Source: an uncultured Neisseria sp. | Lineage (GTDB): Bacteria; Pseudomonadota; Gammaproteobacteria; Burkholderiales; Neisseriaceae | Reading direction: 5' to 3' | DNA length: 64,000 bases | Assembly (NCBI GenBank): GCA_963456805.1 | Contig: CAUOMQ010000001.1 | Location: 3,699-67,698 of the forward strand | Shown here: positions 1 to 64,000 of the stretch, piece by piece | Layout: the number at the start of each line of letters is the position of its first letter | Position numbering within the stretch: the first letter of the stretch is position 1 | Notes under the pieces: model-generated | The model's input: the letters and a program-made list of their open reading frames with translations, nothing else | Databases searched by the model: none | Told to the model about the DNA's origin: nothing | Made by a program: the position numbers and the translations under genes

Positions 1-138
1 GTCGGCGTACTCATCCCCGTCATCATGGAAAAATCCGGCCGCGACCCCGCCTTGGGCAGCTCGGTGCTGATTACGGCGGTAACGGATTCAGGCGGTTTTC
101 TGATTTTCTTGGGGCTGGCAACGATGTTTTTGTTGTAA
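1..138 (+). CDS. mgtE: 3' end of MgtE-type Mg2+ transporter gene (5' part outside window)
   Basis: Frame 1 is open from the window edge: ...VLIPVIMEKSGRDPALGSSVLITAVTDSGGFLIFLGLATMFLL*, with TAA at 136-138. It resembles the conserved last TM segment of MgtE as I recall it. Confidence 0.55.
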   Translation, partial: VGVLIPVIMEKSGRDPALGSSVLITAVTDSGGFLIFLGLATMFLL

Positions 139-166
139 GGTTGTCTGAAAAGAGGATGGGAAAGAT

Positions 167-215
167 AAAAGGTCGTCTGAAACCATGTGATTACGGGTTT
201 CAGACGACCTTTTTG
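167..215 (+). terminator. DUS inverted-pair hairpin terminator after mgtE
   Basis: AAAAGGTCGTCTGAAACC...GGGTTTCAGACGACCTTTTT: two inverted uptake sequences form a long stem followed by a T-run. Confidence 0.7.
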
Positions 216-820
216 TGTTTTATGGTGGATGAACGTGAGCCCGAGATAAGCAAACAATTTCCCTTTAAATACAAAAAATTTTCTTGATAAGTAAATTCAA
301 CGGGCGACGGGTAGGGTGTGGCAATGCCTGCCGCGGATTGTAGCGTGGGCTTTGCCCACGGGATTGATGGCTTGGTTTCCGAGTCGGGAGATATATGGCG
401 TTTTTTTCGTGGGCGGAGCCCACTACGACTGGGGCGAGGTCGTCTGAAATCATAGGGTTACGATTTTCAGACGACCTTTATATTTAAAACTACATATGAC
501 TACATTTTTAAATATTATAGTTTTAATTGTAAATCATGATGTTATTTTAGTTCTGGTCGTCTGAAAAGGGAGTAGGTGGAAAATAGGGCGGTTTGGGCGG
601 TGTGGATACCTATTTTCGCACTTGAACAAAAATTCCTGATAAATGAATTAATTATATTTGTTTTTGAGATGGATTGTTTAAAAACGTTCTGATTGGTTGA
701 TGGCGATGTAGGCTTTTTCAGATAAGGATTCGAGGTGTTTTGAGGCGAGGATTTTGGGTTTATTTATGAAGTATTGTTCATTAATGATTGAATTTTTTAA
801 AAATATTTTAGAAAAAGTAT

Positions 821-849
821 TTGACAGCCTGAAAATTATTTTTTAAATT
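821..849 (+). promoter_or_regulatory. Candidate sigma70 promoter upstream of the prp cluster
   Basis: TTGACA (821-826), 17 nt, TAAATT (844-849) in the AT-rich intergenic region. Sequence-only prediction. Confidence 0.3.
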
Positions 850-895
850 TGTCCATACTTATAAAAACTACATAGCACTACAAAGGAACCCTATC

Positions 896-991
896 ATGAA
901 TCTGTACCAAACTTCCCCGTCTTGTTATAGATCGTCTTCTATCTCTGCCGCATCCGTCGTCGTCTGCTTTTGGGCAGTCGCGGCGGTCTGA
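896..991 (+). CDS. Possible 31-codon leader sORF (MNLYQTSPSCYRSSSISAASVVVCFWAVAAV)
   Basis: ATG 896 is preceded by CTACAAAGGAACCCTATC, the same leader type as prpB/prpC/ackA. It lies downstream of the candidate promoter and is too short for the ORF track. Confidence 0.2.
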   Translation: MNLYQTSPSCYRSSSISAASVVVCFWAVAAV

Positions 992-1325
992 CGGCTCTTC
1001 GCCCGAATCAGGGTTTCCGCATTTCTGCGGACGGTTTGGGTTTTGAAAATTCTGTCTTTCCAGCTTTATTTCCTTTCCGAATTTAAAAATTATTAAAAAT
1101 TTCATATACCTCCACCTTAGCCGAATTGTTTGTATTGAAGTTGTTAACTGATTGTTTTTATTGATTTTGATTTTTCAGACGACCTGATGGGTTTGGGTTT
1201 TGAAAGGTCGTCTGAAAATGGTTTTGAAACCATTGTTTCTTTTTGAACGGTTCGTTTCAGGTTTTGCGGAAACCGGGCCGCTGAGTCGATACTGAAAAAA
1301 ATCTAATCTACAAAGGAGAAATACC

Positions 1326-2201
1326 ATGAGCCAACTTTCTGCCGGCACCCGTTTCCGCCAAGCTGTGAAGGAGTCGAATCCTCTTGCCGTGGTCGGCTGT
1401 GTGAACGCTTATTTTGCGCGGCTGGCGACGCAGAGCGGGTTTAAGGCGGTGTATCTGTCGGGCGGCGGCGTGGCGGCCTGTTCGTGCGGGATTCCGGATT
1501 TGGGCATCACCACGATGGAAGATGTGCTGATTGATGCGCGGCGGATTACGGACAACGTGGATACGCCTTTGCTGGTGGACATTGATGTCGGCTGGGGCGG
1601 GGCGTTCAATATCGCGCGCACGATTCGCAATTTCGAGCGTGCGGGCGTGGCGGCGGTGCATATCGAAGACCAAGTGGCGCAGAAACGTTGCGGGCATCGT
1701 CCGAACAAGGCCATTGTTTCTAAAGATGAAATGGTTGACCGCATTAAAGCCGCCGTGGATGCGCGCGTGGATGAGAATTTTGTGATTATGGCGCGGACGG
1801 ACGCGCTGGCGGTGGAAGGTTTGGATGCCGCCATCGAGCGGGCGCAGGCTTGCGTGGAAGCGGGCGCGGACATGATTTTCCCCGAAGCGATGACGGATTT
1901 GGCGATGTATCGGCAATTTGCGGATGCGGTGAAAGTGCCCGTGTTGGCGAACATTACCGAATTCGGCGCGACGCCGCTTTATACGCAGCGCGAGCTGGCG
2001 GATAACGGTGTGTCGCTGGTGCTGTATCCGCTGTCGTCGTTCCGCGCCGCGAGCAAGGCCGCGCTGAATGTTTATGAGGCGATTATGCGCGACGGCACGC
2101 AGGCGGCGGTGGTCGATACCATGCAGACACGCGCCGAGCTTTACGAGCATTTGAATTATCACGACTTCGAGCAGAAGCTGGATAAATTGTTTCAGAAGTA
2201 A
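1326..2201 (+). CDS. prpB: Methylisocitrate lyase
   Basis: 291-aa ORF of the PEP-mutase/isocitrate-lyase superfamily (..[13 protein letters not shown].., ..[11 protein letters not shown]..). It has a strong SD and is the first gene of prpB-prpC-acnD-prpF synteny. Confidence 0.92.
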
Positions 2202-2282
2202 AAAACCGTTTTCAGACGGCCCCCAACCTTCAATAGGTCGTCTGAAAACCCAAAACCCATAAAAACACAAAGGAGAAATACC

Positions 2283-3437
2283 ATGACTGCAACCCCCGAA
2301 ACCCCGACCTTCAAACCGAAAAAATCCGTTGCCCTCTCCGGCGTAGCGGCGGGCAATACCGCGCTGTGTACCGTCGGCCGCACCGGCAACGATTTGAGCT
2401 ACCGCGGTTACGACATCCTCGATTTGGCGCAGAAATGCGAGTTTGAAGAAGTCGCCTACCTGCTGATTCACGGCCACCTGCCCAACAAATTCGAACTCGC
2501 CGCCTACAAAGCCAAGCTCAAATCCATGCGCGGCCTGCCTATCCGCGTGATTAAGGTGTTGGAAAGCCTGCCCGCGCACACGCATCCGATGGACGTCATG
2601 CGTACCGGCGTGTCCATGCTCGGCTGCGTTCATCCCGAACGCGAAAGTCACCCCGAAAGCGAAGCGCGCGACATCGCGGACAAACTCATCGCCAGCCTCG
2701 GCAGCATCCTGCTTTACTGGTATCAATATTCGCACAACGGCAAACGCATCGACGTTGAAAGCAAAGAAGACACCATCGGCGGCCACTTCCTGCACCTGTT
2801 GCACGGCAAACGCCCGACCGAATTGCAGGTGAAAGCCATGCACGTTTCGCTGATTCTGTATGCCGAACACGAGTTCAACGCTTCCACCTTCACCGCCCGC
2901 GTGATTGCCGGTACGGGTTCGGACATGTATTCCTGCATCACCGGCGCCATCGGTGCGCTCAAAGGTCCGAAACACGGAGGCGCGAACGAAGTCGCCTACG
3001 ACATCCAAAAACGCTACCGCAACGCCGACGAAGCCGAAGCCGACATCCGCGAACGCATCGCCCGCAAAGAAATCGTTATCGGGTTCGGTCATCCGGTTTA
3101 CACCATTTCCGACCCGCGCAACGTCGTGATTAAAGAAGTGGCGCGCGGTTTGAGCCGGGAAGCGGGCGACATGCGCCTCTTCGACATCGCCGAACGCTTG
3201 GAAAGCGTAATGTGGGAAGAGAAAAAAATGTTCCCGAACTTGGACTGGTTCTCCGCCGTGTCCTACCAAAAACTCGGCGTACCGACCGCCATGTTCACGC
3301 CGCTCTTCGTGATTTCGCGCTCCACCGGCTGGGCGGCACACGTCCTCGAACAGCGCAAAGACGGCAAAATCATCCGTCCGAGCGCGAACTACACCGGCCC
3401 TGAAGACTTGGCGTTTGTGGAAATTGAAGAACGCTGA
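2283..3437 (+). CDS. prpC: 2-methylcitrate synthase
   Basis: 384-aa ORF of the citrate synthase family (..[13 protein letters not shown].., ..NLDWFSAV..), directly after prpB with an identical SD leader. Confidence 0.92.
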
Positions 3438-3772
3438 GACGGACCACAACCGTAGGAGACGCCAATCGGATTTCAGACGACGTGTAGCGCGGGCTTTGCC
3501 CGCGGAAAACTGAGTCCCGCCTACGGTTCCGCTTTTCAGACGGCCTGTTGAAATATGCGAGAGAGAAGGTCGTCTGAAAAAACAGCCGCAACGTCTGCCG
3601 TCATTCCCGCCCCCGCCTAAGCGAGGACAGGCCGCGGTGGGAATGGCGGAGGCAGCGCGGCAACTTTCTGAAATAAAGGCGTTTGATTATCAAGAGGTAA
3701 ATAAAGATTTTGGAGGGATTTTCTTTTCGAAAAACAATAATGTAACTATGTGGAAAGTATTATGGAGTAAAT

Positions 3773-4684
3773 ATGAAGCTGCCTGATTTACTGATGGGAA
3801 TATTTTTGGCAGTTTCTGCAGCCCTTCTGAATGCAACTATCGGTATATTCAGTAAGGTATTAATGGAGCAGGGCTTGTCTGTTCAGCATATTGCATTTTT
3901 GAAAACTTTGACAGGTTTTGTGTTTATCAGCATTTTGCTTTGCCGTACCGGTTTTACCAGACAGATTGCGGATATTTCAAAAAAGAAAGAGGCAATCTTG
4001 CCGTTGCTGTTAAAAGTCGCAATTTGTGCTTTTTTCGGAATTTACACTTTGTTTTTCTTTGAAACCACCGCTTATCAATACGGTAATGCTGCGAATGTAG
4101 TAGTTGTATTAATGGCATCGGCTGCTGTATCTGCCTTGATATTGGACAGCATACTATTAGACGAACGTATTTATATTTCTTCAGTCGTCGGTGTGGGTTT
4201 GGCAGTATCGGGGATCGCGGTGATTTCTTGGACTGGAGAAGGAAATTTAGGGTTGATTCTGAATGCCGCACTGGCGGGCTCGGGTTACGGTTGTTTTTCC
4301 GTTTTGATTAAAAAATTCGGCTTAAACGGCGGTATTTATTTGACACGGATCTTGATGTTTTTTGGAAGTATTTTTTTGTTTATCCCTTCATTGGAAGGTA
4401 TTGGGGATATACATTGGCAATGGTCTTTTATTCCGCCACTCTTGGCACTGTCTTTATTGCCGACGATTTTAGGATTTTATTGTACAACTAAAGCATTGGA
4501 TTATTTGAGTGCCGCGAAGGTGCAGGTAACTGAATTGGCCGAGCCATTATTTGCCGCCGTACTGGCTTGGATGTTTTTGAATGAAATACCGGAAGGACGC
4601 TTCTTTGTCGGCGCTATTCTGATTATTGCCGGTATTGTGTCTATCAATGGATTGTATAGACCATTGTTGAAGCGAGTTGAATAG
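3773..4684 (+). CDS. DMT/EamA-family membrane transporter embedded in the prp cluster
   Basis: 303-aa ORF that is almost entirely hydrophobic, with about 10 TM segments in two EamA-like halves. It is visibly AT-richer than its neighbours. Confidence 0.75.
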   Translation: MKLPDLLMGIFLAVSAALLNATIGIFSKVLMEQGLSVQHIAFLKTLTGFVFISILLCRTGFTRQIADISKKKEAILPLLLKVAICAFFGIYTLFFFETTAYQYGNAANVVVVLMASAAVSALILDSILLDERIYISSVVGVGLAVSGIAVISWTGEGNLGLILNAALAGSGYGCFSVLIKKFGLNGGIYLTRILMFFGSIFLFIPSLEGIGDIHWQWSFIPPLLALSLLPTILGFYCTTKALDYLSAAKVQVTELAEPLFAAVLAWMFLNEIPEGRFFVGAILIIAGIVSINGLYRPLLKRVE

Positions 4685-4775
4685 TTTTTATTTCCCAAGA
4701 TTTCAGACGACCCCTTCAAAAACGTCGTCTGAAACCCCAAACCACAAGAAAAATAGATCCACAGGAGAACTGAAC

Positions 4776-7385
4776 ATGGCTGCCAACCAACGTTACCGCA
4801 AACCGCTGCCCGGTACGGATTTGGAATACTACGACGCGCGTGCGGCGTGTGAGGACATTCAAGCCGGCTCTTACGACAAGCTGCCTTACACGAGCCGTAT
4901 TTTGGCGGAGAACTTGGTCAACCGCGCGGACAAAGTCGATTTGCCGACGCTGCAAAGCTGGCTGGGCCAGTTGATAGAAGGCAAGCAGGAAATCGATTTT
5001 CCGTGGTATCCCGCGCGGGTGGTGTGCCACGATATTCTGGGGCAGACCGCGCTGGTGGATTTGGCGGGTTTGCGCGATGCGATTGCAGAGAAGGGCGGCG
5101 ATCCTGCCAAAGTGAATCCGGTGGTGCAGACACAGCTTATCGTCGACCACTCGCTGGCGGTGGAATGCGGCGGCTACGACCCCGATGCGTTCCGTAAAAA
5201 CCGCGAAATCGAAGACCGCCGTAACGAAGACCGTTTCCACTTTATCAACTGGACGAAAACCGCTTTTGAGAATGTGGACGTGATTCCGGCGGGCAACGGC
5301 ATCATGCACCAAATCAATCTGGAAAAAATGTCGCCCGTCGTCCAAGTCAAAAACGGCGTGGCATTCCCCGACACCTGCGTCGGCACGGACTCGCACACGC
5401 CGCACGTTGACGCGCTGGGCGTGATTTCCGTAGGCGTGGGCGGTTTGGAAGCGGAAACCGTGATGCTGGGACGCGCGTCCATGATGCGCCTGCCCGATAT
5501 TGTCGGCGTGGCGCTGACGGGCAAACGGCAGGCGGGCATTACGGCGACGGATATTGTGTTGGCGCTGACCGAGTTTCTGCGCAAAGAGCGCGTGGTCGGG
5601 GCGTTTGTCGAATTTTTCGGCGAGGGCGCGAGAAGTTTATCCATCGGCGACCGCGCGACCATTTCTAACATGACGCCGGAGTTCGGCGCGACTGCCGCCA
5701 TGTTCGCCATCGACGCGCAAACCATTGATTATTTGAAACTGACCGGACGCGACGACGCGCAGGTGAAATTGGTGGAAACCTACGCCAAAACCGCCGGACT
5801 GTGGGCGGACGACCTGAAAACCGCCGTTTATCCGCGCGTGTTGAAGTTTGATTTGAGCAGCGTAACGCGCAACATGGCAGGTCCGAGCAACCCGCACGCG
5901 CGTTTTGCCACCGTCGATTTGGCGGCGAAAGGGCTGGCGAAGCCTTACGAAGAGCCTTCAGACGGCCTCATGCCCGACGGCGCGGTCATCATCGCCGCGA
6001 TTACCAGTTGCACCAACACTTCCAACCCGCGCAACGTCGTTGCCGCCGCGCTCTTGGCGCGCAACGCCAACCGCTTCGGGCTGAAACGCAAACCGTGGGT
6101 CAAAACCTCGTTTGCCCCCGGTTCGAAAGTGGCGGAAATTTATTTGAAAGAAGCAGGCCTGCTGCCCGAAATGGAAAAACTCGGCTTCGGCATTGTCGCC
6201 TTCGCCTGCACCACCTGCAACGGCATGAGCGGCGCGCTCGACCCGAAAATCCAGCAGGAAATCATAGACCGCGATTTGTACGCCACCGCCGTACTGTCGG
6301 GCAACCGCAACTTCGACGGCCGCATCCACCCGTATGCGAAACAGGCTTTCCTCGCTTCGCCCCCGCTGGTGGTGGCATACGCCGTCGCGGGCAGCATCCG
6401 TTTCGATATTGAAAACGACGTACTCGGCGTTTCAGACGACGGCAAGGAAATCCGCCTGAAAGACATCTGGCCGACCGACGAAGAAATCGATGCCGTCGTT
6501 GCCGAATATGTGAAACCGCAGCAGTTCCGCGACGTGTATGTACCGATGTTCGACACCGGCAAAGCGCAAAAAGCCCCGAGTCCGCTGTACGACTGGCGTC
6601 CGATGTCCACCTACATCCGCCGTCCGCCCTATTGGGAAGGTGCGTTGGCAGGCGAACGCAGCCTGACGGGAATGCGGCCCTTGGCGATTCTGCCCGACAA
6701 CATCACCACCGACCACATTTCGCCTTCGAACGCGATTCTGGCGGCGAGTGCGGCAGGTGAATATCTGGCGAAAATGGGTTTGCCCGAAGAAGACTTCAAT
6801 TCCTACGCCACCCACCGCGGCGACCACCTCACCGCCCAACGCGCGACTTTCGCCAATCCCAAATTGTTTAACGAAATGGTGAAAAACGAAGACGGCAGCG
6901 TGCGCCAAGGCTCGCTCGCCCGCGTCGAACCCGAAGGCGAAACCATGCGCATGTGGGAAGCCATCGAAACCTATATGAACCGCAAACAGCCGCTCATCAT
7001 CATCGCCGGCGCGGACTACGGACAAGGCTCCAGCCGCGACTGGGCGGCGAAGGGCGTGCGGCTGGCGGGCGTGGAAGCCATCGCTGCCGAAGGTTTCGAG
7101 CGCATCCACCGCACCAACCTCATCGGCATGGGCGTCTTGCCGCTGCAATTCAAACCCGGCACCAACCGCCACACCCTGCAACTGGACGGCACGGAAACCT
7201 ACGACGTGGTCGGCGAACGCAAACCGCGCGGCGACCTGACCCTCGTCATCCACCGCAAAAACGGCGAAACCGTCGAAGTCCCCGTTACCTGCCGCCTCGA
7301 TACCGCAGAGGAAGTGCTGGTGTACGAAGCCGGCGGCGTGCTGCAACGGTTTGCACAGGACTTTTTGGAAGGGAACGCGGCTTAG
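4776..7385 (+). CDS. acnD: Fe/S-dependent 2-methylcitrate dehydratase (aconitase family, AcnD type)
   Basis: The track ORF is 4677-7385. I place the start at ATG 4776 (MAANQRYRK.., GGAG upstream). Aconitase motifs are present (..GTDSHTP.., ..CTTCNG.., ..SGNRNFDGR..), and prpF follows as expected for AcnD. Confidence 0.9.
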   Translation: MAANQRYRKPLPGTDLEYYDARAACEDIQAGSYDKLPYTSRILAENLVNRADKVDLPTLQSWLGQLIEGKQEIDFPWYPARVVCHDILGQTALVDLAGLRDAIAEKGGDPAKVNPVVQTQLIVDHSLAVECGGYDPDAFRKNREIEDRRNEDRFHFINWTKTAFENVDVIPAGNGIMHQINLEKMSPVVQVKNGVAFPDTCVGTDSHTPHVDALGVISVGVGGLEAETVMLGRASMMRLPDIVGVALTGKRQAGITATDIVLALTEFLRKERVVGAFVEFFGEGARSLSIGDRATISNMTPEFGATAAMFAIDAQTIDYLKLTGRDDAQVKLVETYAKTAGLWADDLKTAVYPRVLKFDLSSVTRNMAGPSNPHARFATVDLAAKGLAKPYEEPSDGLMPDGAVIIAAITSCTNTSNPRNVVAAALLARNANRFGLKRKPWVKTSFAPGSKVAEIYLKEAGLLPEMEKLGFGIVAFACTTCNGMSGALDPKIQQEIIDRDLYATAVLSGNRNFDGRIHPYAKQAFLASPPLVVAYAVAGSIRFDIENDVLGVSDDGKEIRLKDIWPTDEEIDAVVAEYVKPQQFRDVYVPMFDTGKAQKAPSPLYDWRPMSTYIRRPPYWEGALAGERSLTGMRPLAILPDNITTDHISPSNAILAASAAGEYLAKMGLPEEDFNSYATHRGDHLTAQRATFANPKLFNEMVKNEDGSVRQGSLARVEPEGETMRMWEAIETYMNRKQPLIIIAGADYGQGSSRDWAAKGVRLAGVEAIAAEGFERIHRTNLIGMGVLPLQFKPGTNRHTLQLDGTETYDVVGERKPRGDLTLVIHRKNGETVEVPVTCRLDTAEEVLVYEAGGVLQRFAQDFLEGNAA

Positions 7386-7426
7386 AGGTCGTCTGAAAAC
7401 CCGAATCAGAAACAAGGAGAAACAGA

Positions 7427-8596
7427 ATGCCGCAAATCAAAATCCCCGCCGTTTACTACCGCGGCGGCACATCAAAAGGCGTGTTTTTCAAACGTTCCGA
7501 CCTGCCCGAGGCGGCGCGGGAAGCGGGCAGCGCGCGCGACAAAATCTTGTTGCGCGTACTCGGCAGCCCTGACCCCTACGGCAAGCAGATAGACGGTTTG
7601 GGCAACGCCAGTTCGTCCACCAGCAAGGCGGTGATTTTGGACAAGTCCGAACGTGCCGACCACGACGTCGATTACCTTTTCGGGCAAGTTTCCATCGACA
7701 AGCCTTTCGTCGATTGGAGCGGTAATTGCGGCAACCTCACCGCCGCCGTGGGCGCGTTCGCCATCGAGCAGGGCTTGGTCGATAAAGGCAAAATCCCTTC
7801 AGACGGCATCTGCATGGTGAAAATCTGGCAGAAAAACATCGGCAAAACCATCATCGCCCATGTTCCGATGCAAAACGGCGAAGTCTTGGAAACGGGCGAT
7901 TTCGAGTTGGACGGCGTTACCTTTCCCGCCGCCGAAGTGCAAATCGAATTCCTCGACCCCGCCGACGGCGAAGGCAGTATGTTCCCGACCGGCAACCTGG
8001 TGGACGAGCTGGACGTTCCGGGCATAGGTCGTCTGAAAGCCACGCTCATCAACGCGGGCATTCCGACCGTTTTCCTGAACGCCGCCGACTTGGGCTACAC
8101 GGGCAAAGAGTTGCAGGACGACATCAACAACGATGCCGCCGCGCTGGAAAAATTCGAGAAAATCCGTGCTTACGGTGCGCTGAAAATGGGCTTGATTAAC
8201 GACGTGTCCGAAGCCGCCGCCCGCGCGCACACGCCGAAAGTCGCCTTCGTCGCGCCCGTCGCCGATTACACCGCCTCCAGCGGCAAAACCGTGAACGCCG
8301 CCGACATCGATTTGCTGGTACGCGCCCTGAGCATGGGCAAACTGCACCATGCCATGATGGGCACCGCCTCGGTCGCCATCGCCGCTGCCGCCGCCGTCCC
8401 CGGCACGCTGGTCAACCTCGCCGCAGGCGGCGGAACGCGCAACGAAGTGCGCTTCGGCCATCCTTCCGGCACATTGCGCGTCGGCGCGGCGGCAGAATGT
8501 TCGGACGGCATTTGGGCAGTGAAAAAAGCCGTCATGAGCCGCAGCGCGCGCGTGATTATGGAAGGGCGGGTGCGCGTTCCCGATGATTGTTTTTGA
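7427..8596 (+). CDS. prpF: 2-methylaconitate cis-trans isomerase
   Basis: 389-aa ORF with the N-terminus ..YYRGGTSKGVFF.. typical of PrpF as I recall it. It lies immediately downstream of acnD. Confidence 0.88.
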   Translation: MPQIKIPAVYYRGGTSKGVFFKRSDLPEAAREAGSARDKILLRVLGSPDPYGKQIDGLGNASSSTSKAVILDKSERADHDVDYLFGQVSIDKPFVDWSGNCGNLTAAVGAFAIEQGLVDKGKIPSDGICMVKIWQKNIGKTIIAHVPMQNGEVLETGDFELDGVTFPAAEVQIEFLDPADGEGSMFPTGNLVDELDVPGIGRLKATLINAGIPTVFLNAADLGYTGKELQDDINNDAAALEKFEKIRAYGALKMGLINDVSEAAARAHTPKVAFVAPVADYTASSGKTVNAADIDLLVRALSMGKLHHAMMGTASVAIAAAAAVPGTLVNLAAGGGTRNEVRFGHPSGTLRVGAAAECSDGIWAVKKAVMSRSARVIMEGRVRVPDDCF

Positions 8597-8685
8597 AATC
8601 ATGTAGGACGGACATCACTGTCCACTGTTTCAGACGACATTTGATAAAGGATTGTGCAATAAAGCTGAATAGCCTAACCGCCGTC

Positions 8686-8783
8686 ATTCCCGCGCAGGCG
8701 GGAATCCACAGTCGATATTCTGTTTCCTGATTTTTATCAGAGCTTGCTTGTTAGCAAATATGGATTCCCGCCTGCGCGGGAAT
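8686..8783. repeat. Neisseria intergenic mosaic element bounded by dRS3 inverted repeats
   Basis: ATTCCCGCGCAGGCGGGAAT (8686-8705) and ATTCCCGCCTGCGCGGGAAT (8764-8783) fit the ATTCCC-N8-GGGAAT dRS3 pattern and bracket about 58 bp. Confidence 0.7.
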
Positions 8784-8908
8784 GACGATAGAAAATGCGG
8801 CATACGCTTTGCCCAAAGAGGCCGTCTGAAACACACCCCGCCCAACGCCCATCCTTTTTCAGACGACCCCACACCAAAAAAACACCACAAACTACAAGGA
8901 GAAACATC

Positions 8909-10120
8909 ATGTCCGACCAACTCATCCTCGTCCTGAACTGCGGCAGTTCCTCGCTCAAAGGTGCCGTTATCGACCGCAAAAGCGGCAGCGTCGTCCTAAG
9001 CTGCCTCGGCGAACGTTTGGGTACGCCCGAAGCCGTCATCACCTTCAACAAAGACGGCAACAAACGCCAAGTTCCCCTGACCGGCCGCAACTGCCACGCC
9101 GGCGCAGTGGGTATGCTGTTGAACGAACTGGAAAAACACGGCCTGCACGACCGCATCAAAGCCATCGGCCACCGCATCGCCCACGGCGGCGAAAAATATC
9201 ACGAGTCCGTCCTCATCGACCAAGACGTCCTTGACGAACTGAAAGCCTGCATCCCGCTCGCCCCGCTGCACAACCCCGCCAACATCAGCGGCATCCTCGC
9301 CGCGCAGGAACACTTCCCCGGCCTGCCCAACGTCGGCGTGATGGACACCTCGTTCCACCAAACCATGCCCGAACGCGCCTACACCTACGCCGTGCCACGC
9401 GAATTGCGCAAAAAACACGCCTTCCGCCGCTACGGCTTCCACGGCACCAGCATGCGCTACGTCGCCCCCGAAGCCGCGCGGATTCTGGGCAAACCGCTGG
9501 AAGACCTGCGCATGATCGTCGCCCACCTCGGCAACGGAGCGTCCATCACCGCCATCCGAAACGGCAAATCCGTCGATACCAGCATGGGCTTCACCCCCAT
9601 CGAAGGCCTCGTTATGGGCACCCGCTGCGGCGACATCGACCCCGGCGTGTACAGCTACCTGACCGCCCACGCCGGCATGAACATTGAACAAGTCGATGAA
9701 ATGCTGAACAAAAAATCAGGATTGCTCGGCATCTCCGAACTCTCCAACGACTGCCGCACCCTCGAAATCGCCGCCGACGAAGGCCACGAAGGCGCACGCC
9801 TCGCCCTCGAAGTCATGACCTACCGCCTCGCCAAATACATCGCCTCGATGTCGGTCGCCTGCGGCGGCATAGACGCCCTCGTCTTCACCGGCGGCATCGG
9901 CGAAAACTCCCGCAACATTCGCGCCAAAACCGTCGCCTACCTCGACTATTTGGGTTTGCACATCGACACCAAAGCCAATATGGAAAAACGCTACGGCAAC
10001 TCAGGCATCATCAGCCCGACAGGTTCCAATCCCGCCGTTTTGGTCGTACCGACTAACGAAGAACTGATGATCGCACTCGACACCGCCGAACTGGCAGGCT
10101 TTTTGCAAGAAGCAGGCTAG
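8909..10120 (+). CDS. ackA: Acetate/propionate kinase
   Basis: The track ORF starts at 8795. I use ATG 8909 (MSDQLILVLNCGSSSLK.., SD AAGGAG). Acetokinase family motifs are present (..RIAHGG.., ..FHGTS.., ..VFTGGIGENS..). Confidence 0.9.
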   Translation: MSDQLILVLNCGSSSLKGAVIDRKSGSVVLSCLGERLGTPEAVITFNKDGNKRQVPLTGRNCHAGAVGMLLNELEKHGLHDRIKAIGHRIAHGGEKYHESVLIDQDVLDELKACIPLAPLHNPANISGILAAQEHFPGLPNVGVMDTSFHQTMPERAYTYAVPRELRKKHAFRRYGFHGTSMRYVAPEAARILGKPLEDLRMIVAHLGNGASITAIRNGKSVDTSMGFTPIEGLVMGTRCGDIDPGVYSYLTAHAGMNIEQVDEMLNKKSGLLGISELSNDCRTLEIAADEGHEGARLALEVMTYRLAKYIASMSVACGGIDALVFTGGIGENSRNIRAKTVAYLDYLGLHIDTKANMEKRYGNSGIISPTGSNPAVLVVPTNEELMIALDTAELAGFLQEAG

Positions 10121-10173
10121 GGGATAGGGCAGAGCGTTTTTGAAAGAGAAAAGAGGTCGTCTGAAAGATGGGT

Positions 10174-10994
10174 TTCAGACGACCTCTTTGCCGTATCAGC
10201 AATCCTGTTCCTTCCCCCGTCCGGCGGGGGAAGGCTAGGATGGGGGTGGTTTTGTGGTTTGGAGAAAAATGAAATTCGTGCAGCACATAGAGCCACCCTC
10301 TCCCCAGCCCTCTCCCGCTAGACGGGAGAGGGGGCAGGTTGCAGCAGATGTGGAAAAGCATGGGAGGAGATAGCGGCAGGTGGGGTGTTTGCTGTTATTT
10401 GAACTCATTAAACGAGGTCGTCTGAAATCTAAAATCCTTATTTTCAGACGACCTCTTTGCCGTATCAGCAATCCTGTCCCTTCCCCCCGTCCGGCGGGGG
10501 AAGGTTAGGATGGGGACGGTTTTGTGTTTCTGAGGAGAAAATAAATTCGTGCAGCTCATAAAGCCACCCTCTCCCCAGCCCTCTCCCGCCGGACGGGAGA
10601 GGGGGCAGGTTGCGGTAGATGTGGAAAAGTATGGAAGGGGATAGCGGCGGATGTGAGATGGTTGCTGTTATTTGAACTCATTAAACGAGGTCATCTGAAA
10701 TCTAAAATCCTTATTTTCAGACGACCTCTTTGATTTATCAGCAATCCTGTTCCTTCCCCCGTCTGGCGGGGGAAGGCTAGGATGGGGGTGGCTTTTTTGT
10801 TTGGGAAAAATCAAATTCGTGTGGTCCATAGAGCCACCCTCTCCCCAGCCCTCTCCCGCCGGACGAGAGAGGGGGTAGGTTGCAGCAGATGGGGAAAAGT
10901 ATGGAAGGGGATAGCGGCAGGTGGGGTGTCTGCTGTTATTAAAACTTATTGAACGAGGTCGTCTGAAATCTAAAATCCTTATTTTCAGACGACC
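10174..10994. repeat. Three tandem copies of a ~270-bp composite repeat, each junction marked by an inverted DUS pair
   Basis: TTCAGACGACCTCTTT recurs at 10174, 10443, 10716 and 10984, giving periods of 269, 273 and 268 bp. Each unit holds hairpins CCTTCCCCCG-N5-CGGGGGAAGG and CCCTCTCCCG-N5-CGGGAGAGGG. Confidence 0.85.
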
Positions 10995-11026
10995 TCTTTA
11001 TGTTCCCATCCATCCAATAAAACGCC

Positions 11027-12502
11027 TCAAAACTGTTTCTTCACGCCCAACATGATTTCGTTTTGGCGGTAGCGGTAGAACACGGAATTGCTTTTGACGG
11101 TGGTGTGTTTGAAGCGCAGTTCGGGGTAGAAGCCGCCGATGTGCCATTGTCTGAAGCCTGCGGCGGCGAGCCAGACGGTTTGGCGGTCGCTGCGTCTTTG
11201 TCCGTCTGCGGCGATGCCTGCGTGGTCGTAGAGGTTGCGCCGTTTCATGACGAGGGCGTTGAGGTAGGTGCTGTTGTCAAACAGGGTGTATAAGCCTGTG
11301 CGGAGGGTGTATTCGCGGTGGTCGGATGTGCCGCCGTTGTATGTGCGGCGGGTGTAGTCGGAGCCTGCGAACACGCCGGTTTTCGGGGTCAGGGCGTATT
11401 CTGCGCCTAAGCCTGTGCGGTATTCGGTGTAGTCGGCGGCGTAGGTTTTCGCGGTGCCGCTGTGGCGGTAGCGTTTGCCCGACCAGTCGGCGTTGACCTG
11501 CCATTTGGGGTTGATGGTATGCGTCCACGAGGTTTCGGCGCCGTAGGCGTTGTAGTAGGTGTGGCGGTTGCGCCGTTCGTGTTCGTAAACGGGCATCAGC
11601 GAGAGGCGGCTTTGTGCGTCGGCGTATTCGTAACCGGCGGACAGTGTGCCTGTTTGACTGCCGTAGTCGGACAGGGCGGCGTCTGTGTCTTTGCGGCGGT
11701 AGTGCGTGCTGTAGGCGAGGAGGTTGGTTTTGAGGCTGTGGTGTCCTTTGACAGGGGTGATTTTGCCTGCGCTCAGGCTGTAATTCCAGACTGGGGAATG
11801 GATGGGGGCGGGCAGGTTTTGGTAGGCGAGGCATTGGCCGTCAAGCGGCAGAATGCAGCGGACGGAGCCGTCGGATTGGTTGATGTTGCTGTTGTAGCCG
11901 TAGGCGATGCCGATTTGTCCGTGCCAGCGGCTGCGTTTGTCGATTTCGCCGAGGTATTGTCCGATCAGGGCGCGGGTTTCTTCTGGGATGTCGGCGGCTT
12001 GGGCGCGGGCGAATGCGCTTCGGGCTTCGCGGTTTTGGTTGTCTTCGGTATAAAGGCGCGCGGTTTCGAGCAGGATGCGCGGGTTGGCGGGGTCGAGTGC
12101 TTCTGCAGATTGCAGGTTTTGCAAGGCTTCGGCGAGGCGTCCTTCGGCGCGTTGTTTCAAACCGAGCACCAATTTGGGTAGGGCGGGATTGTGGTCGGGC
12201 AGGGCGGCGTAGCGCGTGGCGAAGCGTTCTGCCTTTTTCCATTGACGTTCGTTAATGGCATGATAAATCGCGCTTTCCAGCTCTTCGGTATTGTTGCCTA
12301 CGGTGTAAATCTGACCGCCGATACGGATGTATGCGTCGTCGTTTTCGATGTCGCCTGCGGGTGTGCCGCCGTCCAGCCAGCCGCTTTCCCGATATTGCTG
12401 CTGCACGCGCCCGTTTTCTTCAGACAGGCGGCGCAGGTCGTCGCTGTCTGCGCGGGCGGACAGGGGCAGCAGGGCGAGCAGGAGGAGGCAGGATTTGTTC
12501 AT
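11027..12502 (-). CDS. Surface lipoprotein assembly modifier (Slam, DUF560-type outer-membrane translocator)
   Basis: 491 aa with a signal peptide (..LLPLSARA), a TPR-like N-terminal third, and a Tyr/Gly-rich beta-barrel ending ..IMLGVKKQF. A TbpB-fold candidate substrate gene lies immediately upstream on the same strand. Confidence 0.78.
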   Translation of the reverse strand: MNKSCLLLLALLPLSARADSDDLRRLSEENGRVQQQYRESGWLDGGTPAGDIENDDAYIRIGGQIYTVGNNTEELESAIYHAINERQWKKAERFATRYAALPDHNPALPKLVLGLKQRAEGRLAEALQNLQSAEALDPANPRILLETARLYTEDNQNREARSAFARAQAADIPEETRALIGQYLGEIDKRSRWHGQIGIAYGYNSNINQSDGSVRCILPLDGQCLAYQNLPAPIHSPVWNYSLSAGKITPVKGHHSLKTNLLAYSTHYRRKDTDAALSDYGSQTGTLSAGYEYADAQSRLSLMPVYEHERRNRHTYYNAYGAETSWTHTINPKWQVNADWSGKRYRHSGTAKTYAADYTEYRTGLGAEYALTPKTGVFAGSDYTRRTYNGGTSDHREYTLRTGLYTLFDNSTYLNALVMKRRNLYDHAGIAADGQRRSDRQTVWLAAAGFRQWHIGGFYPELRFKHTTVKSNSVFYRYRQNEIMLGVKKQF

Positions 12503-12760
12503 TCGTTTTCTTTCGGGCTGGTGTGTGGTGGGTAAATTTCGGATGAGGAGGGTTTGTGGCGAAGCGGAGCGGTCGTCTGAAAAGATGCGATCTCGAATAT
12601 TGCTTTATTTTTAATCTGTTTCCGTTTTCAGACGACCCTTGATGCAAGGAGAAGCGAAAAAGGTCGTCTGAAAACGGAAGCCGCGGAAATCCGTCCGCAG
12701 CTTGCCATAAAACGGGGAAAGCACGGCAATCCGCGCCTTCCCTGTTGTTCTATCGACGGT

Positions 12761-14134
12761 TTATTGTTTTATACCACCGAAGGAGATGTCATCGGCGCGG
12801 CTTTCCGTACCACGGGTTGCAATACCCGCCAATGCGGCGGCATTTTGACCGTAGAACTGACCTTTGATGCCTTCGCGGTTGCGGGCGGCATCAGAGGCGA
12901 AAGTACCGTTGCGGTTGTCGATTTTCACGCCGGCAAAGTCCAGAGTGTCGGTATGGCGCGCCAGTTTGCCAGTCATGCTGCCGCTGTCGCCCGAACCGAA
13001 ATAGGCTTTGACGGTACCGGTATAGATATCGCGTTCGCCGGCTTTATGACCGTTGACACCGACTACGTTGTAAGTCGCGGTTGCCAAGCCTTTGGTGCTG
13101 CCGGTCGGGTTTTTGCCATAGAACCAGGCAGGATGCGCGTTGCCTTTGACATGCGCAGTAGCGGCGACTTCTGAAGCAGGCGCCCATTCGCCGAAGAATA
13201 CATTGCCCGAAGCGGTCGGGATTTTGCCGACGGTCAGCAAGCCTTTTCCTTTGCCGTCTTCAGTGTTCAGGCTGAACAGCTCGATCTGATTGATGCGGCG
13301 TTCGCGGATGACGCGCTCGCCCTTGCCTTCGATTCTGTCGATAACAAACAGGATTTCTTTGTTTTTCAGGTTGTCGGCATCAGCAACGCGGACGGAATTT
13401 TTGACTGTGTATTGAGGTTTTGCTACTGCGTTGTTTGGATTGTAGGCAGGAGGTGCGTCGGCTGTGGTCATGACGCCGACAGGTGTTGTCGAAGTACGTT
13501 TGCCATAAATTGGTTCGGAGTAAGGGAAGTTACCATTATTGACGACAGGTTTAGACGGAGGAGGTGCAATCGGTTTGCCGATAGGGCGGGCAGGAGGTTG
13601 GGAGGCTGTGCTCATCACACCGCTGTCCGGTATCGAAACATTGCCGTCGATTGGCATGGAGTAAGGGAAGTTGCCATTGTTGCCGACAGGTTTGGATGGA
13701 GGAGGTGCAGTCGGTTTGACCGGACGTGCAGGAGGCAGGGTCGCACCCGCCAGCGTCATCACGTTGTCGTGTGCTTTCAAATAAGGTTTGCCGTCATTGG
13801 CTGCGTTGGGGTTGATTGGCATGGAGTAAGGGAAATCTTGGTTAGCCAATGGCGCACGTTGTGGAGGAGGTGCAGTCGGTTTGACCGGACGTGCAGGAGG
13901 CAGGGTTGCGCCCGCCAGCGTCATTACGTCGTCGTGTGCTTTCAAATAAGGTTTGCCGTCGCGCGCTGCGTTAGGATTAATCGGCATGGAATAGGGGAAA
14001 TTGTGATTGTCCAAAGTGCTGCGTGCGGGAGCAGAGGTGGGGCGGGAAGCGTCATATGCAAACGCAGAATGCGCTGTGATAACCGCCGTCGCTGCAAAAC
14101 AGGTTTTTAGAATGGAGGAAGTTATTTTTTTCAT
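12761..14134 (-). CDS. Secreted TbpB/fHbp-like C-terminal barrel protein with Pro-rich repeats; candidate Slam substrate without a lipobox
   Basis: 457 aa. The signal peptide ends AHSAFA|YD and there is no L-x-x-C lipobox. Four FPYS(M/E)PI...PPARP..APPP repeats are present. The C-terminus (..GQFYGQNAAALAGIA...ISFGGIKQ) resembles the 8-stranded barrel of TbpB/fHbp-type proteins. Confidence 0.65.
   Translation of the reverse strand: MKKITSSILKTCFAATAVITAHSAFAYDASRPTSAPARSTLDNHNFPYSMPINPNAARDGKPYLKAHDDVMTLAGATLPPARPVKPTAPPPQRAPLANQDFPYSMPINPNAANDGKPYLKAHDNVMTLAGATLPPARPVKPTAPPPSKPVGNNGNFPYSMPIDGNVSIPDSGVMSTASQPPARPIGKPIAPPPSKPVVNNGNFPYSEPIYGKRTSTTPVGVMTTADAPPAYNPNNAVAKPQYTVKNSVRVADADNLKNKEILFVIDRIEGKGERVIRERRINQIELFSLNTEDGKGKGLLTVGKIPTASGNVFFGEWAPASEVAATAHVKGNAHPAWFYGKNPTGSTKGLATATYNVVGVNGHKAGERDIYTGTVKAYFGSGDSGSMTGKLARHTDTLDFAGVKIDNRNGTFASDAARNREGIKGQFYGQNAAALAGIATRGTESRADDISFGGIKQ
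13490..14002. repeat. In-frame tandem repeats inside the Slam-substrate gene (two nearly identical 165-bp units plus two diverged units)
   Basis: GGAGGTGCAGTCGGTTTGAC occurs at 13701 and 13866, a period of 165 bp (55 codons). Weaker copies extend toward 13490. Confidence 0.8.
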
Positions 14135-14386
14135 AGCTATACTCTTATCGATAATTAATCAGGATATTGTCTGTATGCGTGCAACAATAAACTGCTTGAT
14201 GAAACAAGCTGATACATACAGGGGAGGCGAGGATAGCATGACAAGGGGGAAATGTAAAAAATTACTGTGGGATTATGAATATAAACTGATATTACTCAAT
14301 TAGATTAAATTTAATAGGGCGATTTGCCCATGACTTGATGAAGCCGCCCGCGAAAAAATAAACCATTTTTTGAGAAAATTTATTTT

Positions 14387-14424
14387 GTTTTTTGTTTCAC
14401 TATTTGTAACTCTTTTTCACTTTT
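14387..14424. repeat. 38-nt border sequence, copy A (GTTTTTTGTTTCACTATTTGTAACTCTTTTTCACTTTT)
   Basis: Identical at 37 of 38 positions to 55216-55253 in the same orientation. It contains two TTTCAC half-sites 21 nt apart. Confidence 0.9.
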
Positions 14425-14451
14425 AAAAAAGCGACGTCACCGTCGCTTTTT
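14425..14451 (-). terminator. Bidirectional hairpin terminator after the methylase gene
   Basis: AAAAAAGCGACG-TCAC-CGTCGCTTTTT lies 4 nt beyond the dam-like stop codon. Confidence 0.75.
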
Positions 14452-14454
14452 ATT

Positions 14455-15234
14455 TTACCAATTGCATATGACCAGCTCGCCGCTTGTTTTACCGGTTTTG
14501 TCTCTGCCAACCGTATAGGCAAGCTCAAGCTGTGTGATGCGGAAGTCTTTGAACAACTCCCTTATATCAGGATGGTCATTGATAGATAGCATGAATTTGC
14601 CCTTGCTCTCCGCCATCGCTTTGGCCAGCAGCTCATACTGCGGCCAATCGAATGCGTGGTCGTACCCTGCGGTTTGCCAGTACGGCGGGTCTGCGTAGAA
14701 GAAGGTATGCTCTCGGTCATATCGCTTGAAACAACGCGCCCACGGTTCGTTTTCGACAAATACTCCTCTCAAACGGGCTTGGGCTGTTGTCAGTTTTGCT
14801 CTAATCTGCGCCGCATCCCACGCTTTTGACGTGGTAGCCGTGCCAAAATGTTGATGAACAGTCTTGCCACCGAAGGCATTGTGCTGCAAATAAAAGAACC
14901 GAGCGGCACGTTGTATATCGGTCATACAGTCAGGCGGCGTACTTTGCAGGCGGGCAAATACTTCACGACTGGTCAACGTCCATTCGAATTGGCGGACGAA
15001 CTCGTCAAAGTGGTGCTGTACCACACGGTACAGGTTGATGAGCTGTCCGTTTATGTCGTTGAGTACCTCTACTTTAGCAGGCGTTGGGCGCATAAAGAAC
15101 AACGCCGCGCCACCGGAAAACAGCTCGACATAACAAGAATGCTCGGGAAACATGGGTAACAGGTGTTTTGCCAATCGGCGTTTGCCGCCCATCCAAGGGA
15201 TAATCGGTAGAGTTTGTTGTGTTTTTTGCATCAT
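14455..15234 (-). CDS. Dam-type (D12 class) N6-adenine DNA methyltransferase, phage-encoded orphan
   Basis: 259 aa with the AdoMet motif ..VELFSGGAALFF.. followed by the catalytic ..FFYADPPYW.. . No cognate endonuclease gene is adjacent. Confidence 0.85.
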   Translation of the reverse strand: MMQKTQQTLPIIPWMGGKRRLAKHLLPMFPEHSCYVELFSGGAALFFMRPTPAKVEVLNDINGQLINLYRVVQHHFDEFVRQFEWTLTSREVFARLQSTPPDCMTDIQRAARFFYLQHNAFGGKTVHQHFGTATTSKAWDAAQIRAKLTTAQARLRGVFVENEPWARCFKRYDREHTFFYADPPYWQTAGYDHAFDWPQYELLAKAMAESKGKFMLSINDHPDIRELFKDFRITQLELAYTVGRDKTGKTSGELVICNW

Positions 15235-15312
15235 ATATATACTCCTAATTTACGGCATTCTGGACGCTCGAAACAGATTTAATATGATGCTCGACGGCAC
15301 TCTGCTGATTTT

Positions 15313-15429
15313 TTAGTTACTGAATGAATTGATGTTTTTACAGCGTGCGCATTTGATTTGCACGTATCCGCTGCCTTTAGCAAGCAGTTTGCCGCAGTAT
15401 TTGCAGCGCATTTCGCGGTAGATTTGCAT
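15313..15429 (-). CDS. com: Com-like zinc-ribbon translational regulator (38 aa; below ORF-track cutoff)
   Basis: Hand translation gives MQIYREMRCKYCGKLLAKGSGYVQIKCARCKNINSFSN*. The RCKxCxKLL...IxCxRCK pattern matches Mu Com as I recall it. It sits just upstream of the modification gene, as in Mu. Confidence 0.7.
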   Translation of the reverse strand: MQIYREMRCKYCGKLLAKGSGYVQIKCARCKNINSFSN

Positions 15430-15581
15430 TTGCACTCACTCCCATATCACGGATAGAATGCCTCGGTCTCTAGAGACTAAGGCGGCCTAGAAGTCAATGC
15501 AGGCACCATCTGCTTGGCTGGCGTAGCGGTGTTCCCGCACCGCTACGTCGCCGTCCCACTGATTTTTTCAATCTCCTCTCT

Positions 15582-15610
15582 AAGGTCGTCTGAAATTTCA
15601 GACGACCTTT
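15582..15610. other. Inverted DUS pair hairpin downstream of the tailspike gene
   Basis: AAGGTCGTCTGAAATTTCAGACGACCTT. The T-run is on the plus-strand side only, so terminator function for the minus-strand operon is uncertain. Confidence 0.5.
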
Positions 15611-15614
15611 TCTC

Positions 15615-18600
15615 TTAACTGATACCGTACTCACTCATCAGTGCAGTGACTCTCTCCTCCACCTTACTGATGTCACCTTGAATAAATTCAATGCCTGCGC
15701 CGACTATGACGTTTCGTCCCACATTGCCTGCATGATTCATGCCTATTCTGATTTTATCGAAGGCTTTATCAGTACCTGCTAATACAGGAATTACTGCAAC
15801 ATGCCATTTATCATATGGATAAACTGTTGTTGTAGAAATAGGTTTACCGTTAATTGTTGTACCTTCGAAATAACGCAATTTGAAGCCAGTTTCTTCGTTG
15901 GTAGAAATTAGACCATTACTTACAACACTACGTCCTTTCAAAACGATTGCTGTAAATCCTGAACCAGCCGTTCCACCAGCGGATTGTTTAAACGGAATGA
16001 TGATTGCTGAATCAGTCGAACCATCAGAGGTCAGTCCATCCGATTCAATGAATCTAATACCTTTACCTTCGCCGGCCACTAAAGAACGCATGATTTTATG
16101 GCCAGAATCCTCACCGAATGCCCCCGCCCAACCTTCAGGCTCACCTGCTCTTTCGGAATTATTAACTGATTTCAATTTCGCCACATTGTTACTACCAATT
16201 GCCTCGGCTGCTGTGGCTTCAAGCCCATCAAAAGTAAACGTGATGGATGTTGCGGATTTTGCGGCAGGCTCTTCAGTTGCACTTTCAGACGGTGTAGTAG
16301 GTTGCGGCGTAGCTGGTTGGCCACCTTCCTCCGTTTTAGGAGGCTGTGCAGGCTGTGTTGTTGCCGCTTGTTCTCCGCCCTCCGTTTTAGGGGATTCGGC
16401 GGGTGTTGTTGCCGATGATTGTTCACCACCCTCTGCTTTAGGCGGTGAGGCAGTCTGTGATGTCGTTGCAGAAGTAGTTTTTAACTGCTCTTTCAGTTTA
16501 TCAACAGCTGCTTCCAATGCTTTAACCTTCTCATCCATAACCACCTCAGCATAGCTGGTCGGCTCGTATTTTTTATGTACGTTGCTGTTTATAGTTTTAC
16601 CAGTCCAAACATGGACAGTATCAATCAACTGATTATGGATAAAGTTATCGCCCACTGAGCATGTGTCAAAATCGCCGTTATAGAAAGCCGAACTCAACAA
16701 CCCGTCACGATAAACGATAGAATCGCTGACGAATGGATTACCCACAGGCAATTTTGCTTTCTCAGGACTGCGGAAAGGTGTTACATCGCAGTGATTCCCT
16801 TCAATTGTTGATGCACGCATACGACCAAATACAATTTGTCGGGCATAGTTACCGTCAGGCGAGTTTTGAACATAGTTCTCACGTACCTGAGTTGCCAACA
16901 TCGTGCCATATTTCGACTCAGCACCAATCAACATACCGTATGTTTGCGTATTGATTGTAGCCGTAGCCGTTGCACCTGAACCGCCACCGCCAGTAATGGT
17001 TACGGTCGGAATCTCCGTATAACGACTACCATCACGACGTACGATAATCTCAACCACCTTGCCGTCTTTAATTTTTGCTTGTGCCGTTGCACCAAACGCA
17101 CCTTCACCACCACCAGTAATTTTGACTTCTGGTTCTGAGGTATAGCCACTGCCACCATCTGTTACTTTAATGCCAGATACTTGGTGCATGCCGAAGAACT
17201 GACCAAACGGCAAGGCAAAAGTGAACTGATTTCGTTCGATAATAAAGTGGTTATGGCCGTAATTGCTTATTAAGCCGCGAGGTGCATAAACTGTATTATC
17301 TGCAATCAACTGGCGACATCTTAGCCACCACATGTTTTTACTGCGACGGAATAAGACACCAGGCGCACCATTGATAGGATGAATGCCTATGTGACCGCTC
17401 ATGATAGTATTTCCGACAATTTCGATGTTGCTGTCCTGAAAATAGAAAGACTGAGGGTCTGCTATCTTGCCTACTCGACCATCTTTAGAGGCGAAAATCT
17501 CCTCTATTACTGTCGATATTCCGTAATACATAGCTTTGCCAGAATTGTTATAAATTTTGACATTATTGCCAGTATGGATATCAATTACCTTCCGTTTACC
17601 CAAGCCAAATGTATTGGCATGGATATAGATGTTATCCATAGGCAAATATCTACTGGTGCAGCTTTGGTAACCCGGATCCAAGCTGATTATTGAGTTATTC
17701 CAACCTCGTACATGCTCCAAATTGGCATCGGGATGTCCTATTACTGAGTCGGGTGCAAAAATCCCGGTTAACTCATAACCGATAACCCGGATGGCTTCAA
17801 CCCCACAAGTATAGTTGTGGTTATAGTAACCCCCAGTGATACGAGTATTGATAGCTACACAGCCTTTAGCCAATGCACCTTCTACGTCGCCGGGCTGGAT
17901 GTCTTCGCCAGCAGGAGAACCGTGCAATCCTGCGGCAATTGCGCCGCCGGTAAAGCCTGTTACATGGAAATTCTTAATTTCGGTATTTCGGCAATCATAA
18001 ATGCGCCAACCATACCCACGACTCCACCATTGTCCACCGCGCCACAATCCCCATGTTGACGCAGTTGTCCCATCCGCTTGTGGAAATGCAGATTCGCCGT
18101 TTTCATTAAAGTATCCACCAGCACTATTAACGATCTGCTTGGATTCCAAGAAGAATAATTCTTTAATTTTTTCAAGATTATAACCATCAGGTTGACGAAC
18201 ACCTGAGGAATCACATGAATTCTCCATATAACGCGCAAAATCGTGCGCATATGAAGCAGTATTTGCGCCGGCAACCGGATATCCTTTTAAAGACATTCCA
18301 GTGCCGACGTTTGGTGCTTCTTTTGTCCAACCGTCAATATGAGGAATCCACCGTTTATCGGCATCTGCCTCACCTGATTTGTATCCGAAAAGCTCATAGG
18401 CTCTGGTTGTGATTTTGCCACCATGCAAAATCACGTTACCTTCTGATTTTCCGCATAAGTGGAATGCAGACAAGCCCATTTCCTGTACGGAAAACTCAGC
18501 CTGTGAAAAATCGAATACGTTAAAAATCGAATGATGAAAAGCAATACACGGCTGCTGTCCGTTGACGGGAAGTGTCACACCACCAACAGCAAGATTTCGC

Positions 18601-19148
18601 CCATCTTTCCCGAAGTATTCGGGCTTATGGCCAATGTTCTTGGTAATAGGGAAGTACCCGCCACGAGAGGTAATAAAGACATTCGATGGCAACTCATCAT
18701 ATAGCTTCTGAATAGCACGGGTGATTTCGAGCTTAACTGAAGCCACCTCGTTTTGCACTTTAGTTGAGGTATCACGATAATAGCCTGACATTACTTTATC
18801 GCGAATCTTCTCAGGCAAGGCATCCTCGACATAGACCTTCCCCTTTTCCAACGCGATTTTCACAGCAGATGCAACTTGAGCACTCTCAAATTGAGCCTGT
18901 GCGGCCAAAAGACGAGACGGCGTATCCGCACTGCCTAAAGCTTTCCCAACTTCTTCACTGACGGTTTTGGGAGTAATCAGATGAATTTCAGACTCTTTAC
19001 CGTTAAGTGACAAAATCCCTTTCTCATTTACTGTGGCAGATACAGTGACATCCCCCGCAAGTTTTTTTGCCTCTGCGGCATCACTTTTCGCCGCAGCAAC
19101 AGCTTTGGCCATACCGATCATTGCCTGGTCTAGTTTTGTTTTTGCCAT
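15615..19148 (-). CDS. Large tailspike/tail fibre with beta-helix (depolymerase-like) core and lectin-like C-terminus
   Basis: 1177 aa. It has a coiled-coil N-terminus and parallel beta-helix-type repeats (..NNVKIYNNSGKAMYYG.., ..IEIVGNTIMSGHIGIH.., ..ADNTVYAPRG..). It also has a duplicated ..ITGGG.GA..ATA.. domain and 3x PKTEGGEQ low-complexity repeats. It is AT-richer than the neighbouring genes. Confidence 0.7.
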   Translation of the reverse strand: MAKTKLDQAMIGMAKAVAAAKSDAAEAKKLAGDVTVSATVNEKGILSLNGKESEIHLITPKTVSEEVGKALGSADTPSRLLAAQAQFESAQVASAVKIALEKGKVYVEDALPEKIRDKVMSGYYRDTSTKVQNEVASVKLEITRAIQKLYDELPSNVFITSRGGYFPITKNIGHKPEYFGKDGRNLAVGGVTLPVNGQQPCIAFHHSIFNVFDFSQAEFSVQEMGLSAFHLCGKSEGNVILHGGKITTRAYELFGYKSGEADADKRWIPHIDGWTKEAPNVGTGMSLKGYPVAGANTASYAHDFARYMENSCDSSGVRQPDGYNLEKIKELFFLESKQIVNSAGGYFNENGESAFPQADGTTASTWGLWRGGQWWSRGYGWRIYDCRNTEIKNFHVTGFTGGAIAAGLHGSPAGEDIQPGDVEGALAKGCVAINTRITGGYYNHNYTCGVEAIRVIGYELTGIFAPDSVIGHPDANLEHVRGWNNSIISLDPGYQSCTSRYLPMDNIYIHANTFGLGKRKVIDIHTGNNVKIYNNSGKAMYYGISTVIEEIFASKDGRVGKIADPQSFYFQDSNIEIVGNTIMSGHIGIHPINGAPGVLFRRSKNMWWLRCRQLIADNTVYAPRGLISNYGHNHFIIERNQFTFALPFGQFFGMHQVSGIKVTDGGSGYTSEPEVKITGGGEGAFGATAQAKIKDGKVVEIIVRRDGSRYTEIPTVTITGGGGSGATATATINTQTYGMLIGAESKYGTMLATQVRENYVQNSPDGNYARQIVFGRMRASTIEGNHCDVTPFRSPEKAKLPVGNPFVSDSIVYRDGLLSSAFYNGDFDTCSVGDNFIHNQLIDTVHVWTGKTINSNVHKKYEPTSYAEVVMDEKVKALEAAVDKLKEQLKTTSATTSQTASPPKAEGGEQSSATTPAESPKTEGGEQAATTQPAQPPKTEEGGQPATPQPTTPSESATEEPAAKSATSITFTFDGLEATAAEAIGSNNVAKLKSVNNSERAGEPEGWAGAFGEDSGHKIMRSLVAGEGKGIRFIESDGLTSDGSTDSAIIIPFKQSAGGTAGSGFTAIVLKGRSVVSNGLISTNEETGFKLRYFEGTTINGKPISTTTVYPYDKWHVAVIPVLAGTDKAFDKIRIGMNHAGNVGRNVIVGAGIEFIQGDISKVEERVTALMSEYGIS

Positions 19149-19789
19149 TAGTTATTTCCTAAGAGTTTATTAATTTCATCAAAAGCATCATCTGACAAAT
19201 CGGCTGAGCTGCTCGGTGTCTCTGTTGATGGTTGTGCCGGAACAGGTTGCGCTGGTGCAGGTTGCGCTGGTGTAGGTTGAGCCGGTGCAGGCTGCGTTGG
19301 TGCAGGCTGCGTTGGTGCAGGTTGCGTTGGTGCAGGTTGCGCTGGTGTAGGTTGCGCTGGTGTAGGTTGCGCTGGTGTAGGTTGCGCTGGTGTGGGTTGT
19401 GTCGGTGCAGGTTGCGCTGGTGTAGGTTGAGCTGGTGCAGGGTTACTTGGTCGATTTGCTTCGAGTTTGGCAATAGCAGCAGAAACCGCAGCCGAGACAG
19501 CCTTATCTACCGCCGTATCCACGGCGGTATTGACCGCAGTTTCCAAATTAGCATCAACAACAACCTTGACTGCTTTGTCTAACTGCTTGTCTACTGCATC
19601 TTTAACTGCCTTACTAAGCTCCGATGGCTTGACTGCCAAACGTTCCAAGAATTCCTCATAAGAGGTATCCCTTGAGATGGTGCCTTTCTCAATTGCCTCT
19701 TCATAAAGGCTTTGCCTACCATCCAAGATGACGGGCATCGTATCGACACTGTCGCCGGTGACGGTAATACCGCCTTTGATTTCGGCCAT
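19148..19789 (-). CDS. Fibre-associated protein with a (PAQPT)n linker
   Basis: 213 aa. It overlaps the tailspike start by 1 nt (TAATG). It has a helical AV-rich N-terminus and about 70 residues of PAQPT/PTQPA pentapeptide repeats. Confidence 0.5.
   Translation of the reverse strand: MAEIKGGITVTGDSVDTMPVILDGRQSLYEEAIEKGTISRDTSYEEFLERLAVKPSELSKAVKDAVDKQLDKAVKVVVDANLETAVNTAVDTAVDKAVSAAVSAAIAKLEANRPSNPAPAQPTPAQPAPTQPTPAQPTPAQPTPAQPTPAQPAPTQPAPTQPAPTQPAPAQPTPAQPAPAQPVPAQPSTETPSSSADLSDDAFDEINKLLGNN
19229..19441. repeat. 15-nt tandem repeat array encoding the PAQPT/PTQPA pentapeptides
   Basis: GGTTGCGCTGGTGTA-type units are repeated back to back about 14 times, in frame. Confidence 0.85.
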
Positions 19790-19791
19790 TC

Positions 19792-20130
19792 TTAAGCTCC
19801 TAAATTATTCTCAAGGGTTAAATTCCCCTCATAAACCACTGAGCGGATGCCCTTAACTTCAACCTGCACGACATATCGCGCCCAACGCCATGTCCAAGCC
19901 GCCGTCTGCTCGGCTGTTAAAACCGTGCCGACGCCGCCGTCTGAATTGATTGTATTGGGCTTGACGGTCAATGGGACTTTGACTGCATCCCCGCTGGTTG
20001 GTGTGATGACCAATGTCGCCGAATCCAAATGTTTAAGAGATGGATGTACATAACCTTTCCGATCCACAATGACGAAGGTTATCGGCATAGTTGTGCCGCG
20101 CTTCACTGAAAAATCAACGCGGGCAGTCAT
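19792..20130 (-). CDS. Hypothetical tail/fibre-module protein (112 aa)
   Basis: I start it at ATG 20130 (MTARVDFSVKRG..), which overlaps the upstream stop as ATGA. The longer track ORF (to 20502) is an Arg-rich out-of-context extension. Confidence 0.5.
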   Translation of the reverse strand: MTARVDFSVKRGTTMPITFVIVDRKGYVHPSLKHLDSATLVITPTSGDAVKVPLTVKPNTINSDGGVGTVLTAEQTAAWTWRWARYVVQVEVKGIRSVVYEGNLTLENNLGA

Positions 20131-20387
20131 TTCAACCCATCCGGCAAATGCGCGCGTTGCTTTTCGCGCAGGTAGGCCGCGCGGCAATGGTCTTCCTGCC
20201 AAAAAAACAGTGTATTTATTACGCGATACGCCATTCGGGCAACGCGGGTCGGCTGTGCCGCCAACACTGCACCTCGGTAGACACGGCTGCTGACGGTTTC
20301 GTCCGGACTGCCTGCAATCATGGCGTTTACGAGCTGGTCGGCAGCGATGGCGATATTTCTCATATAGTTTTTGATACTTTGTTTCAT
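20127..20387 (-). CDS. Hypothetical protein (86 aa)
   Basis: The ORF is tightly packed between the fibre-assembly gene and the next gene. I recognise no motif. Confidence 0.45.
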   Translation of the reverse strand: MKQSIKNYMRNIAIAADQLVNAMIAGSPDETVSSRVYRGAVLAAQPTRVARMAYRVINTLFFWQEDHCRAAYLREKQRAHLPDGLK

Positions 20388-20399
20388 GAACAGACGACC

Positions 20400-21140
20400 T
20401 TAAAAGCTGATTTCGGTATTGATAGTGTTTAATTCGTCTAGGGTTTTTGCGGCTTCGATTTGTTTCTCGATTGCCTGCCTTTTGCCTGCGACGGTGGCGC
20501 AAAGGGATTCATAGGCCAGGGTTTTTTTGAGGGCAGCCGCTTTGAGTTTGTCAGGACTGATGCCTCTTGCTTGGGCAATTTGGTCAAGGACAGGAGTTTG
20601 AGTGGAATTGTCCGCCTGCCATGCGCGTGCTTCAGATGCTTGTACTGGCCAGCTCTGCACTTCAAAGGCAGGGAGGTCATCCATGCCGCTTTGTTCATTG
20701 ACGATGGCTTGGGCACGTTGATTGAGGCGAGACAGGGCGATGACTTTTGTGGTGGCGAGTTTAGTCTCTTCTGCTTTTGTTTTTTTGATTTGATTTTCCG
20801 TCCATTTTTTTCCGTCCCATTCGCAATATTCTGAAGGCGGGGCAATCATGGTCAGATCGTCTGAAAGGCTGCCGATTTGGTCGATGGTAACGGCTGTACC
20901 ATCAGTTTTTCGGTAGGCAGTTTTGCCGCGATGGTCTTCGATGACGTCCCAGCCTTCGCCGTTCCAGCGGGCGGCTTTGTCTGCGCTGATTTGAGGCGGG
21001 TCGGTGTCGATGCAACCGGCGGGAATCAGATAGCTGCCGTCGCGCGCCATAATGTCGAGATCGGCAGCCACCTGTCCGATATAAAGATTTTCGTCATCAA
21101 GTTGACAGACGGGTTTTGTCCATTGGATGTTTTGGGTCAT
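20400..21140 (-). CDS. Tail fibre assembly chaperone
   Basis: Start placed at ATG 21140 (MTQNIQWTKP..). It lies directly downstream of the collar-domain fibre gene, and the N-terminal region resembles Caudovirales tail fibre assembly proteins. Confidence 0.65.
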   Translation of the reverse strand: MTQNIQWTKPVCQLDDENLYIGQVAADLDIMARDGSYLIPAGCIDTDPPQISADKAARWNGEGWDVIEDHRGKTAYRKTDGTAVTIDQIGSLSDDLTMIAPPSEYCEWDGKKWTENQIKKTKAEETKLATTKVIALSRLNQRAQAIVNEQSGMDDLPAFEVQSWPVQASEARAWQADNSTQTPVLDQIAQARGISPDKLKAAALKKTLAYESLCATVAGKRQAIEKQIEAAKTLDELNTINTEISF

Positions 21141-21172
21141 TTTTTTTACCTTTCTAAACGGTTTAAGGCGGC

Positions 21173-22135
21173 TTATGCCTTGATGCATGCCAGCAGGGCG
21201 ATATTTCTAGGGCGGGTTTCAATGCCGCCAGCCGGGTCGGTTTGGCCGACAGTGTCAATCGATACGGTTGACGTATTGCTACCCCTGTCGGTGTCGGACA
21301 TGCTTTTGACACCGATGCCGTGGCTGTGACTTCGGAATTCATCTGCCTGCCATGAGCCTATGACACGTCCGTTGTCGACAGTTCGCCCGTCATCCCAACT
21401 CCTGATAAATTCACCGCGCAAATCCGGGAGATTAAAGGTAGTTCGTCCGTCGCCTGCGCCATAAGTGGTGCCGATGAGGGCGAATAAGTTGGCATAGACG
21501 GTGCGCGACACTGCCGCGCCGTTTGCTTTTAGCCAGCCAAAGGGGACGGTGGTATGGGCAAAATAGGCGATTGCACCTGTCGGGACGCCGACGTTAAAGG
21601 TTTGGGTGTCTACTTTGGCGACCAGTCCGGGCGTGTCCCAGCCGATAGCAATCTGATGCGCCGCTCCGCCCAGCCCGATTGCGCCTCCGCGCTTGATTGA
21701 GTTGTCAAACGCCTTATTGAGCGCAAACGATGACGGGACGGTTGCAACCGTGTAGTCATCAGGGTTGTGGCTTACTTTGCGGGCGGTAATAATGTCTGAC
21801 CCGTCATACTGGAGCGTGCCATCATTCTTAAGCTGTATGCCCTTGTTTGTCTTTTTATTGCGGATGTAGCCGCCAGCGGCATCAGCGCCGATGTGAAGAT
21901 AATTACCGGCATCAAACAATGCCTTGCTGTCGGATACGGTGATGCTTTTGTAAAAATTGGGGTCGTCCATGCGGGCTTTTACCCTGCCCAGCTCGTCATA
22001 AAGCCAGCGTGTACGGTTTGCCAGCTCCCGTGTCGGGCGGTTGTCGATACCGTTAGGGCCGCCCTGCACAGGGTCGGAGGTCTCCCATTGGTAAATGCCC
22101 GCCTCCCAGCGGCTTATCTCGCTTAAATTTGCCAT
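21173..22135 (-). CDS. Tail fibre protein with phage tail-collar domain
   Basis: 320 aa with ..FNLPDLRGEFIRSWDDGR.. and a C-terminal ..ETRPRNIALLACIKA, both typical of collar-domain fibres. Confidence 0.8.
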   Translation of the reverse strand: MANLSEISRWEAGIYQWETSDPVQGGPNGIDNRPTRELANRTRWLYDELGRVKARMDDPNFYKSITVSDSKALFDAGNYLHIGADAAGGYIRNKKTNKGIQLKNDGTLQYDGSDIITARKVSHNPDDYTVATVPSSFALNKAFDNSIKRGGAIGLGGAAHQIAIGWDTPGLVAKVDTQTFNVGVPTGAIAYFAHTTVPFGWLKANGAAVSRTVYANLFALIGTTYGAGDGRTTFNLPDLRGEFIRSWDDGRTVDNGRVIGSWQADEFRSHSHGIGVKSMSDTDRGSNTSTVSIDTVGQTDPAGGIETRPRNIALLACIKA

Positions 22136-22714
22136 CTATGCTGTCCCTCGATTAAACGTGCCGTCCCTTAATGCTTGTCCGTTGTGCCTCAAGGAGACGT
22201 GTTGGTAATCCAATGCCGCCAAAACACATCGGGCAGGTGCAAACGCCCGCAATGTGCGCCTCAGCAAGGCTGCCTGATCGTTGGTGATGGTATTGGTCAT
22301 AATGATGCGGTAATGCGCCCAACGGTCTGTATGACCGTGTGTATAACTACCGTCACGGTGGATTTCGCCGTTGTGCAGCTTATTGCTTAAGCCCTCGACG
22401 ATCTCGACCTCGCCGAACCCGAGACGGCGCACAATCTCGCGTATTGCCCAGGGTGTGCCTTTGTACCTGTGGAGCTGGTAGGCACCCTTGATGAGTTTGC
22501 GGCGGGTTTCGTCGCTCTCGGCAAGCCAATAGCCGTCCTCGCCCAATATGCTTCGACTCTCCGCCAACAGTTCCAAGTGTTCGGGCGCGACCAGCTCAGT
22601 CAAACGCGGCATCAGCTTGACCGCGTCAATGTCGCTCATCCTTAAGCCCAAATCGGCCAACATCCGATAACGTTGATCGCGTTCGATAACGGAGGCATAA
22701 CTCAGTGTTGCCAT
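22136..22714 (-). CDS. Baseplate/tail protein (P2 gpI / Mu gp48-like)
   Basis: Start placed at ATG 22714 (MATLSYASV..), 5 nt after the gpJ-like stop. Position and size fit gpI. Confidence 0.7.
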   Translation of the reverse strand: MATLSYASVIERDQRYRMLADLGLRMSDIDAVKLMPRLTELVAPEHLELLAESRSILGEDGYWLAESDETRRKLIKGAYQLHRYKGTPWAIREIVRRLGFGEVEIVEGLSNKLHNGEIHRDGSYTHGHTDRWAHYRIIMTNTITNDQAALLRRTLRAFAPARCVLAALDYQHVSLRHNGQALRDGTFNRGTA

Positions 22715-22719
22715 TGTTG

Positions 22720-23853
22720 CTACCCCTCTGCCGTTTCGGACGATGCCCGGATATTGACGGACGTACATCTTGCCCATTGGTCGGGCGTGACGACGGTTAG
22801 GGTCGGCTTTTTAAGGACTACGTTATAAACGCCAGCGACTTTTAAAACTGTTTGGATGTCTAAAGGCACAATATCCATGCCAAGTTTTTCACTTCGCGTT
22901 ACTTCATACTCCGCCCATGCTTGTTTTGCTGCCGCCAAAACCTCGGCAGCATTAACCCCGGTATACAAAACCAGCTCTGCGTCCAGCGTATAGTCGATTG
23001 CTGCCGGAGCAGTTACGGTTACCGTGTCGCAAAGCGGACGGACGCGTTCTCCGGACAAAAACCTTTGCACCTCGCTCACCAACTCCGAAGACGGCAACCC
23101 GTTTTTGGTTAATAGCGTTACCCTTACTTGCCCCCCTATCGGGAGGCCGTCCGACCCCGTTAAATTGCCCACATGTACGTCGCAAATAGCAGGGCTGACA
23201 CGGCGGGCAAAATACTCATAAGCCCCGACAGGGCCTGCAACGCTAAAGCTTTCGGGGGCAAGCAGGATGCGTTGGCGGTATGCCTCATCAGATTCTTCCG
23301 CCGCGCCGCCCGTCGGCACAGTAGTGTTGATGGCTGTAACGCCGTCAATCGGATTGACAAGCGTATTAACCTGCCCAGCGGCAAAACCATTACCCGACAC
23401 GCCGGTTTGGATGCAGACAGCCTCCAAATCTAAAGTACGGATTGACGGCGAGAGCGTGCCGGATGCAACCGTCCAAAACACGGTCGCCCCGGCGGCCACT
23501 TGAGTGCCTTGTGCAATCAAAACAGGCTCCGCTTTGGAGGTAGTCAACGTAAAACGGATGGTGCATCTGGCGGCGGAGGCTTCAAGCCGCGGGGTGTTGA
23601 CATCATCGCCGCATAAATCCAACATCAACCCCGTTGCAAAACGCGGGTGCTGTTGGCGATAAGCTTCATTGAATGCTTTTCTCGCCAAAGTCTCGCGATA
23701 AGCGTAGGTATTGATGAGCAGCCGCTCGATGTGGGCGGGTTGCAGAGTTTTACCACTGCGGTTCTCATAGTCGGCAATGGTTTGTGCCAGCACTTCAGCG
23801 AGATCGTCTGGAACCACCTTAACCTCTTCCCGCTTAAGTTTGCTCAAATCCAT
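22720..23853 (-). CDS. Baseplate J-like protein (Mu gp47 / P2 gpJ)
   Basis: 377 aa in the conserved position between the gpW-like and gpI-like genes. Confidence 0.82.
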   Translation of the reverse strand: MDLSKLKREEVKVVPDDLAEVLAQTIADYENRSGKTLQPAHIERLLINTYAYRETLARKAFNEAYRQQHPRFATGLMLDLCGDDVNTPRLEASAARCTIRFTLTTSKAEPVLIAQGTQVAAGATVFWTVASGTLSPSIRTLDLEAVCIQTGVSGNGFAAGQVNTLVNPIDGVTAINTTVPTGGAAEESDEAYRQRILLAPESFSVAGPVGAYEYFARRVSPAICDVHVGNLTGSDGLPIGGQVRVTLLTKNGLPSSELVSEVQRFLSGERVRPLCDTVTVTAPAAIDYTLDAELVLYTGVNAAEVLAAAKQAWAEYEVTRSEKLGMDIVPLDIQTVLKVAGVYNVVLKKPTLTVVTPDQWARCTSVNIRASSETAEG

Positions 23854-24221
23854 ACTGCCTGCTCCAAGATAATGTCTGTCGTATAAATCTCGCCCGCCAC
23901 CTCATCTGAGACGCGCCAGTAAACCGTCATCGTCAGATGCGGCGCAGCGCCGCCGAAAATAATGTCTTCGACCACCACCCGCTTCTCCCACGTCTGTATT
24001 GCCAACATGGTCGAACGCACGATATTGGGGACAAACACATCTTCGGGGGTGTCCAGCCATTTGTAATGGTCGGAACCGAAATCAGGACGGGTAACGTCCG
24101 CGCCTTTGCGGGTGGACAGGATATTGCGGATACATTGGTCGATGTCGTCCGCACCCTGAACCACGCCCGAACCTTCAGGTGCGAGCTGCCAGTGTTTAGA
24201 GATAGGCGCGGCGTAAAACAT
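23844..24221 (-). CDS. Baseplate protein gpW/gp25-like (Mu gp46)
   Basis: The ..IRNILSTRKGADVTRPDFGS.. motif is typical of the GPW/gp25 family. ATG 24221 is used, because the track start 24224 is TTG. Confidence 0.8.
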   Translation of the reverse strand: MFYAAPISKHWQLAPEGSGVVQGADDIDQCIRNILSTRKGADVTRPDFGSDHYKWLDTPEDVFVPNIVRSTMLAIQTWEKRVVVEDIIFGGAAPHLTMTVYWRVSDEVAGEIYTTDIILEQAVWI

Positions 24222-24227
24222 CAAAAA

Positions 24228-24300
24228 ATCCCTGTATCGCTTATAGATACAGGGATTGTAGAGAAGGCCGTCTGAAACGCCTTTTAATGCGGTTTAATGA
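24228..24300 (-). promoter_or_regulatory. Late-leader module copy (TTAAAAG + DUS + hairpin + T6) abutting the gpW-like start
   Basis: Sense strand: ATTAAAAGGCGTTTCAGACGGCCTTC-TCTACA-ATCCCTGTATC/TATAAGC/GATACAGGGAT-TTTTTG-ATG. Confidence 0.6.
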
Positions 24301-24905
24301 TTTTTCGGCTCGCCGGTTTGGCCGCCTGAATCGCCGTCATGGATGTGCTTGCCGATGTCGATGCCGTTGACGATGAGGTCGCCGGTGATGTTGACTGTAC
24401 CTTTGATATTTGCCGCGTCGCCGCCGCCGTCATTACTGGCCGTCAAACCTGCGGTATAAGTCAACATCCCTTTTACTGTCGCATTGCCCGTGATTTCGGT
24501 CTCCGGCGATTGGATGTCTACTTTTTTCGCCGCTTTGATTCGGACTTTACCCGGCGTCTCAACGACTACTTCGCCGCTACTGCGGTCGTGCGAGATGACC
24601 GTGCCGTTGGTAAACCGTTTGACCCATTTGTTTTGGTCGGATACCGGCGGTTTATCTGAGGCATTGTAAATCGCGCCGATAACGCAACCGGTCTCACCCC
24701 GCGCATCCAGCAGGCAGACAACCAGTTCGCCCACATCGGGGAGGCTGTAAAAACGGTTGCCGCCCGCCGCTGGTGTCGCCATAGGCAGCCAGTCGGTTAC
24801 CATGTCGTCGAGTACGGGAATTTTTACTCGCAAACTGTGCGCCGCCGCATCAATCGCCGATACAATGCCAAATTGCATCGTTGCTGTAAAATCATGGGTT
24901 TTCAT
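24294..24905 (-). CDS. Baseplate spike/assembly protein V-like (Mu gp45)
   Basis: Start placed at ATG 24905 (MKTHDFTATMQFG.., SD GAGGAG). It has an OB-fold-like N-terminus and a Gly-rich C-terminus typical of gpV. Confidence 0.78.
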   Translation of the reverse strand: MKTHDFTATMQFGIVSAIDAAAHSLRVKIPVLDDMVTDWLPMATPAAGGNRFYSLPDVGELVVCLLDARGETGCVIGAIYNASDKPPVSDQNKWVKRFTNGTVISHDRSSGEVVVETPGKVRIKAAKKVDIQSPETEITGNATVKGMLTYTAGLTASNDGGGDAANIKGTVNITGDLIVNGIDIGKHIHDGDSGGQTGEPKNH

Positions 24906-25992
24906 TGTTTTTCTCCTCGTCTGCGACATACTCCGTCATTTTTATCTCCAATTCGGTCGTCCATCCGCCGTGGCGCGTGAAATCATGTCTTGATTGCTTG
25001 ACCAGATATTTACCCGAAAACTTGCCGAATCCTTTAAGCTGTACCATTTGACCTGCCACCAACAGCGCATTGCCAACTAGTGTAACGTTACCCGCACATT
25101 GGTCGTCCTGCGCATCTGCCAATTTGGCATCTGCCCTGGCGTTTAATTGCGCAGCGCTCTCCCCCTTATTCGGCACGATACGCAATGTATCGCCCGTGCT
25201 GCCGTGTTTGGCTTTGCCGCGTCTTGATTTGCTGCTGCGGCTCGCCGACACGGTCTGTTTGGATTTCGGGTCGTAGCCTTTGACATCTACTTTAGACGGA
25301 ACCCCTTTAATCAAATCGCGCAGGCGGATACGGATGATGTCCTCGGGCAGCAATACGGCAACGGCAGGACGCTGTTTTAGCTCGGCATTATCGGCAAATA
25401 CCAGTTTGTTGCTGACGATTTTAAAGCTGTGGCCGTACTCCTGCGCCAAACGTGCCAAAAACTCAATATCACGCTCTTGGTACTGCGTAACCCGTTTGAT
25501 GGGGATATTTTTGACCGTACCCGTTACCTCCAGCTTCAAACGGCCTGCCACCTGACGGACAATGGCGGCCAAAGTCGTATTTTCATACGCCTTACCGCGC
25601 AAAGTGCGGCTGGACTTGGTAATCCCGGTCGATAAGGCCTTCAGGCTGACAGTCGACGGCGGATGGTTGTACTCAATCTCGGCAATCTCAAATTTGCCAA
25701 AAGACAACAGCCCGGTAAATTGGTCGCCCAGGCTCAAAGACAAAGCATCGCCCTGTTCGGGATACCAATTACGCAGCCAGCGTCCGTCCGCATCCTCAAA
25801 CTCAACCTGCAATTCGTCCGACTGCCCCTCAAGGTAATCGGTATAACTGAACGAAATCAGATAAGGCGCGACATCTGCCGTTATATCCTTGTCTTCGTAA
25901 GACAGGACAAAATCGGGCATGGTAACCGGATGAGTGCCGCCGCCACCGTCAAGGCCTTTTGATTTTAAAAACGCACCTAACGCATCCACCAC
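24892..25992 (-). CDS. Late control D-like tail protein (P2 gpD / Mu P-like)
   Basis: 366 aa in the canonical position after the gpU/gpX-like genes. Confidence 0.82.
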   Translation of the reverse strand: MVDALGAFLKSKGLDGGGGTHPVTMPDFVLSYEDKDITADVAPYLISFSYTDYLEGQSDELQVEFEDADGRWLRNWYPEQGDALSLSLGDQFTGLLSFGKFEIAEIEYNHPPSTVSLKALSTGITKSSRTLRGKAYENTTLAAIVRQVAGRLKLEVTGTVKNIPIKRVTQYQERDIEFLARLAQEYGHSFKIVSNKLVFADNAELKQRPAVAVLLPEDIIRIRLRDLIKGVPSKVDVKGYDPKSKQTVSASRSSKSRRGKAKHGSTGDTLRIVPNKGESAAQLNARADAKLADAQDDQCAGNVTLVGNALLVAGQMVQLKGFGKFSGKYLVKQSRHDFTRHGGWTTELEIKMTEYVADEEKNNENP

Positions 25993-26198
25993 GGTAGCTC
26001 CTCTTGGTTGTTCTTCGGTTTCGTTTCCAAAACAGGGACAAAGACCGTCAGACCGCCTGCGAACTCCTCCGCCAACGGCAAGTGAGGATTGGCCGCAATC
26101 AGGCCGTCAATCAACAGCGCATTGCCGTAATGTTTGTGCGCAATCAAATCCCAGCGGTCGCCGTCTTGAGTGGTGTAGCGTATTACCACACTCATCAT
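25977..26198 (-). CDS. Tail protein X-like (LysM-type)
   Basis: 73 aa. The ..DGDRWDLIAHKHYG.. motif is typical of P2 gpX. Confidence 0.75.
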   Translation of the reverse strand: MMSVVIRYTTQDGDRWDLIAHKHYGNALLIDGLIAANPHLPLAEEFAGGLTVFVPVLETKPKNNQEELPWWMR

Positions 26199-27094
26199 TT
26201 ATCCTTTCTTGCCGCCAGCCAGCCGGTCAAAGCCTGGGCAGCGGCAGAGCCGTTTGCCATCGCATCAGATGCCTCGGCAACACCGTCCCCGACGGCAGTC
26301 AGCCAGCCGCCGATGGAACCGCTCTCATACCCGGCACGCAATGCACCGACGGCACCGCCCAGCCTGTTGGCCGCTTGCCCTGCCTGTAATGCAAACTCAG
26401 TCGCGCCTTTAAGGTCTCCGAAAATCGCCGTTACTTCGGGCAAGGTATTGAGCCGTCCTAAAGTGCTGCCGCCGATATTGAGTGCGTCCCCCAACAGGTT
26501 TAATGCCCCTGACGGGTCGTTTTTCAGATTTTTGGCAGCCTGTATCAGATTCTGCATATCGCTGATGCCCGCTTCGGCGGCGCGGTAAATTTTCACACCT
26601 TTTTCCACCGCCGAAATCAATTTGCCCGCTTTTGCCTGCACGCTCTCCGGCAATAAGGACAGCAGCGGATTTTGCCCGCCCGACTTGACTGCCGGGGTCG
26701 GGAGCGGGTTATTCGGGTCGCCGACAAACTGGGTCAGCTCCACATCCAATTCACGCGCCGCCGTCCGGCCTTGCGCGTCCTGAATCAACGTGCGCTCCGT
26801 CAGCCGCTCAAGTACAAACCATCCGACAAAACGACCGCTGCCGTAAACCAAAGACACCGCCTGCTGCGCTTCCAAAGCCGACAGCAGCCCCTTATAAGCT
26901 GTATCGGGATTACCCAGCCGCCAATGCAGCTTGAGCGAAAAACGCAGCGTCGTCAGTTCGTTTTGCAAGGCCTGCAGGCGTGGACGGCCTTTCAATACCT
27001 CATGCCTGGCAAAGTTTGCCGAATGTTCCGCCTCAAGCGATGTAAAGCTGTTTAAAAGCTCAAAGCGTACCTCGCCCAACATCGCATACATCAA
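26195..27094 (-). CDS. Tail protein, P2 gpU / Mu N (DNA circularisation) N-terminal type
   Basis: 299 aa beginning MMYAMLGEVRFELL.., like the gpU family. It lies directly after the tape measure gene. Confidence 0.7.
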   Translation of the reverse strand: MMYAMLGEVRFELLNSFTSLEAEHSANFARHEVLKGRPRLQALQNELTTLRFSLKLHWRLGNPDTAYKGLLSALEAQQAVSLVYGSGRFVGWFVLERLTERTLIQDAQGRTAARELDVELTQFVGDPNNPLPTPAVKSGGQNPLLSLLPESVQAKAGKLISAVEKGVKIYRAAEAGISDMQNLIQAAKNLKNDPSGALNLLGDALNIGGSTLGRLNTLPEVTAIFGDLKGATEFALQAGQAANRLGGAVGALRAGYESGSIGGWLTAVGDGVAEASDAMANGSAAAQALTGWLAARKDK

Positions 27095-29496
27095 TAAGCC
27101 CTCCGTGCTTTGTCGTCCATCATGCGGCGAAACATTGCCTCAAATTCGCGCAAACCGATTTGCAGCGCAGCCTCAATCTGCTGAGGATTACCGCCCGGCG
27201 CATTGATGGTTGGGTTGTAATTGATGGTCATCCCACCCGTTGACTGGGAGCTGCGCGCATCCGCAAATGCAGCGCGGCCAGATGATACCCGCGCCGCCAT
27301 TTGTCCCATATGGTTTGCAAAACCACTTTTCAGACGACCAGCCGTATTGGTCACAGAAGCGATTGGACGTGACGCACCTTTGTCTAAACCTATTTGCAGC
27401 CCCTCCATCATCCATCCGCCGAAACGTCGGAAAACACGGCTGGGCGAATGAATGCCCATTACACCGGCAAAAGTTTGCTTGAGAGATGCGGCCTGTTGTG
27501 CAAACCAAGTTTTGACCGATTCAATTTTTGATTTGAGACCGTTCCACAGCCCCTGGATGATATTGGCACCAAACTGGGTAAAGCTGGACGGCAACTGTAC
27601 GCCGAACCAAGACATAACAGAGGCAAACGACTGATAAAACAACCCTAACGGCGACCAGTTGATAATCTGCGCTGAGATATTGCCTATGCCGCTATTGAAA
27701 AATGCCTTGATGCGTTCCCAACACGTACCGAAAAAAGAGGCTATGGAATTAACTACGCCGCTGATGAAATTACTTAAATCTTGCCACAATGCTTTTGCAC
27801 CACCGACTACACCATCCCAGTTTTTATAAAGCATATAAGCGGCAACACCAAGAAGTGCTAAAGCAATGCCAATAGGCGACATTAATAAAAACCTACCCAG
27901 ACTCATCAGACCACTACCTAACAGTGTTGCCGCCGTTTTTACTACACCGAAAATACGGACCAGCGCACCAATGCCTGATTTAAACCTGATAACAGTGGCA
28001 AGCCAGTCAACGCCGAGCAAGGCTTTTGCAAGCCTGAACGACACCATCAACCCGGACAACTCATTCCCGACAAAACGGAACATTAGCCCACCGACCTTCA
28101 ACGCCGCGAACCCTGCCGCAAGATGCACGAGTGCGGATACAACTTCGGGATTTTTTGATGCCCAATCTGCAAAACTGTTTATAATCGGGCGGATGGTCGT
28201 CATCAGCTGATTGAGCGCGGGCAACAATACACTGCCCGCTGTGATACCGATTTCCGTCAAACTATTTTTAAAGATTTGCCAGTTGTTTGCTGTCGTGGCA
28301 GACCTGGCGGCAAACTCTTTATCCATACTGCCGATAAACGCAGGTTTACCGTCTTTTGAGGTTTTTTTGAGTTCATTGATTGATTTCTTATAGGTCTCCA
28401 ACCCGCCAACCAATACCGCGACATCATCGGCATATTCCAAGCCGAACAAATCAACCAGTGCGCCCATTTGGTTTTCTTTAGGCAGTTTTCCGACCTGTTT
28501 CAAAAAGTCCATCAACGCCTGCTCGCCGTTTTCCTTGATGGCTTTCTTCAAATCTTTTGATTCCATCCCCATATTTTTCAGGGCTTTTTGGAATTTCGCT
28601 CCTTGCTTATCCGCAGTCATCAATTTGGTCAACATACCGTTAATTGCCGTACCGGCGATTTCAGGCGTTTTGCCTAGGCTGATAAACGCATTGGATAAAG
28701 AGGTCGTCTGAATTTCAGTCAACCCAAACTGTTTGGCAACGCCCCCCACTCGACCGAGCGTATTGATAATATCGCCCGCCTTGGCAGGGCTTGAGTTGGA
28801 CAAATGATTGACTGCATCGCCCAGTTTGCCGATTTGGTCGATTGGTATCTGATAGACATTGGCAAGTTTTGCCATGCTGTCACCTGCCTGATCGGCAGCC
28901 ATGTCGAACGCTACCGACATCTTGGCGATGGTCTCTGTGAATTTAGGCAAGTCTTTGCGCGCCACGCCCAGCTGACCGCCTGATGCAGTGATTTTTGCCA
29001 GCTCTGCCCCTGCCATAGGGATAGTGCGTGTCAGGCGTAAAATGTCCTGTTCCATTTCCTTAAACTGCTTGGGCGTATCAAAATCAACGACCTTTTTGAC
29101 ATCTGCCATTGCCGATTCAAATTCGACGGCCAGTTTCACCGGGAATGCCACCCCTGCTACAGCTCCGGCTGCTCCCCAAAATTCGTCTTTGATCGCGCGG
29201 CGGCGGTCGTAATGAGCCTGTTTCTGCTGCTGCAAATCAGCAACGAGGCTGCGTTTGCGGTTGATTTTGGCGATAGTCTGACCAAGCTGGTCATATTCTC
29301 GTCTAAGTTCACCAACACGTTTGCGGCTCATCCGTAGAGGATTTTGCAACGTTTCGCCAAGCAGGCTTTGCCGTGCCGCCAAACCTTTGACTGTTTTATC
29401 CAAAACATCCAAAGACGACTTGACTGATTTGATACCGGCAACTGCACCGCCTACCGATGCGCCGATGGTAATGCCTAAAGAAAAACCGCTTGCCAT
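27091..29496 (-). CDS. Tail tape measure protein
   Basis: 801 aa, helical and low-complexity with central hydrophobic segments. It lies downstream of the chaperone pair. Confidence 0.85.
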   Translation of the reverse strand: MASGFSLGITIGASVGGAVAGIKSVKSSLDVLDKTVKGLAARQSLLGETLQNPLRMSRKRVGELRREYDQLGQTIAKINRKRSLVADLQQQKQAHYDRRRAIKDEFWGAAGAVAGVAFPVKLAVEFESAMADVKKVVDFDTPKQFKEMEQDILRLTRTIPMAGAELAKITASGGQLGVARKDLPKFTETIAKMSVAFDMAADQAGDSMAKLANVYQIPIDQIGKLGDAVNHLSNSSPAKAGDIINTLGRVGGVAKQFGLTEIQTTSLSNAFISLGKTPEIAGTAINGMLTKLMTADKQGAKFQKALKNMGMESKDLKKAIKENGEQALMDFLKQVGKLPKENQMGALVDLFGLEYADDVAVLVGGLETYKKSINELKKTSKDGKPAFIGSMDKEFAARSATTANNWQIFKNSLTEIGITAGSVLLPALNQLMTTIRPIINSFADWASKNPEVVSALVHLAAGFAALKVGGLMFRFVGNELSGLMVSFRLAKALLGVDWLATVIRFKSGIGALVRIFGVVKTAATLLGSGLMSLGRFLLMSPIGIALALLGVAAYMLYKNWDGVVGGAKALWQDLSNFISGVVNSIASFFGTCWERIKAFFNSGIGNISAQIINWSPLGLFYQSFASVMSWFGVQLPSSFTQFGANIIQGLWNGLKSKIESVKTWFAQQAASLKQTFAGVMGIHSPSRVFRRFGGWMMEGLQIGLDKGASRPIASVTNTAGRLKSGFANHMGQMAARVSSGRAAFADARSSQSTGGMTINYNPTINAPGGNPQQIEAALQIGLREFEAMFRRMMDDKARRAY

Positions 29497-29518
29497 ATGA
29501 CTGCCTGCAATTTAGAAT
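29490..29518 (+). promoter_or_regulatory. Near-consensus sigma70 promoter for the reverse-oriented moron
   Basis: TTGCCA (29490-29495), 17 nt, TAGAAT (29513-29518), overlapping the tape-measure start on the other strand. Confidence 0.45.
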
Positions 29519-29538
29519 TTGTTCAAGAAAAGAAAGGG

Positions 29539-29850
29539 ATGTCCATGTATATCAACAGCAAATATGAAACTGTGTTTGACCGCGTCAGCGACCTGGCGGC
29601 AAAAGGTCTGTTTGCCGTTTATATGCTGGGCATTGCTTGGGCTGTTATAACTAATACGCCTGCCGACCTTGCCGTCATGTTGCCCGTTCTGCTGCTGGCA
29701 TGTTTTTTAGGGGCAATAGCTTGGTTGCTTGTCGGATTCATTCCTACGTTTATTGTCGGAGTGCTGGTTGGAGGTTTATCGGCTGCAACAATATTTATTA
29801 AAGACAAAATCAAAAGCCGTACCGCGAACGGCACGGCTCTGAAATTCTAA
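29539..29850 (+). CDS. Small integral membrane protein, antisense-oriented moron in the tail operon
   Basis: The track ORF starts at 29497. I prefer ATG 29539 (MSMYINSKY.., GAAAGGG upstream). It has three hydrophobic helices and a basic C-terminus. Confidence 0.55.
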   Translation: MSMYINSKYETVFDRVSDLAAKGLFAVYMLGIAWAVITNTPADLAVMLPVLLLACFLGAIAWLLVGFIPTFIVGVLVGGLSAATIFIKDKIKSRTANGTALKF

Positions 29851-29866
29851 ATCCCGCCTCTTCGAT

Positions 29867-29899
29867 AACCCGCCTTCATTTGGCGGGTTGCTTCTTTCT
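29867..29899 (+). terminator. Rho-independent terminator of the moron
   Basis: AACCCGCC-TTCATTT-GGCGGGTT followed by a T-rich tract. Confidence 0.6.
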
Positions 29900-30318
29900 G
29901 CCAGTCTTCAAATTCATCCAGAGGCAGCGTATAAACCTCATACACGCCCCAACCGAACCACCATGCCAAATCAGCAGCGGCAGACAGCAACTGCCGCTGC
30001 GCTTCAGACTTTGAAAGAGGTGGACTATTTGTTTTGGTCGGATTCCGTGAATCGGCGAAACGTTTCCTGCAACTGTTTCCAGTCCACCAAATCCAAGCAA
30101 TCCAAGTCTTCGGGAATCATGCCTGTCATACGGGCAAACAGGGCCAGCTCCTGCTCTGCCTCATTCGTCAGATGCGAGACGGCGCGCAAATCACCCACAC
30201 ACAGACGGCGGACGGTTACCTGATCCAACATCTGACCCGTCGCCAGTCTGACCGGATATTTCAGTTTCACAACGGTATTTACACCCAAATCTTCTTGCAA
30301 CTGCTTGGCTTCATTCAT
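29876..30318 (-). CDS. Putative -1 frameshift extension product of the tail assembly chaperone (gpE+E' / gpGT analogue)
   Basis: ORF 29876-30100 overlaps the 3' end of the chaperone gene and is in its -1 frame by coordinate arithmetic. The position before the tape measure gene is canonical. I did not identify a slippery site. Confidence 0.5.
30025..30318 (-). CDS. Tail assembly chaperone (P2 gpE-like)
   Basis: 97 aa, acidic, between the tube and tape measure genes, with an overlapping -1 frame ORF. Confidence 0.78.
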   Translation of the reverse strand: MNEAKQLQEDLGVNTVVKLKYPVRLATGQMLDQVTVRRLCVGDLRAVSHLTNEAEQELALFARMTGMIPEDLDCLDLVDWKQLQETFRRFTESDQNK

Positions 30319-30350
30319 TTTCTATCTCCAAAACGTTTATAAAAATAAAA

Positions 30351-30424
30351 AATCACCGTATCGGTAAAGGATACGGTGATTATGTCAAAGGTCGTCTGAA
30401 ACGGCTTTTAATCCGATTTAAAGA
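30351..30424 (-). promoter_or_regulatory. Late-leader module copy downstream of the tube gene (hairpin + T-run terminator)
   Basis: Sense strand: ATTAAAAGCCGTTTCAGACGACCTTT-GACATA-ATCACCGTATC/CTTTACC/GATACGGTGAT-TTTTTATTTTT, followed by SD GGAG and the chaperone ATG. Confidence 0.65.
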
Positions 30425-30940
30425 TTAAGCGCCAATGTTTTTACGCATTTGGTTCAAAACGTCCTGACCGTCCACGCGGTAGATGTTTTTGAACGCGTTG
30501 TAGTACAGCACTTCACGACCGCCGACGACTTGGCGGACTTCTGTTGCCTGGTAGGTTGAGCTGAATTCCGCCTTTTCCTTCGGCTTATAACCGCCCAAGG
30601 CATTTTTTGAAAACATTGCTGTTACCGTGGTAACAATAGGAACTTCTTCCGCCAAACCTGCTGCATTAAAGGTTTGCAGGTTACCGCGTACCATCAGTTG
30701 CACGGCCTTGAATGGGTTGGATGCCTTTTTCGCCACCTCGGGATAAAAGCTGTTCCAAGTAACTTCGCCTTCCAGTGCCTCAACGCCGTTTGGCAGTTTG
30801 ATGGTACCGACCATACCCAGACCGGTATGGTCGTCCTGACCAAACTCAAACTCAGGCAGCTTAAACTCGGAAGCATTACCCAAAAGGCTGTTACCGTCGA
30901 TATAGATGTTGGCATTGTAGATTGCATTGATTGCAGACAT
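30425..30940 (-). CDS. Tail tube protein (Mu M / P2 FII-like)
   Basis: 171 aa, directly after the sheath gene. Confidence 0.85.
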   Translation of the reverse strand: MSAINAIYNANIYIDGNSLLGNASEFKLPEFEFGQDDHTGLGMVGTIKLPNGVEALEGEVTWNSFYPEVAKKASNPFKAVQLMVRGNLQTFNAAGLAEEVPIVTTVTAMFSKNALGGYKPKEKAEFSSTYQATEVRQVVGGREVLYYNAFKNIYRVDGQDVLNQMRKNIGA

Positions 30941-30962
30941 ATTTCTTCCTTTTCAGACGACC

Positions 30963-32357
30963 TTAGTTAGCCGATACCAGATTGACAAGATACTTGCGGG
31001 TCATCACGCTGGCATTGGTCAGACGCTCGGCCGGCAGTTTAGGCGTGTAGTCGTAAACAATCGGCACTTGGCCCTTACTGAACGCATCCGGAAGGTCGTA
31101 GTCATAGTCCAAACCAACCGAGAAACCCACGATGGAGGGCAGCGTACCCAAATAAGTACGAACCGTCTCAATCAAACTGTCGATTAACGCATCATCAATC
31201 GGTTTGTCGACATATTGCAGCTCAGCACGACGGATAGACTCGTCAATAATGTCGCCGGTGCGTTGTGCCACTTCGAAATTTTTAATATGCGATGTAGTCG
31301 GGAAGCAGGCAAGGCGGTTCCCCCACATTCGATAGCCCGTGCCATAGCTGTTGAATACAGTCGTAATGCCTTTTTCATTCAGACGGTTGGTTTCAGACTG
31401 TGGGTCGTCCGCACGGGCGGTCAGACCGATTTCCACACCCGTTACGCCCAAGAGCTCGCGGTTGGAGATGCTGAACCAGTAGCCCTGTTCCACATCGGTT
31501 TTCATTCGCAATCCTGCCGCATGGGTGGCAAGGTTTTCAAGACCGAGCAAACCGACGACATGTGGATAAAAGAGCTGGCAGCGGTCGGACGATGTCTGAA
31601 AATTAATCGTACCCAACGGACCACGACCTTCGAGAGCTTTGCTCAGGCTCGTACCTTGCGGAGCAGCCACATAAGCAATGGCCTTCAGCTTGCCCGCAAT
31701 GACTTCCATCGCCGCGCGCACATTGGCATGGCGATCAAAATCAGGCGCAATAATGATTTTGGCGTCCGCGCCTTGGCGGTTGAATCCTTCCGTCAGCAGC
31801 TCTAATCCGGTCCGTTTGCCTGTAGCGGCAACGTAAGCACCAATGATGTCGGCAGCCGGAACCTTGGTCGGGTCGGTATAGGTATAACTGATTTTGGGCG
31901 AGTTAGGTTTGGTTTTGTAGGTAATCTCACCTGTCAGGGTGTTGATGGTGTAGTGCGTGTTTTCGGTCAGCGTATTGCCGCCGTCCGTCAGTGTGTAGCC
32001 GCTTTGCAGAGCAGGCTTGGCAGTTTTGGCCGTCAAGGTGTCAGGATCAACCGTCAATACTTCGTTGCTGACGCTTGTCTTATGTTTGGCGGGGTCGCAA
32101 ACATTGACGACATAGGCGACACCGCTGCCGTAGCGCGTCCAAATGTGTGCGGCATCCGGCAGGGTAAAGCCTTGAGCGGTCAGCTCACCGCCGAATTGGC
32201 CAAAGTCTTTCTTCGTTTGACATACCGTCAGCTCATTGACCGCTCCGACCGGCGCAGTGCCGATTATGGCGGTAATTGCGCCGTCAACGGTATAGACGGG
32301 ATTGGAGCCGCCGTCGATGCGAATGGTCTCCGTGCCGTGATGGTAGGCTGCTGCCAT
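30963..32357 (-). CDS. Contractile tail sheath protein (Mu L-like)
   Basis: 464 aa in the canonical position, with overall resemblance to the sheath family. Confidence 0.88.
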   Translation of the reverse strand: MAAAYHHGTETIRIDGGSNPVYTVDGAITAIIGTAPVGAVNELTVCQTKKDFGQFGGELTAQGFTLPDAAHIWTRYGSGVAYVVNVCDPAKHKTSVSNEVLTVDPDTLTAKTAKPALQSGYTLTDGGNTLTENTHYTINTLTGEITYKTKPNSPKISYTYTDPTKVPAADIIGAYVAATGKRTGLELLTEGFNRQGADAKIIIAPDFDRHANVRAAMEVIAGKLKAIAYVAAPQGTSLSKALEGRGPLGTINFQTSSDRCQLFYPHVVGLLGLENLATHAAGLRMKTDVEQGYWFSISNRELLGVTGVEIGLTARADDPQSETNRLNEKGITTVFNSYGTGYRMWGNRLACFPTTSHIKNFEVAQRTGDIIDESIRRAELQYVDKPIDDALIDSLIETVRTYLGTLPSIVGFSVGLDYDYDLPDAFSKGQVPIVYDYTPKLPAERLTNASVMTRKYLVNLVSAN

Positions 32358-32368
32358 TATGGATACTC

Positions 32369-32866
32369 CTATTTTTTAGGTTTTAAATCGGGATTGAGGT
32401 CTTGGTCGGGGCGGCGGTAGGCGGCGGCATTGAAGAGGGGACGTTTTTCCTCACGGCAGACTTCAACCTGCTGAGTCTCAGTCTGCAAGACAAGCTGATA
32501 CTGCCATGCGCCCGCATCCTCAGCTAAAAACTCCTCACTGATCAGGTGGCAGGGCTGGCAGTTCGGCGGCGCAAAACCAACCATAGCAAGACGTGTCTCA
32601 TCTAAAATCACCAGCGTGCCGTCATCCGCATTAAGGCTGCTGCCAAAAACGGTCAACATCAGCCTGACATCGCGCTGCTGCGCAATACGACCGAGCTGCT
32701 CGATTTCGCCAAATTTGCTGCCGCCGTAGCCGACCAAGATTGCCCCGACGGGATGGATAAATTGGTATTCGGACGGACGCTCGGGGAAAGCCTCAACGCT
32801 GACCCACGGGATAGCGGCCTGCAAATGCTCTACTACCGCATCAATAATCGGACGTGTCGCGCTCAT
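32369..32866 (-). CDS. Mu gp37-like head-tail joining protein
   Basis: 165 aa. Position and N-terminus (MSATRPIIDAVVEHL..) resemble the Gp37 family. Confidence 0.65.
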   Translation of the reverse strand: MSATRPIIDAVVEHLQAAIPWVSVEAFPERPSEYQFIHPVGAILVGYGGSKFGEIEQLGRIAQQRDVRLMLTVFGSSLNADDGTLVILDETRLAMVGFAPPNCQPCHLISEEFLAEDAGAWQYQLVLQTETQQVEVCREEKRPLFNAAAYRRPDQDLNPDLKPKK

Positions 32867-33291
32867 CAGTAGCCTCCCAAATCCATTTTGTCGCGCACTC
32901 GGACGTGATATGCGCCCGGCTCAGGTTGCGACAGCTTGTCCAATGTGGCGATACCGATATGGATTTTGCCGTCGCGGATAGACTCAAGTGTTTTAATCGT
33001 CGTGTTGTAGGCGGTTTCCAGCGGTTTCGGAAAGTCGGCGCGGTTGATTCGGCGGCTGTGCAAAAAATGGCGGGCAATGTTGATGCATAAAGGCTGCAAC
33101 ACCGTCGGCGTTTCCGCCAAAGGCAGCACATATCTGCCACGCAGGTATCCGTCCACCAAATCGCAGGCATAACGCACTGCCGCATCAATGACCTGAGCGT
33201 CGGGTTCCGTCCCGCGCGCATTGTCGTTGGTCAGTTGCACCAACTCCATTTTGCCCATCGCAGCCGTCAAATCATCCGCGCCGATATACAT
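32866..33291 (-). CDS. Mu gp36-like protein (DUF1320-type)
   Basis: 141 aa. ..DLVDGYLRGRY.LP.. is typical of the family as I recall it. Confidence 0.65.
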   Translation of the reverse strand: MYIGADDLTAAMGKMELVQLTNDNARGTEPDAQVIDAAVRYACDLVDGYLRGRYVLPLAETPTVLQPLCINIARHFLHSRRINRADFPKPLETAYNTTIKTLESIRDGKIHIGIATLDKLSQPEPGAYHVRVRDKMDLGGY

Positions 33292-33294
33292 GGC

Positions 33295-33576
33295 TTACTC
33301 CGCCTCTTCGGCTGCTGCCGGTTTTTTACCGCGTTTCGGCTTTTCAACTTCGCCCGCAGTACCTGCATCATCTGACGGCGTATCTTCGGACGGTGGGGTG
33401 TCATTTTGTTGCGCATCCAGTTCTTCGCCGGTTGTCAGTGTCGGGGTAACGTGTGCCGCGACTGATTCGTACTGTTCCGGCGTTAATTCGACCGCTTCGC
33501 CAGCTTCGACGCGAAATTGGTTGCCTTGGGTGTTTTCCAAAATCAACGGAGTGTTTGCAATATAAACTTTAGCCAT
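33295..33576 (-). CDS. Hypothetical acidic head-module protein
   Basis: 93-aa ORF packed between head genes. Confidence 0.5.
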   Translation of the reverse strand: MAKVYIANTPLILENTQGNQFRVEAGEAVELTPEQYESVAAHVTPTLTTGEELDAQQNDTPPSEDTPSDDAGTAGEVEKPKRGKKPAAAEEAE

Positions 33577-33578
33577 GA

Positions 33579-33917
33579 TCAGCCTTTCAAGAATACTTGG
33601 ATGACTTCGCCCGCCGCAGTTGCCGCAGAGCGCGCCGTACCGGCAATCTTGGCATTACCTGCCGCCTTGACTGCCGCGCCTTGCGCATCGGCTGCTACTT
33701 CATCGCCGACGGCAATCGTGCCGCCTGCCTCGACTAAGGCGATACCCAATACATCGACAGCCAACATTTCGCCCGCATCCGCATCCAAAGTAGCAGTACC
33801 CAGCACTTTCACACCGGCGGCTGCCTGTTTGCCTGCGAAATCCACAAAGCGGTTTTTGACCACCTTGCCTGATGTTTTGACCGTGGTTACCAAGACCACT
33901 TGTTTCGTTTGTGCCAT
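33579..33917 (-). CDS. DUF2190-type small capsid-associated (decoration/cement-like) protein
   Basis: Start placed at ATG 33917 (MAQTKQ.., SD GGAGAG). It is Ala/Gly/Val-rich, 112 aa, and immediately after the major capsid gene. Confidence 0.65.
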   Translation of the reverse strand: MAQTKQVVLVTTVKTSGKVVKNRFVDFAGKQAAAGVKVLGTATLDADAGEMLAVDVLGIALVEAGGTIAVGDEVAADAQGAAVKAAGNAKIAGTARSAATAAGEVIQVFLKG

Positions 33918-33965
33918 TTTTCTCTCCACAGGTCGTCTGAAGCCTTTCAGACGACCTTTTACTTA

Positions 33966-34904
33966 TCAAGCAACCGCGTTTTCGAACAGGAAACCGCATG
34001 CACCGCCGACCACCGCCGCTTTGCGGATGTCGGTATAGCGCGCGTATTCCACCTTGCCGCCGACTTCTTCGTAGCGGTCGACTACCGGCATACCGCGACG
34101 GCGGAAGGTATAACCGAAGCTCGGCTCACCCTCGTCATTGCCACCGGAAGCCGTATGCGGACGCACAATCAGGCTGGCGAATTTGCCCCAAATATCTTGG
34201 GTGGCCTTATTGGCGGCAGGCGTAGATACCGCCTCGCCGACGATGATGTCGTCCAGCTCCAGCAGATTTTTCAGCTGCTCGACCGTGAGCAGGGACTTGC
34301 GTTCGTTTGCACCCAGCGCACCGATGAGCTTCTCGTGGCGTTTCAATGCCGCCAACACGCTTGCACCGACCACCAGCACCGACGGGCGTACACCGCAGCC
34401 GGCACGCACCGTTTCGCGGGCGGTTTCGATGTCTGCCAACGGATCAGAGTTTTTATCGCTCCATTTTTGGGTGGCGGCCAAGTCTTTGCTGAAACCGGAC
34501 TGATAAGCCGATTTGTTTTGCAGGAGGGCGGCAGTTTCGATTTCCTGACGCAGCTGCACGCCCTTGACCGCACGGCGTGTTGCCTTGGCGCGCTCGTCGT
34601 ACATGGATTCTGCTTGTTCGCGGTAATCCACACCGGCGGCCAAATCATGCTCTTCCAACACGACCGGCATAAAGCTTGGCGAGTCCAGCGTAATCACATT
34701 CGATGCCGCACCGACCGCACGTTCGGTCTGATACTCGACAAACGAACCCTTGCCGAACACCGGCACACGCACGCCTTCTTTTTCAGTAAACACCACCGGG
34801 AAGATTTTCTCGGCAATAAAATCCGCCTGCTTGTAGCCCAGTGCGAGATTGGTCAAAACCGGATCAAGCTGGCCGCGCAGGCCGCGCAAATGAGATGCAC
34901 TCAT
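33966..34904 (-). CDS. Major capsid protein (Mu T-like)
   Basis: 312 aa, directly downstream of the protease/scaffold gene. Confidence 0.85.
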   Translation of the reverse strand: MSASHLRGLRGQLDPVLTNLALGYKQADFIAEKIFPVVFTEKEGVRVPVFGKGSFVEYQTERAVGAASNVITLDSPSFMPVVLEEHDLAAGVDYREQAESMYDERAKATRRAVKGVQLRQEIETAALLQNKSAYQSGFSKDLAATQKWSDKNSDPLADIETARETVRAGCGVRPSVLVVGASVLAALKRHEKLIGALGANERKSLLTVEQLKNLLELDDIIVGEAVSTPAANKATQDIWGKFASLIVRPHTASGGNDEGEPSFGYTFRRRGMPVVDRYEEVGGKVEYARYTDIRKAAVVGGACGFLFENAVA

Positions 34905-34922
34905 GTTTTATCCTTTTTTAGG

Positions 34923-34950
34923 TCAAATGCGACGACATCGTCGCATTTGA
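34923..34950. repeat. Phage palindrome copy 1 (TCAAATGCGACGACATCGTCGCATTTGA)
   Basis: Near-perfect palindrome between the I-like stop and the capsid gene SD. Related copies lie at 41531 and 44206. Confidence 0.85.
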
Positions 34951-34962
34951 CGGGTTGATGAT

Positions 34963-36087
34963 TTAAGCAATAGTACGGCGGGCAGCCTCTTCGTAAGGGA
35001 TACCTTCCTTCGCCGCCAATGCCAATGCACGTTGGTGATGGCTCAAGGCTTCCGGGTCCGACGCTTCGGCAAAGTCTGCCGCCAATCCCGACGGCGTTTC
35101 ACCTTTAGCCATCTCGCCGCCCTGAATCTGCTTGGGCAGCACGGCAGTAAAAAACGCACGCAGCGCAGCAGACAAAGGCTGCTTCTTACTGCCTTCGCCG
35201 AAGTCGGCAGTTACGTCGTCAGGGTATTCGGCAAAATCCAAAACCTTGACGACCAAATCCTTGTCGGCAGGTTTCAGACGACCTTCTTTAACCAAGCCTT
35301 CAGCAAATTCGGCATTCTGCTCATGCGCACCATCGCGCAGGGCGGTATGCTGCTCGTCTTGCAGCTTTTTCAATTCCGCTTGCGATTCGGCGGCCTTCTT
35401 CTCGGCAGCTTCGCGGGCGGCCTTTTCGGCTGCAAGTTCTTGTTCCAGCGACATAGGGGTCTCCTTGTTTTCATGGTTTTCTGGGGGTGGGGGTGATTCG
35501 GTAAATTCGGCAGGCGCATGGGTTTGAGGCACGGCAGCCAATTCTTTAATTGCCTCAATTTGCCAGTCAGGCAGCACTTTATCGGCTTCTTCCAGACCGA
35601 AACGGCCGATAAACCAGTCTCTGAAACGGCTTAATAACGAGGCTGTCTGAAGGTGTGCGTCTTCGGCAAACTCGACATAAACTTCGCCCTCGGCAAAACT
35701 GATGGCGGACAAACCCTTGACTGCGGGCGGTTGCGCGCCCAAAAAGCCGACATGGCGTAGCGTCCAAACACCCGGTTTAGGATTGTTCGGGCTGGTTGGC
35801 GGGTAAAAACTTGCCGACACTTTTTTATATCGTCCGGCTTTAACCAAATCCGCAAAGCCTTCATCAACTTGGGCAAAGTCCGCCGTCAGCACGCCGTTTT
35901 GCACACCAAGCGACTTGACCCAGCCGTAGGCGGGCGCATCTGCCTTGGGATGCCCGACCACAATAGGAGCCTCATGCACCTTCGGGTCATATGCTTGGGC
36001 AGCGGCAGCAAGGTCGGCCTCGGTAATCGTTACCGTATTGCCGTTTGCATCGGTACGCGTCCCTGCACGGAAAATTTCGTAAGACAT
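34963..36087 (-). CDS. Mu I-like head protease/scaffold protein
   Basis: 374 aa. The N-terminal domain (..APIVVGHPK.DAPAYGWV..) is like Mu-like prophage I proteins, and the C-terminus is a charged scaffold-like region. Confidence 0.82.
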   Translation of the reverse strand: MSYEIFRAGTRTDANGNTVTITEADLAAAAQAYDPKVHEAPIVVGHPKADAPAYGWVKSLGVQNGVLTADFAQVDEGFADLVKAGRYKKVSASFYPPTSPNNPKPGVWTLRHVGFLGAQPPAVKGLSAISFAEGEVYVEFAEDAHLQTASLLSRFRDWFIGRFGLEEADKVLPDWQIEAIKELAAVPQTHAPAEFTESPPPPENHENKETPMSLEQELAAEKAAREAAEKKAAESQAELKKLQDEQHTALRDGAHEQNAEFAEGLVKEGRLKPADKDLVVKVLDFAEYPDDVTADFGEGSKKQPLSAALRAFFTAVLPKQIQGGEMAKGETPSGLAADFAEASDPEALSHHQRALALAAKEGIPYEEAARRTIA

Positions 36088-36161
36088 AAAAAAGCCTCAT
36101 CGGATGAATGAGGCTATTGTGGCAAAGGCCGTCTGAAACCGCTTTTAATGCGGCTTAAAGA
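36088..36161 (-). promoter_or_regulatory. Late-leader module copy abutting the I-like start codon
   Basis: Sense strand: ATTAAAAGCGGTTTCAGACGGCCTTT-GCCACAAT-AGCCTCAT/TCATCCG/ATGAGGCT-TTTTTT-ATG. Confidence 0.6.
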
Positions 36162-36250
36162 ATGATTGTTCAAAAAGGCGTTAAAATCGCGTTTTTAGCG
36201 CGTTTTACCATTGGGATAGGCAAACCCTTATCCAAGCCGACAAATGCGCT

Positions 36251-36280
36251 AAAAAAGCGGTCAGGACAAATCCTGACCGC
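36251..36280 (-). terminator. Rho-independent terminator after mor
   Basis: Sense strand: GCGGTCAGGA-TTTG-TCCTGACCGC-TTTTTT. Confidence 0.8.
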
Positions 36281-36301
36281 TATCTTGAATAAATCGGGTA
36301 A

Positions 36302-36643
36302 TCACACAAACAAATCTCCCTGATTTTTTGCCCGCTCCGCCAACCCGACCTCCTTGACGATGCGGTAGATGTGCTGGACGGTCAAATCATATTTGCGGGC
36401 AAGCTCCACATGATTCTTGCCGTTAAACTCCTTATAAATCTTCAGGTCGCGCTCGGATACCCTGCCCAAAAGGTTTTTGGGAAAATAAATCAACTGCCCG
36501 CCCCAGTTGCTGGTCAGATGATGAGACAGCTTTTTAGATACCTCGACCGCCTGCTGCCGCTCCATCGGCAATACCGACATCAAGCAGGCGACCGCCTGGT
36601 CTTCCAAATCCGCCACCAGCTCAGGCACTCTGTTGTCCGCCAT
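36302..36643 (-). CDS. mor: Mor/C-family transcriptional activator
   Basis: 113 aa with a C-terminal HTH (..ARKYDLTVQHIYRIVKE..) typical of Mu Mor/C. It follows gemA. Confidence 0.8.
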   Translation of the reverse strand: MADNRVPELVADLEDQAVACLMSVLPMERQQAVEVSKKLSHHLTSNWGGQLIYFPKNLLGRVSERDLKIYKEFNGKNHVELARKYDLTVQHIYRIVKEVGLAERAKNQGDLFV

Positions 36644-37097
36644 TTTCCACCCTCACTTTCCATTTCTTCAAATGCTCGATGACCCGTATCGCGTCATCAG
36701 TTCCTAACCATCCATGATAATCTATGCCCGTCATGCGTTTGACAAATCGAGCCAGGCTCAATTCAGACGGGCTTCGCACCGCGCCCAAATGGTGCAGCTC
36801 CAACCAAAGCGCACGTATCTTTTTGACCTGCGCCTCCATCATGCGGTTTGGCATATGCACCGGCAAATCAGGCTTGCTTGATGTCGCCTGCGCTTTTGTG
36901 GTAACCACAAAACCCCGCATCTTCATCGCCCGTACGGCAAGCTCCAGCTCTTCAACCGACAGTTTGGTACTGCTCGTCTTGCCGCATGACAGGTTGGCGA
37001 GCAGCGCGCGGTATTCGCCATCGTCCATCATCAACTGGGTTTTGGCCACATGGATGAGCCGTATCAACCGCTGTTTTTTCTGAGCACGGGTTTCCAT
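36621..37097 (-). CDS. gemA: GemA (Mu gp16)-like protein
   Basis: Start placed at ATG 37097 (METRAQKKQRLIRLIHVAK..). The ..DDGEYRALL....GK.S...L..EL..V.. pattern matches the DUF1018/GemA family. Confidence 0.72.
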   Translation of the reverse strand: METRAQKKQRLIRLIHVAKTQLMMDDGEYRALLANLSCGKTSSTKLSVEELELAVRAMKMRGFVVTTKAQATSSKPDLPVHMPNRMMEAQVKKIRALWLELHHLGAVRSPSELSLARFVKRMTGIDYHGWLGTDDAIRVIEHLKKWKVRVENGGQQSA

Positions 37098-37118
37098 TTC
37101 CAGACCCCTAAGAACCTC

Positions 37119-37147
37119 AAAAAAGTGAAACAACGTTTCACTTTTTT
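37119..37147. promoter_or_regulatory. 29-nt palindrome AAAAAAGTGAAAC-AAC-GTTTCACTTTTTT upstream of gemA
   Basis: 13-nt perfect arms around 3 nt. The half-site GTTTCACT is the same as in the 38-nt border sequences. Confidence 0.4.
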
Positions 37148-37216
37148 CAAGAAAATCAATAAATAATGATATTCTATTCGGGATTTTTGCGCAGTGCAAC
37201 TAAAACGGAAGGACGC

Positions 37217-37252
37217 AAAAAAGGTCGCCTGAATCTCTTCAGACGACCTTTT
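37217..37252 (-). terminator. DUS-pair terminator after the HU gene
   Basis: Sense strand: AAAAGGTCGTCTGAAGAGATTCAGGCGACCTTTTTT. Confidence 0.7.
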
Positions 37253-37266
37253 AAACATCAGCGGCT

Positions 37267-37542
37267 TTAACGGTTCACCGCTTCTTTCAACGCCTTGCCT
37301 GCACGGAATTTAGGCGTTTTTCGTGCCGCGATGGTCAGCGGTTCGCCCGTTTTCGGGTTGCGGCCTTTGCGCTCGGCAGATTGGGCGGTGTGGAACGAGC
37401 CGAAGCCGACCAACGTAACGTCTTTGCCGTCCTTCATCGCCTGCGTTACCACGCTGACAAACGCATCGACAAATTCTGCCGCATCGCGTTTGTTCAATTC
37501 CGCCTCATCGGCGATGGCTTGGATTAATTCAGATTTATTCAC
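37267..37542 (-). CDS. HU/IHF-family DNA-binding protein, prophage-encoded
   Basis: 91 aa: MNKSELIQAIA...FGSF......R.GRNPKTGE...I.....PKF..GK.LK, a classic HU signature. Confidence 0.9.
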   Translation of the reverse strand: MNKSELIQAIADEAELNKRDAAEFVDAFVSVVTQAMKDGKDVTLVGFGSFHTAQSAERKGRNPKTGEPLTIAARKTPKFRAGKALKEAVNR

Positions 37543-37590
37543 TTTTTGACTCCTATTTAGGTTTAAATGCGGCAGACCGTGCCGCGCGGT

Positions 37591-37788
37591 TTATTGGATA
37601 TTGAATAACTCCAGCTCTTTGCCGGTTACCTGTCGAATTTCTCGGTTAAGGATGGCCAGACACAAAAGGCCTGCACTTTGGGCGATGCTGCCACCGTCTT
37701 CGTCATCCTTCGGCATCGGTTCGTCCGAAGTCAGCTTGACAAACAGGCCACCCGACTGATCGCTGATGAGGATATTTACCGTCGCCAT
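37591..37788 (-). CDS. Hypothetical early protein (65 aa)
   Basis: Start placed at ATG 37788 (MATVNILISD..), 2 nt after the upstream stop. The longer track ORF overlaps the previous gene. Confidence 0.4.
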   Translation of the reverse strand: MATVNILISDQSGGLFVKLTSDEPMPKDDEDGGSIAQSAGLLCLAILNREIRQVTGKELELFNIQ

Positions 37789-37790
37789 GT

Positions 37791-38402
37791 TCACACCTTC
37801 GCCACATCCAAATTCATCAACTGATACTCCCCATCCTCGCCGCGCTGATACACCCGCACAAACGGCTTGCTGATATGCACCTGCAAACTGTCGGAGAGCG
37901 CGTCCATCGCCCGTTGCCATTTTTCGTCGGTGATTTGCAGGCGGCGCAGTCCGAGTACGCGGGCAGTGCTGATATTGCCTTCCTTATCCACCTGAAACGC
38001 CGCGTTAATCAGCGTTTTCAATTCCGTGCGGCTGCCTTCCGTCCATTCGTTGATACACTCATCAATCAAGGCTTTGGCGGCAATCAAACCTTCGTCAAAT
38101 ACCAACGTATCCTGCATGGCAAGGTTGACGCGGTACGCGCCGTCGAAGCTGTGCAGGCTGATATTGCCTTTCTTGCCGCCGACATTTACGTCGTAGCGGT
38201 CGGCACTCAACTGCACAAACGCGGCAATATCGTCCATCGCCTCGCGTTTGAAAGTGATTAAGTCATCCTGCACGGCGCGCGCTTTGGCAGCAATTTCCAG
38301 CACCAGCTCGTCACGCAGCAGGTCGATTTCTTTAATATTGGCCAGAGGCACGAGATTACCTTTGGCATCCTGTTTGTATTCTTTCATGTCAACGCTATTC
38401 AT
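37791..38402 (-). CDS. DUF3164-type Mu-like early protein
   Basis: 203 aa. The overall sequence resembles the family found in the semi-essential early region of Mu-like prophages (from memory). Confidence 0.6.
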   Translation of the reverse strand: MNSVDMKEYKQDAKGNLVPLANIKEIDLLRDELVLEIAAKARAVQDDLITFKREAMDDIAAFVQLSADRYDVNVGGKKGNISLHSFDGAYRVNLAMQDTLVFDEGLIAAKALIDECINEWTEGSRTELKTLINAAFQVDKEGNISTARVLGLRRLQITDEKWQRAMDALSDSLQVHISKPFVRVYQRGEDGEYQLMNLDVAKV

Positions 38403-38857
38403 TTTGTTTTACCTTTCTGCCTTGCGGCATTAATCCTTTTACACTCATCCACTGACCGGTGGCGTGGTCCGTGTATCCAATCCCTGTCCATGCAAGGGGA
38501 TCTTTCCAGCAGGCTGAGTGTCTGTTTGAGTTTGGCGGCCTGCGCTTTGCCGTATTCGGTCGGACGGTGCTTCTTTTCCAATTTCGGCACCATCCTGATT
38601 TCGGGCGGCGGCAGGTGTTTGATAAGGTCGGCAGGGTTTGGCCACTCTGACGAGGATGCCGCGATAGCTCTAAAGGCTGCCTGTATCCTGATTCCGTCCT
38701 GTTCCGGTTGCCACGGCCGGCCGCTCAGTATGCCCAACCAAAGTTCGGCGACTGCCGTCAAATCCGCCGAGGCAGGGCGGCCTTTGAGGTTTAAGGCGGC
38801 GAGCATCATAAAACCCTGCGCGATTGCTTTTTTCAGCCAGCTATTGTTGTCCTCCAT
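38399..38857 (-). CDS. Hypothetical early protein
   Basis: 152-aa ORF with 4-nt overlap coupling to its neighbours. Confidence 0.5.
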   Translation of the reverse strand: MEDNNSWLKKAIAQGFMMLAALNLKGRPASADLTAVAELWLGILSGRPWQPEQDGIRIQAAFRAIAASSSEWPNPADLIKHLPPPEIRMVPKLEKKHRPTEYGKAQAAKLKQTLSLLERSPCMDRDWIHGPRHRSVDECKRINAARQKGKTK

Positions 38858-39341
38858 TTGACCACTCCATCAAATCGCCCAACCCGCTCCTCAATTTGGT
38901 ACTTACCCCCTCTCCCACGTGAGAGGGCTGTTGAGAGGGCAAAACCGCAATTCCCGCCGTCTTTTCGGGCGACCAAAACGTGATGTTTTCCAATAAATAA
39001 CCGTGGCTGGTCAGCGGCGGTGTCAGCTTTCCCGCATCCCGTGCTTCAAGGCATCGTGTTGCAGCCCAAATCCAAGCCTCGCGCGGGGCTGGGTAAGTTT
39101 TGCGGTTGCGGACAATCTGTCCGTCCCGTATCATCGGCGCAATCTCGCCGATGAGCTTTGAAACCCGGTTAAAACTTAAATCCTTTTCGGAGGGGCGAAA
39201 CAGCGTCAGATACCGCAATACCGCCTTAAAAAGGTCGTCTGAAATGCCGGTCAGGGCAATCAGAGCTTCGCGGGCATCGTCATGGGCGATTAATACATCC
39301 AAGCTCATCACCGCACCGCAGGTAGGGCAGCGTACTTTCAT
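38841..39341 (-). CDS. Hypothetical early protein with N-terminal CxxC
   Basis: 166-aa ORF (MKVRCPTCGAVMS..). Confidence 0.5.
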   Translation of the reverse strand: MKVRCPTCGAVMSLDVLIAHDDAREALIALTGISDDLFKAVLRYLTLFRPSEKDLSFNRVSKLIGEIAPMIRDGQIVRNRKTYPAPREAWIWAATRCLEARDAGKLTPPLTSHGYLLENITFWSPEKTAGIAVLPSQQPSHVGEGVSTKLRSGLGDLMEWSNGGQQ

Positions 39342-39625
39342 GTTCTCGCCTCCATCAAACTTTTAAGGCTGCAGTAAACCAAGTCGGAAAAATCAATAGC
39401 TGCATCACATGCCCGATTACCATCTTCTACATCCACCGGAGGGTAATAAAACAACCCGTTTTTCCAAGATGTATTTGCGGCGACAACCGCATAAACTTCT
39501 TCAAGCGTACAGCCCTCATTCAGCTCTTTACTCAGGTAATCTGTATCGCCTTCTTGGTTACCCAAAGCGGCATCCTGAGTAATCTTGATAATGCCGTCGC
39601 GGGCGATATTTAGATAAATTGTCAT
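39338..39625 (-). CDS. Hypothetical small acidic early protein
   Basis: 95-aa ORF, overlap-coupled. Confidence 0.45.
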   Translation of the reverse strand: MTIYLNIARDGIIKITQDAALGNQEGDTDYLSKELNEGCTLEEVYAVVAANTSWKNGLFYYPPVDVEDGNRACDAAIDFSDLVYCSLKSLMEART

Positions 39626-39816
39626 CTCGCCGCCTCCAAATCCTTACGGCTCAAGCACCGCAATGCCGTCTGAACCACATCCTCAACTTCATCCGATAGT
39701 TGCGACGACACGTACATCATCACAAACTGACCCGATACCGTTGTCAGCTCGGCGGCAAGATGACCGCCTTTCTCCCGCCAAACTGATACTTTTATTTTGC
39801 TGTAATCCCTGTTCAT
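39622..39816 (-). CDS. Hypothetical small early protein
   Basis: 64-aa ORF, overlap-coupled (ATGA). Confidence 0.45.
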   Translation of the reverse strand: MNRDYSKIKVSVWREKGGHLAAELTTVSGQFVMMYVSSQLSDEVEDVVQTALRCLSRKDLEAAR

Positions 39817-39989
39817 TTTTCTGCTCCAGCGGGCTCCAAAACCACGCCTGTTATTTTGTCTATCTCGCTCATCCCGCCATAAACTGCTTCCCAGTTTTTA
39901 TCGGCTTCAAGCGCATCCCTTTTTTCTGCCGTTGCCGCTACCGGATGACAGGCGGCGAGCATGACGGTCAATATCCATAAACCCCTCAT
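39813..39989 (-). CDS. Small predicted lipoprotein (58 aa; below track cutoff)
   Basis: Hand translation gives MRGLWILTVMLAACHPVAATAEKRDALEADKNWEAVYGGMSEIDKITGVVLEPAGAEK*. It has the lipobox LAAC, and both ends overlap neighbouring genes as ATGA/TGA. Confidence 0.4.
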   Translation of the reverse strand: MRGLWILTVMLAACHPVAATAEKRDALEADKNWEAVYGGMSEIDKITGVVLEPAGAEK

Positions 39990-40126
39990 TTGTACTGCCC
40001 CCTGTCATAGACGTTGATCTGCATAGGCTGTTTTTGGCGGCAAGGTTCGGTCAGCATTGCCTGTATGGCCACGACGATGGACAGCAGCACAATTACAATG
40101 GCAAATTCGATTTCATCTTTTTTCAT
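39986..40126 (-). CDS. Small single-pass membrane peptide (46 aa; below track cutoff)
   Basis: Hand translation gives MKKDEIEFAIVIVLLSIVVAIQAMLTEPCRQKQPMQINVYDRGQYK*, with SD AAAGGGGA upstream. Confidence 0.4.
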   Translation of the reverse strand: MKKDEIEFAIVIVLLSIVVAIQAMLTEPCRQKQPMQINVYDRGQYK

Positions 40127-40136
40127 GATTTCCCCT

Positions 40137-40370
40137 TTATTTTTCAGACTCTTCCGATTCATCGATACCGGCCAGAACGGCTAACTCCACTATATCCTGC
40201 CAAGTCAATACAAACCGCTTCCCAGTAGCTTTACTGACGACCATCGGCTCACATCCCACAGAGATTTCCATCGTGTATTCCATGCTGCCGACTTTCCCGG
40301 TAGCTACCTGTTTTCTAAGTGGGAGCAGCAAGTGATTGGGGTCAATAAATTTTCCGAATTTGTTATCCAT
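40137..40370 (-). CDS. Hypothetical early protein (77 aa)
   Basis: Start placed at ATG 40370 (MDNKFGKF..), 1 nt after the B stop. Confidence 0.45.
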   Translation of the reverse strand: MDNKFGKFIDPNHLLLPLRKQVATGKVGSMEYTMEISVGCEPMVVSKATGKRFVLTWQDIVELAVLAGIDESEESEK

Positions 40371-40371
40371 C

Positions 40372-41517
40372 TCACACCCCCCGTACCACATCGCCGTCAA
40401 CCATCTCAAAACCAAGCTCCGCCGCCTGATTCATCGCTGCCGCCACCAAGTTGTTGACCGCCAGCGGATAGAGCAGGCTGTTGGTTTCCAATCCCTTGCT
40501 CGTGCGGCTTTTGACTGTCAGACGCTCGGCAACCGCATCAATCGCGCTTTTGTCTAAAATCTTCGCCATGTCCGCATTGACGCGGTCAAATTTGTGCTTG
40601 AGATAGCCTTCTAGTTTTCCGTCGGTCAGCGGCAAGAGTGTGACCACCTCGCAGCGTTGCACCACCTCGCGCACCGCAGGATTGTTTTCGCTAAGTTTTT
40701 GCGCCAACTCCGTCTGACCGATTAAGACAATCCCGAGCAGGCGTTCAAATCCGTTTTTCAGCTCAAAAAAGCGTTTCAGGTGTTTCAAGGTCGGCAGCGG
40801 CAGACCGTGCGCCTCTTCAATCAAGAGCAGGTGTTTGTTGCCTGCTTTCGCGCTTTCCGACAAAGCGCGGTGGATTTGGCGGAAACGTGCTTCCGGACTG
40901 CGTTTCGGGCTGGCTCCAGGCGCAACCGCCTCCAAAATGGCTTCGGCGATATGTACCGCTTTGAGTGTCTTGCCCTTTTGGTCGTTGTCTTCCATTGCCA
41001 ACACATAAGGCTCGATCAGGATGATTTGTCGGCCTTCGCGGTTGATGCGGTCTTGCAGGTCTTCGCGCAGTGTGGATTTACCCGCTCCACTTTCGCCGAC
41101 CACCGCCACAAAACCGCCGTGGCAGGCCGTCTGAAACATCGCCTCGCGCACATAGCGCACATCCGGCGTCATATACACATCGTCCGCAGACTGGATTTCG
41201 TCGTTAAACGGGTCGCGGAATAAGCTAAAATGTTGTTTTGCCGCTTGGTTTAAAGTTGCTTTTCGTAGTAACATCTCATTGTCCTTGTCTTCGTAAGTTG
41301 CTTGGGCAGGTGCGGCTTCCGGCTCGTTTCTCAGGCTCGCTGGGATTTCCGCACCATTCGTTTCAAAAAATTGTTTCAATTTCCTTCGCAGCTCGGCTGC
41401 GTTTTTTTTCGGCCATTGCCCGTGATTGACTACCGCCACCAGCATCGGCTTGCTGCATCCGATTTCGGCTGCTGCGGCGGCATAGGATTTGCCGATTTGC
41501 TTAAAGGTCTGTTTCAT
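40372..41517 (-). CDS. Mu B-like AAA+ transposition ATPase
   Basis: 381 aa with an N-terminal HTH, Walker A ..GESGAGKST.. and Walker B ..LLLIEEAH.. . It lies directly after the transposase. Confidence 0.85.
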   Translation of the reverse strand: MKQTFKQIGKSYAAAAAEIGCSKPMLVAVVNHGQWPKKNAAELRRKLKQFFETNGAEIPASLRNEPEAAPAQATYEDKDNEMLLRKATLNQAAKQHFSLFRDPFNDEIQSADDVYMTPDVRYVREAMFQTACHGGFVAVVGESGAGKSTLREDLQDRINREGRQIILIEPYVLAMEDNDQKGKTLKAVHIAEAILEAVAPGASPKRSPEARFRQIHRALSESAKAGNKHLLLIEEAHGLPLPTLKHLKRFFELKNGFERLLGIVLIGQTELAQKLSENNPAVREVVQRCEVVTLLPLTDGKLEGYLKHKFDRVNADMAKILDKSAIDAVAERLTVKSRTSKGLETNSLLYPLAVNNLVAAAMNQAAELGFEMVDGDVVRGV

Positions 41518-41530
41518 GCTTTCCCTTTTT

Positions 41531-41557
41531 TCAAATGCGACGACGTCGTCGCATTTG
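41531..41557. repeat. Phage palindrome copy 2 (TCAAATGCGACGACGTCGTCGCATTTG)
   Basis: A perfect 24-bp palindrome core between the transposase stop and the B gene SD. Confidence 0.85.
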
Positions 41558-41558
41558 C

Positions 41559-43337
41559 CTAACCGGTTTTATGCAGTTTCAGACGACCCATCGTCTTAAG
41601 CCTGTCGTAAACCTCGTCCAATTTGCTCTCGACCACGCCTTCCGGGTAGTGTTTGAGGATGACCGCCATCGCCGGTTTCCAGTCGCCGCCGTCTGCCTCG
41701 ACGCGGGGTTTTAAGCGTTTGGCGATTTCGACCTTGCTCAATACCTGCTCAGAGACTTCCATCCGGTTGTACGCCATCTGCTGTCCCTGTTTGGGCATAA
41801 AGAGCGTATTGCGCGCGGCAAGCGTATCTTCCTGATGTTTGTACGGGTCGATTTCGCCGCCGAATGGGACTGCTTTGCCTTTGCGTTTGGCGGCTGCCTC
41901 CTCCAGCGTTTCCGCCCCCATCGCCAGCTTGTCCAGCTCTTTTCGATGCTGCTGCGCGTCCGTATCGGCAGGAGCTTTGTATTCCGCCCCGATGACTGCC
42001 GCATCAGCCCTGAAGCCCATCTCGTCAAACACCACTTCGGGTACGGATACCCAAACCTCGTTACCCTCCTCGTCATAAGTGGCGACCCGCGCCCCGTTTA
42101 CCTCCCAAGGGTTCTTACCGACCAAAACCTTCTGACCGACCAAAATCCCCTGGATGCCTTTCACGCTATATACCCGTCCGCCGAAGCGGATTTCCAAATC
42201 CGCCGAGACTTTCGCCTCTTTCGGCGCGCTGATGGCAAGCTCTCGGCAATAATCCGCAGGCGGCGGCAGGATGAGCTGCTCGGGTTTGATTTTGTTCCAG
42301 GCCTGATAGCGGGTCATGCCGTGGCGGCTGTGCTTTTGCGTACCGTTGTAGTAACGCATCCACCGTTCCGATAAAGCATTGAGCTGGTCGATGTCGTGTA
42401 CCTCGGTAAAGCGCAACCCGCTCTCAAATGCCGTTTCGACAATATCGTTGGCTTTTTCTACTTGCCCTTTGGCTCTCGGATTTCCCGGCTTGTTGATTTG
42501 CACATGCACATCCAACGACTTGCACAAATTTTTAAACGCCGCCGAAGTATTCGCGCTGCCCGGGTCAAGCATGACCATGCGTGGTACGCCGCGAAACGGG
42601 TCTTTTAGCGAGTCTGCCTTTTGCTGCATCATGTAGATGAAAAAGTCGCAGAGGTTCGCGCTGGTCTCGCCGCCGAAGTAATAACGCACCGCAATCGTGC
42701 CGGAGGCATGGTCTGTCCCCGTGTACCGCCAGACGCGGTCGTTTTCGATTTTGACGACGTTTTTCGGCTTGTTTTTATAAAACTCCTCTTCCTTCATGAC
42801 CCGCAGCCCCGTATCCTTGCCCTGACGGGGCAGGTAATACAAAACGCACAAACTCGGGTCGATTTGCCAACAATGGTTCGGATGCTCTGATTTCATCCGG
42901 CTGACCGGTTCGGGCTGGAGCAGTTGGTCGGGATGCAGCTTGTACTCTCGTAAAGCCCGGGTAATGGTGTTTTCAGAAAGGTGGATGACTTCCCCCGTTT
43001 CCTCATCAATCCGCGCCGCCTCGATTTTTCCGTTGGCGCGCAGCATTTCCACCGCCTGCCGCACCGACATCAACCGCTTGCCGTTGCGCCTCATCGCCTC
43101 CACCAAAACCGCCGAAATCAATTTGGCTTCTTCCGGCTTCAGCTCCGTCTTGCCCGCATCGCTACGCCGTTTGCGCGTCGGCTTGACGCTGACTGCCTCC
43201 AGCTTGCGGTATAGCGTGGCAAGGCTGATGCCCAATTCCTGCGCCTGCTGCTTAAGATATGCAGAGCGTGCGCCGCGTCCCATTGCTTCCGCCTGATTCT
43301 CGACTGCCTTAAGACGCTCAATCATTGCCGGATTCAT
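41559..43337 (-). CDS. Mu A-like DDE transposase
   Basis: Start placed at ATG 43337 (MNPAMIERL..); the track ORF extends to 43484 across the previous gene. It has an HTH (..LGISLATLYRKL..) and an rve-type core (..CWQIDPS.., ..MLDPGSANTS.., ..KGQVEK..). Confidence 0.87.
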   Translation of the reverse strand: MNPAMIERLKAVENQAEAMGRGARSAYLKQQAQELGISLATLYRKLEAVSVKPTRKRRSDAGKTELKPEEAKLISAVLVEAMRRNGKRLMSVRQAVEMLRANGKIEAARIDEETGEVIHLSENTITRALREYKLHPDQLLQPEPVSRMKSEHPNHCWQIDPSLCVLYYLPRQGKDTGLRVMKEEEFYKNKPKNVVKIENDRVWRYTGTDHASGTIAVRYYFGGETSANLCDFFIYMMQQKADSLKDPFRGVPRMVMLDPGSANTSAAFKNLCKSLDVHVQINKPGNPRAKGQVEKANDIVETAFESGLRFTEVHDIDQLNALSERWMRYYNGTQKHSRHGMTRYQAWNKIKPEQLILPPPADYCRELAISAPKEAKVSADLEIRFGGRVYSVKGIQGILVGQKVLVGKNPWEVNGARVATYDEEGNEVWVSVPEVVFDEMGFRADAAVIGAEYKAPADTDAQQHRKELDKLAMGAETLEEAAAKRKGKAVPFGGEIDPYKHQEDTLAARNTLFMPKQGQQMAYNRMEVSEQVLSKVEIAKRLKPRVEADGGDWKPAMAVILKHYPEGVVESKLDEVYDRLKTMGRLKLHKTG

Positions 43338-44193
43338 CGCCTTCTCCCGTTTCACCGCCCAACCATTCCGGCACATTGTCTGTCGGTGCTTCGGTCGGTA
43401 GGGCATAGCTTTCGCGCAGTTGCTCGCAGTCCAAAATAATTTGATTGAGCGTGCCGACCATCTTCGCGCGGTGGTCAAATCCATGCGCCTCGCCGTGAGC
43501 CGCTATCTGTTCAAACATCTCGCGCAATCGGCTGATTTGCGAGCGGATACCGACTTCCAAGCTGCCAAGCTGCATCGTTAGTTCGATGCCCACATCCGCA
43601 GGTTTAGGCTCTTTGACACCCGTCTGCTTTTTCGACAGCTTTTCCGCCAGCTCATCGACCTTTTTATTTTTATCGGCAATCACCTTGTCTTTTGCCTCCG
43701 CCGTTTCGCGGCTTTCTCGCAGGGCGACGCGCAGCTCCTTGACCGTCATACGGTCAACATCGTCAAAAGTGTTGCCGTTGACCTCACCGCCTTCGGCAAG
43801 CTCCAACAAAGTGTCGTCGTCTTCAACCAGCAGCTCGAGCAGTTTGGATTTGCCCAACGTCATCAGCTTAGGCTGCACCTGTTTCATTTTCGGGTCGATA
43901 AATCGGAGGGTGGCATTCATCAATCTTTGAGATTCCCGCCGTCCGAGGCCGAATTCTTTTTCAGCGATTTCGGCAAAACGCCCATGCGGCGTATGCTCTT
44001 TGATGATGATCAGCGCGCGCCCCAGCTCAAACATCCCTTCCATCGTTTGGCGTACCGCAAATCGTCCGCGCTCAATCCATACCGTCTCGTTGTAGGCCTC
44101 GCCGTTCGAAAACTTGTCCATAACCTCCATACTGTGGATAGCCAGTTCGTTTGCCGTTGCGCCGACCGTATGTCCTAAAATTTCTGTTGCCAT
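43318..44193 (-). CDS. Early protein, coiled-coil (possibly DUF3102-like)
   Basis: 291-aa ORF between the regulators and the transposase. The family assignment is from memory only. Confidence 0.5.
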   Translation of the reverse strand: MATEILGHTVGATANELAIHSMEVMDKFSNGEAYNETVWIERGRFAVRQTMEGMFELGRALIIIKEHTPHGRFAEIAEKEFGLGRRESQRLMNATLRFIDPKMKQVQPKLMTLGKSKLLELLVEDDDTLLELAEGGEVNGNTFDDVDRMTVKELRVALRESRETAEAKDKVIADKNKKVDELAEKLSKKQTGVKEPKPADVGIELTMQLGSLEVGIRSQISRLREMFEQIAAHGEAHGFDHRAKMVGTLNQIILDCEQLRESYALPTEAPTDNVPEWLGGETGEGDESGND

Positions 44194-44205
44194 TTCTTTT
44201 ACTCC

Positions 44206-44231
44206 TCAAATGCGACGACGTCGTCGCATTT
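44206..44231. repeat. Phage palindrome copy 3 (TCAAATGCGACGACGTCGTCGCATTT)
   Basis: A perfect palindrome that overlaps the stop of the wHTH gene and lies 5' of SD GAGGAG of the next gene. Confidence 0.85.
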
Positions 44232-44514
44232 AGTAAATTCGGTTTTCCAATTCTTGCAAGCGCGCATTTAACCGCTCTTGCTGTTTTCTAAATCGCTCTG
44301 CGATTTGCAGGGTTTTGATGCCGTAGGCGTAGTTTCCGTTATCCAACTTGACCACCAACCCAGAAGCAATCAAATCATCGAGATCCCTACTGATTTGTGT
44401 TGGTGTCATCCCCAGCCCAACCGATAAATCTTTATTACTCAGGCCAATAATTGGATGTTCATCAAGCGCGATAAAGACCCTCAATAGTCGCTGTACCCTT
44501 TTACTTTCTGCCAT
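44230..44514 (-). CDS. Winged-helix DNA-binding protein
   Basis: 94 aa. ..LSNKDLSVGLGMTPTQISRDLDDLIASGLVV.. resembles a MarR/IclR-type wHTH. Confidence 0.55.
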   Translation of the reverse strand: MAESKRVQRLLRVFIALDEHPIIGLSNKDLSVGLGMTPTQISRDLDDLIASGLVVKLDNGNYAYGIKTLQIAERFRKQQERLNARLQELENRIY

Positions 44515-44522
44515 ATCGACTC

Positions 44523-44711
44523 CTACGCTGCGTCTTGTTTGGACTTAAGCCCGAGTTCCAGCGCGATTTGATGCGCCTTCCCCCGATTTGCCTTGACGGT
44601 TCCGTTCAGAATGCGGGACACGTACGTCGGGTCATAGCCACGCGCCATGCACCAATCCTTCATCGTTTCGCCGCGCTCTCGGAAACCTGCTTTTATTTTT
44701 TCTGCTTTCAC
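44523..44711 (-). CDS. ner: Ner/Cro-like early regulator
   Basis: 62 aa from GTG 44711 (SD AGGAG) with the HTH ..YDPTYVSRILNG.. . It is divergent from the c repressor gene. Confidence 0.7.
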   Translation of the reverse strand: MKAEKIKAGFRERGETMKDWCMARGYDPTYVSRILNGTVKANRGKAHQIALELGLKSKQDAA

Positions 44712-44747
44712 GGAATATCTCCTGTTTGGTTCTCGTGTTAAAATCCT

Positions 44748-44771
44748 GATTGTTTAAATCTTTAAACAATC
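44748..44771. promoter_or_regulatory. Operator-like palindrome in the c/ner intergenic region
   Basis: GATTGTTTAAA-TC-TTTAAACAATC, with 11-nt perfect arms. Confidence 0.5.
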
Positions 44772-44799
44772 TTGTATCAAACTTGATGCAAGTATAATA

Positions 44800-44831
44800 G
44801 GAATATTTCTAGCTAGCAAGATTATTTCTAG
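44800..44831. promoter_or_regulatory. Direct repeats GGAATATTTCTAG / GATTATTTCTAG (third copy at 45068-45080 inside c); TATAAT at 44793-44798
   Basis: The TATTTCTAG core occurs three times within 280 bp, two copies between the -10-like TATAAT and the c start. Confidence 0.4.
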
Positions 44832-44853
44832 TTTATTTTTAAGGATTAATTCT

Positions 44854-45519
44854 ATGAGTTTGATTTTTACTGGAAATATTCGTGAACTTCTTGCGAAAGA
44901 AGAGCTGACTATCGCCGAATTTGCCGATTTGATAGATGAAAAAGTATCTAGGGTAAATGATGTTTTAAGCGGAAAACAGCGTCCACCATTTGATATGGTG
45001 GAAAAAATATTGAGCAAATTTGATGTTGATGCAAACTGGCTGATTTCTGGAAAAAAGAATAGTAAAAGGAATATTTCTAGGTTGACGGCATTGTCAGACG
45101 ATTACGCCTATATCCCCATGTTCGATGTAGAAGTATCTGCGGGCAACGGCACGACTGCCTACGGTGTAACCGACCCCGCCAATCATCTGGCATTCAGAAG
45201 AGAATGGCTGCTCCAGCGCGGCTTGCATGAGCAAGACCTCAACATCGTTACAGCCAAAGGAGACAGCATGGAGCCGACCATCAGCAGCAAAGACACGCTG
45301 CTGGTTGATACCTCCAAAACCAATCCGCGCGATGGCCATATCTACGTCATCCGCAGCGGCGACGTGTTATGGGTAAAGCGAGTCCAACGACAAATCGACG
45401 GCAGCCTGCTCTTGATTTCCGACAACACGACCTATCCGCCTATGCCGCTGATGTTGTCAGACCATCCGGACATACAGGTTATTGGCCAAGTGGTTCAGAT
45501 TTCAAAAGACCTGAACTAG
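44854..45519 (+). CDS. CI/LexA-type (S24 peptidase) prophage repressor
   Basis: 221 aa with an N-terminal HTH (..LTIAEFADLIDEKVSRVNDVLSG..) and a C-terminal autocleavage domain (..AKGDSMEPTI.., ..WVKRV..). Confidence 0.85.
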   Translation: MSLIFTGNIRELLAKEELTIAEFADLIDEKVSRVNDVLSGKQRPPFDMVEKILSKFDVDANWLISGKKNSKRNISRLTALSDDYAYIPMFDVEVSAGNGTTAYGVTDPANHLAFRREWLLQRGLHEQDLNIVTAKGDSMEPTISSKDTLLVDTSKTNPRDGHIYVIRSGDVLWVKRVQRQIDGSLLLISDNTTYPPMPLMLSDHPDIQVIGQVVQISKDLN

Positions 45520-45542
45520 TCACAATCCAAAAGGGAAATAGA

Positions 45543-46103
45543 ATGAAAATACTCGCTTTATTAGTTGCCGCCACCTGTGCTTTATTTGCGTGTAGCGGTC
45601 AATATGAAGAGCAACCGGCACCTGCCCAGCCTCAAGAGCAAGTTCAATCCGAATTGAAAACCATGTCGGCAAGCTATGCCGAATATCAAGCAGCAGCCAA
45701 TAAAGGGCTTGCTGACCAAAAAACCGGCCTGACCTTGCCTGAACATGTAGCTCCAACCGATAAGACTGAAGGGAAGAATCTGCTGCATGATTTTTCAGAC
45801 GGCCTCACATTAACCGTTGATACCGATAAAGCTGACAAAATCACTGCTGTCCGAGTAGTCTGGAACACAGATGCGTCGTCTGAAAAAACAGAAAAACTGG
45901 CCAAAGCCGCTGCTGCTCTGATTGCAGCAACCGCTCCGGAAGATCACACCCTGTTACGTGACACTAATGAGCAAATCAAAATAGCGATTGACAACCATAA
46001 TGCGAAAAAAGACCCAACCCGTGAATGGGCGCGTGGTGGGATTGCTTATGAAGTCACTGTTACCAATTTACCGAGCGTGGTTTTGACGGCGAAACCTGAG
46101 TAA
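45543..46103 (+). CDS. Prophage lipoprotein co-transcribed with the repressor
   Basis: Start placed at ATG 45543 (MKILALLVAATCALFAC|SGQ.., lipobox LFAC, SD AAGGGA), 23 nt after the c stop. Confidence 0.7.
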   Translation: MKILALLVAATCALFACSGQYEEQPAPAQPQEQVQSELKTMSASYAEYQAAANKGLADQKTGLTLPEHVAPTDKTEGKNLLHDFSDGLTLTVDTDKADKITAVRVVWNTDASSEKTEKLAKAAAALIAATAPEDHTLLRDTNEQIKIAIDNHNAKKDPTREWARGGIAYEVTVTNLPSVVLTAKPE

Positions 46104-46279
46104 CCTGCATTACAGTCACAGACTGTTTGATCATCCGATAATGATGTGCCCCAAACTTGTCTTTAATAGAAAGCAATTCTCTCAAAATCAGTTTTATCCT
46201 CCTTAAAAGATTAGTTACTTCAGAGTGCAGCCTGCATGTAGAAGACCTGAAAAATATAGGGAAAAACGGAGTATTCAAA

Positions 46280-47200
46280 ATGGAACAGTCCAATTTAAAC
46301 CTTGATAGACAATCTGAAACTGAAACGTTCACCATTTCGTATAATTCTGCTGATGCCGATTTACAGAACCATCGGCTAAATGCAGGAGATTTAGCAACAG
46401 CCATTAAAGAAATGAATGACTTATTGGTAAAATCTGATAAGGTCTTAAATGGGAAAAAACGAAGTTTTGAAGTATTTGTAGAAGCGCCTGCAAAAGAGGG
46501 ATCACTCGGTGTTCAATTTTTAGTAGAAATGTTGAATCCTGAGAATGCTATGCCAGTTTTAGCCGCCGTTGGTGTGGTAGGAGGACTAGTAAAAACAACT
46601 TTTGATGTTGCTCGTGAAATGAATGGGCATACTTATCTTGATATTGAAACATGCGAAGATTCAGATGATGCCACAATTAAATTGGATGGGAAGACTATTA
46701 CCAGCCATGAGGATGTAGCGGTTTTGATATCCTATCCGGAAATCAGGGAATCCATTAAAAAGATTGTGACTGTACCTTTAGAAAACCATGAACAACCGGA
46801 ATTTAAAATTTTTAAATCTACTTCTACTGATACCGAAACCAGTGAAGCAAAAATCGAAACCGTCTCATTTGATGAAAAAGCAATCAAAGCAATTAGTCAG
46901 CTGAATACTCAGAATAAAGACCCTCAGATAGTTACCTTGAAAGCAGTCATCACTTTCGTCAAAATTAATTTTACGGGCAAGAAAGGCTGGAAAATTAAAT
47001 TAGACGGGAAAGAAGTCCCTGTAGAAATCAAAGACGACAATTTTTTTCTCCGAATTAAAAAGGCTACTCTTTCTTTTAAAGATGGAGATGAATACAATGC
47101 CGTATTAGAGCGTACATCACGATTTGATGGTAAAACCAATCAGGAAAAATTCAGTTATGCACTGATTAGCGCCAAGAAAAAGCGTAAACCTAAAAAATAA
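46280..47200 (+). CDS. Hypothetical 306-aa protein, first gene of the AT-rich cassette
   Basis: Start placed at ATG 46280 (MEQSNLNLDRQ.., GGAG upstream). It has a Gly-rich hydrophobic segment AMPVLAAVGVVGGLV, a duplicated IKLDGK(T/E) motif and the basic tail KKKRKPKK. I recognise no catalytic motif. Confidence 0.6.
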   Translation: MEQSNLNLDRQSETETFTISYNSADADLQNHRLNAGDLATAIKEMNDLLVKSDKVLNGKKRSFEVFVEAPAKEGSLGVQFLVEMLNPENAMPVLAAVGVVGGLVKTTFDVAREMNGHTYLDIETCEDSDDATIKLDGKTITSHEDVAVLISYPEIRESIKKIVTVPLENHEQPEFKIFKSTSTDTETSEAKIETVSFDEKAIKAISQLNTQNKDPQIVTLKAVITFVKINFTGKKGWKIKLDGKEVPVEIKDDNFFLRIKKATLSFKDGDEYNAVLERTSRFDGKTNQEKFSYALISAKKKRKPKK

Positions 47201-47211
47201 TTTGTATAGGA

Positions 47212-47460
47212 ATGAGAATGGCTGTTGTAGATTTTGTGTACAACAATCTGCTTTGGATAGGGATAATTTTGCTTATCCCTGTTTTCTCACGTCTAATGAA
47301 AATCATATTTTTCGAACTTTCCCTCTTCTTCAAACCTAACCATAAACTTACTATTCGACATTTCCATGAAGGCGCATTAAAAGACGAAATCACAATAGAC
47401 CTCAATGCTAATGAACCACTTGTCAGACAAATCAAGCGTATAAAACAGGGGGCAAAATGA
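47212..47460 (+). CDS. Small membrane protein (82 aa), cassette gene 2
   Basis: One N-terminal TM segment (LLWIGIILLIPVF), 11 nt after gene 1. Confidence 0.55.
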   Translation: MRMAVVDFVYNNLLWIGIILLIPVFSRLMKIIFFELSLFFKPNHKLTIRHFHEGALKDEITIDLNANEPLVRQIKRIKQGAK

Positions 47461-47855
47461 ATTCTGAAACAAATAACGTTGCCTCAGTACCTAAGGGTCA
47501 ATATGCCATTACAGCAGGTTGCTCTACGCTAGTTATTTGGGTCATCAATAATATCTTGCCTTCCAATCTAACAGAAATATTAATTGGTATCTCCCCCATT
47601 TTGGGTTCAATCATTGCATATTTTGTTTCTCTAGCCATTGCACAATGGGGATATACCCCAGAAGAAATTAAAATACGAAGAAAGTTGAAAACAGATAAAA
47701 AGAGTTTGGAGAAACTGTTGGATGATGCCAAAAAATATCCTCACCGTTATGAAGAATCCTATATCAACCAATTAAAACAAGAATTACAAGAAACCAATCT
47801 GGAATTGACTCGAGTTGGGCGAAAATCTTTAGAGCAAAATAATACAGACAAGTAA
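47457..47855 (+). CDS. Two-TM protein with coiled-coil tail (132 aa), cassette gene 3
   Basis: ATGA overlap with gene 2. TM segments lie around residues 18-36 and 40-63, followed by a charged helical C-terminus. Confidence 0.6.
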   Translation: MNSETNNVASVPKGQYAITAGCSTLVIWVINNILPSNLTEILIGISPILGSIIAYFVSLAIAQWGYTPEEIKIRRKLKTDKKSLEKLLDDAKKYPHRYEESYINQLKQELQETNLELTRVGRKSLEQNNTDK

Positions 47856-47866
47856 TTTTAACCCCC

Positions 47867-47936
47867 TTTAAAAGCCCATTCAGACGACCTTTCCTAAAAT
47901 CCCTGTATTGATTTCAACCTCAATACAGGGATTTTT
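47867..47936 (+). terminator. Late-leader module copy: TTTAAAAG + DUS + strong hairpin + T5, ending 2 nt before the endolysin ATG
   Basis: TTTAAAAGCCCATTCAGACGACCTTT-CCTAAA-ATCCCTGTATTGA/TTTCAACC/TCAATACAGGGAT-TTTTCT-ATG. Confidence 0.75.
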
Positions 47937-47938
47937 CT

Positions 47939-48442
47939 ATGTCAGACAAATTCAACCAATTCATCAACCGCGTCCTTTCTCACGAGGGCGGTTACGTCAA
48001 CCATCCCAAAGACCCCGGCGGCGAAACCAATTGGGGCATCACCAAGCGTACCGCGCAGGCAAACGGCTTTACCGGCTCCATGCGTGCCATGACCCGCGAA
48101 CAGGCTATCGGCATTTACCGTAAAGCGTTTTGGGAGCGTTACCACGCCGACAAAATGCCCGAAGCGGTCGCTTTCCAATTTTTTGATGCCTGCGTCAACC
48201 ACGGTTACGGCAATGCCGCCCGTATGCTCCAACGCGCCGCAGGCGTGCCGGACGACGGCATCATCGGCGAAATCAGCCTCAAAGCCATCAATTCCCTCAC
48301 CGAAAACGACCTTTTATTGCGGTTCAACGCCGAGCGTCTGGTCTTTTATACCAAGCTCGGTACGTTCACGTCTTTCGGCAAAGGCTGGGTCCGCCGCGTC
48401 GCGCAAAACCTGATCCACGCATCAGCGGACAACATTGATTAA
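47939..48442 (+). CDS. Endolysin, GH108 N-acetylmuramidase with PG-binding domain
   Basis: 167 aa. ..VLSHEGGYVNHPKDPGGETNWGIT.. is the GH108 signature. Confidence 0.85.
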   Translation: MSDKFNQFINRVLSHEGGYVNHPKDPGGETNWGITKRTAQANGFTGSMRAMTREQAIGIYRKAFWERYHADKMPEAVAFQFFDACVNHGYGNAARMLQRAAGVPDDGIIGEISLKAINSLTENDLLLRFNAERLVFYTKLGTFTSFGKGWVRRVAQNLIHASADNID

Positions 48443-48455
48443 AAAAGGAGCAATC

Positions 48456-48626
48456 ATGTCAAAAAAGTCTTTACTCGCCCTAATGGCCGCCGTGATGTCT
48501 CCCAGTTTCAGCGTCGATCTGGGCATTCGTTCAGCTATACCTTCTCAGGGATGTCGGACGATGCCTCACCGTCCAAGCGGGGTAGCGGCAGCGAAACGCG
48601 CCGCGAAGAAAAACCGTCAAAAATGA
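48456..48626 (+). CDS. Small basic protein with hydrophobic N-terminus (possible holin/antiholin partner)
   Basis: ATG 48456 with SD AAGGAG; 56 aa; ATGA overlap with the next gene. Confidence 0.35.
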   Translation: MSKKSLLALMAAVMSPSFSVDLGIRSAIPSQGCRTMPHRPSGVAAAKRAAKKNRQK

Positions 48627-48889
48627 CCGGCTTTTTCCGATGGCTGGGCGGTTTAGTCTCCAATCCCGCAACCGGAAAAATCAGCCATACCAAATTATGG
48701 GCAAACGTTGCCGCTGCAGCGATGACCTATAAATTCTCGCTCTCGCCAGATGCCCCCGAATGGCTTTGGTGGGCATACGGCGCAATGGTCGGCGGCTACG
48801 CCTTAATCAAACGCAGTATTGCCGCCGTACCGCAGTTGGCGGAAATCAAAAAATCCGCGAATCCGGAAGAATGGAGCGGCAATGATTGA
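48623..48889 (+). CDS. Putative holin (88 aa, two TM segments)
   Basis: Start placed at ATG 48623 (MTGFFRWLGG..), positioned between the endolysin and the spanins. Confidence 0.5.
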   Translation: MTGFFRWLGGLVSNPATGKISHTKLWANVAAAAMTYKFSLSPDAPEWLWWAYGAMVGGYALIKRSIAAVPQLAEIKKSANPEEWSGND

Positions 48890-49271
48890 TTTTTTGTACA
48901 AAAACAAATCGGCATTGGCATGGCGTACATTGATTGTTTTGGGCATCTGGCTAAGCGGCTATCACTATGCTGCCGACAAAGCCGATGCCAAGCAAACCGC
49001 CCTGATTACCGCCTACCAAAACTCATCAATGGCGGCAGCCAAACAATACGCCGACGAGCTTAAAAAAGCGCAGGCGGAAACGAAGCGTTGGCATGACTTC
49101 GCGCAGCGTCAAAGCATCGAGCTGGCATCCGCCCTGAGCGAACTGGATAAAAATAAAAACACTTTACAGGAGCAAACGCATGACGCGATTAAAAAAGACG
49201 GCAATGGTTTTAACGGTATCGGCTCTAACAGCCTGCAACTCTACAACCGTGCCTTCGGATACCCCGATTAA
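48882..49271 (+). CDS. i-spanin (Rz-like)
   Basis: Start placed at ATG 48882 (MIDFLYKNKS..). It has an N-terminal TM segment and a coiled coil, and the o-spanin gene overlaps its 3' part. Confidence 0.65.
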   Translation: MIDFLYKNKSALAWRTLIVLGIWLSGYHYAADKADAKQTALITAYQNSSMAAAKQYADELKKAQAETKRWHDFAQRQSIELASALSELDKNKNTLQEQTHDAIKKDGNGFNGIGSNSLQLYNRAFGYPD

Positions 49272-49470
49272 AACCGTACCGATAGTGGATTTGCCGCCTG
49301 TATCTACCGGGCTGCTGGTCAAATACGAACGCCCCGAGCGTCCGACCGGCGGCTCACCCGAACAACTCTTAAACCATGCCGTACGTTACGGCGAATACTG
49401 CCAAAAATTGGAAGTCCAAGTCTCCGGGTGGCAGGACTGGTACACGAAAGGCCGTCTGAAAAATGACTGA
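49180..49470 (+). CDS. o-spanin lipoprotein (Rz1-like), overlapped architecture
   Basis: MTRLKKTAMVLTVSALTAC|NS.. with the lipobox LTAC. It is Pro-rich and starts inside the i-spanin gene in another frame. Confidence 0.7.
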   Translation: MTRLKKTAMVLTVSALTACNSTTVPSDTPIKTVPIVDLPPVSTGLLVKYERPERPTGGSPEQLLNHAVRYGEYCQKLEVQVSGWQDWYTKGRLKND

Positions 49471-49672
49471 TTTTGCCGACCGCGCATCAGAGCGTGAAGC
49501 CATATTTTTGGAAGAGTCCCTGGCGAAACATCAAAACACACCGGAACGTGCCGACAGCCTGAGCCATTGCGAAGATTGCGGCAGCCCGATACCGGAAGCA
49601 AGGCGAAAAGCAGTCAAAGGCTGCACCCGCTGCATCGTTTGCCAAGAATATTTCGAACACGGATGGCCTTAA
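49463..49672 (+). CDS. TraR/DksA-family C4 zinc-finger protein
   Basis: 69 aa with ..CEDCGSPIPEARRKAVKGCTRCIVCQE.. . Confidence 0.75.
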   Translation: MTDFADRASEREAIFLEESLAKHQNTPERADSLSHCEDCGSPIPEARRKAVKGCTRCIVCQEYFEHGWP

Positions 49673-49674
49673 AA

Positions 49675-49995
49675 ATGGAAAAAACCTTTATACACATCGA
49701 ATTTTGGCAGTTGGTCGGATTTCTTCTCTCCTTCCTCGGCATCTGTTTTACCTTCGGCAAAATGCTGCTGGCGCAATTCCGCGAGCAGCAGGACGAACGC
49801 CAAAAACAGCAAGAACGCCTGCAAGGCAAAGTCGAAATCATGGAAAACAAACTGGCGGAATTTAACGCCGGCCTGCCTCTGACCTATGTTTTGCGGGAAG
49901 ACTACATCCGCAATCAGGTCGTCCTCGAAGCCAAGCTCGACAATGTTGCCGAAAAACTCACTGAAATATACAAGATGGAAAGCGTAAAGAAATGA
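49675..49995 (+). CDS. Membrane-anchored coiled-coil protein
   Basis: Start placed at ATG 49675 (MEKTFIHIEFWQLVGFLLSFLGICF..). Confidence 0.5.
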   Translation: MEKTFIHIEFWQLVGFLLSFLGICFTFGKMLLAQFREQQDERQKQQERLQGKVEIMENKLAEFNAGLPLTYVLREDYIRNQVVLEAKLDNVAEKLTEIYKMESVKK

Positions 49996-50309
49996 TTAGC
50001 CAAGAATTGATTGCCAAACAACGCCGCGAGGGGATGCGTTGGAACATCATCAACACCCTTAATAAAGCCCGCCCGCACACCACCAGCGAGACCTTTCTGC
50101 TGGACATCATGAACGCGATTTACCCGCAGACCACCGCCACCGAACTGCGCCAGCAGCTCGACTACCTTGCCGACCGCAAAATGGTCGAGCTGAATAAAGC
50201 ACCGCACGGCTTGTGGTTTGCCGACCTGACCAGTTTGGGTGTCGATATTGCCGAATACACAGTCGAGTGCCGCGCCGGTATCGCCCGCCCCGAAAAAGTG
50301 TGGAGCTGA
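49992..50309 (+). CDS. Hypothetical protein (105 aa)
   Basis: Overlap-coupled ORF upstream of the terminase genes. Confidence 0.5.
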   Translation: MISQELIAKQRREGMRWNIINTLNKARPHTTSETFLLDIMNAIYPQTTATELRQQLDYLADRKMVELNKAPHGLWFADLTSLGVDIAEYTVECRAGIARPEKVWS

Positions 50310-50310
50310 T

Positions 50311-50856
50311 ATGGCAAAACGCAGCGTCATCGACCAGCTCCCTGAAGCCGTCCGACACGAGTTTGAGCGCAAGCTCGTCGAAAACGGCTTCGCCGACTAT
50401 CAGGCATTATCCGAATGGTTGCAGCAGCAGGGCTACGAAATCAGCCGCTCCGCCGCCCATCGGTACGGCCAAAAAGTACAGCGTCGGTTTGCCGCCATCA
50501 AAAATAGTACCGAAGCGGCACGCCTGATTGCCGAAGGCGCGGCAGACGAAGGGGATACCCGCTCCGAAGCCTTAATGGCGATGTTGCAGACAGAGTTGTT
50601 TGAGGCATTGGTGCAGATTGGCGAGATGCCCGAAGACGAGTTAAACGCACTTGACCGTTTCGGGATTATGAGCGAGGGCGCGCGCAAAATCAGCGGTCTG
50701 ATTACCGCCGGAACGCGCCTTAAAGAATATCAGGCAAAAGTTAAAGCCAAAGTCGAAGCCGCCGCCGAAAACGTGGCCAAGCAGGCAAAAAAAGGCGGGC
50801 TGTCCGACGCGGCTGCCGAAGCCATCCGCAAACAGATTTTAGGTATCGCATCATGA
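50311..50856 (+). CDS. Mu gp27-like small terminase subunit (DUF3486-type)
   Basis: Start placed at ATG 50311 (MAKRSVIDQLPEAVRHEFERKL..). It overlaps the large terminase start. Confidence 0.7.
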   Translation: MAKRSVIDQLPEAVRHEFERKLVENGFADYQALSEWLQQQGYEISRSAAHRYGQKVQRRFAAIKNSTEAARLIAEGAADEGDTRSEALMAMLQTELFEALVQIGEMPEDELNALDRFGIMSEGARKISGLITAGTRLKEYQAKVKAKVEAAAENVAKQAKKGGLSDAAAEAIRKQILGIAS

Positions 50857-52349
50857 CATTGCCCAAAACCGAAGACCGCACGCCATCGGCATTGCTTCCT
50901 TATCAGCAGCGTTGGTGCGCCGATAACTCTCCCGTCAAACTCTGCGAAAAATCCCGACGCATCGGTCTGAGCTGGGGCGAGGCTGCCGATACCGCCTTAC
51001 TTGCCGCCTCATCTGGCGGCATGGACGCATGGTACATAGGCTACAACAAAGACATGGCTTTGGAGTTTATCCGCGATTGTGCCAACTGGGCGAAATTCTA
51101 CGGCTTGGCGGCTGGCGAAATCGAAGAAACCGAAGAAGTGTTTGTTGAAGGAGACGACAAAAAATCCGTCCTCGCCTTCGTCATCCGTTTCGCGTCCGGC
51201 TGGCGCGTTACCGCCTTATCCAGCCGCCCCTCAAACCTTCGCGGTAAGCAGGGGCGCGTCATCATCGACGAGGCGGCGTTCCACGAGCAGCTCGGCGAGC
51301 TGCTCAAAGCGGCAATGGCATTACTAATGTGGGGCGGTCAGGTACACATCATCTCTACCCATGACGGTGTGGACAATCCGTTCAACGAGCTGATTACCGA
51401 CATCCGTGCGGGCAAAAAGCCGTACTCCATCCACCGCATTACTTTCGACGAGGCCGTTTCAGACGGCCTCTACCGCCGCATCTGCCTGCGTTTGGGTAAA
51501 GAGTGGACGAAAGAGGGAGAGGAGGCATGGTGCAAAGAGATTCGTGATTTCTACGGCGACGATGCATCCGAAGAGTTGGACTGCATCCCTAAAAACGGCG
51601 GCGGCAAATGGCTCAACCGAGCCTTGATTGAGAGCCGTATGAGTCCTTATACGCCGGTTATCAGATACGACCAAAGCGATGAGTTCGGCCTCTTGCCCGA
51701 GCCGCGCCGCGCCGCCGAAGTAGCGGACTGGATAGCCGACACCCTGCAACCGCTGCTCGACGGTTTGGATAAAACCCGGGTTTCCTTTGTGGGTGAAGAC
51801 TTTGCCCGCAGCGGAGACCGTACTGTCATCGTCCCTTTATTGCAGCAGCCTAATTTAAGCCTTAAGCCGCCGTTCGTATTGGAGTTGGGCAATATGCCGT
51901 TTGCTCAACAAGAGCAAATCATGAAACACCTGTTGCACGGCTTACCCAATCTGCGCGGAGCGGCATTGGACGCGCGCGGCAACGGTCAGTCAATCGCCGA
52001 AGCCATGCGCGACGAATTTGGCGCGGAGGTATGCGAGTCGGTCATGCTCTCGGAAAACTGGTACCGCACCCATACCGCTCCGTTCGAAGCCGCCCTCGAA
52101 GACGGCACGTTGGACGCAATCCCCAAAGACGAAGACATCCTGACCGACCTGCGCGCCTTCGAGCTGGTCAGAGGCGTGCCGCGCATCCCCGATGCACGCA
52201 CCAAAGGTCAAGACGGCAAAAAACGCCACGGCGACGCGGCGATTGCCTTTGTCCTTGCCCATTACGCCAGCCGCGAGCTGAATACCGGACCGATACGCGT
52301 AGCCAGCCGCCGAATCCGCCGAAAAAGCGCATTAACCAAAGGTTATTAA
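50853..52349 (+). CDS. Terminase large subunit (Mu gp28-like)
   Basis: 498 aa with ATPase-like ..VIIDEAAFH.. and a C-terminal nuclease-like region. The portal gene follows. Confidence 0.85.
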   Translation: MTLPKTEDRTPSALLPYQQRWCADNSPVKLCEKSRRIGLSWGEAADTALLAASSGGMDAWYIGYNKDMALEFIRDCANWAKFYGLAAGEIEETEEVFVEGDDKKSVLAFVIRFASGWRVTALSSRPSNLRGKQGRVIIDEAAFHEQLGELLKAAMALLMWGGQVHIISTHDGVDNPFNELITDIRAGKKPYSIHRITFDEAVSDGLYRRICLRLGKEWTKEGEEAWCKEIRDFYGDDASEELDCIPKNGGGKWLNRALIESRMSPYTPVIRYDQSDEFGLLPEPRRAAEVADWIADTLQPLLDGLDKTRVSFVGEDFARSGDRTVIVPLLQQPNLSLKPPFVLELGNMPFAQQEQIMKHLLHGLPNLRGAALDARGNGQSIAEAMRDEFGAEVCESVMLSENWYRTHTAPFEAALEDGTLDAIPKDEDILTDLRAFELVRGVPRIPDARTKGQDGKKRHGDAAIAFVLAHYASRELNTGPIRVASRRIRRKSALTKGY

Positions 52350-52370
52350 GGTATTTAAAGAGTACATATC

Positions 52371-53840
52371 ATGCCCAAACCCCACCTCAAACTCAAAACC
52401 AGTCAAGGCATCATGACCTTCAAGCCGCAGGATTTATCTGCCCATCTCGCCGTTTCCCGCCAGTTTTTCAGCGGTTTTAACGGCTGGCTGCCTAATCCCG
52501 ACCCCGTTTTGCGCAAAATGGGCAGGCAAATCTCCGTTTACCGCGAGCTGATGCGCGACCCCTTGGTCGGCTCGCTGGTACGTCGCCGAAAAGCCGCCGT
52601 CGCCCGCCTCGAATGGCGGATTGAGAGCGAAGATACGCCCCAAAACGTCCGGGATTTTATTGATAGCTGGCTGGCTGAAACCGATGTTTACCGCCTGATT
52701 AAAGACGTTTTAAACGCCGTTTTTTACGGCTACCAGCCCATCGAGCTGATTTGGCGTACCGATTCTGCATGGCTGCCTGACAAAATCATCGCCAAGCCGC
52801 AAGAGTGGTTCGCCTTCAACGACGACGGCGAGTTGCGTTACATCCAAAACGGGCTGACCGATACCGTTCCTCCGCCTTATAAGTTTCTTTGCCCGACACA
52901 TGAGGCAGATTATCTAAACCCATACGGCTTAGGCGATTTGGGCTTGGTTTTTTGGCTGGTCACCTTCAAACGCGGCGGCCTTAAATTTTGGATGCAGTTC
53001 ACCGAGAAATACGGTGCGCCTTGGCTGATTGGTAAAGAGCCGCGTTCCAATACCCCGCAGGATACCGACAAGCTGCTAGACGCGCTCGAAGCTCTAATCG
53101 GCAACAGCGTCGGCACCATCCCCAACGATTCCAGTGTCGAAATCCACGAGGCAAGCGGCAAGGCATCATCTATTGATGCCTACGACAAGCTCATCCGTTA
53201 TTGCCGCTCCGAAATCAGCATTGCTCTGCTCGGACAAGACCAAACCACCGAAAAAGACAGTACCCACGCCAGCGCGACCGCTGGTTTGGAGGTAACGGAC
53301 GACATCCGTGACGGCGATACCCGTATTGTTGAGACGGCATTAAATCAGTTGATAAAGTGGGTGGTGGAGATTAATTTCGGAGACGTATCTGCGCCGAAAT
53401 TCGTGCTGTTTGAAAACGAGGAGAGCGGCACAAAAGAGCGGGCCGAAAGAGATAAGATGATGGTGGATGCCGGTGCCAAGTTCACCAACCAATACTGGCA
53501 GCGCACATACGGCCTTGAGGACGGCGACTTGGCGGACGAAGTCCAACCAACCCAAGAGGGTAGATCTGCTGATTTTGCCGAGTTCGATTTGACGGATGCA
53601 GGTTTGGTCATCGACGGACTTGCACCCGATACAGGCATCCTGAATAAACAAGGCGAACGGCTGACTGCCGTTCTAGTGGCTGAATTAAGGCAGGGAGAAA
53701 CCGCCGAGAACCTGCTTGACCGTTTGTCCGCCGCCTATCCGAATATGGACGATACCGCCTTACAAAACGAGTTGGCACGCCTGATTTTCCTTTCCGACTT
53801 GGTCGGCAGGATTGAAGTGGTACAGGAGCTTAAATCATGA
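52371..53840 (+). CDS. Portal protein (Mu gp29, DUF935-type)
   Basis: 489 aa in the canonical position between the terminase and the F-like gene. Confidence 0.85.
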   Translation: MPKPHLKLKTSQGIMTFKPQDLSAHLAVSRQFFSGFNGWLPNPDPVLRKMGRQISVYRELMRDPLVGSLVRRRKAAVARLEWRIESEDTPQNVRDFIDSWLAETDVYRLIKDVLNAVFYGYQPIELIWRTDSAWLPDKIIAKPQEWFAFNDDGELRYIQNGLTDTVPPPYKFLCPTHEADYLNPYGLGDLGLVFWLVTFKRGGLKFWMQFTEKYGAPWLIGKEPRSNTPQDTDKLLDALEALIGNSVGTIPNDSSVEIHEASGKASSIDAYDKLIRYCRSEISIALLGQDQTTEKDSTHASATAGLEVTDDIRDGDTRIVETALNQLIKWVVEINFGDVSAPKFVLFENEESGTKERAERDKMMVDAGAKFTNQYWQRTYGLEDGDLADEVQPTQEGRSADFAEFDLTDAGLVIDGLAPDTGILNKQGERLTAVLVAELRQGETAENLLDRLSAAYPNMDDTALQNELARLIFLSDLVGRIEVVQELKS

Positions 53841-54739
53841 ACCCCCAAGATATTAAAGCCGTCTTCGGCATGACGCCGGAAGCCGCCGTCGCCTATCTAA
53901 AGCAAAAAGGCATTGCCGTATCTTGGGATTGGCAGGATATGTTGGACGACGCGCACGCCACTGCCTTTACGGTGGCCAAAACCGCCAAAATGGATGTACT
54001 CTCCGACATCTATTCCGCCGTCGTCGATGCCGCCGAACAAGGCCGGACGATGGAAGAGTTCAGCCGCGAACTCGCCCCCGTCTTACAACGCAAAGGCTGG
54101 TGGGGCAGGCAGGAAATTAAAAATCCCGAAGGCGAAACCCAAAGCGTACAGCTTGGCAGCCCCCACCGCCTGAAAACCATCTATCTGACCAATATGCAGT
54201 CAGCCTACATGGCAGGCCGCTACGCCGAAATGATGGACTCCATCGACACACACCCTTATTGGCAGTACGTCGCCATCAACGACAGCCGCACCCGCGATAC
54301 TCACCGTATGATGCACAACCGTGTCTATGCCGCCGACGACCCTGTTTGGGATACCTTATATCCGCCGCTTGATTTCCGCTGTCGGTGCCGCGTCAAACCC
54401 CTGTCGCGCAGTGCGGGAGAAGGGCGCGTCCAACCCCGTCCGACGCTTGAAACCATTACCGTCGATATAGGTTCAAATCCCTATACCGGCGAGGAGCGTT
54501 ACGCACAACGTACCGGCATCCGTATCAATAACAAATTTATCGCACCAAATGCAGGCTTCAATGCCAACCAAGGCAAATCCATGCTGTCCCGCATGGCGCA
54601 AATCGCCATAGACAAAGCGCAGGCAACCCATCCGGACATCGCCCGTATCGCCATCAAGACCATGATGGCTAACCGAAAATTCAAAAACGCCCTAACCCCC
54701 GAATCATTGGCATGGGTGCGTGAATTATTGAGGGGCTGA
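53837..54739 (+). CDS. Mu F-like head morphogenesis protein (gp30)
   Basis: ..INDSRTRDTHRMMHNRVY...DFRCRCRV.. is the Phage_Mu_F signature. Confidence 0.85.
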   Translation: MNPQDIKAVFGMTPEAAVAYLKQKGIAVSWDWQDMLDDAHATAFTVAKTAKMDVLSDIYSAVVDAAEQGRTMEEFSRELAPVLQRKGWWGRQEIKNPEGETQSVQLGSPHRLKTIYLTNMQSAYMAGRYAEMMDSIDTHPYWQYVAINDSRTRDTHRMMHNRVYAADDPVWDTLYPPLDFRCRCRVKPLSRSAGEGRVQPRPTLETITVDIGSNPYTGEERYAQRTGIRINNKFIAPNAGFNANQGKSMLSRMAQIAIDKAQATHPDIARIAIKTMMANRKFKNALTPESLAWVRELLRG

Positions 54740-54741
54740 CC

Positions 54742-55185
54742 ATGCTTGAGATTAAATTAGATGCAGAGAGGCTCGACCACGGTTTAAGTACACTGCTCAA
54801 AAACGCCACCGATACCCGCACCATGATGCGGGGCATCGCCACCGAGCTGCTGTCCATGACCGAAGAAAACTTCGAATCCGAAGGTTGGGGCGGACAGCGG
54901 TGGAAACAAAGCCGTCGCGCCGCAGATGAAGGAGGCAAAACCCTGCAAAAAAGCGGGCAACTCGCCGCCAGCCTAACCACACAGGTTGGCAGCAACTATG
55001 CCCGCATCGGCAGCAACAAAAAATACGCCGCCATCCACCACCTCGGCGGCCAAGCGGGGCGCGGCCACAAAACCAACCTCCCCGCGCGCCCCTATCTCCC
55101 TATCAACGGCAACAACCAACCCCAACCAGACGCCAAACGCCGAATCCTAGACATCGCCATCGCCGCCCTCAAAAAAGGACTCTGA
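54742..55185 (+). CDS. Virion morphogenesis protein (Mu G-like)
   Basis: 147 aa with ..GSNKKYAAIHHLGGQAGRG....PARPYL.. . Confidence 0.75.
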   Translation: MLEIKLDAERLDHGLSTLLKNATDTRTMMRGIATELLSMTEENFESEGWGGQRWKQSRRAADEGGKTLQKSGQLAASLTTQVGSNYARIGSNKKYAAIHHLGGQAGRGHKTNLPARPYLPINGNNQPQPDAKRRILDIAIAALKKGL

Positions 55186-55195
55186 CAACAAAAAA

Positions 55196-55222
55196 CGGAC
55201 GAGAAAAAACCGTCCGTTTTTT
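55196..55222 (+). terminator. Terminator after the G-like gene
   Basis: CGGACG-AGAAAAAAC-CGTCCG-TTTTTT. Its T-run is the first part of the 38-nt border sequence. Confidence 0.7.
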
Positions 55223-55253
55223 GTTTCACTATTTGCAACTCTTTTTCACTTTT
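55216..55253. repeat. 38-nt border sequence, copy B (GTTTTTTGTTTCACTATTTGCAACTCTTTTTCACTTTT)
   Basis: Same orientation as copy A at 14387-14424, with one mismatch (C at 55236 versus T at 14407). Confidence 0.9.
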
Positions 55254-55400
55254 TCCATCCCGCCTAATCCCCCATCATCCCACTTCTTCCCATTTATCTC
55301 ATCATTCCTATATATTTATCTCATTGGGTTTCAACTTGATGAGTGTCGGAGGATTAAAATGGAAAATGCCCGCTTACTGACATTCATTACATTCGTGATG

Positions 55401-55447
55401 AAAAAGGTCGTCTGAAACCCGTGTAATTAGGTTTCAGACGACCTTTT
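55401..55447 (-). terminator. DUS-pair terminator after aspS
   Basis: Sense strand: AAAAGGTCGTCTGAAACC...GGGTTTCAGACGACCTTTTT. Confidence 0.7.
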
Positions 55448-55480
55448 GACTGTCAGGTGTTGCCCACCTGCTTTTAAAAA

Positions 55481-57289
55481 TTACGCTTCTTTATTTTCGG
55501 TCGCTTTTTGACGTAGGCGCAAGCTCAATTCGCGCAGTTGTTTGTCGTCCACCGCATTCGGCGCGTTGGTCAGCAGACATTGGGCGCGTTGGGTTTTCGG
55601 GAAGGCAATCACGTCGCGGATGGACTCAGCGCCGGTCATCAGTGTTACCAGACGGTCGAGACCGAATGCCAAACCGCCGTGAGGAGGCGCGCCGAATTTC
55701 AGGTTGTCCAAGAGGAAGCCGAATTTTTCCTGTTGCTCTTCGGGGCTGATTTTCAGTGCGGCAAACACTTTTTCCTGTACGTCGGCACGGTGGATACGGA
55801 TAGAACCGCCGCCGATTTCCCAGCCGTTCAACACCATGTCGTAGGCGCGTGCCAGGCAGTTTGCCGGGTCGGAAACCATCAGGTCTTCGTGACCTTCTTT
55901 AGGCGCGGTAAACGGATGGTGTACGGCAACGTAGCGGTCGGCTTCTTCGTCGTATTCGAACATCGGGAAATCGACGACCCACAAAGGTTTCCATTCGTCC
56001 ACGAAGTAGCCGTTTTCCGCGCCATGTTCCAAACCGACTTTGATACGCAGCGCGCCGATGGCTTCGTTCACGACTTTGGCTTTGTCTGCGCCGAAGAAGA
56101 TGATGTCGCCGTTTTGTGCTCCGGTACGGGCAATGATTTCTTTCAGGGCGTTTTCAGACAGGAATTTCACGATTGGAGATTGCAGGCCGCTGTCTTCGCC
56201 GTTGGAGAGGTTGCTGACGTCGTTCACTTTGATGTACGCCAAACCTTTTGCGCCGTAGATGCCGACAAATTTGGTGTATTCGTCGATTTCTTTGCGGCTG
56301 AATTTTGCACCGTTCGGTACGCGCAGGGCAACCACGCGGCCGCCCTTCATGTCGGCTGCGCCACGGAAGACTTTGAACTCTTCCGTTTTCATCAGGTCGG
56401 TCAGCTCGGTAAATTTCAGGCTGATGCGCATATCGGGTTTGTCGGAGCCGTAGTAGAACATGGCTTCAGAGTAAGGCATACGTGGGAAGTCGCCCAAGTC
56501 CACGCCCAATGCGTCTTGGAAGACTTGTTTTGCCATACCTTCGGTGATGTCCATGATTTCATCCTCGTTCAAGAACGAGGTTTCCAAGTCGATTTGGGTG
56601 AATTCGGGCTGGCGGTCGGCACGCAGGTCTTCGTCGCGGAAGCACTTGGTGATTTGGTAGTAACGGTCGAAACCCGCCACCATCAACAGTTGTTTGAACA
56701 ATTGCGGCGATTGTGGCAGCGCGAAGAACTCGCCCGGATGAACGCGGCTCGGCACGAGGTAGTCGCGTGCACCTTCAGGCGTGGAGCGGGTCAGCATCGG
56801 GGTTTCGATGTCGATGAAGCCTTGCGCGTCGAGATAACGGCGAACGCCCATAGCGACTTGATAACGCAGGCGCAGGTTGCGCTGCATCACCGGACGGCGC
56901 AGGTCGATAACGCGGTTGGTCAGGCGCACGTTTTCGCTGATGTTTTCGTCGTCAATTTGGAACGGCGGCGTAGCGGCGGCGTTCAAGACTTCGATTTCTT
57001 TGGCAAGGATTTCGATTTTGCCGGAAATCATTTTGTCGTTGGTTGTACCTTCGGGACGGTTGCGCACGCGGCCGGTAATGCTCAAAACGTATTCGTTGCG
57101 GGCGGAATCGGCAGTGGCAAACGCTTCGGGCGTGTCGGGGTCAATCACGACTTGGACGATGCCTTCGCGGTCGCGCAGGTCGATAAAAATCACACCGCCG
57201 TGGTCGCGCCGGCGGTGCACCCAGCCTTTGACGGTTACGGTTTGGTCTAAGTATTGCTCGCTGATCAGGCCGCAATAGTTGGTACGCAT
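55481..57289 (-). CDS. aspS: Aspartate--tRNA ligase
   Basis: 602 aa with class II aaRS motifs (..[16 protein letters not shown].., ..GGGSIRIH.., ..GLDRL..). Confidence 0.95.
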
Positions 57290-57352
57290 AGAATCACCTT
57301 TTTATATTGTTCAATTTGAAAAGAAGGAAAAGGTCGTCTGAAAAAAGACACC

Positions 57353-57811
57353 TTAATTGTTTTGTTCTTTACGCCATTCTGCCTTCAGAAAATTTAATTC
57401 TGCTTCCGTGGGCTTACCGTAAATGTAGATTTGATCCGGATTGTCTGCAGAAAAGGAGTCATCATTTTTATAAACAACATGATAAGCAGCGATATGTTGC
57501 TTGTCAGTCAGAATATACATGTTGTTGCCTCCGCAGTTATGCGGTTGGCACATGGTGGTGTAGTAGTAGGTCTTGCCGCCGATTTTCACACTTTCCAGCG
57601 GCGGCATCGGACCTGCCATTTTACGCACCCAATTGTGCATGGGGGCTTTGGGTGCATGTTTGCCAACTTGTTCGTGCCAAAGCTTTTTGAAAGCGGGTTG
57701 TTTGTGCCAATCAAATAGAAATACCTCTTCGCCTTTACTGTTGGTTACAGGTGCGGAGACGGCTAGATTGGGCAGAAACAAGGCAAGCAGTAAAGCAGAT
57801 AAATATTTCAT
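57353..57811 (-). CDS. Ivy-family periplasmic inhibitor of vertebrate (C-type) lysozyme
   Basis: 152 aa with a signal peptide. The loop ..TTMCQPHNCGGN.. matches the Ivy CKPHDCG motif in context, and ..QPAFKKLW.. resembles the Ivy N-terminus as I recall it. Confidence 0.65.
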   Translation of the reverse strand: MKYLSALLLALFLPNLAVSAPVTNSKGEEVFLFDWHKQPAFKKLWHEQVGKHAPKAPMHNWVRKMAGPMPPLESVKIGGKTYYYTTMCQPHNCGGNNMYILTDKQHIAAYHVVYKNDDSFSADNPDQIYIYGKPTEAELNFLKAEWRKEQNN

Positions 57812-57994
57812 GTTTATATTTTGAGGTTGAATAAACTTTCAGGCTGTTGGTTTATGCGTTCAGCTCGTCTGAAAATTTCAGTCATCACGATTTTCCCAAC
57901 GCCAAAGTACAACAGCTAAAAACAATAATGACAATGTAAATAGCCATGAATCAAGGCCAAAACGACCATGTGTCAAGTGTTTACCATCTCTAGT

Positions 57995-58675
57995 TTATTT
58001 TTCTAAACATCGTATTTCGGCTTGGGCTTTGAGCGGCAAGTCATCCGGCATCACCATGCCCAACGAAATCACATATTTCAATGCTTCGTCCACGCTCATA
58101 TCGAGTTCGCGCACGTCGCTTTTTTTCACCATGATGTAATAGCCACCGGTCGGGTTGGGCGTGGTCGGCACATAGACGGAAAGATAGTCGTCATCGTGCG
58201 GCAGGCTGCCTTTGAGTTTGTCGGGAATATGCCCTGATACAAAGGCAATCGTCCAAATATCGGGTTGCGGGAACGGAACCAGCACGGGCGTTCTGAACGA
58301 GCGGCTGCTGTCGGAAAGCAGGGACTCAGATACTTTTTTGACGCTGGAATAAATGGATTTGACGACGGGGATCCGTCCCAATAGGCTGTCCCATGCGGCG
58401 AGGATTTGACGCCCCAAAACGTTGGCGGCGAACACGCCGGTCAGAAACAAGACGACGATGGCGGCAATAATGCCCAGGCCGGGAATATTGAATCCCCAGA
58501 AATATTGTGGCTGCCATTGCTCGGGCAGCAGGCTGATCAGCCGGTCGGCGGCTGATATGATATAGCTGACCGCCCAAATGGTTACGGCTATCGGCAGCCA
58601 CACCAGCATGCCTGTAATCAGATATTTTTTTAATGCCTTGGCAACTTTTCCGCCTTCGGCCGTTTGTTCCGTCAT
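57995..58675 (-). CDS. DUF502-family membrane protein
   Basis: 226 aa with two N-terminal TM segments and ..LGRIPVVKSIYSSVK.. typical of DUF502. Confidence 0.7.
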   Translation of the reverse strand: MTEQTAEGGKVAKALKKYLITGMLVWLPIAVTIWAVSYIISAADRLISLLPEQWQPQYFWGFNIPGLGIIAAIVVLFLTGVFAANVLGRQILAAWDSLLGRIPVVKSIYSSVKKVSESLLSDSSRSFRTPVLVPFPQPDIWTIAFVSGHIPDKLKGSLPHDDDYLSVYVPTTPNPTGGYYIMVKKSDVRELDMSVDEALKYVISLGMVMPDDLPLKAQAEIRCLEK

Positions 58676-58833
58676 CTTCTGTGTTATTCCGACAAATATC
58701 GCCCAAACCTTGCATTATACGCGTTTGGGCGATAGGAAACGAGTGTTTTTAATATGGGAAGGGTGTTTGTTTTGCTTTCAGACGACCTGTGTACAACATG
58801 ATGCCAAAGGTCGTCTGAAAACGGGGTTGGGCG

Positions 58834-60054
58834 TCAAATTCCGTCCCAGTCGTTGAACATCAGTCCGATACCGATGCCGTTTTGTTTGTGGTTGTAATCA
58901 ATCAGGCTTTCGCCGTAGCCGTGAAAGCCGCGCACGACGCCTTTGAGTTTGCCTTTAATCGGGAAAGTATAGGCGGCTTCAACCGCGCCGTGTCCGGTTT
59001 TGGGATTGTAGCGCAGCAGGGACGAAATATTTTGTTTGTCGTTCAGGCGGTATTGCAGCTTCAAATCGCCATAACCCATGTAGTCGGTAATGTCGGGATT
59101 GTCGTTGTTTTCACCGGTCTGATCAAAGGCGCGCATCCACACGCGCGGGATGACGGTCAGTTTGCCCCATTCCATCCCCGCCAATGCGTAAACGCGGTTC
59201 CATGAGCGGGATTCGGGTCGGCTTTGTCCGTTGGATTGGTGGACGAAGCCTGCGCCGACCATCCGCAGTTTGCCGCCGAACGGCAAATCTGCCTTCACGG
59301 GCTGGGTCAGGAAGATTTCGGGTTCGTAATCGGTATTGCGGAACGGTGCGGATTTTCTGCCTTGGTTGTAAATCTGCCAATCGGATTTTTGGGTGTAGCC
59401 GAACCACAAATCTGCGCGGGTTTTAAACAAATCTTCGGCGATTTTGCTTTTGAACGAAACTTGCAGTTTGGTTTCTATGTGTTTCTGTTCGCTGAATTTT
59501 TCCTGATTGGTCGTGCCGCGTGAAGGGGAATGGGGATGGAGGTTGGGCGAGCTGTTGTACCATGCGGGCATCAGGTACATGGGATTGTGCTCGCGCACGC
59601 TCAACAAGCCGCGCGAGTCGTTTTTGTCCAAATCGTACATCAGGCTCAGTGGCGTGTAGGCATCGGCTGTGGTGCGGAGATTGTCTTCCGAAAGGGTGGA
59701 TTGTTCTTTATTTTCGTCAAACACAATCGTCGCCGCTTTTTTCTCGCGGCTGGTGCTGATGGTTTTGGGCAAATCGACCGGCGCTTTGGCGGTTTCTTCG
59801 CGAATGACGGGCAGCGGTGCTTGCGGCGGCAGTTGAGCTGAGTAAATGCTGTCGTAACACGCCAAACGGGTGGCATTGTCTTGAATGGAAGTACATTGCA
59901 AAGCCGTGTCGGCATAGGCGACAGGAGCGGCAGTTCCGCCGACAAGGATAAGCATCAAGGCGCGCCGGCATTTGGATAATGACGGTTTTTTGTTCTTTAG
60001 GGCATCGCTTTGCGCCAAATTGTGTTTCAACATCTTGTTCATCATTTCATTCAT
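58834..60054 (-). CDS. pldA: Outer-membrane phospholipase A
   Basis: ..NPMYLMPAWY.. and the catalytic ..HQSNGQ.. motifs. The true start may be internal, because the signal peptide is ..LILVGGTAAPVAYA. Confidence 0.8.
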   Translation of the reverse strand: MNEMMNKMLKHNLAQSDALKNKKPSLSKCRRALMLILVGGTAAPVAYADTALQCTSIQDNATRLACYDSIYSAQLPPQAPLPVIREETAKAPVDLPKTISTSREKKAATIVFDENKEQSTLSEDNLRTTADAYTPLSLMYDLDKNDSRGLLSVREHNPMYLMPAWYNSSPNLHPHSPSRGTTNQEKFSEQKHIETKLQVSFKSKIAEDLFKTRADLWFGYTQKSDWQIYNQGRKSAPFRNTDYEPEIFLTQPVKADLPFGGKLRMVGAGFVHQSNGQSRPESRSWNRVYALAGMEWGKLTVIPRVWMRAFDQTGENNDNPDITDYMGYGDLKLQYRLNDKQNISSLLRYNPKTGHGAVEAAYTFPIKGKLKGVVRGFHGYGESLIDYNHKQNGIGIGLMFNDWDGI

Positions 60055-60295
60055 GGGATTGCCGATTGGATGTTTTCAGACGACCTTTTGCCTGAAAATC
60101 GGGGTTAATCGTTTGAAAAACAGATTAAACCGCATTTTACCGCCTTGCGCCGGATGTTACGGCAGGTCGTCTGAAAAGTTTACATCAACTTGCACCACAT
60201 ACGGCAATGCCCCTGAAAGGTTAAGACCTCAGGGGCATCGTTATCTGCTTGCCTGTCCCGACGCGGTAACACGCCAAGGCGATGGGCGAAAAAGA

Positions 60296-60559
60296 TTAAG
60301 CCAATGCTTTTACTTTGGCAGACAGACGGCTCTTATGGCGGGCTGCTTTGTTTTTGTGGAATACGCCTTTGTCAGCGATACGGTCGATGACTTTGACGGA
60401 CTCTTGGTAAACTGCTTGAGCAGCAGCTTTGTCGCCGGCTTCAACTGCTTTCAACACTTTTTTCACTGCGGTACGGAATGCAGTACGCAGGCTGGCGTTG
60501 TGGGCGCGTTGTTTAACCGATTGGCGGGCACGTTTGCGGGCTTGTGCGCTGTTTGCCAT
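60296..60559 (-). CDS. rpsT: 30S ribosomal protein S20
   Basis: Start placed at ATG 60559 ([21 protein letters not shown]..); 87 aa. Confidence 0.92.
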
Positions 60560-60862
60560 ATTGAATATCTCCTGAAAAAATAAATTCTGTAAACGCGCAA
60601 TTTTAAAGACAGATTCCTCTATATGCAAGTATTTTCTCTGTTTGCGCGCGCAAATCGCCCGTATTTTGCCCAAAAACGACATCTTGTGCAACGCCGTTTT
60701 CCCGAGTCTGAGAAATCGTGCCTTATTTCAATAAAAATCAGTCAGATATTGCTTTGAGTTCTTACCTACTTCCATTACAATAGCCCCGCTTTGCGCCGGG
60801 GTATTGATGGGGTGCAGAGTGTTCATTTTCTGTTAACAATCTTTCATCAGGAATCTGCCCGT

Positions 60863-62005
60863 ATGAAAAAATCCGTATTAGCCGTATTGGCGGCATTATC
60901 GCTGGCCGCTTGCGGCGGTGGCGAGAAAAAAACCGAGCAACCTCAAGCAGGCAGCGCGCCTGCTGCCAATGCCGAAGCAGCCGCCACCGATACTTTGAAT
61001 ATCTACAACTGGTCGAACTACGTTGACGAGAGCACCGTTGAAGACTTCAAAAAAGCCAATAAGCTGAAGCTGACCTACGACCTTTACGAAAACAACGAAA
61101 CCCTCGAAGCCAAAATGCTGACCGGCAAATCCGGCTATGACTTGGTCGTTCCCGGCATCGCCTTCCTGCCCCGTCAAATCGAGGCGGGTGCTTATCAAAA
61201 AATCAATAAAGACCTGATTCCCAATTACAAAAACATCGATCCCGAATTGTTGAAAATGCTGGAAACTGCCGACCCGGGCAACCAGTATGCCGTGCCTTAT
61301 TTCTCCGGTGTCAACACTTTGGCGATTACGGCGAAGGGTAAGGAGCTTTTGGGCGGCAAGCTGCCTGAAAACGGTTGGGATTTGCTGTTCAAGCCCGAAT
61401 ACACCAATAAGCTGAAATCATGCGGCATCGCCTTGTGGGATACGCCGAGCGAAATGTTCCCGATTTTGTTGAACTACTTGGGCAAAGATCCTAAAGGTAC
61501 AAATCCTGATGATTTGAAAGCAGCGGCGGAAGTGCTGAAAACCATCCGTCCTGATGTAAAACGTTTCAGCCCTTCTATTATTGACGAGCTGGCGCGCGGC
61601 GACATCTGTCTTGCTGCGGGTAACGGCGGCGACTTGAACTTGGCGAAAGCCCGTTCCGAAGAAGTGAAAAACAACGTCGGTATTGAAGTCTTGACGCCGA
61701 AAGGCATGGGCTTCTGGATTGAATCTTGGCTGATTCCCGCCGATGCGAAAAACATCGCCAATGCCCACAAATACATCAACTACACGCTTGATCCCGAAGT
61801 TGCGGCGAAAAACGGTATTGCCGTTACCTTCGCGCCTGCAAGCAAACCGGCGCGCGAGAAAATGCCTGCCGAATTGGTTAACACCCGCTCCATCTTCCCG
61901 AATGCTCAGGATATGAAAGACGGTTTTGTGATGCCGCAAATGAGTTCGGATGCGAAGAAACTGTCGGTTAATCTGTGGCAGAAGATTAAAGTCGGTTCGA
62001 ACTAA
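60863..62005 (+). CDS. Polyamine (spermidine/putrescine) ABC transporter substrate-binding lipoprotein, PotD/PotF-like
   Basis: Start placed at ATG 60863 (MKKSVLAVLAALSLAAC|GG, lipobox). ..LNIYNWSNY.. and ..YDLVVP.. are typical of the PotD/F family. Confidence 0.8.
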   Translation: MKKSVLAVLAALSLAACGGGEKKTEQPQAGSAPAANAEAAATDTLNIYNWSNYVDESTVEDFKKANKLKLTYDLYENNETLEAKMLTGKSGYDLVVPGIAFLPRQIEAGAYQKINKDLIPNYKNIDPELLKMLETADPGNQYAVPYFSGVNTLAITAKGKELLGGKLPENGWDLLFKPEYTNKLKSCGIALWDTPSEMFPILLNYLGKDPKGTNPDDLKAAAEVLKTIRPDVKRFSPSIIDELARGDICLAAGNGGDLNLAKARSEEVKNNVGIEVLTPKGMGFWIESWLIPADAKNIANAHKYINYTLDPEVAAKNGIAVTFAPASKPAREKMPAELVNTRSIFPNAQDMKDGFVMPQMSSDAKKLSVNLWQKIKVGSN

Positions 62006-62025
62006 TGGTTTGATGTTTTGAAGTG

Positions 62026-62070
62026 AAAGGTCGTCTGAAAACCTTGAATTGGGGTTTTCAGACGACCTTT
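62026..62070 (+). terminator. DUS-pair terminator
   Basis: AAAGGTCGTCTGAAAACC...GGTTTTCAGACGACCTTT. Confidence 0.7.
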
Positions 62071-62100
62071 GCTTATGTTGGTTTCGTGGTGGGGCGGTTG

Positions 62101-62257
62101 TATAGTGGATTAACTTTAAACCGGTACGGCGTTGCCTCGCCTTAGCTCAAAGAGAATGATTCTCTAAGGTGCTGAAGCACCAAGTGAATCGGTTCCGTAC
62201 TGTCTGTACTGTCTGCGGCTTCGTCGCCTTGTCCTGATTTAAAGTTAATCCACTATA
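62101..62257. mobile_element. Correia repeat-enclosed element (Neisseria MITE)
   Basis: TATAGTGGATTAAC...GTTAATCCACTATA terminal inverted repeats about 157 bp apart, with TA flanks. Confidence 0.85.
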
Positions 62258-62418
62258 TATGGATTTGGCTTTAATGTGATGTTCTTTTGTTTTATTTTGC
62301 GGCGGTATTGGCTGTGATTTGGTTGTCTTGTGTTGATTTTAAAGTGGGTTCACTCTGTTTGTAATGAATTGAGTGACAAAGAAAAAAGCACAGTTTAATC
62401 AAACTGTGCTTTCAGAAT

Positions 62419-62493
62419 TTGGCACGCCCACGGGGAATCGAACCCCGGTTACCGCCGTGAAAGGGCGATGTCCTAACCGCTAGACGATGGGCG
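62419..62493 (-). tRNA. tRNA-Glu (anticodon UUC)
   Basis: The reverse complement is GCGCCCATCGTCTAGCGGTTAGGACATCGCCCTTTCACGGCGGTAACCGGGGTTCGATTCCCCGTGGGCGTGCCA. It folds as a cloverleaf, with TTC in the anticodon loop and an encoded CCA. Confidence 0.85.
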
Positions 62494-62506
62494 CAGAAAT
62501 TTTCTA

Positions 62507-62584
62507 TTGGCGCACCCGGAGCGATTCGAACGCCCGACCCTCTGGTTCGTAGCCAGATACTCTATCCAACTGAGCTACGGGTGC
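62507..62584 (-). tRNA. tRNA-Arg (anticodon ACG); ends +/-1 nt
   Basis: The reverse complement is GCACCCGTAGCTCAGTTGGATAGAGTATCTGGCTACGAACCAGAGGGTCGGGCGTTCGAATCGC..CCGGGTGCGCCA. The anticodon loop is CTACGAA. Confidence 0.8.
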
Positions 62585-62715
62585 ATTTTCATCACTTCGC
62601 GACTGCGTCGTGAATCAAGAAGACCGAATAATATACAAGCTGTTGATGGCTGTCCAGTATTTTCTGGATAAAAATATTTATAATAAAATAACAATATGAA
62701 AATAAAGGATATTAA

Positions 62716-64000
62716 TTATCGTAAAATGCCTACTCCCGATAAATCTTGCGCCATTTTTGCGGCGGCGTTGTCTGTCATACCGCCAACGAAATCTAAGATT
62801 TTCATGTAGGCGCGATACAGACTGTCGGTTTCTTGGATGGGGTCGTGGTTTTTTAACAGATCAAGCGCGAGGGATTGGCGCACATCGACCTGTTTTTGCG
62901 CAATCATGGCGTATGCGGCGGGAACCAATAAATCCAAAATGGAACCGAGACACGGGAAAGTGGCGATTTCGGTCATGAGTTTGGTGCTGTGGCGGAAAAT
63001 GCGCGTGCGGGCAAGTTCTTTCGCTTTTTCCAAGGTGTTTTGAACCTGCGGGCTGCACAACGCCAATAAGTCTTTGCCTTTGAAGTTGCCGTTTAGCAGG
63101 TCGGATTGGTGCATCATGAAGGTTTGGGCGACGTCTTCTATCGCTTTGCCGATGGCGATGCCGCGCAACATGGCGCAACGCTGGCGGCTGGATTGCGCGT
63201 GCCAAGTGCTTTCTTCAAAAGTGAGTTCGGATAATACGCTTTCGATTTCAGCGTCGCTCAGCAAATCCAGTTCGACCGCGTCTTCCAAGTCTAAGAGGGC
63301 GTAGCAGATGTCGTCGGCTGCTTCCATCAGGTAGGAAAGGGGATGGCGTACCCAGCAGTCTTTGCCTGATTCAATCAGCCCCAATTCGTCGGCAACGCGG
63401 CGGATGAAGGGTAATTCGGTTTGGTAAATATTGAATTTTTTTCTTCCGTTGGGGTGTTGCGTGGTCCAAGGGTATTTCAGCAGTGCGCCTATGGCGGCGG
63501 ACGTCAGGCGCATGCCGCCTGCGTCGGGATACATTTCCAAACTTGCCGTGATGCGCAGGCTGTGGGCATTGCCTTCATAGGTTTGGATGTCGTTGCGTTC
63601 GGCGTCGTTTAATGTCTGTAAAAACGGCTGGTTTTTAGGATTGCGGAACCAGTCGCGCAATGCGTCTTCTCCGGTGTGTCCGAACGGCGGGTTGCCTAGG
63701 TCGTGCGCAAGGCAGGCGACTTGGACGACGGCGCCGATATCGCTCGGCGTATTGTTTTCCGGTAAAAAGCCGCCTGCCTGCAGCATCACGCCTACGCGGT
63801 TGCCGATACTGCGCCCGACGCTGGCGACTTCGACGCTGTGTGTGAGGCGGTTGTGGGTCAGGTCGTGTTCGGCTAGAGGATGGACTTGGGTTTTACGTCC
63901 CAATCTGCGGAATGCGCCGGAGAACACGACGCGGTCGTAGTCGATATGGAAGTCGGTGCGCAAAGCGTCGGCACCTTCTTGGGTGGAAGGCGTGACGGTC
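62716..64000 (-). CDS. dgt: dGTPase-like HD-domain triphosphohydrolase (5' end beyond window)
   Basis: ..FRRLGRKTQV...NRLTHSVEV...HDLGNPPFGH.. . The track start 63963 is a TTG inside a frame that stays open to the window edge. Confidence 0.8.
   Translation of the reverse strand, partial: TVTPSTQEGADALRTDFHIDYDRVVFSGAFRRLGRKTQVHPLAEHDLTHNRLTHSVEVASVGRSIGNRVGVMLQAGGFLPENNTPSDIGAVVQVACLAHDLGNPPFGHTGEDALRDWFRNPKNQPFLQTLNDAERNDIQTYEGNAHSLRITASLEMYPDAGGMRLTSAAIGALLKYPWTTQHPNGRKKFNIYQTELPFIRRVADELGLIESGKDCWVRHPLSYLMEAADDICYALLDLEDAVELDLLSDAEIESVLSELTFEESTWHAQSSRQRCAMLRGIAIGKAIEDVAQTFMMHQSDLLNGNFKGKDLLALCSPQVQNTLEKAKELARTRIFRHSTKLMTEIATFPCLGSILDLLVPAAYAMIAQKQVDVRQSLALDLLKNHDPIQETDSLYRAYMKILDFVGGMTDNAAAKMAQDLSGVGILR

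What the first reader, a model, noticed from the sequence alone, without database searches (positions are those of the whole stretch)
45543..47936. Lysogeny-arm cargo: a lipoprotein gene and an AT-rich, DUS-free three-gene operon downstream of the repressor gene; candidate undescribed exclusion/defence module
In Mu the repressor gene sits at the very end of the genome. Here the c gene (44854-45519) is followed in the same orientation by four extra genes. The first is a lipoprotein gene only 23 nt downstream (45543-46103), so it is probably co-transcribed with c. After a 176-nt gap comes a tight operon: a 306-aa soluble protein (46280-47200), an 82-aa one-TM protein (47212-47460) and a 132-aa two-TM coiled-coil protein (47457-47855, ATGA overlap). 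The operon is visibly much more AT-rich than the rest of the prophage. I found no full uptake sequence in it, although such sequences pepper the flanking phage genes. Together these points argue for recent horizontal acquisition. It is sealed from the lysis genes by a 12-13 bp perfect hairpin with a T-run (47897-47936). Being on the repressor strand and insulated from the late genes is what one expects of genes expressed in the lysogen. I recognise no nuclease, ATPase, methylase, TIR, SIR2 or toxin motif. The large protein has a glycine-zipper-like hydrophobic segment (AMPVLAAVGVVGGLV), a duplicated IKLDGK(T/E) motif and a KKKRKPKK tail. A cytoplasmic component with two small membrane partners is a layout seen in abortive-infection and superinfection-exclusion systems, but this particular set matches none that I know.
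Basis: partly seen in the sequence, partly recalled or inferred. Interest (0 to 1): 0.75.

Follow-up and report, generated by a model that had tools for sequence, protein, structure and literature searches.

The report
Prophage defence cassette related to MichelleMyBell gp29
A 1.7-kb AT-rich three-gene insert in a Neisseria Mu-like prophage is a Gram-negative version of a mycobacteriophage anti-phage system (MichelleMyBell gp29/gp30) whose mechanism is still unknown, so it is a known kind of element in a new three-gene form.

Summary

The operon is horizontally acquired cargo: near-identical sister prophages have 53 bp where this window has 46115-47855.

It is not an undescribed family. The 306-aa protein passes the curated cut-off of NCBIfam NF053583 ("LAPAL"). 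It also matches PADLOC candidate PDC-S42 and phrog_3243. Mycobacteriophage MichelleMyBell gp29 matches the same three models and aligns to my family profile almost end to end (hhalign 97.9%, E 5e-13). gp29/gp30 is a published prophage-encoded defence of unknown mechanism.

What I did not find described is the architecture. In all 12 Gram-negative contexts I examined, the gene is followed by two small genes: a one-TM protein of about 80 aa, and a protein of 120-160 aa with two hydrophobic segments and a charged C-terminal tail. Neither resembles gp30.

The cassette sits in accessory slots:
- after cI in lambdoid prophages;
- between G and I in Mu-like prophages;
- next to integrases;
- on Pseudomonas megaplasmids.

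The DUS argument is not significant, and the hairpin belongs to the phage backbone. Defence is inferred, not shown. I rate it a new variant of a known kind, of moderate interest.

The parts
44854..45519 (+). c repressor gene (HTH_3 + S24 peptidase). It heads the rightward lysogeny-strand unit and diverges from the ner-like, transposase and B-ATPase early arm.
   Evidence: Pfam PF01381 and PF00717, phrog_4. It is 98-99% identical in sister prophages L020, L021 and L023.
45543..46103 (+). Lipoprotein gene (186 aa, lipobox LFAC). This is the first cargo gene and is itself variable among sister prophages. Function unknown; the family is seen only in Neisseriaceae.
   Evidence: Signal peptide found by Kyte-Doolittle scan. 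phrog_36373 at 4e-119. No Pfam, PADLOC or PDB match. The homologues that carry a name are from Neisseria and Eikenella. Present in L020/21/22/25/28 and absent in L023/27/29.
46115..47855 (.). Limits of the inserted AT-rich cassette. It starts 11 nt after the lipoprotein stop codon and ends flush with the stop codon of gene C.
   Evidence: blastn against L020 and L021: homology runs to 46114 and resumes at 47856, with 53 bp there in place of 1741 bp here. GC is 0.360, the minimum of the whole window.
46115..46142 (+). Weak sigma-70-like promoter match (GTCACA-16-GATAAT) at the left junction of the insert. It is only a possible internal promoter.
   Evidence: Consensus scan, 9 of 12 matches, and the number of sites in the region is no higher than in shuffles. 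The upstream 140 nt are not shared with the L001 copy of the cassette, where homology starts at 46255.
46280..47200 (+). Gene A: a 306-aa soluble protein of the gp29 / LAPAL / PDC-S42 family. The secondary-structure order of its C-terminal part (about 216-300) is that of an OB fold, and it ends in a basic tail.
   Evidence: NF053583 133 bits against a cut-off of 60. PDLC05015 3e-21. phrog_3243 8.7e-72. hhalign of the family profile against MichelleMyBell gp29: 97.9%, E 4.8e-13. AlphaFold pLDDT 90.7. Foldseek results.
47212..47460 (+). Gene B: an 80-82-aa membrane protein with one N-terminal TM segment and a conserved motif (I-x-H-x-H-x-G ... D-x-x-E-P-L) in its positively charged C-terminal part. 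The likely true start is 47218.
   Evidence: Kyte-Doolittle scan. 40% identical to the L005 partner, E 2e-21. Alignment A4. An HMM finds it next to A in independent loci such as Proteus L106.
47457..47855 (+). Gene C: a 132-aa membrane protein with one clear TM segment, a weaker hydrophobic stretch upstream of it, and a charged, lysine/glutamate-rich C-terminal half. It overlaps B by ATGA.
   Evidence: Kyte-Doolittle scans. 32% identical to the L005 partner, E 6e-17. Alignment A5. HMM hits in independent loci: L106 at 7.9e-15, L009/L010 at 7e-9, L100 at 2e-5.
47896..47935 (+). Backbone hairpin followed by a T-run, not part of the cassette. It probably terminates the c/cargo transcript. Its 3' arm covers the GGGA Shine-Dalgarno of the endolysin gene.
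   Evidence: RNA fold -23.9 kcal/mol, z = -5.98. Conserved in 11 related prophages, with compensatory stem changes in L028 and L029.
47939..48442 (+). Endolysin gene (GH108 + PG_binding_3). It is the first late/lysis gene and marks the right border of the cargo slot.
   Evidence: Pfam PF05838 and PF09374, phrog_315. Used as the anchor for 76 related loci.

Best explanation
Window 46115-47855 is a mobile three-gene accessory cassette (a moron). It is inserted in the variable cargo slot between the c repressor gene and the lysis genes of a Mu-like Neisseria prophage.

Its large gene A encodes a soluble protein of about 300 aa. A is homologous to mycobacteriophage MichelleMyBell gp29, the large component of the published gp29/gp30 prophage-mediated defence. 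The same family is listed as PADLOC PDC-S42, NCBIfam NF053583 "LAPAL" and phrog_3243.

In Gram-negative hosts, A travels with two small inner-membrane proteins that are unrelated in sequence to gp30:
- B, with one TM segment and a positively charged C-terminal part carrying an H-x-H motif;
- C, with one or two TM segments and a charged C-terminal half.

Most likely working (inferred, not shown). The cassette is transcribed in the lysogen, by read-through from the c/lipoprotein unit and perhaps also from a weak promoter of its own. Transcription stops at the backbone hairpin. By the positive-inside rule, the charged tails of B and C should face the cytoplasm, where they could hold or regulate A at the inner membrane. 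When an unrelated phage infects, A would be triggered or released and the infection would abort or be excluded. The trigger may involve nucleic acid, given A's OB-like C-terminal part with invariant W237 and F255 and a basic tail.

What is shown: the insertion limits, the family membership, the three-gene co-occurrence and the accessory-slot locations. What is inferred: expression in the lysogen, the A-B-C interaction, nucleic-acid sensing and the anti-phage phenotype.
For: Cassette status:
- Sister prophages L020 and L021 (c and endolysin 98-99% identical) have 53 bp instead of 1741 bp.
- GC is 0.36, the minimum of the window.
- Other sister prophages carry different low-GC cargo in the same slot, including PDC-M11A/B.

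Family membership:
- The window protein scores 133 bits on NF053583 and MichelleMyBell gp29 scores 181 bits, against a cut-off of 60.
- PDLC05015: 3e-21 for the window protein and 1.6e-16 for gp29. All 53 sampled family members hit this model.
- phrog_3243: 8.7e-72 for the window protein and 7.3e-81 for gp29.
- hhalign of the family profile against gp29: 97.9%, E 4.8e-13, 266 columns.
- The GenBank record of a Vibrio phage annotates its homologue "MMB_gp29_gp30__gp29".
[quoted passage not shown] MichelleMyBell lysogens cut Tweety plating by four to five orders of magnitude (PMC8549241).

Three-gene unit:
- A is followed by B-like and C-like genes in Neisseria, L005, L011, Avibacterium, Vitreoscilla, L016, Aeromonas, Thalassobium, Vibrio, a Pseudomonas megaplasmid, Proteus and L100.
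- Pairwise E-values for the B and C partners are 2e-21 and 6e-17.

Locations typical of lysogen-expressed or accessory genes:
- directly after cI, opposite cro;
- between Mu G and I;
- next to integrases;
- in MichelleMyBell, between the lysis cassette and the integrase/repressor genes.

Structure and transcription:
- AlphaFold model with pLDDT 90.7.
- Sub-domain matches to OB folds such as SSB Rim1, ExoVII and LysRS, with probability 0.9-0.99.
- No convincing + strand terminator before the backbone hairpin.
Against: - No experiment bears on this cassette or on any proteobacterial member.
- PDC-S42 is only a guilt-by-embedding candidate (bioRxiv 10.1101/2024.01.29.577857).
- Identity to gp29 is very low. 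Pairwise BLASTP gives E 0.038 over 34 residues. Homology rests on profiles, and function may have diverged.
- B and C show no similarity to gp30, so the partner logic may differ.
- In two Mu-like prophages the trio lies inside the late head-gene region, so it might be expressed late.
- The OB-fold assignment rests on secondary-structure order and on weak Foldseek E-values of 0.04-0.2.
- The primary paper on gp29/gp30 (Dedrick 2017, PMC5508108) is not held in the library, so I did not read it.
- NCBI names the family a putative structural protein.
Confidence: 0.6

Rival explanations
1. It is a toxin-antitoxin or addiction-type module. Its main role would be to stabilise the mobile element that carries it (prophage, satellite or megaplasmid). 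A would be the toxin, and the membrane proteins would keep it in check. There would be no dedicated anti-phage role.
For: gp29 is reported as toxic, with gp30 as its partner (PMC11856565). The trio is carried on 30 large Pseudomonas plasmids outside any obvious prophage. The genes are tightly overlapping.
Against: MichelleMyBell lysogens defend against Tweety (PMC8549241). Toxin-antitoxin and abortive-infection roles are not exclusive of each other. The cassette repeatedly occupies slots that elsewhere hold exclusion or candidate defence genes, such as the rex position and PDC-M11 in a sister prophage.
Confidence: 0.12
2. It serves the phage's own lytic cycle rather than the lysogen, for example in host takeover or counter-defence. 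On this reading its placement next to c here is incidental.
For: In the Aeromonas and Thalassobium Mu-like prophages the trio lies between G and I, inside the late head region. From general knowledge, that site carries anti-CRISPR genes in Pseudomonas Mu-like phages. In this window it sits immediately upstream of the lysis genes.
Against: It is on the repressor strand and is separated from the late genes by a conserved hairpin. In lambdoid prophages it sits directly after cI and diverges from cro. It occurs on megaplasmids and in a P4-like element with no lytic cycle of their own. Its homologue gp29/gp30 acts from the prophage.
Confidence: 0.1
3. A is a virion structural or assembly protein, as the NCBIfam name says ("LAPAL motif-containing putative phage structural protein").
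For: The NCBIfam NF053583 label. The position between the head genes G and I in two Mu-like prophages.
Against: Near-identical prophages lack it entirely. It lies in lysogeny modules next to cI or the integrase. It occurs on megaplasmids. Its partners are membrane proteins. No capsid or tail fold match was found.
Confidence: 0.03
4. It is a lysis-timing module, with B and C acting as holin/antiholin-like proteins for the adjacent endolysin.
For: It is adjacent to the GH108 endolysin gene. Both small proteins are membrane proteins. C has a weak match to phrog_8369, "hol-like chemotaxis" (E 4e-4).
Against: The backbone already has a membrane protein and Rz-like spanin genes downstream of the endolysin. 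Sister prophages lyse without the trio. In other genomes the trio is nowhere near lysis genes. A terminator-like hairpin separates it from the endolysin gene.
Confidence: 0.03

Closest known systems
MichelleMyBell gp29/gp30 prophage-mediated defence (DefenseFinder system MMB_gp29_gp30; Dedrick et al. 2017, Nat Microbiol)
   Same: The large protein is homologous over almost its full length and has the same size (306 against 310 aa). Both pass the same NCBIfam, PADLOC and PHROG models. Both are prophage-borne. In both, a small membrane-protein gene follows immediately, close or overlapping. Both lie in a variable region next to lysis and immunity genes.
   Different: Here there are two partner genes (B with one TM segment, C with one or two) instead of one 67-aa protein with two TM segments. 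Neither is detectably related to gp30. The host is a Gram-negative bacterium, whereas the system was reported as detected only in Actinobacteria (PMC10482375). Pairwise similarity to gp29 is at the limit of detection. There is no phenotype for this version.
PADLOC PDC-S42 (single-gene phage defence candidate found by guilt-by-embedding; bioRxiv 10.1101/2024.01.29.577857)
   Same: A and all 53 sampled relatives match model PDLC05015.
   Different: PADLOC lists it as a single-gene system and as an untested candidate. Here, in Gram-negative hosts, it is part of a conserved three-gene unit. I found A alone only in a Listeria phage.
Phage lambda RexA/RexB
   Same: The layout is similar: a soluble protein of about 300 aa plus small membrane protein(s), on the repressor strand. 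In Avibacterium and L016 the trio lies directly downstream of cI, which is the rex position.
   Different: There is no sequence or profile similarity to RexA or RexB (hhalign probability 0.2%). No RexA structure appears among the Foldseek PDB matches. RexB has about four hydrophobic segments, against one in B and one or two in C.
Accessory (anti-CRISPR) locus between G and the protease gene of Pseudomonas Mu-like phages (general knowledge, not tested here)
   Same: In the Aeromonas and Thalassobium Mu-like prophages the trio occupies the same G-I interval.
   Different: The content is unrelated. In the window the cassette sits in a different slot, between c and the endolysin gene.

Membership tests
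gp29 / LAPAL / PDC-S42 protein family (NCBIfam NF053583, PADLOC PDLC05015, phrog_3243) | A protein of about 300 aa that matches the family profile over its full length and above the curated cut-off. | tested here: met
   NF053583: 133.3 bits against a cut-off of 60, residues 17-289 on profile positions 1-277 of 292. PDLC05015: 3e-21. phrog_3243: 8.7e-72. There are 876 representative clusters at E<=1e-3, nearly all 280-320 aa long.
gp29 / LAPAL / PDC-S42 protein family | The experimentally studied member (MichelleMyBell gp29) belongs to the same family. | tested here: met
   gp29 scores 181.4 bits on NF053583, 1.6e-16 on PDLC05015 and 7.3e-81 on phrog_3243. hhalign against my profile A2 gives 97.9% probability and E 4.8e-13.
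MMB_gp29_gp30 two-gene defence system | A gp30 homologue (small membrane protein) encoded immediately downstream of gp29. | tested here: not met
   hhalign of the B profile (A4) and the C profile (A5) against gp30 gives probability 0.1-0.2%. A functional analogy remains: small TM proteins lie directly downstream.
MMB_gp29_gp30 two-gene defence system | Encoded by a temperate phage in a region expressed from the prophage. | tested here: inconclusive
   The location fits: same strand as c, no convincing terminator before the backbone hairpin, and a variable cargo slot. Expression itself cannot be tested from sequence.
MMB_gp29_gp30 two-gene defence system | Protects the lysogen against heterotypic phage, and gp29 is toxic without its partner. 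| not testable with these tools
   This needs cloning and phage challenge. The only literature statements available are for MichelleMyBell (PMC11856565, PMC8549241).
Lambda RexAB | Homology to RexA and to RexB (four TM segments). | tested here: not met
   hhalign probability is 0.2% for both. The TM counts differ. No RexA structure appears among the Foldseek PDB matches.
Phage structural protein (the NCBIfam label) | Conserved presence in related phages, within the virion gene module. | tested here: not met
   It is absent from near-identical prophages L020 and L021. It is found after cI, next to integrases, in a P4-like element and on megaplasmids.
Holin/antiholin lysis module | Constant linkage to an endolysin gene, and a match to known holin families. 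| tested here: not met
   There are no Pfam or NCBIfam holin matches. Linkage to an endolysin gene is seen only in the Neisseria prophages.

The most novel reading that the evidence does not exclude
The Gram-negative A-B-C trio could be a distinct three-component membrane-associated abortive-infection or exclusion system. Its cytoplasmic protein, with a fold not represented in the PDB and an OB-like C-terminal part, would sense a phage nucleic-acid signal. It would then act through two dedicated small inner-membrane proteins. That would be a mechanism not yet described for any defence system. It would also mean that PDC-S42 and MMB_gp29_gp30 are one widespread superfamily spanning Actinobacteria, Firmicutes and Proteobacteria.
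Probability: 0.3. Interest if true: 0.65.

Novelty: new variant of a known kind. Interest (0 to 1): 0.5.

Why it matters
This work links four database entries that are kept apart:
- DefenseFinder MMB_gp29_gp30, reported as detected only in Actinobacteria;
- PADLOC PDC-S42, an untested single-gene candidate;
- NCBIfam "LAPAL putative phage structural protein";
- phrog_3243, function unknown.

It also shows that in Gram-negative bacteria the gene comes as a fixed three-gene cassette. That cassette hops between the classical accessory slots of unrelated temperate elements and megaplasmids.

This gives three things:
- an experimentally tractable Gram-negative model for a defence family whose mechanism is unknown;
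- a correction for a misleading NCBI product name;
- a variable cargo slot in Neisseria Mu-like prophages that could be mined for further systems.

It is not a new kind of biology unless the mechanism turns out to be new.

Tried and rejected
- Word-indexed protein search with A found only 8 close relatives. With the 53-sequence profile it was no better.
- Pattern-based locus searches with alignments failed for lack of a conserved stretch. With alignment A1 nothing was found in genome contigs. Single distant members in viral contigs gave one locus or none.
- megablast and tblastn of the window sequences against the phage collection found nothing. Only the family medoid P0029 gave hits.
- AlphaFold with the 8-sequence alignment was useless (pLDDT 52). 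The 53-sequence alignment fixed it.
- A PDB sequence search with the family profile found nothing. Foldseek against the PDB gave no whole-protein match.
- RexA/RexB homology was rejected. I also tested whether the alternative 322-aa + 160-aa cargo of sister prophages is RexAB-like; it is not.
- I tested whether the L028 cargo (229 + 90 aa) is a split relative of A. The result was not significant.
- A Pfam hint of a PD-(D/E)XK nuclease in A (E 0.0099, below the cut-off) was not pursued, because no conserved catalytic motif appears among the invariant residues.
- Literature searches for \"PDC-S42\" and \"LAPAL motif\" found no papers.
- The primary Dedrick 2017 paper is not held. The stored copy of the PADLOC supplement is cut before PDC-S42.
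- A search for repeats at the two odd prophage junctions found only DUS copies.
Full report

Yes. The ORF list and the sequence show the following genes:
- the c repressor gene, 44854-45519, with HTH_3 and Peptidase_S24 domains;
- a lipoprotein gene 23 nt downstream, 45543-46103, with a signal peptide and an LFAC lipobox;
- a 176-nt gap;
- A, 46280-47200, 306 aa;
- B, 47212-47460, 82 aa;
- C, 47457-47855, 132 aa, overlapping B by ATGA.

A Kyte-Doolittle scan gives one TM segment in B. In C it gives one strong segment, plus a weaker upstream stretch that passes the threshold in several homologues. The glycine-rich hydrophobic stretch of A is borderline and is a helix in a confident model, so A is probably soluble.

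The operon has a GC content of 0.360. That is the lowest of any 1741-bp window in the 64 kb (mean 0.520, sd 0.044). Its GC3 is 0.30-0.36, against 0.70 in the endolysin gene.

The hairpin at 47896-47935 is real (-23.9 kcal/mol, z = -6).

The absence of uptake sequences is true but says nothing:
- With GCCGTCTGAA, 0.35-0.46 copies are expected in the cassette, so P(0) is 0.63-0.70.
- The host's main dialect is actually AG-mucDUS, with 50 GTCGTCTGAA copies.
- Counting both dialects, I estimate P(0) at about 0.2-0.4.

**2. What is it physically?**

I used the endolysin gene as an anchor and fetched 76 related loci.

Two sister prophages have c and endolysin genes 98-99% identical to the window. 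They are L020 (an uncultured Neisseria) and L021 (Neisseria sp. CP9). In both, the order is c, lipoprotein, endolysin, with no A, B or C.

blastn places the break points exactly. Homology runs to window 46114 and resumes at 47856. The sister prophages have 53 bp where the window has 1741 bp. The right edge is flush with the stop codon of C.

The 83 nt from 47856 to the endolysin ATG, hairpin included, are backbone. They are conserved in 11 prophages. The stem is kept by compensatory changes in L028 and L029. So the hairpin does not belong to the module. It closes the cargo slot whatever the cargo is, and its 3' arm covers the endolysin Shine-Dalgarno sequence.

The c-to-endolysin interval is a variable slot. 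Its content in the sister prophages is all low-GC (0.35-0.42):

| Loci | Cargo in the slot |
|---|---|
| L024 | PDC-M11A/B, another PADLOC candidate |
| L022, L025, L029 | a 322-333-aa protein plus a 160-aa protein with four TM segments |
| L023, L027 | an Excalibur-domain protein plus a secreted protein |
| L028 | a 229-aa plus a 90-aa pair |

The lipoprotein gene is itself variable cargo. Its family is confined to Neisseriaceae and has no functional clue.

**3. What family is A?**

Three curated libraries recognise A:
- NCBIfam NF053583, "LAPAL motif-containing putative phage structural protein": 133 bits against a cut-off of 60;
- PADLOC PDC-S42: 3e-21;
- phrog_3243: 8.7e-72.

An exhaustive profile search finds 876 representative clusters, nearly all 280-320 aa long. 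All 53 sampled members match PDC-S42.

PDC systems are untested candidates. They were derived from genes embedded in BREX, DISARM or type I RM loci (bioRxiv 10.1101/2024.01.29.577857).

The key lead came from a GenBank note on a Vibrio phage homologue, "MMB_gp29_gp30__gp29". I fetched mycobacteriophage MichelleMyBell and tested its gp29 (310 aa):
- It aligns to my family profile over 266 columns, with hhalign probability 97.9% and E 4.8e-13.
- It passes NF053583 at 181 bits.
- It matches PDC-S42 at 1.6e-16.
- It matches phrog_3243 at 7.3e-81.

gp29/gp30 is a published prophage-mediated defence. It is described as a toxic gp29 plus a putative membrane protein gp30, with unknown mechanism (PMC11856565). 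MichelleMyBell lysogens reduce plating of phage Tweety by four to five orders of magnitude (PMC8549241). I could not read the primary paper.

So the family is not undescribed, and the NCBI "structural" label is contradicted.

**4. What I did not find described: a three-gene unit.**

In every Gram-negative context I could examine, A is followed by two genes. The first encodes a 79-90-aa protein with one TM segment. The second encodes a 120-161-aa membrane protein.

| Context | Position of the trio |
|---|---|
| This Neisseria prophage and its relatives | between c/lipoprotein and endolysin |
| Metagenome contigs L005 and L011 | short contigs |
| Avibacterium lambdoid prophage | directly after cI |
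| Vitreoscilla | P4-like element |
| L016 | after an array of cI-like genes |
| Aeromonas and Thalassobium Mu-like prophages | between G and I |
| Temperate PM2-like Vibrio element | next to its integrase |
| Pseudomonas megaplasmids (30 of 34 plasmid-collection hits; pBM413 examined) | on the plasmid, not in an obvious prophage |
| Proteus mirabilis | not examined |
| Viral contig L100 | not examined |

The B and C partners are homologous across these contexts. Pairwise E-values are 2e-21 and 6e-17 at 39% identity of A. HMMs built from part of the set find them in loci not used for building: Proteus at 7.5e-8 and 7.9e-15, Thalassobium C at 7e-9, and L100 C at 2e-5. The Vibrio and Pseudomonas partners are too diverged for the HMMs, but they keep the size, order and TM pattern.

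B carries a conserved I-x-H-x-H-x-G ... E-P-L motif in its positively charged C-terminal part. C has a charged C-terminal half.

Neither B nor C resembles gp30, which is 67 aa with two TM segments. In the Listeria phage vB_LmoS_188, A stands alone in the lysogeny module.

**5. Structure.**

With the 53-sequence alignment, AlphaFold gives pLDDT 90.7 and pTM 0.81.

Foldseek finds no whole-protein match in the PDB (best E 0.04, TM 0.21 or lower). It finds only sub-domain matches to OB folds: SSB Rim1, ExoVII and LysRS (probability 0.9-0.99).

Residues 216-300 have the beta1-3, alpha, beta4-5 order of an OB fold. They hold the invariant W237 and F255 and end in a basic tail.

In the viral structure library the only significant matches are uncharacterised proteins. 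They include a DUF6575 protein and a protein of mycobacteriophage Pipsqueaks.

There is no relation to RexA or RexB.

**6. Most likely working.**

Shown:
- it is a mobile accessory cassette;
- A belongs to the gp29 family;
- the unit has three genes;
- it occupies accessory or lysogeny slots.

Inferred:
- it is expressed in the lysogen on the c transcript, since no convincing terminator is predicted before the backbone hairpin;
- B and C anchor or regulate A at the inner membrane through their predicted cytoplasmic tails;
- a signal from an infecting phage, perhaps nucleic acid, releases or activates A;
- the result is abortive infection or exclusion.

I put about 0.6 on a defence role and much less on the details.

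Rivals are a pure addiction module (0.12), a lytic-cycle or counter-defence function (0.10), a structural protein (0.03) and lysis timing (0.03).

**7. Verdict.**

Its defence-cargo idea is strengthened by context and homology. Its claim of novelty is reduced.

This is a new three-gene, Gram-negative variant of a known but mechanistically unsolved defence family. It unifies MMB_gp29_gp30, PDC-S42, LAPAL and phrog_3243. Interest is moderate (0.5).

Noticed in passing
window 27091-36087 (- strand) and 50853-57289: The late region of the prophage is split. Terminase, portal, F and G (50853-55185, + strand) run straight into the host aspS gene (55481-57289). The capsid, sheath and tape-measure genes lie on the minus strand to the left of the early arm. 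This looks like an inversion of the block [early arm + c..G], so the prophage may be rearranged or defective.
   Followed up: partly
whole window; e.g. 47879-47890, 55405-55444: The host's dominant uptake sequence is the AG-mucDUS dialect, AGGTCGTCTGAA. There are 38 full 12-mers and 50 GTCGTCTGAA cores, against 13 GCCGTCTGAA. This points to the N. mucosa/sicca group. One copy lies in the phage backbone just after the cassette.
   Followed up: yes
L024:5482-6916; L022:5465-6912; L025:5429-6912; L029:4814-6914; L023:6065-6906; L027:4775-5611; L028:5949-6920: Sister Neisseria prophages carry other low-GC cargo in the same c-to-endolysin slot. L024 has PADLOC PDC-M11A/B (with an ASCH domain). L022, L025 and L029 have an uncharacterised 322-333-aa protein plus a 160-aa protein with four TM segments; this layout resembles Rex but shows no RexAB similarity. 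L023 and L027 have an Excalibur-domain protein plus a secreted protein. L028 has a 229-aa plus 90-aa pair. The slot could be mined for further systems.
   Followed up: partly
L016:1403-6524: Six tandem genes for S24-peptidase (cI/LexA-like) proteins lie in a row upstream of the trio in a metagenomic lambdoid prophage. This is an unusual array of repressor paralogues.
   Followed up: no
window 47896-47938: The 3' arm of the backbone hairpin contains the GGGA that would serve as the endolysin Shine-Dalgarno, and the T-run ends 2 nt before the ATG. The hairpin could therefore both terminate lysogenic transcripts and mask lysis-gene translation. Where the late promoter for the endolysin gene lies is unclear.
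   Followed up: partly
NCBIfam NF053583 (window 46280-47200; L099:6383-7315): NCBI's product name "putative phage structural protein" is applied to a family that includes MichelleMyBell gp29, a published defence component. The name is probably wrong and will spread through PGAP annotations.
   Followed up: yes
window 47212-47220: Gene B has two in-frame ATGs (47212 and 47218). The AGGA lies 6 nt before the second, so the protein is probably 80 aa rather than 82.
   Followed up: no
window 46673-46693 and 46997-47017 (A residues 132-138 and 240-246): The duplicated IKLDGK(T/E) motif falls in two similar strand-turn-strand elements, each followed by a helix, in the middle and C-terminal parts of the model. 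This hints at an internal domain duplication in the family.
   Followed up: no
L001:5076-5306: In a related prophage that carries the trio (A 96% identical), an extra 76-aa Excalibur-domain gene sits between c and the lipoprotein gene. The 140 nt upstream of A also differ from the window. The cargo genes therefore assort independently.
   Followed up: partly
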